A DNA stretch of 64,000 nucleotides from an uncultured beta proteobacterium (lineage in GTDB: Bacteria; Pseudomonadota; Gammaproteobacteria; Burkholderiales; SG8-39), in assembly GCA_903928055.1 (NCBI GenBank), contig CAIYPG010000118.1:84097-148096 (forward strand), in the 5' to 3' direction. The position numbers and the translations under genes are program-made. Shown here piece after piece: positions 1-64,000 of the stretch; position 1 is the first letter of the stretch; each line of letters starts with the position of its first letter. The notes beneath the pieces are model-generated. The model searched no databases and was not told where the DNA came from. It worked only from the letters and a program-made list of their open reading frames with translations.

Positions 1-1
1 A

Positions 2-802
2 GTACGATGCGGTCGCTGTGCAAACGTATTCGATGCCAGAGCACATCTGGTGGTTCCGGCAGAATCACCAGCAATTCCCGAACCTCCCACGACACCGACT
101 GAACCGTCATTCAAGATCGAGGCACGGGAGCATGCCTTGAATGAGGCAATGACTCCGGAGACGGAGTCGTTCATTCTTGCCCCGGCGCCCATAGGAGACC
201 TTCTCAAACCGGAAGATGATCGGCCAAGATTCGAAAACATGGCTGCGATCGAAGCAGTCGCGCCCAGCCTGGAATTGGATTTCGGGAGAAAGGTACGCAC
301 AGCCGCACCAACGATATCGCCCTGGATAGGATGGCCAGGGCTGGCGGTACTTGTTTTACTGCTGGCGGCACAAATCGTTTTCCACCTGCGTGGGGACATT
401 GCTCTGCTGTTTCCTGATATCAAACCTTATGCCGAGGAATTGTGTATTGCTATCGGCTGCGATCTGCCACTGCCGCGAAAGCCGGAGATGATGAGTATCG
501 AGTCTTCAGATCTCCAGGCCGATACCTCGAATCCGGGCGTCATGGTCTTGTCTGCAACCTTGCGCAATCGCGCACCTTTCGCTCAAACTCCCCCGGCCCT
601 TGAACTGACACTGACGGATCTTCAGGATCAGCCGGTGGCGCGGCGGGTACTGAGTACGGCGCAATATATTGCCCGTGGAACAGCTGTCGGGACGGTTGAA
701 GGCAACCGGTTCCCGGCCAGCACCGAGGTACCCGTCAGGGTGTATTTTGAAGCACCCTCGGTAAAAGCTACCGGATATCGCCTGTATCTGTTTTATCCCT
801 GA
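2..802 (+). CDS. Zinc-ribbon (MJ0042-type) / DUF3426-like membrane protein, 5' end outside window
   Basis: The frame of ORF 50..802 stays open back to base 2 and reads VRCGRCANVFDA, a CxxC knuckle of an MJ0042-type zinc ribbon. This is followed by a Pro/Glu-rich linker, one TM helix (WPGLAVLVLLLAAQIVF) and a C-terminal beta-rich domain typical of DUF3426 proteins. Confidence 0.65.
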   Translation, partial: VRCGRCANVFDARAHLVVPAESPAIPEPPTTPTEPSFKIEAREHALNEAMTPETESFILAPAPIGDLLKPEDDRPRFENMAAIEAVAPSLELDFGRKVRTAAPTISPWIGWPGLAVLVLLLAAQIVFHLRGDIALLFPDIKPYAEELCIAIGCDLPLPRKPEMMSIESSDLQADTSNPGVMVLSATLRNRAPFAQTPPALELTLTDLQDQPVARRVLSTAQYIARGTAVGTVEGNRFPASTEVPVRVYFEAPSVKATGYRLYLFYP

Positions 803-868
803 GCCGAGGCCGCGATATTTACGTTATTCTTCGCACCCTGAACCGCACAACCCAACAGGAGAAAACCA

Positions 869-1369
869 ATGGCTAACGTCACCCTGGGCGGCAACCCGAT
901 CACCGTCGCCGGCACCTTCCCGCAAAAAGGCCAGTCAGCGCCCGATTTCAAGCTGGTTGGAAAGGACCTGAAGGATGTCTCGCTCAAGGATTTCGCCGGC
1001 AAGCGCAAGGTCTTGAACATCGTGCCCAGCCTGGACACCGCCATCTGCGCCACCTCTACCCGCAAGTTCAATGAGCGGGCTGCTGGGTTGGGCAATACTG
1101 TCGTGTTTTCCATTTCAGCCGACCTGCCATTCGCCATGGGCCGTTTTTGCACCACTGAAGGCATCGAAAACGTCGTGCCGTTATCGGTCATGCGCGGGCG
1201 CGATTTTCTGAAAAACTATGGCGTTGAGATCATGGACGGCCCACTGGCGGGAGTCGCCGCGCGAGCCGTCGTGGTGCTGGACGAAAACAACAAAGTGCTT
1301 CACTCGCAGCTCGTGCCGGAAATCAAGACCGAGCCCGACTATGATGCTGCCCTGGCAGCGCTGAAATAG
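869..1369 (+). CDS. tpx: Thiol peroxidase (atypical 2-Cys peroxiredoxin)
   Basis: 166 aa, collinear with E. coli Tpx. Shared stretches include [27 protein letters not shown] (peroxidatic Cys), [11 protein letters not shown] (resolving Cys) and [21 protein letters not shown] lies upstream. Confidence 0.93.
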
Positions 1370-1449
1370 CCCGCTGAGACCGCCCCGGCCGTCTGCAGCA
1401 AATCACTGCAGACCCATATCGCATCTCCTTTCTGACAGTCCTGAATTCC

Positions 1450-2382
1450 ATGTCCATTCTCATCTGCGGTTCCATTGCCTACGACAACATCATGGTGTTT
1501 CAGGGCAGGTTCAAGGATCACATCCTTCCCGAACAAATTCACATCCTCAACGTGGCCTTTCTGGTGCCGCAGTTACGGAGGGAGTTCGGCGGTTGTGCCG
1601 GCAACATCGCTTATAACCTAAAGATGCTGGGCGGTGACCCTCTCATCATGGCTACGGTGGGCTCGGATGCGGCACCCTACGTTTCTCGACTGGACTCACT
1701 GGGTATCTCGCGGAAATGTGTTCGCGAAGTTCCCGAAGCGCTGACTGCGCAGGCATTCATTACCACCGACCTGGACGATAACCAGATCACCGCCTTCCAC
1801 CCGGGCGCGATGAACCACTCCCACCTGAATAACGTGACTTCCAGTCTGGGTACAAAGCTCGGCATCGTTGCACCGGACGGTCGCGAAGGCATGCTGCAGC
1901 ATGCCCGTGAACTGGCTGCCCTGAACATTCCGTTCGTTTTCGACCCCGGCCAGGGACTGCCGATGTTTTCGGGTGAAGAGTTGCTCGATTTCATTGCCAA
2001 AGCGACTTATGTCGCGGTCAATGACTATGAGGGCAAGCTTCTCGAAGAGCGCACTGGCCGCTCCTTGATTGAACTCTCCACGCTTGTCGAAGCTCTAATT
2101 GTTACCAGAGGCGCTGCGGGATCAACCATACACGCCTTGGGGCAACAGTTTGATATTCCGTGTGTTACAGCAAGCGAAGTGGTCGATCCCACCGGCTGCG
2201 GTGATGCCTACCGTGCCGGATTGCTGTACGGTATAGCCACAGGACGTGACTGGAAGACCACAGGCCAGTTGGCGTCACTGATGGGCGCTCTGAAGATCAG
2301 TTCGCGCGGCGGTCAGAACCACGTGGCAGACCGCGCCGCAATCACCAGCGCATACCGCAAGCATTTTGGAACAGAACTCTGA
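1450..2382 (+). CDS. PfkB-family carbohydrate/nucleoside kinase
   Basis: 310 aa. The N-terminal ILICGSIAYDNI..GGCAGNIAYNL matches the PfkB signature. The C-terminal DPTGCGDAYRAGLLYG matches the PfkB ATP/anion-hole motif (DTxGAGD type). Confidence 0.8.
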   Translation: MSILICGSIAYDNIMVFQGRFKDHILPEQIHILNVAFLVPQLRREFGGCAGNIAYNLKMLGGDPLIMATVGSDAAPYVSRLDSLGISRKCVREVPEALTAQAFITTDLDDNQITAFHPGAMNHSHLNNVTSSLGTKLGIVAPDGREGMLQHARELAALNIPFVFDPGQGLPMFSGEELLDFIAKATYVAVNDYEGKLLEERTGRSLIELSTLVEALIVTRGAAGSTIHALGQQFDIPCVTASEVVDPTGCGDAYRAGLLYGIATGRDWKTTGQLASLMGALKISSRGGQNHVADRAAITSAYRKHFGTEL

Positions 2383-2387
2383 AAGGA

Positions 2388-2861
2388 ATGACCATGACCG
2401 GAAAGCACTTTTCCCTCCTTTCTGCTGCAGCCATCATCGGGGCCGGCGTTGTTTCCGGCTGCGCCACCCAGAGCAGTTCCGGCAGCGTGTATTCACCACA
2501 GCAGGCCCGCCAGGAACAAACCATCCGCATGGGCGTCGTTGAGTCCGTCCGGGAAGTCACCATTGAAGGCTCGAAAGGCCCCGTTGGCACCATTGCTGGC
2601 GGTGCGGTCGGCGGCATTGCCGGAGCCAATGTTGGGGGCGGACGCGGCTCCACGATCGGTTCGATTCTTGGCGCGGTAGCCGGTGGTGTAGCGGGCCAGG
2701 CCATTGAGCGCAATGTCACACAGAAAAAGGGCCTGGAAATCACCGTGCGACTGGAAAACGGCGAATTGCGGGCCATTGTCCAAGAAGCCGATGAGACATT
2801 CCGATCCGGCGAGCGCGTGCGTCTGGTTTCCGGCGGTGGAGTCACCCGGGTTACGCACTAG
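2388..2861 (+). CDS. Glycine-zipper 2TM outer-membrane lipoprotein (SlyB/17-kDa-antigen-like)
   Basis: Lipobox VVSGC follows a signal peptide. A Gly-zipper run (GTIAGGAVGGIAGANVGGGRGSTIGSILGAVAGGVAG) is present. The gene starts 5 nt after the PfkB stop. Confidence 0.75.
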   Translation: MTMTGKHFSLLSAAAIIGAGVVSGCATQSSSGSVYSPQQARQEQTIRMGVVESVREVTIEGSKGPVGTIAGGAVGGIAGANVGGGRGSTIGSILGAVAGGVAGQAIERNVTQKKGLEITVRLENGELRAIVQEADETFRSGERVRLVSGGGVTRVTH

Positions 2862-2875
2862 GTTGAAATGGCCCC

Positions 2876-2900
2876 GGACAATATGACTGGCATATTGTCC
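2876..2900 (+). terminator. Hairpin downstream of the lipoprotein gene (weak intrinsic terminator candidate)
   Basis: ggacaatat / atattgtcc form a 9-bp stem with a 7-nt loop, 15 nt after the stop. There is only a short T-containing tail. Confidence 0.3.
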
Positions 2901-2958
2901 TTAGGGGAATTCTGTTTCAGCGGCGCGATACGCACTTGAGCTTCCGGGCCACACCCGC

Positions 2959-3771
2959 TTGACACATTATTCACGCGCCCACCGGACTACCCCTTTCCTG
3001 AAGCGATGCTCGCGGATAACCCGCCTTGCATGGCATCTGCTGGAGGGATTGACAACAGTCAGGTTCCGCTATCCATCGTGGTCCCTCGCGCAACGGCGCG
3101 CCGCCATGCGCCAGTGGTCAAACAAGCTATTGTCCATCCTGTCCGTGACCGTGCCAGCCAAAGACCGGCATCACGTCATGCCATCGCGATGCATCATCGT
3201 CAGCAATCACGTCTCCTGGATTGATATCTTTGTCCTGGCGGCAAACTATCCGGCGGTATTCGTCGCGAAGTCGGAAATCAGGCGCTGGCCACTGGTTGGG
3301 GGGCTGTGTGAGCAAACCGGAACATTGTTTATCGAACGCGGCAGATCATCGTCAGCAAGGAGAACCAACACGACCATTGCAGCCGCCGTTGAGGCAGGCA
3401 ATCTCGTGAGCATTTATCCTGAAGGAACGACCACCGACGGAAAAAATCTGGCGCATTTTCACGCCGCCCTGTTCCAGCCTGCCATTGATTCCGGAGCAAT
3501 GATCCTGCCCATGTCGCTGCGCTATACCGATAGCAGGGGCAATTACTGCAGCGCACCGAATTTTGTCGGCGAAACGACCTTCATGCAGTCACTTTGGCAC
3601 ACAACCGCTGAGCCGCATATTGTTGCGGATCTGCAGTTTCTGAAACCAATAAATTCAGCAGGCCGGGAACGGCGTGCTCTGGCTGCCGACGCACATGCCG
3701 CTATTGCCGTAGCGCTGGCCCTGAAGCAGGACGGCAACCAACCTGAAAAAGGCGTCGATCCTCAAGCCTGA
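2959..3771 (+). CDS. Lysophospholipid (1-acyl-sn-glycerol-3-phosphate) acyltransferase family protein
   Basis: Contains the HX4D acyltransferase motif (SNHVSWIDIF), FVAKSEI, and the YPEGTTTDG block III motif. The start is uncertain: TTG at 2959 is the only in-frame start upstream of the conserved N-terminal helix. Confidence 0.75.
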   Translation: MTHYSRAHRTTPFLKRCSRITRLAWHLLEGLTTVRFRYPSWSLAQRRAAMRQWSNKLLSILSVTVPAKDRHHVMPSRCIIVSNHVSWIDIFVLAANYPAVFVAKSEIRRWPLVGGLCEQTGTLFIERGRSSSARRTNTTIAAAVEAGNLVSIYPEGTTTDGKNLAHFHAALFQPAIDSGAMILPMSLRYTDSRGNYCSAPNFVGETTFMQSLWHTTAEPHIVADLQFLKPINSAGRERRALAADAHAAIAVALALKQDGNQPEKGVDPQA

Positions 3772-4528
3772 TGGCGGTAAGACGCCTGCCCCAGACACAG
3801 CCGGTGTCGATTCCAAGCAGCCCGGGGGAAATCTTGAGGCCCATTGCAGACCAGTGACCGCATACGATGACGTCATCCTTGGTCTTGCGGGCAGGCACAT
3901 CAAACCAAGGGATAAACCCAGCCGGCGCCACGTCCACTTCGCCCTTGGTCGCAAATTCCATAACGCCATCGGTACTGCAAAACCGCATCCTGGTCATCGC
4001 ATTCACGATCACCCGCCAGCGATCAGCACCCCGCAGATCATCAGACCAGTGATCCGGTTTGCTGCCATACAACCGGGAGAGAAACTCCCGATACCGCGAA
4101 CCACCCAGTTCCTCCTCCACCTCGGCGGCGAGCCGAGCCGCCATGCAGGTGGTCCATTGCGGCAACAGCCCGGCGTGCACCAAAACACGGTTTTCTTCGC
4201 GGTATAGCATTGGAAGGCCGCGTAGCCACGAAAGCAGTTCTCTGCAATCCGGGGCCGACAATACGGCATTCAGGGTGTCGTCGTTGTGCTGACTGGCAAA
4301 TCCCTCAGCAACCGCCAGCAAATGCAGGTCATGGTTGCCCAAAACCACAACAGCACTTTCACCCAGATCTTTCACATATCGCAGGACTTCAAGCGACTGA
4401 GGTCCGCGGTTGACCAGATCTCCCACAAACCACAGGCGGTCTGCTCCGGGTTTGAATTCGATTTTGGCGACCAGTTGTAGCAGTTCATCAAAGCAGCCTT
4501 GAACGTCGCCGATTGCGTAAGTTGCCAT
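3701..4528 (-). CDS. apaH: Symmetrical bis(5'-nucleosyl)-tetraphosphatase
   Basis: MATYAIGDVQGCFDELLQL.. is nearly identical in pattern to the E. coli ApaH N-terminus MATYLIGDVHGC. Metallophosphatase motifs GDLVNRGP, GNHDLHLL and VHAG are present. I chose the ATG at 4528 over the ORF-track TTG at 4558. Confidence 0.9.
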   Translation of the reverse strand: MATYAIGDVQGCFDELLQLVAKIEFKPGADRLWFVGDLVNRGPQSLEVLRYVKDLGESAVVVLGNHDLHLLAVAEGFASQHNDDTLNAVLSAPDCRELLSWLRGLPMLYREENRVLVHAGLLPQWTTCMAARLAAEVEEELGGSRYREFLSRLYGSKPDHWSDDLRGADRWRVIVNAMTRMRFCSTDGVMEFATKGEVDVAPAGFIPWFDVPARKTKDDVIVCGHWSAMGLKISPGLLGIDTGCVWGRRLTAIRLEDRRLFQVGCRPASGPALRQ

Positions 4529-4626
4529 TGGGAACCAAAAAATAAGCTTCTTGAGCAAAAGCTAAGTTTAGTAGCCGTCGCGGAATAACAGGCCACGATT
4601 GAAAATCTGTTACTGCAAGATATCAA

Positions 4627-4657
4627 AAATAAAGCCGGGGAACCCAGCTTTATTTTC
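4627..4657 (-). terminator. A/T-flanked hairpin, candidate (bidirectional) terminator downstream of the repeat-protein gene
   Basis: aaataaagc / gctttattt form a stem around the loop cggggaaccca, followed on the minus strand by a T-run (rc of aaaaa at 4625-4629). Confidence 0.4.
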
Positions 4658-4753
4658 GACATCGACATATGTGCTGTTCAGCTATTCCCTAGTATTTCAG
4701 AAAATCAACCTAAAACATTTCGGCAGCTAATTTCCCCGAATAAAGTAATTTGA

Positions 4754-5452
4754 TCACGCCAAAGGTTTTTGTTCGATTGCAGCACTACACCACGCAGCAT
4801 TCTCGTCTTTAATGGTGGCACTGCACCAGGCTGCACCTTTCTCTTTGACAATTGCAGCCTTTCTTTCAATTGAAGCGCTGCACCACGCAGCTTTCTTGCC
4901 TTCGATAGCCGCGCTGCACCAAGCTGTACTTTTATCCTCAATGGCCGCACTACACCAGGCTGCCGTCTTCGTTTCAATCGTAGCGCTACACCACGCAGCT
5001 TTCTTACCTTCAACGGCAGCACTACACCAAGCCACACTATTGGCTGTCCGCTTCTCAAATACCTCTTGATAAAGCCTGCGCGTATTTTCCATTAGTGTCG
5101 CTTGCTTTTCGCGATCCGCCTGCGTACGAATACCGATATGAGGACTATGGTGCAAGTACCCCCCGAACAGACGCTGGCAATCTTCATGATATTTCCGGGT
5201 ATGCATAATGTGCTGGTGCCAGAATTCGTCGGCGTCTTTGCTTATTACGATCCGTTCTGCCTGCTCGGGATACTTCAAGAGCATGACCAAGAATTCTCTA
5301 TATTCACATTCAGCGCTGCCCACCCGTTCCGTAGTCCACCCCGCGCCCAACTCTGGGTCCATTATCTTCAATTTAATTGATTCAAGATCAAGCTTCTGGA
5401 TGAGTTCTATCACCTGATCTACGGATTCTGTTACAAAATTTCCTTGCATCAT
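4754..5452 (-). CDS. DUF1399/GRDP-like domain protein with 7 tandem AAWCSA 12-residue repeats
   Basis: 232 aa with a GGAG SD 5 nt upstream of the ATG. The N-terminal ~130 aa carry DADEFWHQHIMHTRKYHEDCQRLFGGYL, which matches the remembered GRDP-like signature (D-x-E-W-x-WH-x-H..Y..DC...[FY]G). The C-terminal ~95 aa are repeats of AAWCSA[AT]IExKx. Confidence 0.7.
   Translation of the reverse strand: MMQGNFVTESVDQVIELIQKLDLESIKLKIMDPELGAGWTTERVGSAECEYREFLVMLLKYPEQAERIVISKDADEFWHQHIMHTRKYHEDCQRLFGGYLHHSPHIGIRTQADREKQATLMENTRRLYQEVFEKRTANSVAWCSAAVEGKKAAWCSATIETKTAAWCSAAIEDKSTAWCSAAIEGKKAAWCSASIERKAAIVKEKGAAWCSATIKDENAAWCSAAIEQKPLA
4757..5035 (-). repeat. In-frame 36-nt tandem coding repeat (7 units, one 57-nt unit)
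   Basis: TGG codons start at 5029, 4993, 4957, 4921, 4885, 4828 and 4792, giving a 36-nt period apart from one 57-nt step. The units differ at synonymous positions (TGT/TGC, AGT/AGC, GCN). Confidence 0.9.
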
Positions 5453-5476
5453 GTTCTCCAGTCTGAGGTTGCATTC

Positions 5477-5497
5477 AAAAAAATGCCGTCTTACGGC
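5477..5497 (-). terminator. Small intrinsic terminator after the CHASE-GGDEF-EAL gene
   Basis: On the minus strand, gccgt-aag-acggc is followed by attttttt, about 45 nt after the stop at 5543. Confidence 0.4.
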
Positions 5498-5542
5498 TTG
5501 TTGATGACATAAGCGGCATTGGGCACAAATTCACGGGGCTGA

Positions 5543-8500
5543 TTAGACTGATCCTCGTGACTTGATTACTGAGAGATGAGGTTTTGGAGTGTGATTCTTC
5601 AAAAATTTCACCAATTCATCTGCAGCCAGCGGCTTGCTGAAATAAAACCCCTGGAATTCATCACAATCATTCGCCGACAGAAAATCAGACTGTTCAGCAG
5701 TCTCAACTCCTTCGGCAACGACCTTCATACGAAGACTATGCGCAAGCGCAATAATTCCCCGGGTAAGCGCCATATCGTCCACTTCCTTGGGAATGTCTGT
5801 AATGAATGTCCGATCGATCTTCACGCAGTCGATCGGAAAACGCTTCAGGTAGGCAAGCGACGAGTACCCCGTGCCAAAATCGTCCAGCGAGAGATAACTT
5901 CCGATTGCCTTCAGATCACCAAGCAACCGAACGGCATGCTCGGGATTTTGGATAACCATGCTTTCGGTAATTTCAAACTCCAAGTCTTCGGCACGGACTC
6001 CCGAAGCGCTGATGATCCTCGTGATATCCGAAAGAAACTTGTCGTTGGCGAATTGGCGAGCTGACAGATTGATTGCAATCCGCGGTGCCGGCAAGCCCAT
6101 TTGTTGCCAAGCACGGCACTGCTGGCAAGCGGTGGTCAACACCCATTCGCCGATTGGAACAATCAAACCGGTTTCCTCCGCCAGCGGAATGAATTGCACC
6201 GGAGAAACAATGCCGAGGTCCGGATGCTGCCAGCGAATTAGCGCTTCGACACCTGTGATCCGTCCCGTGCGCATGTCCACCTTGGGCTGGTAGTGCAGCA
6301 ACAGTTGGTCCCTCTCAATCGCATGACGCAGACTGGATTCGAGCGCAACGCGCTCGAACGTGTGCTTGTTCATCTCCGCAGAGTAAAAATGATAGATATT
6401 TCCGCCCTGTCCCTTCGCGCGATACATCGCTGCGTCGGCATTCTGCAGCAGCGTTTCGACATCAGCGCCATCCTCGGGGAAAACACTGATACCAATGCTG
6501 GCCGATAGCTGAAATTCCTGATGGTCAACGATAAATGGCTTCGCCAAACTGGCAAGGATCTTCTGGGCGACCGGGATGGCATCACGTGGTTGGGCCATGT
6601 TCTCCAAGGTAACCACGAATTCATCTCCGCCAAGACGCGAGATGCCATCACTGTCACGCAGCGCAGCAGTGAGACGAATGGCGCATTCCTGCAGTACCCG
6701 ATCACCCGCGTTATGTCCCAGGGTATCGTTGACGATCTTGAAACGGTCTATATCCACAAACAACAGGGAAAGCCCGCGGTTGTGACGCGAGGACTGACTT
6801 AGTGCATGGCCCAGTCGCTCGCTGAAGAAATTTCGATTCGACAACTCCGTCAGCGGATCATGACCTGCCAGGTGGCGCAACGCCTGCTCGGCATGGTTAC
6901 GCTGGCAATATTGCCCGAGATAGCTGCTGATCGACTGAAGCAGATGTAGAAAGGTTTCATCGGGCTGCGGCAATTCCCGGCTAAATATCTCAATCACACC
7001 GAAGAATTGGGTAGCAGACATGATTGGAAAGGCAATTGCAGAATGCAATTTGGCCTCCGATGCCGCAGGCATGCGACTGAAGCTTTGTTCTGCAACCAGG
7101 TCCTGAACAAAAAGGGGTTTTCGCTCGAACCAGACCCGCCCCGGCACATCAACGTTTGAAGGAGTCGATAATTTTTCCGTCAACGTCAGAAACGCCTTCA
7201 GCTTGGGAGTGCCTATTCCCCAAGTCGCGGCACACCTCAAGAGGTTGCTCTCCTTGTCCAGTGTCCAATAAGTTCCGCATTCAGCCGCGAAGCCCTTGAC
7301 CATTGCCTGAATGATCTCGGGCATTGCTTTGGTCAGGTCATTGGCGGAGGCGGCCAGCTGGGTAACTCTGTGCTCAACCTCCAGCCGCATCGCTGAAAGT
7401 TTCTTCTCCGTTATATCCTTGCTCGTGCCAGACAGAAGGGCTGTACCAGCATGCAAAGTAGGCCTAGCGACCGTACGTACCCATCGAAGAATACCGTCGC
7501 TCCAGAAGATCCTGTGATCAAGCTCGCAGTCCTGCTTGTTCTCCATGGACTGGCGGAGTGCTTCCTCAAAAGTGCGGCGGTCCTTCTCATGAACACGTTG
7601 CAGGAAATCAGAATAGGAGAACGTTGGGGCTTCAGAGGAAAGCCCGAAGATGCGTTGCGTCTCTGCCGACAGAGACATGCTTCCCGTATCCGGATTCAAC
7701 AACCAGTTTCCGAATTGCGCAATGTGTTGGGCATTTGCAAGATCAGCTTCGCGTTCCTGCAATTCCTTAGCAATGGTTCCTGCAATTCTCAAAGCCCGCA
7801 TGCGCGAAGAAGACAGCGCGTAAAACATGCCAAACAATAAAACACTGCATAAAAGTCCGACTGACAATACCAACCAAGGTAGGGTGGCATCTACACGATC
7901 GATAATGGCGCTCTTTCTGGCAGCGAACCGAACTTCCCAGAGTCGGCCGCCCACCTCAGTCTGCAAGGCCCTCGTAAAAAACTCTCGATCCGCGGAATTG
8001 ACGGGTGATGCATCGTAGGAATCTGTTGAGAAGAGCAGGCGCCTTTCGCTGCTCGTGGAAGCCGGCTCCGCAAACGCAGGCCCAATGTCCGTCAGCCAGA
8101 CTTGCATATATTTCGCTACCGTACTGTCGAACAAGCCCTGCATCAGATTTTCAACATTAAAACCTGCGCCAACCGAACCTAAGTACGCAGCCCTTCTCTC
8201 TGGAACGGTGGATACAGGGGCACCATTTCTATAGACGGCCAGCCTCATAGCCAACCCTACAAATTCTCTACCGCTTTTAATTCGAATACGCTGCCCAGAT
8301 GCAGTCACTTGTCCGGAGTCGCGCGCTGAGAATTGCAATGCCTCAAGAGCTTTCGGGCCTACCGACGCAAATGGGCTTGCACCGAGATCAAGCCCGAATG
8401 CAAATTTGTTGGACTCCATTGGCTCCAGGTAAACAATGACATGATATTCGGGCCGCTCTCCGGGAGGCTTGATCGCAAAGTCTGGGTAACCTTCAGAATT

Positions 8501-8908
8501 TAAACTGGTATCCCTGCGTACCGTATCTTCGAAAATTTTCCTGTTTTTCGCTGAAACATAAGTGGCAAAGTTAATCACTTCAAACCCGGGATATCTGCGC
8601 TTCAGATCAAGAGATTCGAAAAGGCGGCGAAATTCAACCCGGTTTAGCTCCTTGCTAGATACAAAAGCTCCCCTGACGCTATACAGGACATCGGTATAAG
8701 AATGAATCCTTGATTCCATGACATGCTTTGCGTCACTCGCATAGCGATCGAATCTCAACCCGGCGGCGCGCTCTATGTCGCCTCGGATTACCTCGAAGAC
8801 GAGAAATGAAAGCAGGACGCCGGTCACCAAAGCAATCCAAGGCGCCAATGTTTTCCCGATAGACGGCAAGCCGCTCTTATCAGAAAACAGCTTTGTGATC
8901 AGATGCAT
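5543..8908 (-). CDS. CHASE-PAS-GAF-GGDEF-EAL sensory c-di-GMP turnover protein
   Basis: 1121 aa. Two TM helices flank a ~300-aa periplasmic CHASE-like domain, followed by PAS and GAF regions. The GGDEF domain has RLGGDEF with an RDSD (RxxD) I-site 5 residues upstream. The EAL domain has EALIRW, DDFGTGYSSL and AEGVET. Confidence 0.9.
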   Translation of the reverse strand: MHLITKLFSDKSGLPSIGKTLAPWIALVTGVLLSFLVFEVIRGDIERAAGLRFDRYASDAKHVMESRIHSYTDVLYSVRGAFVSSKELNRVEFRRLFESLDLKRRYPGFEVINFATYVSAKNRKIFEDTVRRDTSLNSEGYPDFAIKPPGERPEYHVIVYLEPMESNKFAFGLDLGASPFASVGPKALEALQFSARDSGQVTASGQRIRIKSGREFVGLAMRLAVYRNGAPVSTVPERRAAYLGSVGAGFNVENLMQGLFDSTVAKYMQVWLTDIGPAFAEPASTSSERRLLFSTDSYDASPVNSADREFFTRALQTEVGGRLWEVRFAARKSAIIDRVDATLPWLVLSVGLLCSVLLFGMFYALSSSRMRALRIAGTIAKELQEREADLANAQHIAQFGNWLLNPDTGSMSLSAETQRIFGLSSEAPTFSYSDFLQRVHEKDRRTFEEALRQSMENKQDCELDHRIFWSDGILRWVRTVARPTLHAGTALLSGTSKDITEKKLSAMRLEVEHRVTQLAASANDLTKAMPEIIQAMVKGFAAECGTYWTLDKESNLLRCAATWGIGTPKLKAFLTLTEKLSTPSNVDVPGRVWFERKPLFVQDLVAEQSFSRMPAASEAKLHSAIAFPIMSATQFFGVIEIFSRELPQPDETFLHLLQSISSYLGQYCQRNHAEQALRHLAGHDPLTELSNRNFFSERLGHALSQSSRHNRGLSLLFVDIDRFKIVNDTLGHNAGDRVLQECAIRLTAALRDSDGISRLGGDEFVVTLENMAQPRDAIPVAQKILASLAKPFIVDHQEFQLSASIGISVFPEDGADVETLLQNADAAMYRAKGQGGNIYHFYSAEMNKHTFERVALESSLRHAIERDQLLLHYQPKVDMRTGRITGVEALIRWQHPDLGIVSPVQFIPLAEETGLIVPIGEWVLTTACQQCRAWQQMGLPAPRIAINLSARQFANDKFLSDITRIISASGVRAEDLEFEITESMVIQNPEHAVRLLGDLKAIGSYLSLDDFGTGYSSLAYLKRFPIDCVKIDRTFITDIPKEVDDMALTRGIIALAHSLRMKVVAEGVETAEQSDFLSANDCDEFQGFYFSKPLAADELVKFLKNHTPKPHLSVIKSRGSV

Positions 8909-9471
8909 TATTTCAGCCCCGGGACATCGGATATCTGGGCTAGTGACACATTGACAACATTGAAAACCCCGTTACCGAAAACGTCGGTGAAGTTTGCAAC
9001 GGCCAAAATGCGGACGCTAACTTTGCAGAGAATACAAAGCAACGCTCTGACAAGATTTCAGCATTCGTCAGGTTCATGCAGAACAATGACCGCACGACGA
9101 TTTGTTCCGGTACATAAGGCGCCCCTCCCGTGGGTTCAAGCAAACTGCCGTGGAGCCGGTACGTATGTTGTATTTGCTATCTGTAAAGTAGCACAAGCAT
9201 GTATGAGATTTATGTAGGGAATTCTGGACAGGCACAAGTGAATTTTGATGACATGCGCAGCCTCATTCATCTCATGCCATTGGTATTGATGCTTCGCTTT
9301 TTGCCGGCCCGTTTTCCGACAAAGAGAATGGCCGTAGCCGATGATGGATGTACTCCATCTTCCATCCGGCAGAATTTGGATCGCCCTTCTCAAGCACTGT
9401 GAACAAACGGGAACGCTCACGAACGTTTTCAACGCAGCGCCCGCTTAAGGCATTGGTCAGAGGGAAATGAC

Positions 9472-10971
9472 TCAGTAGGCGCGGTCAAGCCGGCGGTATT
9501 GAATGGCCTCCGCAAGATCTGCGGGGCTGATGACTGGATTGCCGGAAAGATCCGCAATCGTTCTGGCCAGCTTGAGTATCCGGTGATACCCGCGTGCAGA
9601 CAGGTTGAGTCTGACGATAGCTTGTTTCACTAGGTTGGCGCCGACTTCATCAATGCGGCAGTGTTCGTCAATTTCGCTGCCAGCCAGCTGTCCATTGCTC
9701 ATCCCTTGACGCTCAAGCTGGCGGTTACGCGCACACTCCACCCGGGCCCGCACGATCTCGGTCGAATCTCCATGTGCCTGCACGACCAGTTCACTTTCTT
9801 TCAGGGACGGCACTTCAATCTGAATGTCCAGACGATCCATGAGCGGGCCGGAGAGCTTGCCTCGATAGCGCGCAACTTGGTCAGGCGTGCACCGGCAGCG
9901 TCCACCGGGATGACCGAGATAGCCACACGGACACGGGTTCATCGCCGCAGCCAGTTGAAATCGCGCCGGAAATTCGACCTGTCTTGCGGCCCGGGAGATG
10001 GCGACTCGACCGGATTCAAGGGGCTCACGCAACACTTCCAGCACGCGCCGGTCAAACTCCGGCAATTCATCCATGAACAACACCCCGTTGTGTGCCAGCG
10101 AAATCTCGCCTGGCCGCGGATTGCTTCCGCCACCGACAATGGCCACGCTGGACGCAGAATGATGAGGAGCCCGAAACGGCCTCTGTTGCCAATTCGCAGA
10201 ACTGAACCCGCGGCTGCCCAAAGACTGCAAAGCCGCTGATTCAAGCGCCTCCGTTTCTGTCATTGATGGCAATAATCCCGGAAGGCGGGCAGCGAGCATG
10301 GATTTGCCGGTTCCAGGTGGTCCGACCATGAGGATGCTGTGCCCCCCCGCGGCAGCCACCTCAAGTGCACGCTTGGCGTGCGTCTGTCCGCGGACGTCCC
10401 TGAGGTCCAGCGGCGTATTGACCGGCAAGGCAACTGTACTCGAAGGCCTTGCCAGCGACTGTCGCCCAAGTAAATGTGCGCAGACATCCAGCAGGGATGA
10501 AGCTTCAAGGATTTCGGTTCGTCTGACTAACGACGCTTCACCCGCACTGGCATGCGGCAGAATGAAAATGCGTTCGCTGTTGGCCGCACCGAACGCCATC
10601 GCCAGTGCACCACGTACTGGACGCAGTTCACCTGTCAGGGAAAGTTCACCGGCAAACTCGTAGCGACCGAGGGCCTCCTGCGGAATCTGGCCTGAAGCCG
10701 CAAGAATTCCGAGCGCAATTGGCAGATCAAAACGACCGCTTTCCTTGGGCAATTCGGCCGGCGCCAGATTGACAGTAATGCGACGGGCAGGAAGATCGAA
10801 ACGGCAATTATTCAAGGCCGCACGTACTCGCTCGCGACTTTCACGTACCTCTGCTTCAGGCAAGCCGACAATGCTGAATGCCGGCAATCCATTGGAGAGA
10901 TCGACTTCCACCGTGACCGGCGGTGCCTCCATGCCGGAAAGCGCGCGACTGTGCAGAACAGCAAGGGACAT
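9472..10971 (-). CDS. comM: YifB/ComM family Mg-chelatase-like AAA+ ATPase
   Basis: 499 aa. N-terminal Lon-protease-like region MSLAVLHSRALSGMEAPPVTVEVDLSNGLPAFSIVGLPE; Walker A GPPGTGKS; Walker B VLFMDELPEF; C-terminal ChlI-like helical domain. Confidence 0.9.
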   Translation of the reverse strand: MSLAVLHSRALSGMEAPPVTVEVDLSNGLPAFSIVGLPEAEVRESRERVRAALNNCRFDLPARRITVNLAPAELPKESGRFDLPIALGILAASGQIPQEALGRYEFAGELSLTGELRPVRGALAMAFGAANSERIFILPHASAGEASLVRRTEILEASSLLDVCAHLLGRQSLARPSSTVALPVNTPLDLRDVRGQTHAKRALEVAAAGGHSILMVGPPGTGKSMLAARLPGLLPSMTETEALESAALQSLGSRGFSSANWQQRPFRAPHHSASSVAIVGGGSNPRPGEISLAHNGVLFMDELPEFDRRVLEVLREPLESGRVAISRAARQVEFPARFQLAAAMNPCPCGYLGHPGGRCRCTPDQVARYRGKLSGPLMDRLDIQIEVPSLKESELVVQAHGDSTEIVRARVECARNRQLERQGMSNGQLAGSEIDEHCRIDEVGANLVKQAIVRLNLSARGYHRILKLARTIADLSGNPVISPADLAEAIQYRRLDRAY

Positions 10972-11279
10972 GATGACGGCTGTCGTAACAGGTCAAGGCG
11001 AATCGCCCATGAAACAACGCGCCGCTACACAAAAAGTTGACCGTGGCACGTCCGAAGCAAAATCAGCTCAAACGATGCCTCCACAATGCAGCCTGGAGTC
11101 AATACACCACTTTGGGACATGCATTATTGCAGCGCAAAATTTGGCAAGCCTGACCGGAGGCGGTGGGTATAGCCTGAATTAACGGTAAAATTACATATGC
11201 GTCCAAGAACTCCTTGACGCCACGGCAAGCCAGTTGCGAGGAGCAACACCTGCCGTCGGCACGCAATCCACGTGCATAA

Positions 11280-13544
<2,265 letters not shown>

Positions 13545-13785
13545 TCTGTCGCACTGCAAGGTGGAGGCCGGTCATACGGCCTCTACAGCAGGCCTGCGTA
13601 ATCGAGCAGACTGGGCCGGAAAAAGCCTGATTGGTGCAGGCAATCGAATCTGGAGACATTCGCTTTGAGTGCAAGGCTCAAAGCCGCAATAGGTTCTGCA
13701 AGCCACTGAAGCAGATTACGGAATCACCGAGAAATCAGCATCCCGGCCAGCATTAACTCTACAGTGGCCGTCAATGCCGGGAAAA

Positions 13786-14025
13786 TCAGCGACCAGGCTG
13801 TTTTTCCATTTCCGCGACACGCGCTTCAAGCGCAGTAAGTTTCTCGCGGGTTCGGGCCAGAACTTTCGCCTGCGCATCAAATTCCTCGCGACTCACCAAA
13901 TCCAATCTCGCGAAGAATCCGGACAGCAAAGTACGGAGGTTCTTCTCCACATCCTTTGCCGGCGTTGCCGCAAGCATTTCCCGGACGCGCAGGCTCAGAT
14001 CATCAAATAGTTTGGATTGGGACAT
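13786..14025 (-). CDS. ubiK: UbiK/YqiC (BMFP) family accessory protein
   Basis: 79 aa. The coiled-coil protein [18 protein letters not shown]...[33 protein letters not shown] is typical of the UbiK/YqiC family. Confidence 0.75.
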
Positions 14026-14187
14026 ATTTCACAATCTAACACAGCAAAAGCATTGAACAGTCATGGCGCCCATCGTCTCGCACCACGACGGTGCTGAATT
14101 TTCCAGAATGCTTGAATTTGGTGCGTATGGAATGTTGCATCCTTACGACACTGCTCATAAACACATGATTAGTATAACGAAAAAACC

Positions 14188-14203
14188 TGGCATGGGCCGT
14201 GCT
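14188..14203 (+). promoter_or_regulatory. Candidate sigma-54 (-24/-12) promoter for porin-glnK-amtB
   Basis: TGGCATGGGCCGTGCT compares with the consensus TGGCACG-N4-TTGCW. GG at 14189-90 and GC at 14201-02 have the canonical 12-nt offset. It lies 68 nt upstream of the porin ATG. Confidence 0.45.
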
Positions 14204-14270
14204 CTGCAATAAACTGGGATACACCGCAATTTGTGAGCGGTGTCTATTTTTAACCCTATAAGGTACTCAA

Positions 14271-15077
14271 ATGAAAAAACTTCTCCTCGCTTCGGCTGTT
14301 GCTGCTGCATTCGCGGCACCCACCGCCGCGATGGCACAGGCAGCCCCTGCTGCAGCTCCTGCTTCCCCGCACACGTTTACGGGCAACATGACGCTGGCAT
14401 CAGAATACCTGTATCGCGGCATCGCGCAAACGCGCGGCAAGCCGGCACTCCAGGGCGGCTTTGACTATTCGCACTCCAGCGGCCTCTATCTGGGTACCTG
14501 GGCTTCCAGCATCAGCTGGCTCAGCGATGCAACGATCGGCGCCAGTTCCAGCCTGGAAATGGATGTCTACGGCGGTTACAAGGGTGCGATCTCGGGTGAC
14601 CTCGGATTCGACGTTGGCGTGTTGACCTACAACTATCCCGGTTCGGGCCTGCCGACCGGTGCTGGCAAGCCGGACACGACCGAAATCTACGGCGCACTGA
14701 CCTACCAATGGCTGTCTGCGAAGTATTCGCAAACCACTGGCAGCCTGTTCGGATGGACCAAGACAACCGGCGGCGGCAAAACCTCAGGCAGCGGCTACCT
14801 CGACGTGACCGGAACCTGGGATCTGGGCAGCGGCTTTGGCCTGGTGGCGCATGTCGGACATCAGACCGTCAAGGGCCGCAGCAGCGCCAGCTACACCGAC
14901 TACAAGCTTGGTGTGACCAAGGACGTCGGATTCGGCACCGTTGGGCTGGCCTACACCTCGACCGATGCCAAGGAAAGTTGCTCGGCCGGTGAGGACTACT
15001 GCTTTGTCAACACCAGTGGTTCTACGTATCAGGCCGGTAAAGACCGCCTTTCCGCAACATTCGGCAAGACGTTCTAA
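14271..15077 (+). CDS. TorF-family putative outer-membrane porin
   Basis: Signal peptide ending AMAQA. FTGNMTLASEYLYRGIAQTRGKPALQGGFDY matches the N-terminal signature of the TorF-type porin family often found upstream of glnK-amtB. The C-terminus ends in F, as in beta-barrels. Confidence 0.75.
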   Translation: MKKLLLASAVAAAFAAPTAAMAQAAPAAAPASPHTFTGNMTLASEYLYRGIAQTRGKPALQGGFDYSHSSGLYLGTWASSISWLSDATIGASSSLEMDVYGGYKGAISGDLGFDVGVLTYNYPGSGLPTGAGKPDTTEIYGALTYQWLSAKYSQTTGSLFGWTKTTGGGKTSGSGYLDVTGTWDLGSGFGLVAHVGHQTVKGRSSASYTDYKLGVTKDVGFGTVGLAYTSTDAKESCSAGEDYCFVNTSGSTYQAGKDRLSATFGKTF

Positions 15078-15093
15078 CGCCATTCAGGCGGGA

Positions 15094-15129
15094 GGGCCGC
15101 CAACCAAAATTGGCGGCCCTTTCTTTTTT
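15094..15129 (+). terminator. Rho-independent terminator between porin gene and glnK
   Basis: gggccgcca / tggcggccc form a 9-bp GC stem with an 8-nt loop, followed by tttctttttt. Confidence 0.7.
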
Positions 15130-15139
15130 GAAATCTTAG

Positions 15140-15490
<351 letters not shown>

Positions 15491-15502
15491 GGGAGAACCG
15501 TA

Positions 15503-16993
15503 ATGAGAAAGCTATTTGCATTGCTCGCGATATTCGGCGCGATGTCCATCGCGACGCCGACGTGGGCCGACGACAAACCGGCCGCTGAGGCCACGCCAGC
15601 AGCAGCCGCACCAGCGGCCGCTGCACCGGCTGCCGCTGCTCCTGCAGCTGCGGAAGCCGCACCGGCAGCTGCAGCACCGGAGCAGAAGGTCGACAAGGGT
15701 GACACCGCCTGGATGATCGTCGCCACTGCGTTCGTGATATTGATGACCATCCCGGGTCTGGCGCTGTTCTACGGTGGCCTCGTGCGCACCAAGAACATGC
15801 TGTCCATTCTGATGCAGGTTTTCGCGACATTCTCGCTGCTTGCAGTACTGTGGGCCCTGTATGGCTACAGTGTCGCCTTCACCGAGGGCAATGCGTTCTT
15901 CGGGGGCTTCTCGAAGATCTTCATGTCGGGAATAACGCCGGACAGCAAGGTCGCGACCTTCAGCAAGGGTCAATACATTCCGGAATACATCTACGTGGTG
16001 TTCCAGATGACCTTTGCGGCCATCACACCCGCCCTGATCATTGGCGCATTCGCAGAACGCATCAAGTTCTCGGCTGTGATGCTGTTCATGGTGTTGTGGT
16101 TCACGTTCTCCTACCTGCCCATCGCGCACATGGTCTGGTACTGGGACGGCCCTGACGCCTACCCGGATGCCAAGGCAGCCGAACTGGCCGCATCGCATGC
16201 CGGCTTCCTGTTCCAGAAGGGCGCGATCGACTTCGCGGGCGGAACCGTGGTGCACATCAACGCCGGTATCGCGGGCCTGGTGGGCGCCATCGTGCTGGGC
16301 AAGCGCATCGGCTTCGGCAAGGAAGCCATGACGCCGCACAGCGTGACGATGACCATGATCGGCGCATCCCTGCTGTGGGTGGGTTGGTTCGGGTTCAACG
16401 TCGGCTCCAACCTGGAAGCCAACGGCGCCGCAGCTCTGGCCTTCATAAACACCTTCGTGGCAACCGCCGCAGCCGCTCTGGCCTGGATGTTCCTCGAGTG
16501 GATGTTCAAGGGCAAGCCCAGCATGGTCGGTATCGCCTCCGGTGCCGTTGCAGGCCTGGTTGCGATCACGCCGGCATGCGGCTTCGTCGGTCCGATGGGA
16601 GCCATTGCTCTCGGCGTGATTGCCGGTGCGATCTGCCTGTGGGGTGTCAATGGTCTGAAGAAGCTCATCGGTGTGGACGATTCGCTGGACGTATTCGGCG
16701 TGCACTGCGTCGGGGGAATCGTCGGTGCGCTGCTGACCGGTGTGTTCTGCTCACCGAGCCTCGGCGGTACCGGTGTGTATGACTATGTGGCCAACAAGGT
16801 CGGCGACTACGACATGATGGCTCAAGTCACCAGCCAGGCCTGGGCGGTCGGCACATCCCTCGTATGGTCGGCCGTAGTCGCATTCATCTCCTTCAAGATC
16901 GTTGACCTGATCATCGGTCTGCGTGTCAGCGAGGAAGAAGAGCGCGAAGGTCTGGACACGAACTACCACGGTGAGTCCGCATACCACCTGTAA
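15503..16993 (+). CDS. amtB: Ammonium transporter
   Basis: 496 aa. Amt signatures include DKGDTAWMIVATAFVILMTIPGLALFYGG, DFAGGTVVHINAG and VFGVHCVGGIVGALLTG. It has an N-terminal signal peptide plus an Ala/Pro spacer. Confidence 0.95.
   Translation: MRKLFALLAIFGAMSIATPTWADDKPAAEATPAAAAPAAAAPAAAAPAAAEAAPAAAAPEQKVDKGDTAWMIVATAFVILMTIPGLALFYGGLVRTKNMLSILMQVFATFSLLAVLWALYGYSVAFTEGNAFFGGFSKIFMSGITPDSKVATFSKGQYIPEYIYVVFQMTFAAITPALIIGAFAERIKFSAVMLFMVLWFTFSYLPIAHMVWYWDGPDAYPDAKAAELAASHAGFLFQKGAIDFAGGTVVHINAGIAGLVGAIVLGKRIGFGKEAMTPHSVTMTMIGASLLWVGWFGFNVGSNLEANGAAALAFINTFVATAAAALAWMFLEWMFKGKPSMVGIASGAVAGLVAITPACGFVGPMGAIALGVIAGAICLWGVNGLKKLIGVDDSLDVFGVHCVGGIVGALLTGVFCSPSLGGTGVYDYVANKVGDYDMMAQVTSQAWAVGTSLVWSAVVAFISFKIVDLIIGLRVSEEEEREGLDTNYHGESAYHL
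15578..15679 (+). repeat. Low-complexity (AAAAP)n coding tract in the AmtB N-terminus
   Basis: PAAEATPAAAAPAAAAPAAAAPAAAEAAPAAAAP is encoded by imperfect 15-nt GCN/CCN repeats. Confidence 0.85.
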
Positions 16994-17001
16994 AACGTTT
17001 C

Positions 17002-17089
17002 GGGACGGGGCCTGCCCCGTCCCAATGAGCAGGGGCGAAGCCCGAAAGGGCTTTAGCTTTCAAGGCGCCTTAACCAGGCGCCTTTTTTT
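17002..17089. terminator. Hairpin cluster / bidirectional terminator between amtB and the XRE regulator gene
   Basis: Hairpin 1 is gggacgggg-cctg-ccccgtccc (17002-17023). Hairpin 2 is aaggcgcc-ttaacca-ggcgcctt followed by ttttttt (17062-17089). Confidence 0.65.
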
Positions 17090-17130
17090 ATGCCCGCGAA
17101 AACAGCCGGAAGCAGCACGAGTCCGGCCGA

Positions 17131-17760
17131 TCATTCGTCAGTGGATGCGTCCGGGTAGTAGATGACCGACAGAAAACGGATCGGCAGTTTCAGCAGGCGC
17201 TCCGGACCATGCGGAACTTCACCGCGAAACGTCAACGCGTCACCCGGTGCCAGCTCGTAGGTATGCTGTCCGTGCCGGTACTCGATTCCGCCTTCCAGCA
17301 TGTAGATGAACTCGATCCCGGGATGCTCGAACGTGGGAAAGGTCTCGCTCTCGTCGTCCATCGAAATCAGGAATGGCTCGAAATGTTTTTTCGGCCCCTG
17401 GCCATAGGCGAGCAGGTGATAGGTGTGGCCCTGCTTGGTTCCGCGTCGCACGACCTCCATGCCTTCTCCGCTCTTCACCAGTTGGGCGCCCCCCACCGGC
17501 GCATCAAAGCCGCGAAACAGCGAAGAGATCGACACTCCCAGCGCGCCGGCGATGCGCGATAGCGAATCCAGGCTGGTTGAGGTCTGGCCGTTCTCGATGC
17601 GTGACAGCATTCCCCGGCTGATATCGGCAAGGTTCGCCACATCGGCAATCGTGAGGTGGTTCTTCAGGCGCTGCTCACGTATCGCGAGCCCGAGATGGCG
17701 CTCCAGCGATGCCGCCGCTTCACCTTTGGTTGCTGCCGTTGCCTTGCGTACGTTGGCCAT
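17131..17760 (-). CDS. XRE-family HTH transcriptional regulator with C-terminal cupin domain
   Basis: The HTH_3 region is LTIADVANLADISRGMLSRIENGQTSTSLDSL. The C-terminal cupin fold contains HPGIEFIYMLEGGIEY...GDALTF. It is divergent from the mgd/gmaS/mgs cluster. Confidence 0.85.
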   Translation of the reverse strand: MANVRKATAATKGEAAASLERHLGLAIREQRLKNHLTIADVANLADISRGMLSRIENGQTSTSLDSLSRIAGALGVSISSLFRGFDAPVGGAQLVKSGEGMEVVRRGTKQGHTYHLLAYGQGPKKHFEPFLISMDDESETFPTFEHPGIEFIYMLEGGIEYRHGQHTYELAPGDALTFRGEVPHGPERLLKLPIRFLSVIYYPDASTDE

Positions 17761-17824
17761 GGGCGTCGTCCTTGTCAGTCCTGAGGCGAAAAAGACCCGA
17801 TCATACCGTGCCGATGTTGCTAAT

Positions 17825-17863
17825 CATGCAATAAAGATGCATGATATGCATAATATCAGCATG
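17825..17863. promoter_or_regulatory. Operator-like ATGCA(T) repeat/palindrome cluster in the divergent regulator/mgdA promoter region
   Basis: CATGCA-N7-TGCATG is an inverted repeat at 17825-17843. Further ATGCAT and GCATG copies occur at 17846-17851 and 17859-17863, inside a locally AT-rich stretch. Confidence 0.35.
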
Positions 17864-17915
17864 GGAAGAAACTTAATTTCCTACTGATCCATCCCGTTCA
17901 TACCTGATCAAGCCC

Positions 17916-19157
17916 ATGCCCTGGCGTCTGTTGCGCTTCGCGTTGAGTCGTACGCACCCTGAACCGAGGATGTTCACTCGTCCGGCGCGGCTCAAGCCCG
18001 CCTACGACGTGGTGATCATCGGTGCCGGAGGCCATGGCCTTGCGGCCGCCTACTACCTCGCCCGCGACCACGGCATCACGAATGTCGCCGTGCTGGAAAA
18101 GGGCTACATCGGCGGTGGCAACACCGGCCGCAACACCACGATCATCCGTTCCAACTACCTGACCGTCGAAGGCGTGGCGTTCTTTGATGAAAGCGTGCGC
18201 CTGTGGCAGGACCTGTCCACCGAGTTCGACCTCAACCTGTTCTATTCCACCCGCGGACATTTCACGCTGGCCCACACCGATTCGGCCATGCGGACCATGC
18301 GCTGGCGGGCCGAAGTAAACAAGCATCTCGGCGTCGACAGCGAACTCGTGGATGCGCAATCCGTCGCAACCGCCATTCCGATGATGGACATGAGCTGCGC
18401 CGGACATGCGCCGGTGCTTGGCGCGTTGTATCACGCGCCCGGCGCCATCGCGCGCCATGACGCAGTGGCCTGGGGCTACGGTCGCGGCGCCGATCAGCGC
18501 GGCGCGGAAATCCACCAGCAGACCGAAGTCACCGGCATTGAGATCAACGACAGTGGCGTCGTTGGGGTCAACACCACGCGCGGCCGCATCGCCACCCGCA
18601 AGGTTCTGTGCGCCGTGGCCGGTTCCACACCACGCGTCGCCGAGATGGTCGGCCTGCGCACACCGATCTACATCCATCCGCTGCAGGCCATGGTGAGCGA
18701 GCCGGTGAAGCCGTGGCTCGATCCCATCATTGTCTCTGGCAGCCTGCATGTGTATGTCAGTCAGTCGGCCCGCGGCGAGCTGGTCATGGGCGCGTCGCTC
18801 GATCCCTACGAACTGCATTCGACGCGCTCGACGCTCGATTTCGCAGAGGGGCTCGCGGCGCACATGCTGGACATGTTTCCTTTCCTCTCCGACGTCAAGG
18901 TCGTGCGGCAGTGGGCCGGCATGGCCGACATGACCCCGGACTTCGCGCCCATCATGGGCAAGACACCGGTCGAGGGTTTTTACCTCGATGCGGGCTGGGG
19001 AACCTGGGGCTTCAAGGCCACACCGGTATCGGGCAAGACCATGGCCCATACGGTTGCGCACGACGCGAATCATGCGCTGATCGAAGGCTTCAACCTGTCG
19101 CGCTTCGGGCGCTATCAGCTCACCGGAGAAAAGGGGGCGGCCAGTGTCGGGCACTGA
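17916..19157 (+). CDS. mgdA: N-methylglutamate dehydrogenase / sarcosine oxidase beta-like FAD subunit
   Basis: YDVVIIGAGGHGLAAAYYLARDHGITNVAVLEKGYIGGGNTGRNTTIIRSNYL is the SoxB-family FAD fold. The alternative start ATG 17970 (MFTRPARLKPAYDVV) is equally plausible. Confidence 0.85.
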   Translation: MPWRLLRFALSRTHPEPRMFTRPARLKPAYDVVIIGAGGHGLAAAYYLARDHGITNVAVLEKGYIGGGNTGRNTTIIRSNYLTVEGVAFFDESVRLWQDLSTEFDLNLFYSTRGHFTLAHTDSAMRTMRWRAEVNKHLGVDSELVDAQSVATAIPMMDMSCAGHAPVLGALYHAPGAIARHDAVAWGYGRGADQRGAEIHQQTEVTGIEINDSGVVGVNTTRGRIATRKVLCAVAGSTPRVAEMVGLRTPIYIHPLQAMVSEPVKPWLDPIIVSGSLHVYVSQSARGELVMGASLDPYELHSTRSTLDFAEGLAAHMLDMFPFLSDVKVVRQWAGMADMTPDFAPIMGKTPVEGFYLDAGWGTWGFKATPVSGKTMAHTVAHDANHALIEGFNLSRFGRYQLTGEKGAASVGH

Positions 19158-19184
19158 TCCCCGCGTCGATGAGGACACCCGGCG

Positions 19185-19454
19185 ATGAAGCTCATGCCCT
19201 GTCCCGTAAACGGTCTGCGCCCGGTGAGCGAGTTCTTCTATTGGGGCGAGGTGCGTCCCATGCCCGATCCGGATCGTTGTGACGATGCCGCATGGGCAGA
19301 CTATGTGTTCAACCGCAACGGCGCGCCCGGCATCAAGAAGGAATGGTGGTACCACACGCCCAGCGGCACCTGGTTCATCGCCGAGCGCGACACGATCCGG
19401 GACGAAGTGCTGCGCACCTGGCTGCACGCATCACCGGAAGCGGAACAGCAATGA
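19185..19454 (+). CDS. mgdB: Sarcosine oxidase delta-like subunit
   Basis: 89 aa, MKLMPCPVNGLRPVSEFFYWGE..., matching the SoxD family pattern. Confidence 0.85.
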   Translation: MKLMPCPVNGLRPVSEFFYWGEVRPMPDPDRCDDAAWADYVFNRNGAPGIKKEWWYHTPSGTWFIAERDTIRDEVLRTWLHASPEAEQQ

Positions 19455-22357
19455 GCCGCCTGCCGCCCGTTTCCGGTGAATGGATACAACGTGACCGGAC
19501 CCTGGCTTTCACGTTTGAAGGCCGCCGCTATGCGGGCTTTCCCGGTGACACGATCACCAGCGCGCTGCTGGCCAGCGGCATCGATGTGCTGGGACGGAGT
19601 TTCAAATATCACCGCCCCCGCTCAGTCCTGTCCTTTGCAAACCACGATGCCAACATAATCGTGCAGCGGGGAACGACGCCCAACGTTCGTGCAGACATCA
19701 CCCCGCTCACCGATGGCATGGCACTCACGCCGGTAAACGTGCATGGCAGTCTGGCCCGAGACAAGGGCCGGCTGCTCGATCACCTGTCGCGATTCCTACC
19801 CGTCGGTTTCTACTACAAGGCGTTCCACACAAAACAATTATTCCCAAAATGGGAATCATTGATCCGATTCATAGGTGGTCTCGGAATAATTGATATCAAG
19901 GCTGAACGCCTAACCACCGCCAAGCGCTACGATTTCTGCGACGTGCTGGTGGTGGGCGCGGGTGCTTCCGGGTTGTCCGCTGCACTGGCTGCCGCAGAAG
20001 CCGGGGCCAGTGTCGTTGTCGTCGATGAAAATGCCCAGGCTGGCGGAAGCGCTGCCTATGGCCTGGCAGGCCAGCCCGCCGGTGACGCGTGGCAATCCCT
20101 GCGCGCACGCGCCGCGGCACATGCCTCGATCCAGATCCGGACAGCCACGACGGCAGCCGGCTACTACGCCGACCACTGGATTCCGCTGGTCGACGACGAA
20201 CGCATCACCAAGCTGCGTGCACGCGCCGTCATCATCTCCACCGGCGCCTACGAACAGCCTGCGGTGTTCCGCAACAATGACCTGCCCGGGGTGATGCTGG
20301 GCTCGGCCGCCCGGCGCCTGATCCATCGTTACGCAGTCAAGCCGTTCAATCGCGTCGTGGTGCTTGCCGCCAATGAAGACGGCTATCGTGCCGCGCTGGA
20401 TTTCCTCGCACATGGCATTGAAGTGGCGGCGCTTGTGGACCTCCGCGCCACTGCATTGCCCACTGAAAACACCCGGAAACTCGCCGCTTGCGGCATTCCC
20501 ATCCATACCGGTCATTGCATCCATGAAGCCAATGGCCTGGATCGCGTCAGCAGCATCGTCGCGGTCCCCTTTGATGATGGCTACACCGACCCCGGCCGTG
20601 CAATTCACATCGATTGCGACGGTGTCGCCATGAGCGTGGGTTGGGCACCAGCCGCTGCCCTGCTGTATCAGGCCGGCGCCGGCATGCGTTTTGACGAAGC
20701 CGTCGGTCAATTCGTGCCCGACCACCTGCCAAGCGGAATCTTTGCCGCCGGCCGGGTCAATGGCATCCACGGCATCGACAGAAAAATGGCCGATGGCGCG
20801 CATGCCGGCTTGGCCGCAGCCATGCACCTGGGTCTGGTTCCGCGACGCAATCTCCCAGCCGTTCCGCCGGAGACCACGTGCCACTCACACCCCTGGCCGG
20901 TTTTTGCCCACCCGCAGGGCAAGAACTTCGTCGATTTCGACGAAGACCTGCAGTTGAAGGATTTCGAAAACGCGGTGCAGGAAGGTTTCGACAACATCGA
21001 ACTCATGAAGCGCTACACCACGGCGGGCATGGGCCCGTCACAGGGCAAGCACTCCAGCATGAACGCCGTCCGCATCCTCGCCCGCCTGCGCGGCGAGCCG
21101 ATTGATGCCATCGGCACAACAACCTCGCGGCCGTTTTTTCATCCGGTGCCGCTGTCGCATCTGGCAGGGCGGGGCTTTGTTGCCGAGCGCGAAACGCCAT
21201 TGCATGGCCGCCACGTTGCAGCCGGCGCCGTGCTGATGCCGGCGGGCAACTGGCAGCGTCCCGAGTATTACGCCATCCGGGGACGGACCCGCGAGCAGGC
21301 AATATGCGGCGAAGCACTTGCCGTGCGCAAGGGCGCGGGCCTGATCGACGTCGGCACACTGGGCAAGATCGAAATCAGCGGACCGGATGCCGGTGCATTC
21401 CTTGAGCGTATCTACACCGGGCGCTTTGCAAACATGCGCCCCGGGACGACGCGATATGGCGTCATGCTGGACGAAGCAGCAGTCATCGTTGATGACGGCG
21501 TGGTGGCACGCCTCGATGAAGGCCGCTACTACTTCACCACCACGACTTCCGGCTCGGCCACGGTCTATCGCGAACTCGGCCGCCTGAACACGCTGTGGCG
21601 CATGAACTGCGGCATCGTCAATGTCACCGGACACAAGGCCGCACTGAACCTGGCCGGCCCGAATTCACGCAAATTGCTGCAGAGCCTGACGCATTCCGAT
21701 CTCAGCGAAGCGGCATTTCCCTACCTCGCCGCGCGCGAATTCGAGGTTGCCGGCATTGCGGCGCGCGTGCTGCGCATCGGCTTTGTCGGCGAGCTCGGCT
21801 ACGAAATCCATGTCCCTGCCGATCAGGGGGCGGTACTGTGGGATGCGCTGATGACTATCGGCAAATCCTTTGGCCTGCGACCATTCGGTGTCGAGGCACA
21901 GCGCCTGCTCCGCCTGGAGAAAGGCCACATCATCGTCAGCCAGGACACCGACGGCCTGACCACCCCGGACGAAGCTGCGGTCAGCTGGGCGGTGAAAATG
22001 GACAAGCCCTTTTTTGTCGGCCAGCGCAGCCTTGCCATCATCCGCAAGCAACCGCGCAGGCAGCAACTGGCGGGTTTCGAGCTGGAAGGTCCAGGCGCGG
22101 AAGGCGTGCGCGAATGCCATCTGATCATCACTGACGGCATTATTGCCGGCCGCGTGACCAGCGTGGCATGGAGTCCAACCCTGAACAAATACATCGGCCT
22201 GGCAATGCTTGCCACATCGCTTACGGCACAGGGCACGCCGTTCTGGATCCGGGCGAGTGGTGGCAGGATGGTCGCGGCACGCGTGGTACCGACGCCGTTT
22301 TACGACGCGGGCGGATTGCGACAAAAGCCGGTTCAGGCCATGGCGGAGGCGGCATGA
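19451..22357 (+). CDS. mgdC: Sarcosine oxidase alpha-like subunit (FAD/NAD and aminomethyltransferase-like folate domain)
   Basis: Starts MSRLPPVSGEWIQRDRTLAFTFEGRRYAGFPGDTITSALLASG, a 2Fe-2S-like N-terminus. It also has CDVLVVGAGASGLSAALAAA and a C-terminal GcvT-like domain. Its ATG overlaps the mgdB stop (ATGA at 19451-19454). The ORF-track start at 19292 lies inside mgdB. Confidence 0.85.
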   Translation: MSRLPPVSGEWIQRDRTLAFTFEGRRYAGFPGDTITSALLASGIDVLGRSFKYHRPRSVLSFANHDANIIVQRGTTPNVRADITPLTDGMALTPVNVHGSLARDKGRLLDHLSRFLPVGFYYKAFHTKQLFPKWESLIRFIGGLGIIDIKAERLTTAKRYDFCDVLVVGAGASGLSAALAAAEAGASVVVVDENAQAGGSAAYGLAGQPAGDAWQSLRARAAAHASIQIRTATTAAGYYADHWIPLVDDERITKLRARAVIISTGAYEQPAVFRNNDLPGVMLGSAARRLIHRYAVKPFNRVVVLAANEDGYRAALDFLAHGIEVAALVDLRATALPTENTRKLAACGIPIHTGHCIHEANGLDRVSSIVAVPFDDGYTDPGRAIHIDCDGVAMSVGWAPAAALLYQAGAGMRFDEAVGQFVPDHLPSGIFAAGRVNGIHGIDRKMADGAHAGLAAAMHLGLVPRRNLPAVPPETTCHSHPWPVFAHPQGKNFVDFDEDLQLKDFENAVQEGFDNIELMKRYTTAGMGPSQGKHSSMNAVRILARLRGEPIDAIGTTTSRPFFHPVPLSHLAGRGFVAERETPLHGRHVAAGAVLMPAGNWQRPEYYAIRGRTREQAICGEALAVRKGAGLIDVGTLGKIEISGPDAGAFLERIYTGRFANMRPGTTRYGVMLDEAAVIVDDGVVARLDEGRYYFTTTTSGSATVYRELGRLNTLWRMNCGIVNVTGHKAALNLAGPNSRKLLQSLTHSDLSEAAFPYLAAREFEVAGIAARVLRIGFVGELGYEIHVPADQGAVLWDALMTIGKSFGLRPFGVEAQRLLRLEKGHIIVSQDTDGLTTPDEAAVSWAVKMDKPFFVGQRSLAIIRKQPRRQQLAGFELEGPGAEGVRECHLIITDGIIAGRVTSVAWSPTLNKYIGLAMLATSLTAQGTPFWIRASGGRMVAARVVPTPFYDAGGLRQKPVQAMAEAA

Positions 22358-23049
22358 GGGCCAGCGCACTGCATGACCTTCATCTCGCCCGGGTGCCGGA
22401 TGGGGCAGGCTGGATTGCGGCTGCCGGCATGCCAATGCCTGCAGCATTTCCGAACGAAGGCGATCCAGCCACCCTGGCGCTGGCCGATGCATCGCACTGG
22501 CAGCGTGCCGGCGTGAAAGGTCCGGGTGCTGCTGCATTCCTTGAAGCGCTCGGATTGCCGGTGCCGGCGCAACCGAATCGCTGGACACCACTGCCGCGTG
22601 GCGGCCTGATCGCGCGGCTGGGGCTGACGGAATTCTTCATCGAGGATGCCGGTGCCATAGCCCGCCTGATCGCGAATGCACCCGCAACAATCGGCGTGTA
22701 TCCGGTACCCCGCGCCGACACCGCGCTGGTACTGACGGGGCGCGACGCAAACGAAGTATTGCTGCAAACCTGCAATATCAACTTCAAAGCTTTAGAACGG
22801 ATGGCAGGACAGCTTGCACTCACCTCCATGGCTGGCGTGGGGGTGTTGATCATTCCCCAACACGCCAAAAGCGGCGCCGACGACATACCGCTTTATCGCA
22901 TCTGGTGCGACCCGAGTTACGGGCCGTACCTTTATCGCACCCTGCTGGGCATCGTGGAAGAACTGGGCGGCGGACCCGTTGGAATGACGGGCCTTGACCA
23001 CCTGGCGCCATCGCCCTCCGACAACATCCAACCCACGGGGAATCCATGA
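22354..23049 (+). CDS. mgdD: Sarcosine oxidase gamma-like subunit
   Basis: 231 aa starting [11 protein letters not shown]. Its ATG overlaps the mgdC stop (ATGA at 22354-22357). Position and size fit SoxG/MgdD, but sequence conservation in this family is weak. Confidence 0.7.
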
Positions 23050-24380
23050 CTCCAGCCGCCGCAAAAAAATACCTTGCCGACCACAAGCTGAAATACATCC
23101 TGGCCCAATTCGTCGACATCCACGGCGCGGCCAAGGCCAAGGCCGTCCCGGCCAGACACCTCGACATGGTGCTGAACGACGGCGCCGGGTTCGCCGGGTT
23201 CGCGGTCTGGGGCCTGGGGATGGGACCCCACGGCCCCGACTACATGGCCCGGGGCGATGCCACGACGCTTTCCGCCATCCCCTGGATGCCGGGCTATGCG
23301 CGCATGGCCTGCGACGGCTACGTGCACGGCAAACCCTACGAATACTGCTCGCGGGTCGTTCTCAAACGGCAGCTCGCCGCATTAAAGAAACGCGGCCTGA
23401 CGATGTACACCGGCATCGAACCCGAGTTCATGCTGCTGGCGCGCAAGGCCGACGGCGGCCTTGCGCCGGCGGACGACACCGACACGCTGGAAAAACCCTG
23501 CTACGACTACAAGGGCCTGGCGCGCTCGGCGGCCTTCCTGGAGAAACTGACCGAATCCCTGGTCGATGTCGGCATCGACGTCTACCAGATCGATCACGAA
23601 GACGCGAACGGCCAGTTCGAGGTGAATTTCACCTACGCCGATGCCCTGAAGACCGCCGACAACTTCGTGTTCTTCAAGATGGCAGCCTCCGAGATTGCAC
23701 GCAGCATGGGCCTGATCGCCACGCTCATGCCCAAGCCGTTTTCCAACCGCACCGGCACCGGCGCCCATTTCCACATTTCCATGGGCGACGCGAAATCGAA
23801 GAACATCTTTTACGACGCCAAGGACAAGAACGGCCTCGCGCTGTCGAAGACGGCCTACCACTTCCTCGCCGGGGTGCTGGCGCATGCGCGCGCACTGACC
23901 GCCATCGTTGCGCCCTCGATCAACTCCTACAAGCGCCTCGTTGTCGGTCGCGCGCTGTCCGGCGCAACCTGGGCACCGGCCTACATCACCTACGGTGACA
24001 ACAACCGCACCGCCTGCATCCGCATCCCCGGCGGGCGGCTGGAACTGCGACTGCCCGACGGTTCGTGCAATCCCTACCTTGCCACCGCGGCCATCCTCGC
24101 TGCCGGCATGGACGGCATTGACCGCAAACTCGATCCGGGCAAACCAGTCAGCGACAACCTGTACGAGTGGTCTCCGGAAAAACTCAAGAAGTCCGGCATC
24201 CAGCTCCTGCCGCAGAACCTCGCCGAAGCACTGGATGCATTTGAAGCGGACAAGGTATTGCGCGGCGCACTTGGCGAAGCGCTGTCGGCCGAATTCCTGA
24301 GCCTCAAGCGCATGGAGTGGATCGAATACTCGCGCCATGTTTCCGATTGGGAAACGTCGCGCTACCTGGAGTTCTTCTGA
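23046..24380 (+). CDS. gmaS: Glutamine-synthetase-like gamma-glutamylmethylamide synthetase
   Basis: 444 aa with a GS catalytic domain ([52 protein letters not shown]). It is embedded between mgd and mgs genes as in known NMG clusters. Its ATG overlaps the mgdD stop. Confidence 0.85.
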
Positions 24381-25279
24381 TGTGCGGCATTGTCGGACTG
24401 CTGATCAAGAAGCCGGGGATGCGCAGCCAGCTTGGCGCATGGATGCTGCCCATGCTGGTCGGCATGACCGAACGCGGCCCGGATTCGGCCGGCATGGCCG
24501 TGTTCACCGAACCGCTGGGCGGCGACCGGCGCAAGTACAGCCTTTATTCAGGTACCGGCACGTTCGAATGGGGCGCCCTATGTCGTGCCGCCACCACCGG
24601 CCTGGGCGCGGACAGTACGCTGAGCGTCAAGGCCAACCACGCCATACTCGAGACATCGGCGGATCCCGCCAAGGTACGCACATGGATAAAGGCGGCCTTT
24701 CCGGCGCTGCATGTGTTATCGGCGGGACGCGCCATTGACCTGTACAAGGACACCGGACGCCCCGCGGAAGTGGCCGAGCGCTACGATTTCAAGAAGCTGT
24801 CGGGCACCCATCTTGTCGGGCACACACGCATGGCCACCGAGTCTGCGGTCACCCCGGCGCATGCCCACCCGTTCACCGCCGGCGAGGATTTCTGCCTGGT
24901 GCACAACGGGTCACTGTCCAACCCCTACTCGATACGTCGCAAGCTCGAACCGCTGGGCATTGCCTTTGACACCGACAATGATACTGAGGCGGCCTGCCGC
25001 TTTCTGGAGTGGCGCATGCGTGAAGGCGATTCACTGGAGGCGGCGCTGCAAAGCGGCTTTGACGAGCTGGATGGCTTCTACACCTTCCTGATGGGCACCG
25101 GAAATGAACTGGCGCTGGTGCGCGACGCCTTTGCCTGCAAACCCGCAGTCATTGCCGAGACCGATGAATACGTCGCCATCTCCTCCGAGTTCCGCTCGCT
25201 GGCCAAACTGCCCGACATCAGGAACGCAAAGATCTTCGAACCCAAGCCAGAGGAGATGTACGTATGGCGAGCCTCATGA
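24380..25279 (+). CDS. mgsA: N-methylglutamate synthase subunit A (class-II glutamine amidotransferase)
   Basis: Starts MCGIVGLL, the Ntn-type catalytic Cys2, and overlaps the gmaS stop in TGATG. The ORF-track start at 24317 lies inside gmaS. Confidence 0.85.
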   Translation: MCGIVGLLIKKPGMRSQLGAWMLPMLVGMTERGPDSAGMAVFTEPLGGDRRKYSLYSGTGTFEWGALCRAATTGLGADSTLSVKANHAILETSADPAKVRTWIKAAFPALHVLSAGRAIDLYKDTGRPAEVAERYDFKKLSGTHLVGHTRMATESAVTPAHAHPFTAGEDFCLVHNGSLSNPYSIRRKLEPLGIAFDTDNDTEAACRFLEWRMREGDSLEAALQSGFDELDGFYTFLMGTGNELALVRDAFACKPAVIAETDEYVAISSEFRSLAKLPDIRNAKIFEPKPEEMYVWRAS

Positions 25280-25983
25280 ACGCAATGGTCGACACCCCCG
25301 CCATCGGGGCCACGTTTGACCTTGCCACTCAGCCCCTGCGCGAGTTGAACCGATTCCTGCATCGCGACCTTGCCGGCACAAGGGCCGTGCGCGTGCTCAA
25401 TCCGGACGGCGCCCACAACATCGCGGTCGGGGTCGATGCGCCGGTGGATGTCGACATCGACGGACATGCCGGCTATTACGCCGGCGGAATGAACAAGCAG
25501 GCGCACATCACCATCCACGGCAACACCGGGCCGGGGGTGGGTGAGGGCATGTCCTCCGGCGCCATCCACGTCAAGGGCTTCGCATCGGTTGCCGCCGGCG
25601 CCTCTGCGCATGGCGGCCTGCTGGTCATCGACGGCGACGCCTCACTGCGCTGCGGGATTTCGATGAAGGGCATCGACATTGTCGTCGGCGGCTCGGTCGG
25701 CGATTACTCCGCTTTCATGGCACAAGCGGGCACGCTGGTGATCTGCGGCGATGCCGGCGACGGCCTCGGTGACTCATTGTACGAAGCGGTGATCTACGTG
25801 CGCGGCAGCGTCAAATCTTTCGGTGCGGACGCCCATGAAGAGCCCATGAGCGAAGCGGATATTGCCGCTCTCGGCGCATTGCTGAAGGCCGCCGGCATGT
25901 CGCATGACCCGAAAACCTTTCGCCGCGTCGCCTCGATGCGCGGCCTGTATCACTGGAACGCCGACGCCAATCAGGAATACTGA
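25276..25983 (+). CDS. mgsB: N-methylglutamate synthase subunit B (GXGXG-motif, GltB C-terminal-like domain)
   Basis: Repeated GxGxG beta-helix pattern (GHAGYYAGGMN, IHGNTGPGVGEGM, VKGFASVAAGASAHGG, VVGGSVGDY, ICGDAGDGLGDS). The ATG at 25276 overlaps the mgsA stop (ATGA); ATG 25264 is an alternative start. Confidence 0.8.
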   Translation: MNAMVDTPAIGATFDLATQPLRELNRFLHRDLAGTRAVRVLNPDGAHNIAVGVDAPVDVDIDGHAGYYAGGMNKQAHITIHGNTGPGVGEGMSSGAIHVKGFASVAAGASAHGGLLVIDGDASLRCGISMKGIDIVVGGSVGDYSAFMAQAGTLVICGDAGDGLGDSLYEAVIYVRGSVKSFGADAHEEPMSEADIAALGALLKAAGMSHDPKTFRRVASMRGLYHWNADANQEY

Positions 25984-26013
25984 CCAAGCGTACTGAACAG
26001 GAAACATCCCAAC

Positions 26014-27369
26014 ATGAACAAACCCGTCGAATTCCACAAGTGCATGCAGCTCGAAGAGAGCTGGGGCTACGATCGCAAGACGCTTGACTACATCCACAAT
26101 GCATCGGCCCACGGCCTGTATGAAATCCGCGGCCTGGGTGCCAAGCGCCGGGTGCCGCATTTCGACGACCTGGTTTTTCTCGGTGCCTCGCTGTCGCGCT
26201 ATGCGCTGGAAGGCTATCGTGAGCGCTGCGACACCAGGACCGTGCTCGGCACGCGCTTCGCCTCCAAACCAATCGAGCTGGCCATCCCCATCACGATCGC
26301 CGGCATGAGCTTCGGCGCGCTCTCGGCCAACGTGAAGGAAGCACTGGGACGCGCCGCGACCGACATGGGCACCTCGACCACCACCGGCGATGGCGGCATG
26401 ACCCGGGAGGAACGGCAGTCCTCGAAGACGCTGATCTACCAGTGCCTGCCCTCGCGCTACGGGTTCAATCCGGACGATGTGCGTCGCGCCGACGCGATTG
26501 AAGTGGTCATCGGCCAGGGCGCCAAACCGGGCGGTGGCGGCATGCTGCTCGGCCAGAAGGTCAATCCGCGCGTGGCGAAGATGCGCACCCTTCCTGAAGG
26601 CGTGGACCAGCGCTCGGCCTGCCGCCATCCTGACTGGACCGGGCCCGATGACCTCACGATCAAGATCCAGGAACTGCGCGAAATCACCGACTGGGAGAAA
26701 CCCATCTACGTGAAGGTCGGCGCCACGCGCACGCTGCATGACGTGAAGCTCGCCGTGCACGCCGGCGCCGATGTCATCGTGGTCGACGGCATGCAGGGCG
26801 GCACGGCCGCGACGCAGACCGTGTTCATCGAGCATGTGGGCATTCCCACGCTCGCCGCCGTGCGCCAGGCGGTGCAGGCGCTGGAAGAACTCAACATGAA
26901 GGACACCGTGCAACTCATCGTGTCCGGCGGCATACGCACCGGCGCCGATGTGGCCAAGGCGCTGGCCATGGGCGCGGATGCGGTGGCGATCGGGCAGGGC
27001 GTGCTGATGGCGCTGGGCTGCAACCATGACAGTTACTTCCAGAACGGCGCGCAGCATTCCGCAGTCGAGGATTACGCGGCGCTCGGCACCGCGCCCGGCT
27101 ACTGCCACCACTGCCACACCGGCAAATGTCCGGTGGGCGTCACCACGCAGGACGCCGTCCTGGAGCAGCGACTCGATCCTGCAGTCGGCGCCCGGCATGT
27201 GCGCAACTACCTCAAGACTCTGAACATGGAGCTCACCACGATCGCGCGGGCCTGCGGCAAGCAGGATGTGCATCACCTGGAACGCGAGGATCTCGTGGCG
27301 CTGACAGTGGAGGCCGCAGCCATGGCGGGACAGCCGCTGGCCGGCACGGATTGGGTGCCCGGACGCTGA
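26014..27369 (+). CDS. mgsC: N-methylglutamate synthase subunit C (FMN-binding glutamate-synthase-family protein)
   Basis: 451 aa with a GltB FMN-domain pattern: PITIAGMSFGALS, VIGQGAKPGGGG, DVIVVDGMQGGTAA and SGGIRTGADVAKALAMGADAV. Confidence 0.85.
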   Translation: MNKPVEFHKCMQLEESWGYDRKTLDYIHNASAHGLYEIRGLGAKRRVPHFDDLVFLGASLSRYALEGYRERCDTRTVLGTRFASKPIELAIPITIAGMSFGALSANVKEALGRAATDMGTSTTTGDGGMTREERQSSKTLIYQCLPSRYGFNPDDVRRADAIEVVIGQGAKPGGGGMLLGQKVNPRVAKMRTLPEGVDQRSACRHPDWTGPDDLTIKIQELREITDWEKPIYVKVGATRTLHDVKLAVHAGADVIVVDGMQGGTAATQTVFIEHVGIPTLAAVRQAVQALEELNMKDTVQLIVSGGIRTGADVAKALAMGADAVAIGQGVLMALGCNHDSYFQNGAQHSAVEDYAALGTAPGYCHHCHTGKCPVGVTTQDAVLEQRLDPAVGARHVRNYLKTLNMELTTIARACGKQDVHHLEREDLVALTVEAAAMAGQPLAGTDWVPGR

Positions 27370-27431
27370 TTTGTGACGGGCAGAAATACACCGGATTTGT
27401 GTACGGCAGCCACCGATGAGAAAATGCGGGG

Positions 27432-28136
27432 ATGAGCTACGTCATCCCGGTCTGGAACATCCCCTCCCTGCCCGTTGTCGGCACGACAGCGCGCTTTCCG
27501 GTTCGCCGCGTATTCTGCGTCGGCCGCAACTATGTCGAGCACCAGAAGGAAATGGGCGGCGATGGCCGCGAGCAGCCGTTCTTCTTCGCCAAGGCACCGC
27601 ACGACGTCGCGCCGGTTGAGGCCGGCGCCCAGGGTGCGGTCCATTACCCGCCCATGAGTTCGGATTACCACTGGGAAACCGAAATGGTGGTGGCCATTGG
27701 CAAAGGCGGTTACCGGATTTCTGCCGACAAGGGCAACGAACATGTGTACGGCTACGGCATCGGCCTGGACATGACCCGCCGTGACCTGCAGCAGGTGGGC
27801 AAGGACAAGGGCCGGCCCTGGACCTTCGGCAAGGACTTCGATCAGGCCGCCCCAATGGGCCCGCTCACGCCGGCTTCAAGCTTCGGCCACCCAACCAAAG
27901 CGGCGCTGAAGCTCACGGTGAATGGCCAGGTGAAGCAGGACTCCAACATCGACCAGATGATCTGGAGCGTGCCCGAGCAGATCGCCTTCCTGTCGCAGCA
28001 TTACACACTGGAACCCGGCGACCTCATCATGACGGGCACCCCGTCAGGCGTCGGCGCGGCCAGGGTCGGCGACGATCTGGTTGCAACCATTGCCGGATTG
28101 ACCGAACTCAAGGTCAGGATACTGCCTCCGCTGTAG
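27432..28136 (+). CDS. Fumarylacetoacetate hydrolase (FAH) family protein
   Basis: 234 aa: RVFCVGRNYVEHQKEMG, ETEMVVAIGKGG, GYGIGLDMTRRDLQ and PGDLIMTGTPSGVG. Confidence 0.85.
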   Translation: MSYVIPVWNIPSLPVVGTTARFPVRRVFCVGRNYVEHQKEMGGDGREQPFFFAKAPHDVAPVEAGAQGAVHYPPMSSDYHWETEMVVAIGKGGYRISADKGNEHVYGYGIGLDMTRRDLQQVGKDKGRPWTFGKDFDQAAPMGPLTPASSFGHPTKAALKLTVNGQVKQDSNIDQMIWSVPEQIAFLSQHYTLEPGDLIMTGTPSGVGAARVGDDLVATIAGLTELKVRILPPL

Positions 28137-28240
28137 CGCGGCCCTGCGCGGCGACATGCTGCCGCGATGATGCTGGAGATTGCCTGATAACATCGGCGCT
28201 CAATCGCACCATCGTCCGGCGTGGCCGGGGAGAGGACAGG

Positions 28241-28516
28241 ATGCAGGTCTTGGTTACCGGAGGTGCCGGTTTCATCGGCTCACACAGCGTTGAGGCATTG
28301 CCGGCAAACGGCGACAGCGTAGCAGTGCTCGACAATTTCTCGGCCGGCAAACGATCCAATCTGCCGTCGCATCCCGGGCTGCGGATTGTCGAAGGAGACA
28401 TCCGCGAATCCCGCATGTCACCCCTGCGCCAGGAAGAATGGCTCAGTGATCGTCCTGCAACCCGGCTTGACCAGCGCCTTGGGAAACTGCTTGCCGAGCC
28501 CGGTCCCGCGACCTGA
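28241..28516 (+). pseudogene. N-terminal fragment of an NAD-dependent sugar epimerase/dehydratase (pelX-like?)
   Basis: The first ~57 codons, MQVLVTGGAGFIGSHSVEALPANGDSVAVLDNFSAGKRSNLPSHPGLRIVEGDIRE, form a textbook SDR Rossmann start with an intact SD (GGAGAGG). After that the similarity is lost and the frame stops at 91 aa. No catalytic YxxxK region follows in any frame. Confidence 0.55.
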
Positions 28517-28559
28517 CCCGGCATCACGGCAGACAGATCCCTTGCCGGCACGCCCAAAC

Positions 28560-29870
28560 ATGTTCAGCTCTGCACAGCGTCTGCTCGCGATCCTGCCGAT
28601 CCTGCTCCTGGCACTGGCCGGCACACTTGCGACAGCAGATGGAGCAGCCGCTGAGTCACCCACCACGCTGCCCAATATTGCCTTCTACTACGGCAAACAG
28701 CCGCCACTGGATGAGTTGTCGGCATTCGACATGGTAGTGGTCGAACCCGACAATGTCAGCCTGGCTGACCTGGCTGCGTCGCGCCCGGACGTGCCCTCCA
28801 GGGGCCCGGGCTGGCTGGGACAGCACACCGAACTTCTCGCCTACGTTTCAGTGGGTGAGCTGCATCCCACACGGGCTTACTTCAATCAGCTGCCCGCTAC
28901 ATGGCGCGCCGGAACCAACCCGGCGTGGAACAGCGTGGTCATCGACCAGTCGCAGCCTGACTGGCCCGCATGGTTCGTCGAGCATGCAGTGGCGCCGCTG
29001 TGGCAGGCCGGATACCGCGGCTTTTTCCTCGACACACTGGACTCCTTCAACCTGGTGGCGAAGACCGACGCCGAACGCGCGCGGCAGGCGGAGGGGCTGG
29101 CGCGCACGGTACGCGCCATCAAGGCGGCCTTTCCCGAAGCCAAACTGGTCTTCAACCGCGGCTTCGAAATACTGCCGCAGGTGCACGAGCTGGCCGCGGC
29201 GGTGGCGGCGGAGTCGTTGTTCCAGGGCTGGAACGCGGAAATCAATAATTATCAGGAAGTATCTGATGCCGACCGTTCATGGCTTCTTGGCCAGCTGAAT
29301 GTTATCAAGGATAAATACCATCTTCCGGTCATCGCCATTGACTACGTGGCCCCCGGAAAGCGTGACCTGGCACGCGATACCGCGCGGCGCATTGCCGCAC
29401 TGGGCTATGTGCCCTGGGTCACCAACCCGGCGCTGGACATGCTGGGCGTGGGCGCCATTGAAGTGATGCCACGCAAGGTGCTGGTCCTGTACGACGGGCA
29501 ATCCAGCGATGTCGGCGTGACCTATGAGCCTGCGCACCGCTTCCTGGCCATGCCGCTCAACTATCTGGGTTATACGGTTGTCTACCAGGAGGCCAGAAAG
29601 CCCCTGCCCACGCATGTGCTGGCGGGCCGGTACGCCGGCATCGTCACCTTGTTTGCCGCAGACACGCCCTCTCCCGGCATTGCGCCTTTTCTGAAATCCG
29701 CGATCAGCCAGGGGCTCAGGATCGCTTCGTTCGGCACGCTGGGCGTGCCGCGAGGCGAAGTGCTGCGGGACACATTGGGCCTCTTGGCACGCGACCCCGA
29801 ACGCGCACCGGTCCGCCGCACGCTGAATTGCAACACAGTTCGGCTGGCCACTCCGCCATACGGCGAGTAG
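28560..29870 (+). CDS. Secreted PelA-N-terminal-like (GH114/GH166-type TIM-barrel) polysaccharide hydrolase, apparently C-terminally short
   Basis: Signal peptide MFSSAQRLLAILPILLLALAGTLATADG. IAFYYGKQPPLDELSAFDMVVVEP, AYVSVGE, GYRGFFLDTLDSF, FNRGFEILPQ, AVAAESLF and VIAIDYV resemble my memory of the PelA hydrolase domain. At 436 aa it contains no deacetylase domain. The ATG at 28560 is preferred to the ORF-track start at 28386. Confidence 0.5.
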   Translation: MFSSAQRLLAILPILLLALAGTLATADGAAAESPTTLPNIAFYYGKQPPLDELSAFDMVVVEPDNVSLADLAASRPDVPSRGPGWLGQHTELLAYVSVGELHPTRAYFNQLPATWRAGTNPAWNSVVIDQSQPDWPAWFVEHAVAPLWQAGYRGFFLDTLDSFNLVAKTDAERARQAEGLARTVRAIKAAFPEAKLVFNRGFEILPQVHELAAAVAAESLFQGWNAEINNYQEVSDADRSWLLGQLNVIKDKYHLPVIAIDYVAPGKRDLARDTARRIAALGYVPWVTNPALDMLGVGAIEVMPRKVLVLYDGQSSDVGVTYEPAHRFLAMPLNYLGYTVVYQEARKPLPTHVLAGRYAGIVTLFAADTPSPGIAPFLKSAISQGLRIASFGTLGVPRGEVLRDTLGLLARDPERAPVRRTLNCNTVRLATPPYGE

Positions 29871-29905
29871 AATAATTCTCATTCGCACAATTTCCGGAGG
29901 GTGAT

Positions 29906-30637
29906 ATGCGGTCCCTGTTCGGTTTCCTGCTGACGGTATTCATCTCGTTCCAGCCCGTGCATGCGGTGAATTTCCTGACCGAAGATAACCCCCCGCTGAA
30001 CTTCACGCGGGACGGCAAGCTTGATGGCATTTCCACTGCAGTGATCGTGGAGATGGCGCGCCGTGCCGGCGTCCCGGCACAGACCAGCCTGATCTCCTGG
30101 AGCGAAGCCTATTCCCGCGCCCAGGTCGAAGCCGACGCCTGCGTCTATTCCACCGCCCGCCTCAACTCGCGCAACAACCTGTTCCAGTGGATCGGCCCGA
30201 TCGCCCGCGGATACTGGTCGGCGTTCGCGCTGGATGGGTTCAATGAGAAAATTACCAAGGTGGACGACCTCAAGGCATTCCGCATCGGCATCGTGCGCGA
30301 TGCCCGGGCCGACTACCTGCGGGAACGCAATTTCACCAAGCTGCTGGAAGTGGATCGCGACCGCGACAATCCCGCGAAGCTGACCCTTGAGCGCAACAAG
30401 CCGGGCGGCATTGACCTCTGGGTGACGCAGGGCTACACCGCGCGTGATGTCGCCCGGGAGGCAGGGGTGCCCGGCGTAAAAGAGGTATTCTCCGCAATCA
30501 TGAGCCAGGACTACTGGCTGGCCTGCAATCCGCAGATGCCACGGGAGACGGTGCGCGCCCTGTCCAACGCGCTGAATGAAATGAAGCGCGATGGCAGCCA
30601 TCGCAAACTGACGGAACTGCCGCGCAACACGCAATGA
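29906..30637 (+). CDS. Periplasmic solute-binding protein (family 3, amino-acid-type SBP)
   Basis: 243 aa with a signal peptide ending VHA and an SBP_bac_3-like pattern (NFLTEDNPPLNFTRDGKLDGIS...WSEAY). Confidence 0.7.
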   Translation: MRSLFGFLLTVFISFQPVHAVNFLTEDNPPLNFTRDGKLDGISTAVIVEMARRAGVPAQTSLISWSEAYSRAQVEADACVYSTARLNSRNNLFQWIGPIARGYWSAFALDGFNEKITKVDDLKAFRIGIVRDARADYLRERNFTKLLEVDRDRDNPAKLTLERNKPGGIDLWVTQGYTARDVAREAGVPGVKEVFSAIMSQDYWLACNPQMPRETVRALSNALNEMKRDGSHRKLTELPRNTQ

Positions 30638-31260
30638 CCCTTCACCAAACAACGAACAAATCAACGTCAACAGGATCGAACATGGCTTCTGGCAACTCCA
30701 CGGGAAATGCAGCCGGCAACACCGACGACAACACGCTGATCTTTGCGCTGATCGCGCTGGCCATCGCCGGACGGCTGATTCCGCATCCGGACAATTTCAC
30801 GCCGGTTGCTGCGATGGCCCTGTTCGCCGGCGCACTGCTGCCCGGATGGCGCGCCAGCGCCGCCGTACTGACCGCGCTGGTGGTCAGCGATGTGTTGCTC
30901 GGCTTCGCGCCCGATGTATTCAGCGTGGCGGTGTACGCCGGATTTCTCGCCAGCATCGCGCTGGGGCGCTGGCTGGGCGCGCAGCGCACCGTGCTGAAGA
31001 CCGCATCGGCCGCGATCGGCGGTTCGCTGATTTTTTTCATTATTACCAATTTTTCGGTATGGGCCATGCCGGAAGCGCATGGTGGCGTGAATTATGATCA
31101 CGGCCTGACCGGCCTGATCGACTGCTACGTGGCCGCGCTGCCCTTCCTGCGCAATGCGCTGGCCGGTGACCTGTTCTGGGCGGCGCTGCTGTTCGGCCTG
31201 CATGACTTCAGTCGTGCGCGCCAGCTGCATGCCACCCCCATTCCGGTGCGGCACGACTGA
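30634..31260 (+). CDS. DUF6580-like polytopic membrane protein (putative transport component)
   Basis: The ATG overlaps the SBP stop (ATGA). It has an Asn/Ser/Thr/Gly-rich N-tail, then RLIPHPDNFTPVAAMALFAGALL and FFIITNFSVWA motifs as remembered for DUF6580, with about 5 TM helices. Confidence 0.55.
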   Translation: MTLHQTTNKSTSTGSNMASGNSTGNAAGNTDDNTLIFALIALAIAGRLIPHPDNFTPVAAMALFAGALLPGWRASAAVLTALVVSDVLLGFAPDVFSVAVYAGFLASIALGRWLGAQRTVLKTASAAIGGSLIFFIITNFSVWAMPEAHGGVNYDHGLTGLIDCYVAALPFLRNALAGDLFWAALLFGLHDFSRARQLHATPIPVRHD

Positions 31261-31343
31261 GAGTCTTTCCTGCCGCAATTGCAGGGTGGCGTGTTCACGC
31301 GCCACCCGCATCGACCGATCAGAGCTTCAAACGCTTCCCGTGA

Positions 31344-32510
31344 TCATGGCTGGCCGGGATTGGTGGAACCGTTCTCCAGCGAGAAGCTGATCCAGCCGCC
31401 GGCCCCCAGCAATGCCGCCGTCGCCCAGAACACCGGCAGCAGGCCGAACGCCGCGGCGACGGAGCCGAAGATCACCGGACTGATCACCTTGGTCAGGTGA
31501 TTGGAGGTGATCTTCAGGCCCACCGCTTCGCCCGATCGGCCGGGAGGCGAATTGCTGAACATGAGCATGGTGATGATGGGGCCGGTGCAGCCCAGGCCCA
31601 GGCCGACGGCGAACGAGATCATGCCCAGCACCACGGCATTGGCAAACAGCGGCAGCAGGATCAGCCCGGTCGCCCCCATAAAGAAGGCGTAGGCCAGCAG
31701 CCTCTGCTCCCCGAGGCGCGCGAGCATCCGTGGAATCGACATGCGCACGACAAAGGCCGCTGCCGCGTTTGCAGACAGCAGAAAGCCGATCACCGTTGCC
31801 GACAATCCGATGGCGTGGGCATAGACCGGCAGGTAGAACGTATAGAGGTTGTCACCGGCGCTCTGCAGGGCGCCGGCGGCCAGCGTCTTGCGTATGCCCG
31901 GACCGACCAGCAGGTCCATGACGCGTCCCGCTTTTTTCCGGGGCTGATCCTGAGGGTGCCTGGCGCCATTCAGGAGGGCTCCCCGGAACAGCAACATGCC
32001 GAGCGGGGCCAGCGTGATCACGGCAACCAGGACGCAGGTGAGCGCATGCCCGACATGGTCTATCGAGAATCCTGCAACCACCGGCCCCACCAGCGCGGCG
32101 GTCGAATTCATCATGGCGTAGTTCGCGTAGTCGCGGCTGCGGTTCTCGGGTTGTCCCAGCAGGCCCACCAGATTCTGCAGCGACACATTGAACACGGCTG
32201 TGCAGAATCCGCTCGCCATGGCGGCAGTGAAGATGGCCGGTGTGCCGGGGAACAACCAGGGCAGCAGCAGGCCCAGGCCGCCGGTGACGACGCCGACGAC
32301 CATGGGCTTGCGCGCGCCCACGCGGTCAACCAGCCGGCCGACAGACACGGACAAGGCACCGGGGAAAACGGAGAAGGTGGCTGCCAGCAGGCCAACGGTC
32401 AGTGGCTGGGCACCCAGATCGAGCAGGTACAGCGCAAGCAGAACCCGCGACGCCTGCACGGCGATCCCGTTGAGCAGGGTCAGGGCCAGGACGAGATTCA
32501 CTGCGCTCAT
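31344..32510 (-). CDS. MFS transporter
   Basis: About 12 TM helices and an MFS loop motif GRLVDRVGARKP between TM2 and TM3. The ATG at 32510 (MSAVNLVLALTLLNG) is preferred over the ORF-track start at 32636, whose extension is Arg/Pro-rich. Confidence 0.8.
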   Translation of the reverse strand: MSAVNLVLALTLLNGIAVQASRVLLALYLLDLGAQPLTVGLLAATFSVFPGALSVSVGRLVDRVGARKPMVVGVVTGGLGLLLPWLFPGTPAIFTAAMASGFCTAVFNVSLQNLVGLLGQPENRSRDYANYAMMNSTAALVGPVVAGFSIDHVGHALTCVLVAVITLAPLGMLLFRGALLNGARHPQDQPRKKAGRVMDLLVGPGIRKTLAAGALQSAGDNLYTFYLPVYAHAIGLSATVIGFLLSANAAAAFVVRMSIPRMLARLGEQRLLAYAFFMGATGLILLPLFANAVVLGMISFAVGLGLGCTGPIITMLMFSNSPPGRSGEAVGLKITSNHLTKVISPVIFGSVAAAFGLLPVFWATAALLGAGGWISFSLENGSTNPGQP

Positions 32511-32696
32511 TGCTCTGCGCAGGTCTGTCCGTGCGAAACGGCGCGCCTGCTCCTGTATGGGGAATGCCCGATCTAAAAGGGGAGATCCCGGAACACGGCC
32601 TCCCCGCTCGCGAGGCCTGATTCTACGACATGGCACATGCCATGCCCTGGCTGCGGATGCTTTCCATCTTTCAGCGACGGGTGAACATCATGGTCT

Positions 32697-33056
32697 ATGC
32701 TCCCGGCCATGATTGAGTGCGTCTCCGCCCCGGGCAACCCCTGTCAGCAATGCGGCGCATGCTGCAGCAATTTCCGTGTTTCCTTCTACTGGTCCGAAGC
32801 AGCACGGGCTCTGCCGGAGAACCTGACCGAGAAGCTGAATCCGTGGATGAGCTGCATGGCCGGCACCAATCAGGACGCACCGCGCTGCCGGGCACTGCAG
32901 GGTGAAGTCGGTACTGAAGTCAGCTGCGGCATTTACGAGCATCGTCCCTCGCCCTGCCGCGAAGTACGGCCCGGCGATGAAAAGTGCGCGACTGCACGGG
33001 CCCGGCACGGGCTGGCGCCGTTGCCGGAAATTGACAATAAGCCCTTGAATCGTTAA
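32697..33056 (+). CDS. YkgJ-family (UPF0153) Cys-cluster protein
   Basis: CQQCGACCSNFRVSFYW (CxxCxxCC) plus downstream C..C..C residues. Confidence 0.8.
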   Translation: MLPAMIECVSAPGNPCQQCGACCSNFRVSFYWSEAARALPENLTEKLNPWMSCMAGTNQDAPRCRALQGEVGTEVSCGIYEHRPSPCREVRPGDEKCATARARHGLAPLPEIDNKPLNR

Positions 33057-33141
33057 TGTTCTGTCTCGCGCCGATTTGAATTCAGCTTGCGGGCGCCTCC
33101 CGGTTCAGCGGTGAGACAAATAAATGCGGCTAAAGCGAGGG

Positions 33142-33195
33142 AAACCCGTTTAGCTGCATTTGCGAAAAATGCGCATGCTGAGCGGGTTTTTTATT
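33142..33195 (+). terminator. Long hairpin plus T-run, intrinsic terminator between ykgJ and metH
   Basis: aaacccgtttagc (33142-54) pairs with gctgagcgggttt (33177-89), including two G-U pairs. An inner gcattt/aaatgc stem is present, followed by ttttttattt. Confidence 0.6.
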
Positions 33196-33224
33196 TGGGG
33201 AATGCTTCCCTCACCCCCGGCCCC

Positions 33225-33246
33225 TCTCCCCGAGGGCGAGGGGAGA
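33225..33246. repeat. REP-like GC palindrome immediately upstream of metH
   Basis: tctcccc-gagggcga-ggggaga. The sequence type (ccctctccccgagggcgaggggag) resembles extragenic palindromes common in proteobacteria. There is only one copy in this window. Confidence 0.3.
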
Positions 33247-33262
33247 ACGGCACAGGTAATTG

Positions 33263-36982
<3,720 letters not shown>

Positions 36983-37070
36983 GCCGCTGCGGCAGGCCCC
37001 GGGTCTGCCGCAGCGGCATTCTTGCCAACAACAACTCACCACCCGCCACGGCGGAGAACCTTCCTGACCC

Positions 37071-37544
37071 ATGACCATCGCCTACGACATCAAGCTGCTG
37101 AAGGACATCACCCTGTTTCCCGTGATCGTCCGTGAAAACATGCGCTTTCGCGACACCGACGGCAACGGCCACGTCAACAATGCCGTGTACGCCACCTACC
37201 TCGAACTGGCGCGCGGCCGCACCCGTCGCCAGCTGCTCTCCGCGCGGCCGGCGGGCACGGCCTCGGTGGTTGGCAAGCAGCTCATCAACTACCTGCGCGA
37301 ACTGCATTACCCGGGCGTGCTGGACATCGGCACAGCCATCGTTCACGTCACGCGCAGCACCTGGACCTGGGGTCACGGCGTGTTCAAGGACGGCGTGTGC
37401 TACGCCACCGGCGAAGTGACGATGGTGATGATCGACAAAAGCGCCCGGAAAGCCGGGGAAATCCCCAAAGAGTTCCGTGATAGTCTGGAAAAACTGAGAC
37501 TGAAAAAAACCGAATCCCCCATCATCATCACTTCGGACGTGTAA
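37071..37544 (+). CDS. Acyl-CoA thioesterase (hotdog fold, 4HBT/YbgC-like)
   Basis: The pattern VIVRENMRFRDTDGNGHVNNAVYATYLELAR is typical of YbgC/4HBT thioesterases. Confidence 0.8.
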   Translation: MTIAYDIKLLKDITLFPVIVRENMRFRDTDGNGHVNNAVYATYLELARGRTRRQLLSARPAGTASVVGKQLINYLRELHYPGVLDIGTAIVHVTRSTWTWGHGVFKDGVCYATGEVTMVMIDKSARKAGEIPKEFRDSLEKLRLKKTESPIIITSDV

Positions 37545-37892
37545 ATGACCATCCAGCGCTACAACCCGCAGAAAATCCTGTGCGATGCGACCGAATACAA
37601 CGGCATCGTCTATACCGCAGGACAGGTCGCTACTGACTTGTCCCAGGACGTGCGCGGACAGACCGAGCAGGTGCTGAAAGCGATCGATGAGGTGCTGGCG
37701 CAGGCCGGCACTGCGAAATCGAAGATCCTCTCCGCCAGCATCTGGCTCTCAGACATCCGCAACCGCGAGCACATGAACAAGGTGTGGCTGGCCTGGGTCG
37801 ATCCGGACAACCTGCCGGCCCGCGCCACCGTCGAGGCGAAACTCGCCGATCCGCGCATGCTGGTGGAAATCGCCGTCATCTGCGCGAAGTAG
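37545..37892 (+). CDS. RidA/YjgF-family protein
   Basis: 115 aa, ...YNGIVYTAGQVA...PARATVEAKLADPRMLVEIAVI.., starting directly after the thioesterase stop. Confidence 0.8.
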   Translation: MTIQRYNPQKILCDATEYNGIVYTAGQVATDLSQDVRGQTEQVLKAIDEVLAQAGTAKSKILSASIWLSDIRNREHMNKVWLAWVDPDNLPARATVEAKLADPRMLVEIAVICAK

Positions 37893-37894
37893 CA

Positions 37895-38419
37895 ATGCAC
37901 GGCAGCCTGCGTTTCCGGGCGCGCCCGCTGTCCTGGTCACTGCCATGGCTACTGTCGCTGCTGTTGCTGTCCGGTTGTTACGCCGACCTCGACTGGCGCG
38001 AGCTGAAATCCACCGAAGGCGGCTTCAAGGTACTGATGCCGGCCCGGGCGCGGGAAACATCCGGTCCGGCCACCGGCGGCGCAACGCTGATCCTGTGGAC
38101 CACCGAGGCCGGTGGCGCGGTATTCGGCGCAGGCCATGCCGACTATCCCGCCGGGGCGGCGGCGCAACTTACCACATCGCGCGACTGGCTGGCGCGCAAT
38201 GTGCGCGGCAAGGTGACTGCAGATCAGGAAGCGAAAATCGCCAATCTGTCCGGACGCGCCATCACCATTGATGGCTTTGCGGCGGACGGCACGCCGCGCG
38301 TGGTGCATGCGCGCCTGTATGCCAGCGGACAGCGGCTTTTTGAACTGGCGGTCATCGCCAAACCGGGGGCCATTTCCGCCGCTGATCTGGACATGTTCTT
38401 CGGCTCATTCGAGCCTTGA
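37895..38419 (+). CDS. Hypothetical lipoprotein
   Basis: MHGSLRFRARPLSWSLPWLLSLLLLSGC has a lipobox. The ATG lies 2 nt after the RidA stop. No family was recognised. Confidence 0.55.
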   Translation: MHGSLRFRARPLSWSLPWLLSLLLLSGCYADLDWRELKSTEGGFKVLMPARARETSGPATGGATLILWTTEAGGAVFGAGHADYPAGAAAQLTTSRDWLARNVRGKVTADQEAKIANLSGRAITIDGFAADGTPRVVHARLYASGQRLFELAVIAKPGAISAADLDMFFGSFEP

Positions 38420-38441
38420 TGATAATGATCATTTTCATAAT
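38417..38441. promoter_or_regulatory. Fur/Zur-box-like AT palindrome
   Basis: TGATGATAATGATCATTTTCATAAT. The core GATAATGA|TCATTTTC is a 7/8 palindrome and matches GATAATGATAATCATTATC at 14 of 19 positions by eye. Confidence 0.3.
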
Positions 38442-38511
38442 TTATTCAATCAATCAATAGGATGAATTAAACAATTATGATCAGATCGTTTCAGCACAAA
38501 CCCGGACCGGC

Positions 38512-39147
38512 TCACCCTCCACTGTAAAAATGCGGCCGCACCTCGCGGGCAGGCATGTCGAGCAGGGCGGTATCCAGGCCGGCAAATGCAGCCTTCGCGA
38601 TCGTCGCCCGCGGTGCGAGCATGGCCAGATTGCGCTCCAGGGAAGCCATTCCGTCGCCGTTGGTCTTCCCACCCGGATGCAGCGCAATGACGTCGGCCCG
38701 GGCGATGCGTTCACGATCCAGGTCGTGCGCCAGAGGCGCCCCGGCATGTTGTGCGGCATTCAGCACCAGGATCGTGGCCCGCACCTCCAGGACCGGTGCG
38801 AGCCAGCGATCAGCCAGCTGCTTGAGCACTTCGTGGATGCGCGCCTGGCTGGACGGCTCGATCAGCAGTCGCTGCGGCCGCGCCTCGCGCAACAGCCGTG
38901 TCAGGGCAACGCGCAATCCGACCTGCGCCGAGCAGCAGATGCAGCCGTCAGCCATCAGGCTGAAGCGCACGCCATCCTGCTCGGGTTCTGGCGTCTGCTC
39001 TCCCGCTGCGGGAACATCGTTGTAGAGCACCGCCCAGCACTGGTCCGCGGGGCGCTGCGCCAGCAGGCGGCGTATCACGCTGCTCTTGCCCGCGCCGCGC
39101 CGGCCGGTGATGAGGTTGACGGGAACGGCGTGCAGCGGCTCGGGCAT
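38512..39147 (-). CDS. COG0523/CobW-family G3E GTPase, GTPase domain only
   Basis: P-loop GRRGAGKS, the family CxCC motif (GCICCS) and LLIEPSS (switch/Walker B-like). At 211 aa it has no CobW C-terminal domain. Confidence 0.7.
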   Translation of the reverse strand: MPEPLHAVPVNLITGRRGAGKSSVIRRLLAQRPADQCWAVLYNDVPAAGEQTPEPEQDGVRFSLMADGCICCSAQVGLRVALTRLLREARPQRLLIEPSSQARIHEVLKQLADRWLAPVLEVRATILVLNAAQHAGAPLAHDLDRERIARADVIALHPGGKTNGDGMASLERNLAMLAPRATIAKAAFAGLDTALLDMPAREVRPHFYSGG

Positions 39148-39172
39148 TGACGTCGCAGGCGCCGGACCGGAC

Positions 39173-40630
39173 TTATTCGCGCCAGAACTGGGGCGAGAAC
39201 ACCACGATCAGCGTGAACACTTCCAGGCGCCCGAGCAGCATGCCCAGGGTGCACAGCCAGGTCTGGTAGTCATTCAACACCGCAAATGTTCCGGAGGGTC
39301 CGACCTGTCCCAGGCCGGGGCCGGTGTTGTTGATGCAGGCCAGCGCGGCCGACAGCGCGGTCAGCAGGTCGAGGCCGGACAGGGCGAGCAGCAGCACCAG
39401 CACGACGATGCTCAGGCCATAGAACGACATGAAGGCGAGGACCGCGAACACGATCTGGTTCGGCACCACCTGGCCACCAACCTTGAGCGGGACGCGCGCG
39501 CTGGGATGCAGCAGCAGCGTGACTTCGCGGTACATCTGCTTGGCCATGAGCAGAACCCGGATCATCTTGATGCCGCCGCCGGCCGAACCCGAACAGGTGC
39601 AGAAAGCGCCGAGCAGCAGCATCCACAGCGGCGCAAACACCGGCCAGGTGCTGTAGTCGGTATTGGAAAAACCCTGTGTGGTCGCCACCGAAAACGTGTT
39701 GAAGAAGGCAAAGCGAAGCGCGGTGGGAAAAGTCGCATAGACATCGTTCATCCAGAGGAAGAACGCGAGCCCGAAGCCGCTCAGTACCAGGAGCGAGACA
39801 AAGAGCCGCGCCTCAGGAGCGCGCAGATAGGGCGCAATGCTGCGGCCCTTCCAGGCCGAGAAGTGGGTGACGAAGCTGAGGCCGGCGATGACCATGAACA
39901 CCATGGCCACCGCTTCCAGGGCCGGCGAGTTGAAATAGGCGAAGCTCGCATCGTGCGAGGAAAACCCGCCCAGCGACATGGTGCTGAACGCATGGATCAC
40001 CGCATCCATCCAGTCCATGCCGAAGACGCGGTAGGCCAGGATGCACGCCACCGTGAATGCAATGTAGATGACCCAGAAGCCCTTGGCCGTTTCGGTGATG
40101 CGCGGCGTGAGGCGCGTGTCCTTGAACGGACCGGGAATCTCGGCGCGGTAGAGTTGCCGGCCGCCAACGCCCAGCATGGGAAGAATGGCGACGGAAAGGA
40201 CGATGATGCCCAGCCCGCCGATCCAGTGCAGGATGGCGCGCCACAGGTTCAGCGATGGCGGCAGTTGATCGAGCCCGCTCAGCACCGTGGCACCGGTGGC
40301 AGTCAGCCCGGAAGCCGCCTCGAAATAGGCATCGGTGATGCTGAGGCCCGGAATCTGCAGGTAGAGCGGCAGCATGCCGATGGCCGGCAGCCCGACCCAG
40401 ATCATGACCACCAGCAGGAACCCGTCGTGTGAACTCAGTTCACGCCGGAAGACGCGGGTCGCACCCCATACCACCAGGCCGCCGCCCAGACATCCGACCA
40501 GGGTTTCCTCGTAGGCGGACAAGGCGCCATCGGCGAGGCCCCAGGACACGGCGATGGGCGCAAGCAGGGCCAGGCCGAACAGCATGACAATGCCGCCCAT
40601 GATGTGAACGAGGCTCAGTATCCTGACCAT
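39173..40630 (-). CDS. trkH: TrkH-family potassium uptake protein
   Basis: 485 aa, polytopic. TrkH motifs include TATGATV, SVATTQGFSN, STMSLGGFS and CINNTGPGLG. Confidence 0.9.
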   Translation of the reverse strand: MVRILSLVHIMGGIVMLFGLALLAPIAVSWGLADGALSAYEETLVGCLGGGLVVWGATRVFRRELSSHDGFLLVVMIWVGLPAIGMLPLYLQIPGLSITDAYFEAASGLTATGATVLSGLDQLPPSLNLWRAILHWIGGLGIIVLSVAILPMLGVGGRQLYRAEIPGPFKDTRLTPRITETAKGFWVIYIAFTVACILAYRVFGMDWMDAVIHAFSTMSLGGFSSHDASFAYFNSPALEAVAMVFMVIAGLSFVTHFSAWKGRSIAPYLRAPEARLFVSLLVLSGFGLAFFLWMNDVYATFPTALRFAFFNTFSVATTQGFSNTDYSTWPVFAPLWMLLLGAFCTCSGSAGGGIKMIRVLLMAKQMYREVTLLLHPSARVPLKVGGQVVPNQIVFAVLAFMSFYGLSIVVLVLLLALSGLDLLTALSAALACINNTGPGLGQVGPSGTFAVLNDYQTWLCTLGMLLGRLEVFTLIVVFSPQFWRE

Positions 40631-40687
40631 GTTGCCTGCTGTTCTGCCCGCTGTTCGGTCTGAGGTTCTGACAGGGTCTGCAGCCGA

Positions 40688-42061
40688 TCAGAAGAAGCCG
40701 ATGCCGACCTGGAACAGCTTTTCCACGGTGGGCAGCGTCTTCTTGTCGGTGACGAACACGATGACATGGTCTTCGGGCTGCACCACGGTATCGTGGTGCG
40801 CCATGATGACCTGCTCGCCGCGCACCACCGCGCCGATGGTCGCGCCCGCAGGCAGTTCGATCTGCTCGATGCGCCGGCCCACCAGGCGGCAGGACTTGGA
40901 ATCGCCATGCACTACCGCCTCCAGGGCTTCGGCCGCGCCGCGCCGCAGGCTGTGCACCTGTGTGACATCGCCGCGGCGCACGTGGGCGAGCAACGTGCCT
41001 ATCGTGGCCTGCGCAGGGGAGATGGCAATGTCGATGCGGTCCGCCTGCAGCAGGTCTACATAGGCACGCCGGTTGATCAGCGTGACCACGCGCCGCGCCC
41101 CCATGCGCTTGGCCAGCAGGCTGGCCATGATGTTGTTCTCGTCATCGTTGGTCACTGCGATGAAGATGTCCATCTCGGCAACGTTCTCTGCCTCCAGCAG
41201 GCCTTCATCGGTCACATCGCCCTGCAGCACCAGCGCGCGATCCAGCCGGCTGTTCAGCAGATCACAGCGGCGCTTGTTGTATTCGATGATCTTCACCGAG
41301 TAGTCGCGCTCCAGCGCGCGCGCCAGCCTGAGGCCGATATTGCCGCCGCCGGCGATCATCACGCGGCGCACCGGCTTGTCCATGCGCCGCAACTCGCGCA
41401 TCACATGGCGGATGTCGTGGGTCGCGGCAAGGCAGAAGACTTCGTCACCGGGCTCGATCACGGTATTGCCTTCGGGCACGATGGGGCGGTCGCCGCGGAA
41501 AATTGCGGCAACGCGCGCATCCACGGTGGGCATGTGCGCGCGCAGATCCTGCAACTGGTGGCCCACCAGCGGACCACCCTGGAAGGCGCGCACCGCCACC
41601 ATGGTGAGTTTGCCGTGGGCGAATTCCAGAACCTGCAGGGCCTCGGGAAACTCGATCAGCTTGGCGATGTAATCGGTGAGAATCTGCTCGGGGCAGATGC
41701 ACAGGTCGGCGCAAAACCCTTCGGGGCCGAGGATCTGCTCGTTCAGCAGGAATTCCGTGGCACGCACGCGCGCGATCCGCGTGGGCACGTTGAATAGCTG
41801 GGCGGCGATCTTGCAGGCAACCAGGTTGATCTCGTCACTCTGGGTGACGGCAATCATCATGTCGGCATCCTCGATGCCGGCATCCTTCATGACCGACGGA
41901 TGCGAGCCGCTGCCCACCACGGTGCGCAGGTCGAACCGGTCCTGCAGCTCACGCAGCCTGGGTTCGTCAAGGTCGACAACGGTGATGTCGTTATGCTCCG
42001 ACACCAGGCTTTCGGCCAGCGAAGTCCCTACCCGTCCCGCACCGAGAATGACGATCTTCAA
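40688..42061 (-). CDS. trkA: Trk system NAD-binding subunit
   Basis: 457 aa. It has two RCK-N Rossmann repeats (MKIVILGAGRVG.., VMIAGGGNIG..) and two RCK-C domains. Confidence 0.92.
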   Translation of the reverse strand: MKIVILGAGRVGTSLAESLVSEHNDITVVDLDEPRLRELQDRFDLRTVVGSGSHPSVMKDAGIEDADMMIAVTQSDEINLVACKIAAQLFNVPTRIARVRATEFLLNEQILGPEGFCADLCICPEQILTDYIAKLIEFPEALQVLEFAHGKLTMVAVRAFQGGPLVGHQLQDLRAHMPTVDARVAAIFRGDRPIVPEGNTVIEPGDEVFCLAATHDIRHVMRELRRMDKPVRRVMIAGGGNIGLRLARALERDYSVKIIEYNKRRCDLLNSRLDRALVLQGDVTDEGLLEAENVAEMDIFIAVTNDDENNIMASLLAKRMGARRVVTLINRRAYVDLLQADRIDIAISPAQATIGTLLAHVRRGDVTQVHSLRRGAAEALEAVVHGDSKSCRLVGRRIEQIELPAGATIGAVVRGEQVIMAHHDTVVQPEDHVIVFVTDKKTLPTVEKLFQVGIGFF

Positions 42062-42110
42062 TGTCCCGCTCCAGTGACGCCCATTTTACTCCCGGCCGGA
42101 TCCGGAATAA

Positions 42111-43364
42111 TCACGCATCGGGGTCCTTGCGTCCGGTGGCGATGCCCAGCGCCTTCAGCTTGCGATAAAGATGCGTGCGCTCCAGCCCGCTTTTTTCGGC
42201 CACACGTGCGATCGAACCGCCCTCCTGCCCCAGGAGCCGTTCGAAGTAGGCGCGCTCGAAAGCTTCACGCGCTTCCCTTAGCGGCATGTCCAGCGGCACC
42301 GAAGGGGCGGCCTCGACGGGGGCAAATTGTCCGAGAACGCCCGTAACATCGGCGGCACCGATGTCCTGACCCGCCGCCGTGGCGGCGAGCGTGCGTACCG
42401 CCGAGAAGACGTCCTCGAGGTTTCCCGGCCAGCTGAACGCCTTCAGCGCAACCAGCGCATCTTCTGAGAACCGCCGTGGCGGGCAAATGCCGGTGTCCAC
42501 CAGTTGCGCCAGCATCATGGCCGCAATCTCCGGCAGGTCATCCAGATGCTCGCGAACCGGCGGAATTGCCAGAACCAGTTCGGCAAGGCGCGATACCAGC
42601 GCGGAATCGAATCCGCGGGCCTCAACCAGCCGGCGCGGACCCTCGGTGCTGAATGACACCAGCCTGACCTTGGTGCGATCCAGATGCGCAGCAAGGAAGG
42701 CGAGGTGCTTCTGCTGATTGGGGGACAGGCGGGCGAGATCATCCACGAACAGCACACCGCCTGCCGCCTGCTGCACCGGGTCCTGCGAGGTCTGGCCGAG
42801 CAGCGGCACGGCATTGATCCAGGGCGTGCCTGACTGGTGCAGCAGGCGCGCGTACAGTTCGGCCATGGCACCGGGCTCGCCGCGCAACAGCAGCGCAGAC
42901 CGGCCGGATGTCGTCGCCTGCAGCAGGCGTTTCCTGAATTCGGCCAGGACCGGTGACCTGACCGTTCCCGGCAGGCCCAGGGCGCGCGCAGTCCTTACCT
43001 CCTGCTGCGCCAGCGAGCGCTTGACCGTCGCCAGCAGTTTCTGCAGCGCAATCGGCTTTTCCAGGAAATCCACCGCGCCGATGCGCGTCGCATCCACGGC
43101 GGTATCGATGGTGGCATGCCCCGACATCATCACGACCGGCATGGTCAGCTGCCCGGCAGAAGCCCATTCCTTCAGGAGCGTGATGCCGTCGGCATCGGGC
43201 ATCCAGATGTCCAGCAGCACCAGGTCGGGTCGCGCCCGCGTCCGCGCCTCGCGCGCCTGCGTGGCGTTTTCAGCCACCAGCACCGTGTGGCCCTCATCGG
43301 AGAGGATTTCCGAGAGCAGTTCGCGGATGCCGATTTCGTCGTCGACTACGAGGATCTGGGCCAT
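42111..43364 (-). CDS. ntrX: NtrX-type response regulator (REC - degenerate AAA+ - Fis HTH)
   Basis: REC domain with VVDDE...LLDIWMPDADG. The central domain reads LLLRGEPGAMAE where GESGTGKE is expected, and no GAFTGA is present. The C-terminal HTH is SIARVAEKSGLERTHLYRKLKALGI. Confidence 0.8.
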   Translation of the reverse strand: MAQILVVDDEIGIRELLSEILSDEGHTVLVAENATQAREARTRARPDLVLLDIWMPDADGITLLKEWASAGQLTMPVVMMSGHATIDTAVDATRIGAVDFLEKPIALQKLLATVKRSLAQQEVRTARALGLPGTVRSPVLAEFRKRLLQATTSGRSALLLRGEPGAMAELYARLLHQSGTPWINAVPLLGQTSQDPVQQAAGGVLFVDDLARLSPNQQKHLAFLAAHLDRTKVRLVSFSTEGPRRLVEARGFDSALVSRLAELVLAIPPVREHLDDLPEIAAMMLAQLVDTGICPPRRFSEDALVALKAFSWPGNLEDVFSAVRTLAATAAGQDIGAADVTGVLGQFAPVEAAPSVPLDMPLREAREAFERAYFERLLGQEGGSIARVAEKSGLERTHLYRKLKALGIATGRKDPDA

Positions 43365-43371
43365 GGCGTTC

Positions 43372-45531
43372 TCATGCTGCGAGCGGAAGTGAAATGTTGA
43401 TCGCCGCGCCGCGCTGCGCGCGATTCTCGATGGCGATCGTGCCGTGATGTTCGTCGATGATCTTTTTCACAATGGCCAGCCCCAGTCCGGTCCCCTTGGA
43501 TTTGGTCGTGACATAGGGTTCGAAGGCGCGCTTCATGATGGCATCGGGAAAACCGCAGCCGTTGTCGATGATGCGCAACCACGCCTTTCCTGCGGAGCAC
43601 TCGGTCAGCACCTCCACCCGGAGAGCTTCCGGCGGGGCATCGACCGTTACAGCAGAGGTCTCCCGCGATCCGGCCTGCTGGCTGCTGAGCGCATCCTGCG
43701 CGTTCTGCAGCAGATTGTGCAGAACCTGGCGCAACTGGGTCGGATCACCCTTCACCTGCGGCAATTCAGGCGCCAGGTGCGCAACCACCGGCAACGCCGC
43801 GTTCTCATACAGCCCGAGGACCTCTCCGACAAGCCGGTTCAGGTCCAGCGTTTCGAGTTGTGGCGCAGGCGTTCGCGCATATTCGCGGAAATCATCCACC
43901 ATGTTCTTCATGGAGGTGACCTGCGCCACGATGGTCTGCACGGCGCGCTCGATCACGGCGGCATCCTCCGGCGCGAGCTTGCCGGCCAGCTTGGCCTGCA
44001 CACGTTCGGCGGAAAGCTGGATCGGCGTGAGCGGATTCTTGATTTCATGGGCAAGACGGCGTGCCACCTCGCCCCAGGCCGTGGCACGCTGCGCGGCAAC
44101 CAGTTGGGTGATGTCATCGAACACCACCACATATCCACCCCCCCCGGCCTCAGGCAGTGTCGAACCGCGCAGCAGCAGCACCAGGCCGGTGTCCGGCAGT
44201 TCCAGCTGGCGTTGCCACGTGGCAGAGCCGCGGCTGCGGAACTCCTCGGCAACGGCATGCGCAAAATCGGAAAGCCCGGATGATGTGCCGGGCCAGGTGT
44301 CAGGCGTGGTTCCAAGCAACGCGGACAGATTATCGTGCAGGATCTCGCTGGCGCCGCGATTCGCAATCTTCAGGGTCAGGGTGCCATCGAACACCAGCAC
44401 ACCCGCCGACAGGTTGACGAGGACGCTTTCCAGATACGCGCGTGCCGTCTCCAGTTGTGCGCGGCTGCGGTCTGTCGCAGCACGCGCCTCGTCCAGTTGC
44501 CCGGTCATGCTGTTGAACGACTGTGTGAGTATTCCGAGTTCATCGCGGCTGGTCACCGGCACGCGTGCGCTGAAATCGCCGCGCGCCACCGCCTGGGTGC
44601 CTTCGGCAAGCACCGCCAGCGGCTGCGACAGACGCCGCGAAAGCATGAAGGCGAGGGCAAGCGCACCAAAGAGTGCCAGCAACAGCGTCAGCGTCAGCGT
44701 CAGGACATAGATCTGCTTGAGGCCCTGGCGTGACAGCGACAACTCGCGGTAGGCGTGATAGACCGACTGCACGGCCTCTGCGCTCTCGGCCAGTTGCACC
44801 GGCACCGGCTGTGTCAGTTGCAGCAATTTCGGTTCATCGGCCAGCGACAGGCTGGACAGCGGCGTGATGACACGCAGCATCAGGCCCTTGCCTCCGTCGG
44901 GCTCGATCGCCGCATAGCCACGGCTGGCGCGCGCCTGCCGCAGCAGCGTCGGCGAGGGAACCGGCGGCAGCAGCTTGCCCAGTTCGCGGCTGGCGCCGGT
45001 GACAATCTTGCCGCCCGCGGTAATCAGCAGCGCATCTTCGGCGCCGGCACGATCGCGCAGGCGATTCAACGAGCCCAGGCGCTCGGCGTCGGTCATGTCG
45101 GACAATTCCAGCGCAGTAGCGCGTGCCTTGAGGGTCAGGTCGGTGAGCAGGGAATCAATCGCCGTGCGCCCCAGGTTGAGCCCCCCCTCCAGCGCCTTGT
45201 CGACGCTCACATCAAACCAGGATTCGATGCTCTTGGTGAGGAATTGCACCGACACTGTATAGACCAGCGCTCCCGGCACGACGGCAACGATGGCGAACAT
45301 CACCAGCACGCGGAACGTAAGCAGCGATCCGAACACCCGGGCCCGTCGCTGGCGCGCCAGCACCGAAAGCTGGTAGATCAGCAGGCCGAGCAGCGCAGCG
45401 GCCATGGTCGCATTCAGCACCAGCAGCAGCGGATAGTAGGCGGCGAACAGGGCGCTGTTACCGCTGGCCGCCGCCAGCAGGAACAGCAGGATGGTGCCCA
45501 GTGCGGCACTGACGATGAGCGCGTACTTCAT
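43372..45531 (-). CDS. ntrY: NtrY-type sensor histidine kinase (4TM-HAMP-PAS-HisKA-HATPase)
   Basis: MKYALIVSAALGTILLF... begins four TM helices, followed by HAMP, PAS, an H-box EVARRLAHEIKNPLTPI, and N/G boxes (HNLLQNAQDA, DNGCGF, GTGLGLAIV). The ATG at 45531 overlaps the DUF4390 stop (ATGA). Confidence 0.85.
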   Translation of the reverse strand: MKYALIVSAALGTILLFLLAAASGNSALFAAYYPLLLVLNATMAAALLGLLIYQLSVLARQRRARVFGSLLTFRVLVMFAIVAVVPGALVYTVSVQFLTKSIESWFDVSVDKALEGGLNLGRTAIDSLLTDLTLKARATALELSDMTDAERLGSLNRLRDRAGAEDALLITAGGKIVTGASRELGKLLPPVPSPTLLRQARASRGYAAIEPDGGKGLMLRVITPLSSLSLADEPKLLQLTQPVPVQLAESAEAVQSVYHAYRELSLSRQGLKQIYVLTLTLTLLLALFGALALAFMLSRRLSQPLAVLAEGTQAVARGDFSARVPVTSRDELGILTQSFNSMTGQLDEARAATDRSRAQLETARAYLESVLVNLSAGVLVFDGTLTLKIANRGASEILHDNLSALLGTTPDTWPGTSSGLSDFAHAVAEEFRSRGSATWQRQLELPDTGLVLLLRGSTLPEAGGGGYVVVFDDITQLVAAQRATAWGEVARRLAHEIKNPLTPIQLSAERVQAKLAGKLAPEDAAVIERAVQTIVAQVTSMKNMVDDFREYARTPAPQLETLDLNRLVGEVLGLYENAALPVVAHLAPELPQVKGDPTQLRQVLHNLLQNAQDALSSQQAGSRETSAVTVDAPPEALRVEVLTECSAGKAWLRIIDNGCGFPDAIMKRAFEPYVTTKSKGTGLGLAIVKKIIDEHHGTIAIENRAQRGAAINISLPLAA

Positions 45532-46151
45532 CGCTGCACGCCCTCGTCCAGACGCCGGGTGACCACGGGCGCACGGGGGCTGAAGGGGAAGCGCAGCCAC
45601 GCGGACTCCAGAGTCCATTCACGGCTGGTCAGGGCCGAGAGCTGGAACGGCCTGGGAAGTTGTGTCGCATCGAGCCGCATGCGCACCGCGGTTTCGTATT
45701 TCTGGCCGTACTCGACCTGATTGCGTTCCAGCACCTGCCAGGAACGCACCCGCCCGAGCACGCGCAGGGCCTCGGCGAGCGAAGCAAAGGGCTGGTGCAG
45801 GGTGCCGGTCCACAGGCGGTACTGTCGTGACAGCGCATGATAGGTAAGGCGGTACTGCAGCCGGCTGACCACGGTCTTTTCATCAAACCAGTACCAGCGT
45901 GGACGGATCAACTCGAACTCGACCACGAAGTAAAGGGACACGCCGCTGTTGAGTGCCTCCTCCATGCGTGGTGTCAGCTCGACATCGAAATCGGCGTTCA
46001 CGGCATAACCGTCGTCGGTTGTTTCCAGTGCCGCAGCGCGTACGTCGATGTTGCTGGCAGAAACGGGCGCCGCCAACAGGAGTGCGCAGCATGCCGCGAC
46101 AAGGCAGCAGGCAAGGCGACGCACGCGCGCAATCAGCGGTCCGTGCGACAT
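45528..46151 (-). CDS. DUF4390 domain protein
   Basis: 207 aa with a signal peptide, in the conserved position between rsmB and ntrY. The LQYRLTYHALSRQYRL pattern is typical of DUF4390. Confidence 0.7.
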   Translation of the reverse strand: MSHGPLIARVRRLACCLVAACCALLLAAPVSASNIDVRAAALETTDDGYAVNADFDVELTPRMEEALNSGVSLYFVVEFELIRPRWYWFDEKTVVSRLQYRLTYHALSRQYRLWTGTLHQPFASLAEALRVLGRVRSWQVLERNQVEYGQKYETAVRMRLDATQLPRPFQLSALTSREWTLESAWLRFPFSPRAPVVTRRLDEGVQR

Positions 46152-47518
46152 CAGGCCCGCCGTTCCAGCAGTGCGTAGAAAAAGCCATCGCTATTCGCCC
46201 CAGGAAGGAGCTGGCCGTCATCAACCCTCTGCGGAGCACCCTCCTCCAATCCTGACAGTGGCAGATGTCGCGCATCCGCGTGGCGTGCCAGGAAGGCTGC
46301 GACCTGCGCGGTGTTTTCCTGCGGAAAAACCGAACAGGTGGCGTACAGCAGGCGGCCACCCGGCCGGAGCAGCGGCCACAGGGCCTCAAGCATCGCCTGC
46401 TGGATGACAGAAAATCTGTCCAGATCGGATGCGCGTCGCAGCCATTTTATGTCGGGATGACGGCGCACCACGCCCGATGCCGAACAGGGCACATCGGCGA
46501 GGATCCGATCGAAACGGGCTTCGCGCAGCGCTGCGTCGAGCTGCAGTGCATCGGCAGCCATCACCCGCACCCGCTCCCCTAGCCCCAGCCGTTGAAGGTT
46601 GCTGCGGACACGCTCGATGCGAACCGTGTCGATATCGATTGCGGTCAGTTCACAGTCCACAAGTTCGGCCAGGTGGGCGGTCTTGCCACCCGGAGCGGCA
46701 CAGGCATCCAGTACCTGCATTCCAGGCTTCACTTCGAGCAGTGGCGCGGCCTGTTGCGCACCCCAATCCTGGACCGAGACCTCTCCATCCTTGAAACCGG
46801 GCAAGCGTTCCACCGGAACGGGGCGATCCAGGCGGATGGCCTGAGTGCCCAGAAGTGTTCCCGCCATGCCCTGGGCCTGCAGACGCGCGAGGTAAGCGGC
46901 GCCATCACTGCGACGCCGGTTGACACGCAGCGTCATGAAAGCCTGCTCGTTTCCGGCCGCCAGTATGCTTTCCCAGTGCTGCGGCCATGCGCTTCGCACG
47001 CGATCAATCCACCATTGGGGATGGCGATAGCGCGCAGTCTCGTTTGCGCCGATGGTCGCCTGCAGCGTGTCCCGCTGGCGAAGATAGTTTCGCAAAACCG
47101 CGTTGACCAGACCCTTGGCCGCGCTGCCGCTGCGCGGCGCGACGCGTGTCGCAGCCTCGACGGCCTGATGCACGACCGCGTGGTCGCTCTGCGGGCCGCG
47201 CTGCAGTTCCACCAACGCGGCAAGCAGCAGGCCGCGCAGCGAAGCAGTGGGCGGTCTCGCCATGAGCAGACCGAGCAAGGCATCGGCATTGCCATAGTCG
47301 CGCAGTGCTGAAAAAGCCAGGTCCTGCACCGCGGCCCGCAGAGCACCGCTGGCCCTCACCTCCGCCATCGCGCGCGTGAGGCTGTCGCCTTCAAGCACGC
47401 GGCCCACCACGACACCCGCAAGCGCGAAGGCATCGGCAAGCGCATGGGCTGACTTGGTGGGGGGGAGGGTATTTAGGGAGGCCGATCGCATGTGTTCTGC
47501 TGCGGCAAATGGGACCAA
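46151..47518 (-). CDS. rsmB: 16S rRNA (cytosine967-C5)-methyltransferase
   Basis: NusB-like N-domain plus an AdoMet methyltransferase domain (VLDACAAPGGKT, ILADVPCSASGVVRRHPD, LLYATCS). The start is uncertain; ATG 47494 is an alternative. Confidence 0.85.
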   Translation of the reverse strand: MVPFAAAEHMRSASLNTLPPTKSAHALADAFALAGVVVGRVLEGDSLTRAMAEVRASGALRAAVQDLAFSALRDYGNADALLGLLMARPPTASLRGLLLAALVELQRGPQSDHAVVHQAVEAATRVAPRSGSAAKGLVNAVLRNYLRQRDTLQATIGANETARYRHPQWWIDRVRSAWPQHWESILAAGNEQAFMTLRVNRRRSDGAAYLARLQAQGMAGTLLGTQAIRLDRPVPVERLPGFKDGEVSVQDWGAQQAAPLLEVKPGMQVLDACAAPGGKTAHLAELVDCELTAIDIDTVRIERVRSNLQRLGLGERVRVMAADALQLDAALREARFDRILADVPCSASGVVRRHPDIKWLRRASDLDRFSVIQQAMLEALWPLLRPGGRLLYATCSVFPQENTAQVAAFLARHADARHLPLSGLEEGAPQRVDDGQLLPGANSDGFFYALLERRA

Positions 47519-47545
47519 ATCGGAACTTGCGCGGAAGCCGGGGGA

Positions 47546-48478
47546 TTATAGGCCGAAGCGATCACCCGGCGCGACTGCAAAGCCCCGGAGGAAATCCGCC
47601 ACCGGCAGGCGTTTTCCGCCCGGTCGCTGCAACTGTGTCACGTTCAAGACCCCCTCGCCGCATGCCAGTTTCAATCCGTCGGCGTCAACGGCAAGCACCT
47701 GTCCGGGGGGCATTCCGGGGGATACGGGTGATGCCTCCGGTTTTGCGCTCCATATCTTGAGTTCAACACCGCGCAACATCGAATGCGCCCCGGGAAATGG
47801 CGAAAAGGCGCGTATGTGGCGGTCTATGGCTGAAGCCGACGCTGTCCAGTCGATCCGGGCTTCAGCTTTGTCGATCTTGTGCGCATAGGTGACGCCCTCT
47901 GCCGGTTGCGGCGAAAGGACGCCGCGCTCGAGCCCTTCCATGGCCTGCACAATCAGGCGCGCGCCAAGTACGGCAAGGCGGTCATGCAGGCTCTGGGCCG
48001 TGTCATCGGGTCCGATGGGCAACGCTTCACGCAGCAGCACCGGCCCCGTATCCAGTCCGGCCTCCATGCGCATGATGCACACACCGGTCTCATGATCCCC
48101 GGCCTGCAGCGCACGCTGGATGGGGGCTGCCCCGCGCCAGCGGGGCAGCAACGAGGCGTGGATGTTGATCGCGCCCAGCTTCGGAATGTCCAGCACGGCC
48201 AGGGGAAGAATGAGCCCGTACGCGGCCACCACCATGACGTCGGCGCCACTGGCGCGCAGGAACTCCTGTACCTGCGGATCCTTCAGTGTGGCGGGCTGGG
48301 CGACGGCAATGCCATGGCGCAGCGCCAGTTGTTTTACCGGCGACGCCAGCGATTTCATGCCGCGCCCGGCGGGACGATCCGGCTGGGTCAGCACCAGCAC
48401 AACGTCCAACGGCGCTGCGAGCAGCGCCTCCAGCGCACACGCAGCAAATTCAGGTGTTCCGGCGAAGATGATTTTCAT
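47546..48478 (-). CDS. fmt: Methionyl-tRNA formyltransferase
   Basis: [13 protein letters not shown]..., [17 protein letters not shown]. The ATG at 48478 is preferred to the upstream ORF-track start. Confidence 0.92.
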
Positions 48479-48604
48479 GATGGTTTGAGGATCGCACGAA
48501 CTGCGCAAGTCAGATCGCGCACTCCCATCCTCGCTCTTTTTCGGAATGCGTCGGATCAATGGCCGGTACGTGCGACTGGCATGTACGGCGCAGGCAAATC
48601 CACT

Positions 48605-49108
48605 TCACGCGGTTTCGCGCAATTGCTTCTGCAATTTTGCCTTGATGCGGGTCTGTTTCAGGCGCGAGAGGTAATCAACGAATACCTTGCCCTGGAGATG
48701 ATCGATTTCATGCTGGATGCACACGGCCAGCAATCCGTCGGCGTCCAGCACAAACGGTTTGCCGTTCAGGTCAAATGCCCGTACCTTGATGCGCTCGGCG
48801 CGCTCCACCGGCTCGTAGATGCCGGGCACCGAAAGACAGCCTTCGTCGCAGAATTGCTGCCCCTCGCGCTCGATGATTTCCGGATTGATGAACACGCGCA
48901 AATCGCTTTTGTCCCGGCTGAGGTCGATGACGATGATCTGCCGGTGGACATCGACCTGGGTTGCGGCCAGTCCGACGCCGGGCGCGTCGTACATGGTTTC
49001 GGCCATGTTTTCGACCAGCGTGCGCAATCCACCGTCAAACTCGGTCACGGGTACCGCCTTCTTGTAGAGGCGTGGATCGGGGTAACGCAAAATTGGCAGT
49101 GCGGACAT
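48605..49108 (-). CDS. def: Peptide deformylase
   Basis: Contains all three deformylase motifs: [16 protein letters not shown] and QHEIDHL. Confidence 0.95.
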
Positions 49109-49308
49109 GAATTACTTGCAAATTGAATGGATTAGATACAGAATCTAAAGGAGTCTATAAGTAATACCTGCTACACTAATATCATGGGGGCGGCCTGTAT
49201 CATTTCCAGTGCCGACACCAAACTCCGGCTTATGCGTTAATTGCTTCACACGCTTGAATTGACAGGCGATTTACTATTCAGGCTACTGCCCGAAATGAGG
49301 TCCGCCAC

Positions 49309-50403
49309 ATGCGCAACTCTAACATAGCCCCTGCCGCGACCGACCCGGTGCGTGCAACCCGCCGCGTCGCAGCCATGCTGGCCACAGCCCTGGTGTTCGC
49401 CACCCAGGCCCACGCGCAAAGCAGTGATATCAAACTGCAGGATGCCGCGCCGGACCGCTATATTGTCCAGCAGGGCGATACGCTCTGGAACATCGCGGGC
49501 AAATTCCTCAAGGAACCGTTCCGCTAGCCCGAAATCTGGCGCATGAACCAGGACCAGATCAGGAACCCGAACCGGATATATCCGGGCAATGTCATCGTTC
49601 TTGACCGCACCCAGAATCCGCCGCAGCTTTCTCTGATATCAGACACGATCAAGCTGTCACCACAGGTGCGCTCAAGTGCACTGTCCGAGGCGGCAATTCC
49701 CGCCATTCGGGCAAAAGTGATCGAACCGTTCCTTACGCAGCCGCTGGTGATTGAGGCCGCGGGTCTGGACAAGGCGCCACGTATTGTTGCCACACAGGAA
49801 AGCCGGGTGCATCTCGGGCCCGGTGGCCTCGCCTATGTGAGTGGCATCAGCTCAGGCCAGGGCAGCATCTGGCAGATCTACCGCCCGGGCAAGGCGCTGG
49901 TCGATCCCGAAACGAAAGCCACGCTGGGCTACGAAGCGGTGTTCCTCGGCACCGGCCGCGTGCAGCGTGCAGGAGAGCCGGCCACAATGGAGATCGTGAG
50001 TTCGCGACAGGAAATCACCAGTGGTGACCGCCTGATTGCCGCCGCGCCACCCTCACTCACCCAGTACATTCCGCATGCGCCCAAAGTATTCATCCGGGGA
50101 CGTGTCATCGGCATGTACGACGGCCTCGCCACCAGCGAAAGCGGTCGCGATTCCGTGGTCACAATCAACAAGGGCAAACGCGACGGCGTCGAAGACGGCC
50201 ATGTGTTTGCGATCCTGCGTGCGGGCAGCACCGTAGCTGATCCTGATTCGAGCAAATCGCGCGACTCCGCGCCAACGTTCAGGCTGCCCGACGAACGTTA
50301 CGGCCTGCTGTTCGTCTTCAGGGTGTTCGACGCCGTGTCATACGCGCTGGTGATGGAGAGCACGCGGCCGGTGGCACCTTCAGACATCATCCAGACGCCC
50401 TAG
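49309..50403 (+). pseudogene. LysM peptidoglycan-binding protein interrupted by one in-frame TAG (49525-49527)
   Basis: ORFs 49309..49527 and 49543..50403 are in the same frame. Read-through gives [47 protein letters not shown], one continuous LysM domain. The stop sits where orthologues, as I recall them, have Trp (PWRWPEIW). Confidence 0.75.
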
Positions 50404-50419
50404 CCGCTGTTCCGGTGCC

Positions 50420-51514
50420 ATGCCTCAGCGCGACGAGGAACTGGCCGCCTGGATAGACGTAAGCCTTGTGCCAGGCTTGGGACCTGCGCAGTTCCGTGCC
50501 CTGTTGTCCGCGTTCGGACTGCCACAGAACATTCTCCGCGCCGGCCGTGAACAACTGGGACGCATTGTTTCTCCGTCCATTGCTTCCGCCATTCTCGCCA
50601 AAGATCGGCAACAATCTGTTGACGATGCCCTGTCATGGGCCAGGCAACCGGGTCATTCGATATTGAACCTGGCTGATGCAAACTTCCCAAAACAGCTCTT
50701 TGAAATTCCCGATCCGCCGCCGTTACTGTATGTACGCGGCCGGGTGGAGTTGCTTTCCGCCCCGGCACTCGCGATCGTCGGCAGCCGCAACGCAACCGCC
50801 CAGGGCAAGTCCAACGCGGAAGAGTTCGCCCGCGCGTTCAGCGAAGCAGGATTGGCGATCATCAGCGGCCTGGCCCTCGGCATCGACGCCGCCGCGCACC
50901 GCGGTGGCCTCGCCGGGCGCGGATCAACCATTGCGGTAATGGGTACCGGCGCTGAGAGTATTTACCCGCGGACAAATGCCGCGCTTGGTGAGTCGATTGC
51001 CGAAAATGGCGCGCTGGTTACCGAGTTCCCGCTTACCATGCCGCCGCTGGCCGCCAATTTTCCGCGCCGCAATCGTCTCATCGCAGGGCTGTCGCGCGGC
51101 GTGCTGGTGGTTGAGGCTGCACTGGCCTCGGGATCCCAGATAACCGCGCGCCTCGCCGCCGAGCAGGGACGCGACGTTTTTGCGATTCCCGGTTCGATTC
51201 ATTCACCACAGTCGCGGGGATGCCACGCCCTCATCAAACAGGGTGCAAAACTGGTTGAAAGTGCACGAGACGTCCTTGAGGAAATGGGCGTATCCGGAGC
51301 GGCGGTAACAGACCATCCGCCGGTTGCAAACCCCAATCTATCGGGTACCATATCCCGACTGCTACAACATATGGGTTATGACCCCTGTGATGTCGGTACG
51401 CTGGCAGCCCGTGCCGGCTTGACGCCGGAAGCGGTATCGGCGATGCTTCTGCAACTGGAACTCAAAGGCAGTATAAGCAGCCTCCCCGGAGGCCTTTATC
51501 AACGCCTGAATTAA
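50420..51514 (+). CDS. dprA: DNA-processing protein A
   Basis: 364 aa: LAIVGSRNAT..G, SGLALGIDAAAHRG, VFAIPGSI and a C-terminal winged-helix (DprA/Smf family). Confidence 0.9.
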   Translation: MPQRDEELAAWIDVSLVPGLGPAQFRALLSAFGLPQNILRAGREQLGRIVSPSIASAILAKDRQQSVDDALSWARQPGHSILNLADANFPKQLFEIPDPPPLLYVRGRVELLSAPALAIVGSRNATAQGKSNAEEFARAFSEAGLAIISGLALGIDAAAHRGGLAGRGSTIAVMGTGAESIYPRTNAALGESIAENGALVTEFPLTMPPLAANFPRRNRLIAGLSRGVLVVEAALASGSQITARLAAEQGRDVFAIPGSIHSPQSRGCHALIKQGAKLVESARDVLEEMGVSGAAVTDHPPVANPNLSGTISRLLQHMGYDPCDVGTLAARAGLTPEAVSAMLLQLELKGSISSLPGGLYQRLN

Positions 51515-51538
51515 AGCCATCTAGAGATTCCCGCGCCC

Positions 51539-51997
51539 ATGTTTGAAGTCCTCGTATACCTGTTCGAAAACTACTATCACACCGAGAGTTATCCGGACAA
51601 CGACACGTTGTCGCGCAAGCTTTCGGCGGCAGGTTTTGAAAACGATGACATCAGCGAGGCCCTGGACTGGCTGGGTGGACTGGCACGCCACACCGAGCAT
51701 CCGCTGCCTGACTCCCTCGAATCCAGCCGCTCCCAGCGCGCATTCATCAGCGGTGAAGTCGCAAAGCTCACCACGGAAAGCCGCGGCTTCCTCGCCTTTC
51801 TGGAAAGCGCAGGCATCCTTACACCGGTATTGCGCGAAATGATCATTGAGCGTGCCATGGCGCTGGACGGGGAAGTGGTCGGGCTTGAAAAATTCAAGGT
51901 CATCGTCCTCATGGTGTTGTGGACCCGCCGTGGCAGCGTCGACACGCTGATTCTTGACGAGTTGTTGCCTGACGGTGAAAAGCGCCAGATGCACTAA
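51539..51997 (+). CDS. smg: Smg (DUF494) protein
   Basis: MFEVLVYLFENYYHTESYPDNDTLSRKLSAAGFENDDISEALDWL is the canonical Smg N-terminus. It sits in the conserved dprA-smg-topoisomerase order. Confidence 0.9.
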   Translation: MFEVLVYLFENYYHTESYPDNDTLSRKLSAAGFENDDISEALDWLGGLARHTEHPLPDSLESSRSQRAFISGEVAKLTTESRGFLAFLESAGILTPVLREMIIERAMALDGEVVGLEKFKVIVLMVLWTRRGSVDTLILDELLPDGEKRQMH

Positions 51998-52272
51998 CGC
52001 ATGCCCGATGGATGACTGGGCCGGGCTCTGCCGATCCCCCTGAAGTCCTCCTAAGTTATTCAAAACAACAGCCTAGCCAGCGTGACACGGGCTGACTGAC
52101 ACCGGCTTTGGCGTCACGGTAGCAGCGCCCTTTCGATCTGCGGGAAATTTCCCGTTATCGTTGTTTGCAGACATACTTCTGCGACTGCGAGTGGTACCCT
52201 TCCTTGCCAGCTTGTGGGCTTGCTCGTATCATTGCCCGCTTTTCGCAGCCCCCTCTGTACGCACATTCATAC

Positions 52273-54879
52273 GTGGCAACCAAAAAAAAATCGACCACTG
52301 CAAGCGCCAAACCGGCCGCGGCCCTGAAACCGCCGGCCCCTGTTCGCACCGCAAAAGCACCCGCCAAAACCAAGGCGGTGCGCGCGGCTGCCGAAATTGC
52401 CGGAAGCAAGAAGCTCATCATCGCGGAAAAGCCGTCGGTGGCGAACGACATTGCCCGCGCCCTGGGCGGATTCACACGCCATGGCGACTACTACGAGAAT
52501 GACGAGTACGTGCTGTCATCGGCCATCGGCCACCTGCTGGAACTGGTTGCACCCGAGGGCGTCGAGGTCAAGCGGGGTAAATGGTCATTTGCAAACCTTC
52601 CGGTAATCCCGCCGCATTTTGACCTCAAGCCCATCGAACGCACAGAAGACAGGCTCAAGCTCCTGACCAAACTGCTGAAACGCAAGGACATCGGCGGCGT
52701 GATCAATGCCTGTGACGCGGGCCGCGAGGGAGAGTTGATCTTCCGTTACATCATGCAGCATGCCGGAATCACAAAGTCAATCGAACGGCTGTGGCTGCAG
52801 TCCATGACGCAGGCGTCCATCCGTGACGGCTTCGCGCAGCTTCGCAGCGATCCGGAAATGCGACCGCTCGCCGATGCCGCAGTCTGCCGTTCGGAATCGG
52901 ACTGGCTGATCGGGATCAACGGCACGCGCGCCATGACAGCGTTCAATTCCAAGGAAGGCGGTTTCTACAAGACCACGGTCGGCCGGGTACAGACTCCCAC
53001 GCTTGCGATACTGGTCGAGCGGGAAGAGCGCATCAAGAGCTTTGTGTCCCGTGATTACTGGGAAGTGCACGCACGCCTTGGCGCCAAGGCCGGCGAATAC
53101 GACGGTCGCTGGTTCGATTCTGAGTTCAGGAAGGACGAGGATGGTGAGCGCAGGCCCGAACGCCTGTGGAAGCGCGAACAGGCCGAAGCAGTCGTTGCCG
53201 ACTGTCTGGGAAAACCAGGCAAGGTCACTGAGGAGACAAAGCCCTCCACCCAGCTCTCGCCCCTGCTGTTCGACCTGACCAGCCTGCAGCGTGAAGCGAA
53301 TGGACGATTCGGTTTTTCCGCGCGCACCACATTGTCGCTGGCACAAGCCCTTTACGAGCGGCACAAAGTACTCACGTATCCACGTACCGATGCGCGCGCC
53401 CTTCCGGAAGACTATCTGGCCACGGTGCAGGACACGCTGAAGGAGTTCAAGGGCACCGATTACGCACCGTTTGCCAGTCAGATACTGAAATCAGGCTGGG
53501 TCAAGCCGAACAAGCGCATCTTCGACAACAGCAAGATTTCGGATCACTTCGCAATCATCCCGACGTTGCAGACCCCCAAGACGCTGAATGAGGCCGAAGC
53601 AAAAATCTATGATCTGGTAGTTCGTCGTTTTCTGGCGGTGTTTTTCCCGCCCGCAGAATATTTGCAGACCACCCGCATCACGGTCGTCGAGAAGCACCGC
53701 TTCAAGACCGAAGGCCGGGTGCTGGTGAATCCCGGCTGGCTCGCGGTGTACGGCAGGGCCGCCCAGGTCAGCGATGACACGCTCCCGCAGGTTACACAGA
53801 ACGAAGTGGTCAAGACACTGGAAGTTGCCTCGCAGCAGAACCAGACCAAGCCGCCTGCGCGCTTCACGGAAGCGACATTGCTCTCAGCGATGGAAGGCGC
53901 CGGCAAGCTGGTGGAGGATGGCGATCTGCGCGAGGCCATGAGCGAGAAAGGCCTGGGGACACCCGCAACACGCGCATCGGTAATAGAAGGCTTGTTGCTG
54001 GAGGAATACATTCATCGCAACCAGCGCGAGCTGGTGCCGACCCCCAAGGCCTTTTCGCTGTTGTTTGCCCTGCGCCACTTCGGCATCGAGGAGTTGCGCT
54101 CGCCTGAGCTCACCGGCGACTGGGAATTCAAACTAAAGCAGATGGAAAAGGGCAAGCTGGGCCGCGAGGAATTCATGGACCACATCACCTCGCTCACACA
54201 GGAGCTGGTCCAGCGCATCAAGGGTGGTGACATCCCGGACACGGCCTACGCCACCGTGCCCGTTCCGTGCCCCAATTGCGGCGGCACGGTTCAGGAAACC
54301 TATCGCAAGTTCGTCTGCCAGAAATGCGATCTGGCCATCTGGAAAGTCGTCTCCAGCCGGGAGTTTTCGCTGGAAGAAGTTGCCGAGCTGTTCACGAATC
54401 GCAGCATAGGGCCATTGCAGGGCTTTCGCAGCCGCATGGGCAAGCCGTTTGCTGCGGTGATCAAGCTGAACGACGAGTTTCGCACCGAATTCGATTTCGG
54501 GCAGAGCAATGCGGACGATCTGACGCCAGTGGATTTTTCTGGTCAGGAACCACTGGGCAAATGTCCGAAGTGCGGCAATCAGGTATTCGAGATGCCAATG
54601 GCCTTTGTCTGCGAGAAATCAGTAGGGGAGGTGCGCAGCTGTGATTTCCGTTCAGGCAAGATCATTCTGCAGCGGAACATGGAACGAGAGCAGATGATAA
54701 AACTGCTCGCCACTGGAAAGACCGATCTGCTGCACCGCTTCATTTCCAAGAAGGGGCGACCGTTCTCGGCCTACCTCGTCAGAAAACCCGATGGCAGCGT
54801 TGGGTTCGAATTCGAAGTGCGCGAAAAAAAGGCCACCGGGGGCGCTCGCAAGACCAAGGCAGCTGCGGAGTCTTCCTAG
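52273..54879 (+). CDS. topB: Type IA DNA topoisomerase (topoisomerase III-like) with Lys/Ala/Pro-rich N-tail and C-terminal zinc ribbons
   Basis: TOPRIM region KLIIAEKPSVANDIARALG; the catalytic region includes ALYERHKVLTYPRTDA (active-site Tyr context). C-terminal ribbons are CPNCGG..CQKC and CPKCGN..CEK. The start is uncertain: GTG at 52273 is chosen, while the ORF-track start at 52165 adds a Cys/Trp-rich non-conserved extension. Confidence 0.8.
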   Translation: MATKKKSTTASAKPAAALKPPAPVRTAKAPAKTKAVRAAAEIAGSKKLIIAEKPSVANDIARALGGFTRHGDYYENDEYVLSSAIGHLLELVAPEGVEVKRGKWSFANLPVIPPHFDLKPIERTEDRLKLLTKLLKRKDIGGVINACDAGREGELIFRYIMQHAGITKSIERLWLQSMTQASIRDGFAQLRSDPEMRPLADAAVCRSESDWLIGINGTRAMTAFNSKEGGFYKTTVGRVQTPTLAILVEREERIKSFVSRDYWEVHARLGAKAGEYDGRWFDSEFRKDEDGERRPERLWKREQAEAVVADCLGKPGKVTEETKPSTQLSPLLFDLTSLQREANGRFGFSARTTLSLAQALYERHKVLTYPRTDARALPEDYLATVQDTLKEFKGTDYAPFASQILKSGWVKPNKRIFDNSKISDHFAIIPTLQTPKTLNEAEAKIYDLVVRRFLAVFFPPAEYLQTTRITVVEKHRFKTEGRVLVNPGWLAVYGRAAQVSDDTLPQVTQNEVVKTLEVASQQNQTKPPARFTEATLLSAMEGAGKLVEDGDLREAMSEKGLGTPATRASVIEGLLLEEYIHRNQRELVPTPKAFSLLFALRHFGIEELRSPELTGDWEFKLKQMEKGKLGREEFMDHITSLTQELVQRIKGGDIPDTAYATVPVPCPNCGGTVQETYRKFVCQKCDLAIWKVVSSREFSLEEVAELFTNRSIGPLQGFRSRMGKPFAAVIKLNDEFRTEFDFGQSNADDLTPVDFSGQEPLGKCPKCGNQVFEMPMAFVCEKSVGEVRSCDFRSGKIILQRNMEREQMIKLLATGKTDLLHRFISKKGRPFSAYLVRKPDGSVGFEFEVREKKATGGARKTKAAAESS

Positions 54880-54883
54880 GTGC

Positions 54884-54912
54884 ATATCCCGGCCGGGCCA
54901 CGACCGGGATAT
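54884..54912. terminator. Hairpin between convergent topB and gyrB
   Basis: atatcccgg / ccgggatat form a 9-bp stem with an 11-nt loop. It occupies most of the 49-nt convergent spacer. Confidence 0.5.
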
Positions 54913-54928
54913 ATTTCGCTTCCGCTTC

Positions 54929-57370
<2,442 letters not shown>

Positions 57371-58480
57371 CTAGATTCTCATCGGCATGACGACGTACTT
57401 GAAATCGTTCTTGTCCGGAACGGTGATCAATGCGCTGGAGTTCGCATCACCCAGTCCGCACAGCACTTCGTTGACATCAAGGTGGTTCAGAACGTCCAGC
57501 AAGTAGCCCACGTTGAATCCGATGTCGAGCGTCTCCCCCTTGTAATCAACATCAATCTCTTCCTGAGCCTCTTCCTGCTCGGTATTAGAACAGGTCACTT
57601 TCAAAGTTCCATCGGACAGTACCCAACGCACTCCGCGAAACTTATCGCTCGTCAGAATCGCAGTTCTTTGTAGGGCCTGCAGCAACGTGACACGGTTCAG
57701 CCGCAGCAATTTTGGCTGATTCTGCGGGATTACCCTGGAATAATCCGGGAATTTTCCATCGATGAGCTTGGACACCAGCAGAACTTCGCCAAAGGAAAAT
57801 CGCACCTGGCTTCCTGACACTTCGACGGCAATGGAATCATCCGAATCGGAGAGGAGTTTGGATAACTCGAGTATTGTCTTCCGCGGAAGAATGACTTCCT
57901 GCTTCGGAAGATCCTTGGCATCCAGCTCACGACTGGCAAAAGCCAGCCGGTGGCCATCCGTCGCAATCAGGCTGAGGCTGCCTTTTTCCACGACCATCAA
58001 AAGGCCGTTGAGGTAGTAGCGGATGTCCTGCTGCGCCATGGCGTATTGCACCAGGCCAATCAGCGAACGCAACAGCTTTTGCGGGACGGTAAAGCGGGTT
58101 GCGTTGCCTTCTGCAGCTGCCAGCCTGGGAAAATCCTCCGGAGCCAGTGTTTGCAGGTTGAAGCGACTTTTTCCGGACTTCACCTGCATGCGTTTTTCCT
58201 GCAATGCTACGGAGACCTCCGAGCCTTCGGGCAATGCACGCAGGATATCCAGCAGCTTTCGCGCCCCAACTGTCGTCGTTTTGGATTCACCTTGTCCGCT
58301 TACTGCAGTAGAAGCGCTTATCTCAATCTCAATGTCCGTTGCCACGAACTCTATTCTGTCCCCGGAACGAGCCAAGAGAACATTGGAAAGAATTGGCAGC
58401 GTGTGCCGTCTTTCGATGATCCCCGAAACTGCCTGCAGGGGTTTAAGCAGGGTTTCTCGGTTGATCTTGAATAGATTCAT
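57371..58480 (-). CDS. dnaN: DNA polymerase III beta sliding clamp
   Basis: 369 aa, MNLFKINRETLLKPLQAVSGIIERRHTLPILSNVLL..., ending VVMPMRI. Confidence 0.97.
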   Translation of the reverse strand: MNLFKINRETLLKPLQAVSGIIERRHTLPILSNVLLARSGDRIEFVATDIEIEISASTAVSGQGESKTTTVGARKLLDILRALPEGSEVSVALQEKRMQVKSGKSRFNLQTLAPEDFPRLAAAEGNATRFTVPQKLLRSLIGLVQYAMAQQDIRYYLNGLLMVVEKGSLSLIATDGHRLAFASRELDAKDLPKQEVILPRKTILELSKLLSDSDDSIAVEVSGSQVRFSFGEVLLVSKLIDGKFPDYSRVIPQNQPKLLRLNRVTLLQALQRTAILTSDKFRGVRWVLSDGTLKVTCSNTEQEEAQEEIDVDYKGETLDIGFNVGYLLDVLNHLDVNEVLCGLGDANSSALITVPDKNDFKYVVMPMRI

Positions 58481-58572
58481 TTATATTCCTTAGTAATAGT
58501 AATAAGGAGACGTTAATTCAGGGATAACTGCTGCAGACTTAGCAGGCACGCGGTTCTTGCCTGTTGAAAAAC

Positions 58573-58581
58573 TGTGGACAA
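58573..58581 (-). promoter_or_regulatory. DnaA-box variant in the dnaA-dnaN spacer
   Basis: The plus strand reads tgtggacaa, which is TTGTCCACA on the minus strand, one mismatch from TTATCCACA. Confidence 0.4.
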
Positions 58582-58679
58582 GCCTGGGGATACTGCGTGG
58601 GTGAATTCTGGATGGATTTTCAGCCCCGGAAGAGAACGGGGTCTTACTACAACTTGTCCCCAGGTTTCCAGACACTTGT

Positions 58680-60041
58680 TCATCCCTTCAACACCTGTTC
58701 AAGCACGTGATAGTCGCGGTTGATGTCATGGTCTTTCTCGCGCAGCGCGGCAATGGTGCGGCATGCATGCAAGACTGTCGTATGATCGCGGCCGCCAAAC
58801 GCATCACCAATTTCCGGAAGGCTCATTTGCGTGAGGTCCTTGGCAAGAGCCATGGCCATTTGTCTTGGGCGGGCAATGTTCCGCGCGCGCTTTTGTGCCA
58901 ACAGGTCGGAAACTTTCAGTTTGTAGTAGTCGGCGACAGTCTTCTGGATATTTTCAACCGTAATCTGCCGGTTCTTGGCCATCAGCAAATCCTTCAGCGC
59001 CTCTTTCGCCGTGTCCAGGGTGATTTCCTTGCCACTGAAGCGCGCGAAGGCAATGACGCTCTTCAGGGCGCCCTCCAGTTCGCGAACGTTGGAGCGGATA
59101 TGCTTGGCAATGAAGAAAGCCACGTTCTCATCCAGCTTGAAGGAAACAGCCTCCGCCTTTTTCAGGATGATGGCGACGCGCATTTCTTGTTCCGGCGGCT
59201 CGATCGCAACCGTCAGCCCCCACGAGAACCGCGATTTCAGGCGCTCATCCAGTCCTGAAAGATCTTTCGGGTACGTGTCGCAGGTGATGATGACCTGCTT
59301 GTGCGCTTCGATCAGAGCATTGAAAGCGTAGAAGAATTCTTCCTGCGTCCGGTCTTTTCCGGTGAAGAACTGTATGTCGTCGATCAAAAGCAGGTCTAGA
59401 GAATGATAGTAACGTTTGAAATCATCAAACGATTTCTGCTGGTAGGCACGAACGACATCGGACACATAATCGGAAGCGTGCAGATAGCGCACACGGGCCG
59501 CCGGATGCTGGGTCAATACAAAGTTGCCGATTGCGTGGATCAAATGGGTTTTGCCGAGGCCTACGCCACCGTAAACAAACAACGGGTTGTATGAGGTTCC
59601 TGGATGCTCAGCCACCTGCAGTGCCGCGGCGCGGGCAAGTTGGTTGGCCTTGCCTGCAACAAAACTCTCGAAGGTGAAGTCCTTGATCAGGCTGGAGCGC
59701 TCAACTGTTGCGCCGCGTACAGTGCCGTTGCGGGGTGCTGCTACCTTGCCAGACTGTGGTGGTAAAGCAGGTGCTGGTGTCGCAGGGAGTGGTTCGTTTG
59801 CAGCTAGGGACAGGGAAACACGGATCGGGGATGCAAAAAAATCTGATCCCATGGCTTCAATCCGAGCCAAAAATCGCTCCTTTACCCATTGCAGGACAAA
59901 GCGATTTGGCGCGACCAGCTTGAGTTCCCCCGAAGGCGTCACATCCGAGTCCAGGCTCAGGGGCCTAATCCAGGTGTTAAACTGTTGAGCGGGAAGCTCT
60001 TTTTCGAATTGGTTCAGGCAGGACTGCCAGAAACCCAGCAT
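58680..60041 (-). CDS. dnaA: Chromosomal replication initiator protein
   Basis: 453 aa: FNTWIRPL, Walker [19 protein letters not shown], and a C-terminal DnaA signature region ([16 protein letters not shown]). Confidence 0.97.
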
Positions 60042-60104
60042 GAGATTTATAGGGCTTTTTTTAGGAGAAAATCAAGGCCGGATTCTAGCCTGTTTTTGGG
60101 TACT

Positions 60105-60113
60105 TATCCACAG
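60105..60113 (+). promoter_or_regulatory. Perfect DnaA box in the dnaA/rpmH divergent spacer
   Basis: TTATCCACA is an exact consensus match, 64 nt upstream of the dnaA ATG on the opposite strand. Confidence 0.7.
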
Positions 60114-60132
60114 GTTCCCGCAATTGGGGACA

Positions 60133-60162
60133 TTGACAAGCAACGGGGTAAAAAGGTCTAAT
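60133..60162 (+). promoter_or_regulatory. Candidate sigma-70 promoter of rpmH
   Basis: TTGACA (60133-38), an 18-nt spacer, then TCTAAT (60157-62). The AGGAAG SD lies at 60181-86. Confidence 0.4.
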
Positions 60163-60190
60163 CCCCGGTTCTTTTGCCTTAGGAAGTATC

Positions 60191-60325
60191 ATGAAACGCA
60201 CATACCAACCTTCTGTCGTGAAGAAAAAGCGGACCCACGGATTTCTCGTTCGCATGAAGACACGTGGCGGCAGGGCCGTCATCCGCGCGCGCCGTGCCAA
60301 GGGACGCGAGCGTCTGGCTGTCTGA
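60191..60325 (+). CDS. rpmH: 50S ribosomal protein L34
   Basis: Hand translation gives [44 protein letters not shown] (44 aa). It is below the ORF-track length cutoff. Confidence 0.97.
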
Positions 60326-60350
60326 GATTGCCCCAACGTCGGGTGATCAT

Positions 60351-60713
60351 TTGCCCGGGTCAGAATTAGGATTTCATCAGCGGCACCGCTTGTGCACCCG
60401 CGATTTTGTGGCTGTCCTGCGGGGTGGCAGGCTGCTGCGCGGTAATGGCATTTCTGTATTGATCGGCGGTAATGGCCCGGGAGACGCCAGATTGGGATTG
60501 ATTGTCCCGAAGCGCATCCTTCGGCGTGCCGTGGATCGCAATCGGGTCAAGCGCGTTCTGAGGGAGTGGTTCAGACACAGCCGTTCACGCCTGGCGGGAA
60601 GGGATTGCGTCATTCGGCTTACGCCCGTTCGCATCAAGGGCGAGGCTGCTTCGATGGATTGCGCCGCGCTGCTGGCTGAACTTGAACGCATTGTTCCTGC
60701 CAAAGGGGTCTGA
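60351..60713 (+). CDS. rnpA: Ribonuclease P protein component
   Basis: Position after rpmH, and a basic protein with the RNR-like motif [22 protein letters not shown]. The start is uncertain: an in-frame TTG at 60351 was chosen, and the ORF-track start at 60264 overlaps rpmH. Confidence 0.8.
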
Positions 60714-60922
60714 TGCGCGGTCTGTTGCTCATCCTTGTACGGGGGTATCAATACCTGATCAGCCCGATGCTCGGGCCCAATTGCAGGTTTCATCCCTCCT
60801 GTTCCGAATATGCGGTGCAAGCGCTGGAGAAGCATGGTGCCGGGTGTGGCAGCGTGCTGGCGCTTAAGCGTTTGTGCCGATGCCACCCCTTGAATCCCGG
60901 GGGATACGATCCGGTTCCCTAG
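60713..60922 (+). CDS. yidD: Membrane protein insertion efficiency factor
   Basis: 69 aa: [31 protein letters not shown]...[17 protein letters not shown]. The ATG overlaps the rnpA stop (TGATG). Confidence 0.92.
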
Positions 60923-60966
60923 GCCCGGGTCACAACAAGCCGCGATGCGGCTGAACGAGAGACTTG

Positions 60967-62646
60967 ATGAGTGAAGTTAAAAGACTGGTTCTGTTTGTTG
61001 TATTTTCCTTTTCGCTGCTCATGTTGTGGCAGGCGTGGCACAAGGATCAGCGTGCATTGCAGGAGACGCCGGCCCCGGTGTCCAACACCGTTGTTGAGCC
61101 CGGTAAAGGGGCGGTTCCGGTCCCCAGCGCCCCTTCAACATCGTTGCCCGGTGCCGTGGCCAAACCCGCAGAAATCGTCGCCGCACAGACATCTCCTTCG
61201 ACACCCCATGAGCGCATCAGCATCGATACGGATGTCATGCGTGCAGAGATTGACACGCTTGGTGGTGATATCGTCAGCCTTGAGCTTCTTGAACATCCCG
61301 ACACGGTTGACCATACCAAAAACTTCATCTTGCTCGGGTCCCAGCACCACTACGCTGCGCAAAGCGGTCTGACTGGTGATGGCTTTCCCAATCACAAGAC
61401 CATCTATACGACTACCGCAAAGAAATTTGCGCTGGATGCCGGGCAGGACAAGCTGGAAATCCGCCTGCAGGCAATGGGTACCAACGGTGCCAGTGGTGTA
61501 AAGGTCACCAAGATCATCACCTTTCATCGTGGCAGCTACCTGATTGACGTTGAGCACGAGGTGACGAACGGCAGCGCGGCGCCGGTTTCGCCTTACATGT
61601 ATGCGCAACTGACGCGAGACAGCAAGGCACCTGATGGCGCCCAGGCCATGAGGAGCACCTATACCGGTCCGGCTGTATACACAGAACAGGACAAGTACCA
61701 CAAGGTTAAATTTGACGACATCACCAGCAGCAAGCCCTACAAGAAAGATGCCGACAATGGCTGGATTGCCATGCTGCAGCATTACTTTGTCTCGGCGCTT
61801 GTGGTTCCCCCGGGTCAACCGAGGGAGTTCTACATGGACTGGCTGTCTGACGACCTGTTTGCGGTGGGCGTGAAGTTTCCGATGGCCGCAATTGCCCCGG
61901 GTGCAACTGCCACCGCGAAGACCGCCCTCTATGCAGGACCGGAGGATCAGGACAAGCTGAAGGTAATCGCGCCCGGCCTGGAGCTGGTTGTCGATTACGG
62001 CTGGCTGACAGTCATTGCCGCGCCGCTATTCTGGGTGCTGCAGTTTTTCCATGGCTTGTTGGGCAACTGGGGCCTGGCGATCATTTTCCTCACCGTCTCC
62101 ATCAAGCTCGTTTTCTTTCCGTTGTCCGCCGCCAGCTATCGTTCGATGGCGAAGATGAAGCAAGTCGCGCCGCGTCTGGCAAAGATGCGTGAGCAATACG
62201 GTGATGACCGGATGAAGCTGAATCAGGCCATGATGGAGATGTACAAGCAGGAAAAAATCAATCCACTCGGGGGCTGCCTGCCGATCGTGGTCCAGATTCC
62301 GGTGTTCATTTCCCTGTACTGGGTGTTGCTTGCCAGCGTAGAACTTCGTCACGCGCCATTTTATGGCTGGATAACCGACTTGGCCTCCGAGGACCCGTAT
62401 TACATCCTGCCAGCGCTGATGATGGCCTCCATGATTGTTCAGACCAAAATGAGCCCTACGCCTCCCGATCCGATTCAGGCCAAAGTCATGCAGTTCATGC
62501 CTTTGATATTCGGCGTCATGTTCTTTGTTTTTCCGGCTGGTCTGGTGCTTTACTGGCTTGTGAACAACGTGCTATCCATTTTGCAGCAGTGGTACGTCAA
62601 CCGCACTATTGAGGCGGCCAAGTCAGCGGCGGGCGCCAAACGCTGA
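60967..62646 (+). CDS. yidC: Membrane protein insertase
   Basis: ~559 aa with an N-terminal TM, a large periplasmic domain, and the conserved C-terminal core (GNWGLAIIFLTVSIKLVFFPLS, NPLGGCLPIVVQIPVFISLYWVL). Confidence 0.95.
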   Translation: MSEVKRLVLFVVFSFSLLMLWQAWHKDQRALQETPAPVSNTVVEPGKGAVPVPSAPSTSLPGAVAKPAEIVAAQTSPSTPHERISIDTDVMRAEIDTLGGDIVSLELLEHPDTVDHTKNFILLGSQHHYAAQSGLTGDGFPNHKTIYTTTAKKFALDAGQDKLEIRLQAMGTNGASGVKVTKIITFHRGSYLIDVEHEVTNGSAAPVSPYMYAQLTRDSKAPDGAQAMRSTYTGPAVYTEQDKYHKVKFDDITSSKPYKKDADNGWIAMLQHYFVSALVVPPGQPREFYMDWLSDDLFAVGVKFPMAAIAPGATATAKTALYAGPEDQDKLKVIAPGLELVVDYGWLTVIAAPLFWVLQFFHGLLGNWGLAIIFLTVSIKLVFFPLSAASYRSMAKMKQVAPRLAKMREQYGDDRMKLNQAMMEMYKQEKINPLGGCLPIVVQIPVFISLYWVLLASVELRHAPFYGWITDLASEDPYYILPALMMASMIVQTKMSPTPPDPIQAKVMQFMPLIFGVMFFVFPAGLVLYWLVNNVLSILQQWYVNRTIEAAKSAAGAKR

Positions 62647-62656
62647 GCGGACTTGA

Positions 62657-64000
62657 ATGACAGGGCGCATGCCCTGTGACTTGCGGGGCAAAGGCAGACG
62701 TTTGAACCAGCCGCCGAATCGGAACCCAAGCGACACGATCGTCGCGGTTGCCACCCCTGCAGGGCGGGGCGGCATCGGCATCGTCCGCCTGTCCGGATCC
62801 GGGCTACTGCTGATCACGCAATCACTTCTGGGACATACGCCACCGCCGCGTCACGCGGCGAAGGCGGCTTTCCTTGATGCATCTGGCGCGGTCCTTGATG
62901 ACGGCCTCGCACTTTATTTTCCCGGGCCCGCATCCTATACCGGCGAAGACGTGCTGGAGTTGCATGGCCACGGTAGTCCCGTGGTGATGCAGATGCTGCT
63001 CAAGCGTTGCATCGAGCTTGGCGCACGACTGGCCGAACCGGGAGAATTTACCCGGCGCGCTTTTCTCAATGACAAAATAGATCTCGCACAGGCCGAAGGT
63101 GTGGCCGATCTCATTGAGGCCTCCACCGAAACCGCAGCGCGTTGCGCGTTGCGCAGCCTTCGCGGGGAATTCTCCGGCGCGATCGACGCGCTAGTTCAGC
63201 AATTGATCGAACTGCGCATGCTGGTGGAGGCGACGCTGGATTTTCCCGAAGAGGATATTGATCCCGCAGATCGGTCAGTGGCCGGGCAGCGCCTCATTCG
63301 CCTGCAGGCGGAGGTGGGTCGTGCCCTTGAGAGGGGCCGGCAGGGAAGCCTGCTGCGCAGCGGTCTGCAGGTTGTACTGGCAGGACAACCCAATGTTGGC
63401 AAGAGTTCGCTGCTGAACCGTCTGGCGGGTGAAGACATCGCTATCGTAACGGCGATTCCCGGCACTACTCGCGACACGATTCGCCAGGCCGTGCAAATCG
63501 AAGGTGTTCCGCTACACATCATCGACACGGCAGGATTGCGGGAAACCGCCGACCAGGTCGAGGCCCTGGGCATTGCCCGGACCTGGGGTGCCATCGACAC
63601 TGCGGATTTGCTGATCCTGATTGTGGATGCCAGTCAAGGCGTGACGGCCGAGGATCAGGCGATCCTCGCGCGATTGCCTCAGGAATTACCCAAACTGACC
63701 ATCTTCAACAAGACTGACCTGTTGCAGCAAGCACCGCGGATGCAATCGGGCGACCATGGTTCCGAAGTCCATCTTTCAGCAAAGACCGGTGCGGGTCTGG
63801 ACTTGCTGAAAGCCGAAATTCTGCGCATGGCCGGATGGCAACCAGGGAACGAAGATCTCCTGATGGCCAGAGAGCGCCATCTTGCCGCGTTGTCTGAAGC
63901 GGCCGCGGCGTTGCAGCGCGCCGGCCAGGCGTTGGCGCGGCCCGAGTTTTTCGCCGAGGAATTGCGCCTTGCTCAGGCCTGCCTTTCCGGAATTACCGGC
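62657..64000 (+). CDS. mnmE: tRNA modification GTPase, 3' end outside window
   Basis: Hand translation of the open frame gives [37 protein letters not shown], the G-domain motifs [21 protein letters not shown] and DTAGLRE, and NKTDL. The frame stays open to base 64000. The start could be ATG 62657, ATG 62669 or TTG 62702. Confidence 0.9.

Follow-up and report, generated by a model that had tools for sequence, protein, structure and literature searches.

The repeat-protein gene and its surroundings

The analysed DNA, a stretch of 64 kb hereafter called the window, carries on its minus strand a gene for a protein with a tail of short repeats and, immediately upstream on the same strand, the gene of a partner membrane sensor. 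The features are arranged as follows:

4754..5452 (-): gene of the repeat-tailed UCP032817-like (PF27765) protein, from the ORF list
4757..5035 (-): residues 140-232, seven (A/V/T)AWCSA units in an array, joined by charged linkers that vary, from the unit spacing and the codon table
5054..5425 (-): predicted all-helical domain at the N-terminus (residues about 10-133), of family PF27765 with a distant likeness to GRDP, from an AlphaFold2 model
5141..5230 (-): most conserved block, D75-x-FWH-x-HI(L/M)-x-T-x-KY-x-x-DC-x3-FG-x2-LHH-x-P104, from a 243-sequence alignment
5478..5497 (-): hairpin GCCGTAAGACGGC and, directly after it, seven T in a row, located between the stop codon of the sensor and the start of the ORF, from a consensus scan
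5543..8908 (-): gene of the partner membrane sensor, 1121 aa, TM-CHASE-TM-PAS-GAF-GGDEF-EAL, from Pfam
8084..8650 (-): sensor residues 87-275, the CHASE domain, predicted to be periplasmic

The stop codon of the repeat-protein gene lies at 4754-4756 and the first ATG gives a product of 232 aa, while the true start is probably the second ATG at 5449, giving 231 aa, because the GGAG at 5459-5456 lies at a more suitable distance from it and the public gene calls are also of 231 aa. The identical 231-aa product is present without a name in NCBI and ENA on 9 contigs, and searches of NCBIfam, PADLOC and PHROGs returned no meaningful match. The hairpin upstream of the ORF is terminator- or attenuator-like in its sequence. 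A sequence-only reading of this DNA had placed an ORF with seven repeats at 4754-5452, which the ORF list and the unit table confirmed, and had named as its neighbours apaH and a c-di-GMP sensor, both of which are indeed present, the former as a Metallophos (apaH-like) gene. The window also encodes a DnaA, which shares about 80% identity with that of uncultured Burkholderiales/Betaproteobacteria MAGs.

The N-terminal domain and the repeat tail

The domain at the N-terminus was assigned to PF27765 (UCP032817-like) from precomputed annotation, in which PF27765.1 matches 41 of 42 homologues and P0001, which differs from the window protein only in the first Met and in one V/L change. The sequence-only reading had taken this domain for a GRDP-like (DUF1399) domain, of which the distant kinship stands and the family assignment does not. 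With local Pfam the window protein scores 19.3 bits against the PF07173 gathering threshold of 22.7 (E = 0.002), and the alignment spans only residues 47-91 (model positions 97-143). At E <= 0.01, PF07173 nevertheless matches 23 of 27 homologues, the best with 2.1e-5, and P0022 and P0025 are annotated with both PF27765 and PF07173 in the precomputed matches. The AlphaFold2 model of the domain alone is of high predicted quality (pLDDT 87.7, pTM 0.81), and its best Foldseek match is a giant-virus (Harvfovirus) GRDP-like predicted model (TM 0.69/0.66, rmsd 2.4 Å, probability 1.0); judged from these models and profiles, the GRDP-like relationship is real but distant, with a shared fold and homology at the level of a clan. 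Neither a PDB sequence search with the family profile nor a PDB fold search with the domain-only model (Foldseek, best E = 1.1) found a neighbour, and the beta-helix PDB matches that Foldseek returned for the full-length model fell on the low-confidence tail and were set aside as spurious.

The family is a large one: from a set of 1.84 billion, the domain profile retrieves 481 cluster representatives at E <= 1e-30, a number that rises to 12,242 at E <= 1e-3. In an alignment of 243 sequences, including nine relatives with entirely different tails, W39, Y51, L55, D75, F77, W78, H79, H81, I82, L83, T85, Y88, D91, C92, F96, G97, H101, H102, P104 and G107 are all conserved at 99% or more. Such a set of about 20 near-invariant residues, polar ones included, argues for a catalytic or binding site rather than a passive leader peptide, and the block D75-P104 is, from its conservation, a candidate catalytic or ligand/metal-binding site. 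To our knowledge, no biochemical function has been described for either PF07173 or PF27765. The mutual information between N-domain positions and core type is weak (<=0.35), lies at variable positions and probably reflects phylogeny; a proposed tracking of Cys versus Ser by the H/Q/D residue after 'HIL' was rejected, as this position lay outside the top mutual-information ranks.

The tail of the window protein holds AWCSA seven times in its C-terminal 93 residues, with spacings of 12, 12, 12, 12, 19 and 12 residues, and the spacing table bears out the 36-nt period with one 57-nt unit that had been noticed in the letters. Tandem Repeats Finder recovered only 4.3 copies from the array DNA at 68% identity, and with a DNA array merely 68% identical to itself the peptide is conserved far better than the DNA. 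When the units are compared pairwise, 60 of the changes in the six core codons are synonymous and 11 are non-synonymous, all 11 of them at position -1, whereas the counts for the six linker codons are 29 and 71. Purifying selection therefore acts on the peptide core, in agreement with the earlier claim that the peptide is conserved rather than the DNA recently duplicated. A close variant (P0044, from the 90% cluster of the window protein) lacks exactly one 12-residue unit, lost in frame, and shows no other difference, so that the copy number changes by whole units with the motif undisturbed. The tail contains 28% Ala and has an AlphaFold2 pLDDT of about 45, from which it is probably disordered. 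When used alone as a homology query it gave zero matches, the protein itself included, since composition filtering masks such sequence.

Across 83 relatives with at least 3 units, compared by one core consensus per protein, the family unit is A-[Y/F/W/M]-[S/C]-[G/A/S]-A, with unit peptides such as CSAAVEGKKAAW, AAWCSAAIE and KTAYSGA. Ala occupies position -2 in 77 of these proteins and Ser in 6; position -1 is Tyr in 36, Phe in 19, Trp in 18, Met in 6, Leu in 2, Val in 1 and His in 1; position 0 is Ser in 43 and Cys in 40; and position +1 is Gly in 42, Ala in 17 and Ser in 10. The architecture is thus kept and the W-C-S of the window protein, which the sequence-only reading had expected to be conserved, is not, the aromatic residue varying and Ser standing for Cys in 43 of 83. 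The tails carry 3-18 units at intervals of 6-35 residues; core positions -3 to +1 exclude charged residues, and Lys or Arg occurs in 475 of 612 linkers. The motif is maintained at 35-58% N-domain identity in hundreds of genomes, and in a second, independent sample at least 3 such units were found in 99 of 148 metagenome-wide representatives, 76 of Cys type and 23 of Ser type. Cores are uniform inside one protein and vary among orthologues and among tandem paralogues of one locus (for example AWSG/AYSG, AYCM/AYSM and AFCG/AFSG). By analogy, uniform cores, free linkers and copy changes by whole units may be read as the pattern of multi-copy signal or natural-product precursors, and the interchange of Ser and Cys at one position would fit the role of a hydroxyl/thiol nucleophile. 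Several known motifs were compared with the unit and rejected, namely a GFP/MIO-type tripeptide chromophore, as Gly stands at +1 in only 42 of 83, and the sulfatase formylglycine motif, the lipobox and known C-terminal sorting signals, none of which fits.

The adjacent sensor across related loci

The neighbouring sensor has Pfam matches to CHASE (3.8e-36), PAS_3, GAF_2, GGDEF (4e-48) and EAL (4.1e-78). Its CHASE domain (PF03924) reaches 125.1 bits, where the cut-off is 25, aligns with 6k62, a CHASE-type sensor domain of solved structure (E = 1.8e-9), and lies between two TM segments, and with hydrophobic segments on both sides (residues 23-41 and 346-364) it is predicted to be periplasmic. The surroundings of related genes were scanned with one genome per species, the best 80 of at least 591 loci being kept and their six-frame ORFs searched with the CHASE HMM. 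A CHASE sensor adjoined the repeat-protein gene in all of the first four homologous loci and, in this sample of the best 80 of at least 591, at 62 of the 71 loci with at least 3 units. The other repeat loci comprised one with a frameshifted (split) CHASE sensor within 3 kb, one with an adjacent dCache-like-HAMP-PAS-GGDEF-EAL sensor, two with a PAS-GAF-GGDEF-EAL sensor whose N-terminus is cut by the contig end, and five with one flank missing; a locus with both flanks visible and no sensor was found in 0 of 71 (same sample, best 80 of at least 591).

Two of the three loci with two units (L030 and L032) carry the dCache-like sensor, and PF27765 relatives with short Cys-rich tails that do not repeat have no sensor at 9 of 9 loci, their neighbours being CBASS, HNH, HEPN and XisI genes, with no maturases. 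The atypical repeat variants AACGA and TATCTE were also found with no sensor, but on short contigs and in two cases only. Among the loci examined (best 80 of at least 591), the presence of repeats is perfectly correlated with that of a neighbouring sensor, and all 65 CHASE matches in the 1.145 Mb examined are neighbours of repeat-protein genes. The outputs of the sensors differ, 48 being histidine kinases and 5-7 GGDEF-EAL types like that of the window, and 12 of the 48 kinases are adjoined by a LuxR-type response regulator in the order repeat-protein gene, kinase, regulator. The gene pair may be co-directional, with the sensor upstream or downstream, divergent or convergent. The extracytoplasmic sensor and the PAS domain are constant while the output module and the orientation vary. 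The sequence-only reading had described the protein as an orphan and set the c-di-GMP sensor aside, and that label no longer applies, as this sensor is a CHASE protein and the conserved partner at 62 of the 71 repeat loci. The association suggests that the repeat protein and the CHASE sensor form an undescribed signal-and-receptor pair.

Differential rates of divergence were observed for the parts of the pair. In the loci L037 and L040 the cytoplasmic regions of the sensors are 0.85 identical and the N-domains 0.92, whereas the CHASE domains are 0.59 identical, the CHASE domain diverging much faster than the cytoplasmic region of the sensor or the N-domain of the repeat protein. Over 1,275 sensor pairs, the CHASE identity corrected for cytoplasmic identity was +0.030 for matching cores versus -0.006 otherwise, a difference that 0 of 2000 label permutations reached, while the reciprocal control was not significant (p = 0.23). 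Among pairs with cytoplasmic identity of at least 0.8, the 22 that share a core have a CHASE identity of 0.735, against 0.607 for the 10 whose cores differ. CHASE similarity appears to follow core identity in these sequences; this covariation is suggestive only, because the pairs are phylogenetically non-independent and counter-examples exist, such as L037 and L045, which share a core and have CHASE domains only 51% identical.

Genes of the kinds expected around a modified peptide were absent. The window, otherwise of housekeeping genes only, holds no radical-SAM, YcaO, MNIO, lanthionine-synthetase or C39-ABC gene, and no conserved maturase, protease or exporter occurs near the gene in 84 related loci, so that an earlier remark on the lack of such neighbours extends well beyond the adjacent genes. 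Clustering of the neighbours, for which a greedy gene set was used against spurious high-GC ORFs, gave no third conserved family around the pair in the 84 loci, only lineage-specific housekeeping synteny. The proteins show neither a signal peptide nor a hydrophobic segment in 97 of 98 cases, and no double-glycine leader, ABC-C39 or AgrB-like gene was found at the loci.

A candidate precursor and receptor pair

The reading that we prefer, at a probability of about 0.38, is that the protein is a multi-copy precursor whose own domain acts on the tail, and that the adjacent sensor detects the product through its periplasmic CHASE domain, fused here to GGDEF-EAL. The repeat protein and the adjacent sensor would then constitute a two-gene signalling module, in which the former would be a cytoplasmic precursor with a disordered tail of 3-18 short neutral cores (small-Ala-aromatic/Met-Ser/Cys-small) between charged linkers. 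The N-domain, with its conserved His, Asp, Cys, Tyr and Thr, may bind the units or process them chemically in cis, with the Ser/Cys nucleophile as the site of attack or modification, a step that we infer because of the invariant polar residues and the absence of other enzymes. A released peptide-derived product might reach the periplasm and be recognised there by the CHASE domain, after which the window sensor would adjust c-di-GMP through its GGDEF-EAL output, whereas in most relatives the sensor is itself a histidine kinase, often with a LuxR/NarL-type response regulator. Several observations speak against this reading: no similarity of the N-domain to a known enzyme was detected, the covariation between N-domain and core is weak, and with no signal peptide and no nearby exporter or protease there is no evident route of the precursor to the periplasm. 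Known CHASE ligands are, moreover, cytokinins, and the one established bacterial case is a plant cytokinin sensed by Xanthomonas PcrK, not a peptide (PMC7072313). The stronger proposal, that the GRDP/UCP032817-like domain is a novel self-acting peptide maturase, working at the Ser/Cys nucleophile of its multi-copy tail and making small peptide-derived autoinducers that would give bacterial CHASE receptors their first endogenous ligands, we regard as unlikely at present.

The lack of a signal peptide or hydrophobic segment in 97 of 98 proteins and of an exporter or protease near the gene would be expected if the intact protein stayed in the cytoplasm as a multivalent adaptor, its tail motifs docking on the PAS/transmitter part of the sensor or on a recruited partner so as to cluster or tune the sensor, with the N-domain as a small-molecule- or metal-binding input. 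The predicted disorder of the tail agrees with this, and PAS_3 is retained in every sensor type, dCache variants included; as it is as constant as CHASE or dCache, the functional contact could be cytoplasmic. An adaptor is nonetheless doubtful, as the cores differ between close relatives and between tandem paralogues sharing one sensor, yet the cytoplasmic part is conserved and it is CHASE that diverges; the covariation signal is likewise with CHASE and not with the cytoplasmic region, and a docking scaffold with as many as 14-18 copies would be atypical.

A conventional RiPP precursor, with the N-domain as leader or recognition domain, the enzymes encoded elsewhere and a sensor that regulates production and does not sense the product, is quite improbable. 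Large folded RiPP leaders such as NHLP and Nif11 are known, the Cys-rich tails of relatives resemble core peptides, and the multi-core architecture on which the sequence-only reading had based its comparison with RiPP precursors holds throughout, with 7 units in the window protein and 3-18 in relatives, a conserved core and variable linkers. The comparison stays viable on these grounds, but it finds no co-localised modifying enzyme, protease or exporter, as radical-SAM, YcaO, MNIO, lanthionine synthetase and C39-ABC are not conserved in the 84 loci and are absent from the window. The invariant His, Asp and Cys also exceed the needs of a leader, and some of the sensors have a c-di-GMP output without direct control of transcription.

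Self-contained metal, redox or cofactor chemistry, in which the thiols and aromatics of the tail would serve metal buffering, redox sensing or a protein-bound cofactor, takes up the metal-binding or redox role that had been offered for the seven thiols of the window protein, and the seven Cys-Trp pairs of that protein, the His-rich N-domain and copper/MerR/DsbD genes at 5-10 kb from the gene of locus L003 could be taken in its favour. It is very unlikely, since cysteine is not a conserved trait of the family (Ser 43 versus Cys 40 of 83) and Trp is a minority aromatic (18 of 83), so that neither thiol chemistry nor Trp-Cys crosslinks can well be the shared function, and the metal-related neighbours are not conserved. 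That the tail is neutral low complexity or a structural repeat with no specific role, as its 28% Ala, low pLDDT and differing copy number between close strains might hint, is largely refuted by the strong depletion of non-synonymous core changes, the retention of the motif at 35-58% N-domain identity in hundreds of genomes and the perfect correlation of repeats with a sensor neighbour among the loci examined.

Comparison with described systems places the preferred precursor-and-receptor reading closest to the Gram-positive pheromone cassettes (comCDE, plnABCD, agrBDCA), where a precursor gene stands beside a cognate kinase and its regulator; here the sensor adjoins at 62 of the 71 loci and includes 48 kinases, 12 of them with the regulator in that same order. 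A hypervariable peptide is likewise matched by a hypervariable sensing domain of the receptor beside conserved cytoplasmic parts. Unlike those cassettes, the present modules belong to Gram-negative Burkholderiales, use a periplasmic CHASE receptor and not a polytopic membrane sensor, encode a precursor in which a folded domain and 3-18 copies of the core make up about 230 aa, lack a double-glycine leader and an AgrB-like or ABC-C39 processing gene, and in several sensors have c-di-GMP as output. Peptide-based signalling is rare in Gram-negative bacteria.

For processing in cis, the nearest functional analogues are the plant BURP-domain peptide cyclases and the fungal and bacterial borosin fusions of OphMA type, which are autocatalytic fused precursors (PMC11253845, PMC8429565), in which, as here, a folded conserved domain is fused to cores that may be repeated and no separate maturase lies nearby. 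Unlike in these, the domain here is N-terminal, of about 125 aa and all-helical as modelled, with a catalytic role that is conjectural; it shows homology neither to BURP (four CH motifs) nor to SAM-dependent methyltransferases, Pfam giving only the GRDP-like match and PDB nothing. The GRDP-like/DUF1399 proteins (PF07173) of plants, fungi and giant viruses share the helical fold and the W-H-x-H...Y..DC...G..H signature, and plant members also carry low-complexity tails (PMC4299439), whereas the window protein belongs to the separate PF27765 and its tail is an A-aromatic-Ser/Cys repeat, not a glycine-rich one. The partner resembles the CHASE receptors Arabidopsis AHK4, Xanthomonas PcrK and Azospirillum CdgD in having a periplasmic CHASE domain between two TM helices, and CdgD, whose signal is unknown, has the same CHASE-PAS-GGDEF-EAL layout (PMC7804937). 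A full-text literature search returned no description of the family or the module in bacteria, nor any account of a CHASE receptor whose gene is linked to that of a candidate ligand precursor; a paper on a Burkholderia biofilm operon was rejected as a precedent, as it concerns CHASE2, an unrelated domain.

The pair would thus represent a signalling cassette of precursor/receptor type built entirely from uncharacterised parts. The ligands of bacterial CHASE domains are largely unknown, and here a candidate precursor is linked to CHASE sensors in hundreds of genomes. If the preferred reading holds, it would give the first functional context for a large superfamily (12,242 cluster representatives, E <= 1e-3) whose fold is common to plant and giant-virus GRDP proteins, and if the domain is catalytic, a bacterial example of peptide biosynthesis with enzyme and substrate fused. 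Should the domain be a self-maturase, a peptide quorum- or self-sensing system would be widespread in Gram-negative Burkholderiales, and the plant, fungal and giant-virus GRDP/DUF1399 proteins would gain, by homology, a first biochemical handle. Among cultured bacteria, related modules are present in Massilia, Duganella, Pseudoduganella, Janthinobacterium, Rugamonas, Undibacterium and Noviherbaspirillum, and culturable hosts such as Massilia, Duganella, Janthinobacterium and Noviherbaspirillum make the question of the CHASE ligand directly testable. Some soil MAG contigs with the module carry other taxon labels (Enterobacteriaceae, Saccharibacteria and others), which are probably binning errors.

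Interval between sensor and repeat gene

The gap of 90 nt between the gene of the CHASE-domain membrane protein (the sensor) and the repeat gene, which encodes the putative precursor, harbors one terminator-like feature:

5478-5497, minus strand: hairpin GCCGTAAGACGGC followed by seven T, between the sensor stop codon and the repeat-gene start

A sigma-70-like promoter was not found in this gap, a result suggesting that the sensor-to-precursor expression ratio may be set by read-through or attenuation. At window 4001-6000, which covers the repeat gene together with the 3' portion of the sensor gene, GC content drops to 0.48-0.51, versus 0.55-0.59 in the flanks.

Differential organization of the related loci

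Differential arrangements were observed among the loci of related PF27765 proteins. Two tandem repeat-protein paralogues with different cores (the conserved part of each tail unit), such as AWSG with AYSG or AFCG with AFSG, lie beside a single CHASE kinase in many Oxalobacteraceae loci, and tandem paralogues were recorded in L037, L039, L040, L045, L049, L053, L061, L064, L066, L072, L074, L078 and L084. At L030, L032 and L041, the CHASE sensor is replaced by a convergent dCache-like-HAMP-PAS-GGDEF-EAL sensor, with dCache_1 matches at E values of 1e-6 to 1e-8 that nevertheless fall under the gathering score, and the repeat proteins carry S-[Y/F]-C-G-A units (L041 has eight of them, L030 and L032 only two to three). 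In these three loci, the periplasmic ligand-binding domain seems to have been exchanged for a different one. Atypical repeat variants without an aromatic residue were also observed, at 2448-3128 in L086 and 126-941 in L085. The gene of P0135, a homologue with TATCTE units, adjoins a TonB-dependent receptor gene and that of P0076, with AACGA units, adjoins an O-methyltransferase gene; no sensor was seen beside either in these two loci, which are short contigs.

A further PF27765 subfamily exhibits short, Cys-rich, non-repeat tails (e.g., ...RCKAPKCRTQCKPMKCK), and the sensor neighbour is absent from its loci (L044, L051, L054, L059, L060, L067, L073, L079 and L083). The Cys-rich-tail protein is not listed in PADLOC; defence-island-like genes adjoin its gene in L073, L067 and L083, namely CBASS SMODS+HORMA+AAA, HNH, HEPN and XisI.

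C-terminal motif and relatives of the fold

A C-terminal motif, RPx[LVIMF], is conserved within the last 22 residues in 60 of the 90 complete proteins (tails of L005-L084), mostly 4-5 residues before the protein end, such as in L024, L028, L043 and L062, often with F/Y-Y-x-x directly ahead of it, and only 8 occurrences were found elsewhere in 9,154 aa of tails. The motif is also present in the Cys-rich-tail relatives and mostly missing from the window protein's own clade. Alanine is the last residue in 51% of the proteins, and the ...LAA ending of several of them resembles ssrA/ClpX degrons.

The GRDP-like fold of the N-domain was also detected in giant-virus proteins of Harvfovirus, Gaeavirus, Terrestrivirus and Orpheovirus (BFVD matches A0A3G5A0N6, A0A3G4ZYS9, A0A3G4ZPD8 and A0A2I2L3W5), one giant-virus protein having a ubiquitin-like domain fused to it.

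Other features of the window

Large ORFs overlap on opposite strands at 33260-37078, 1240 aa on the plus strand and 977 aa on the minus strand, the latter having no Pfam match. At 19292-27369, a sarcosine-oxidase/N-methylglutamate-pathway-like cluster contains GS-like, GATase, GXGXG and glutamate-synthase-domain genes, a gene content that suggests use of methylated amines. The chromosomal origin region also lies inside the window (54929-62646), with gyrB, a DnaA-like gene (58680-60041) and yidC.
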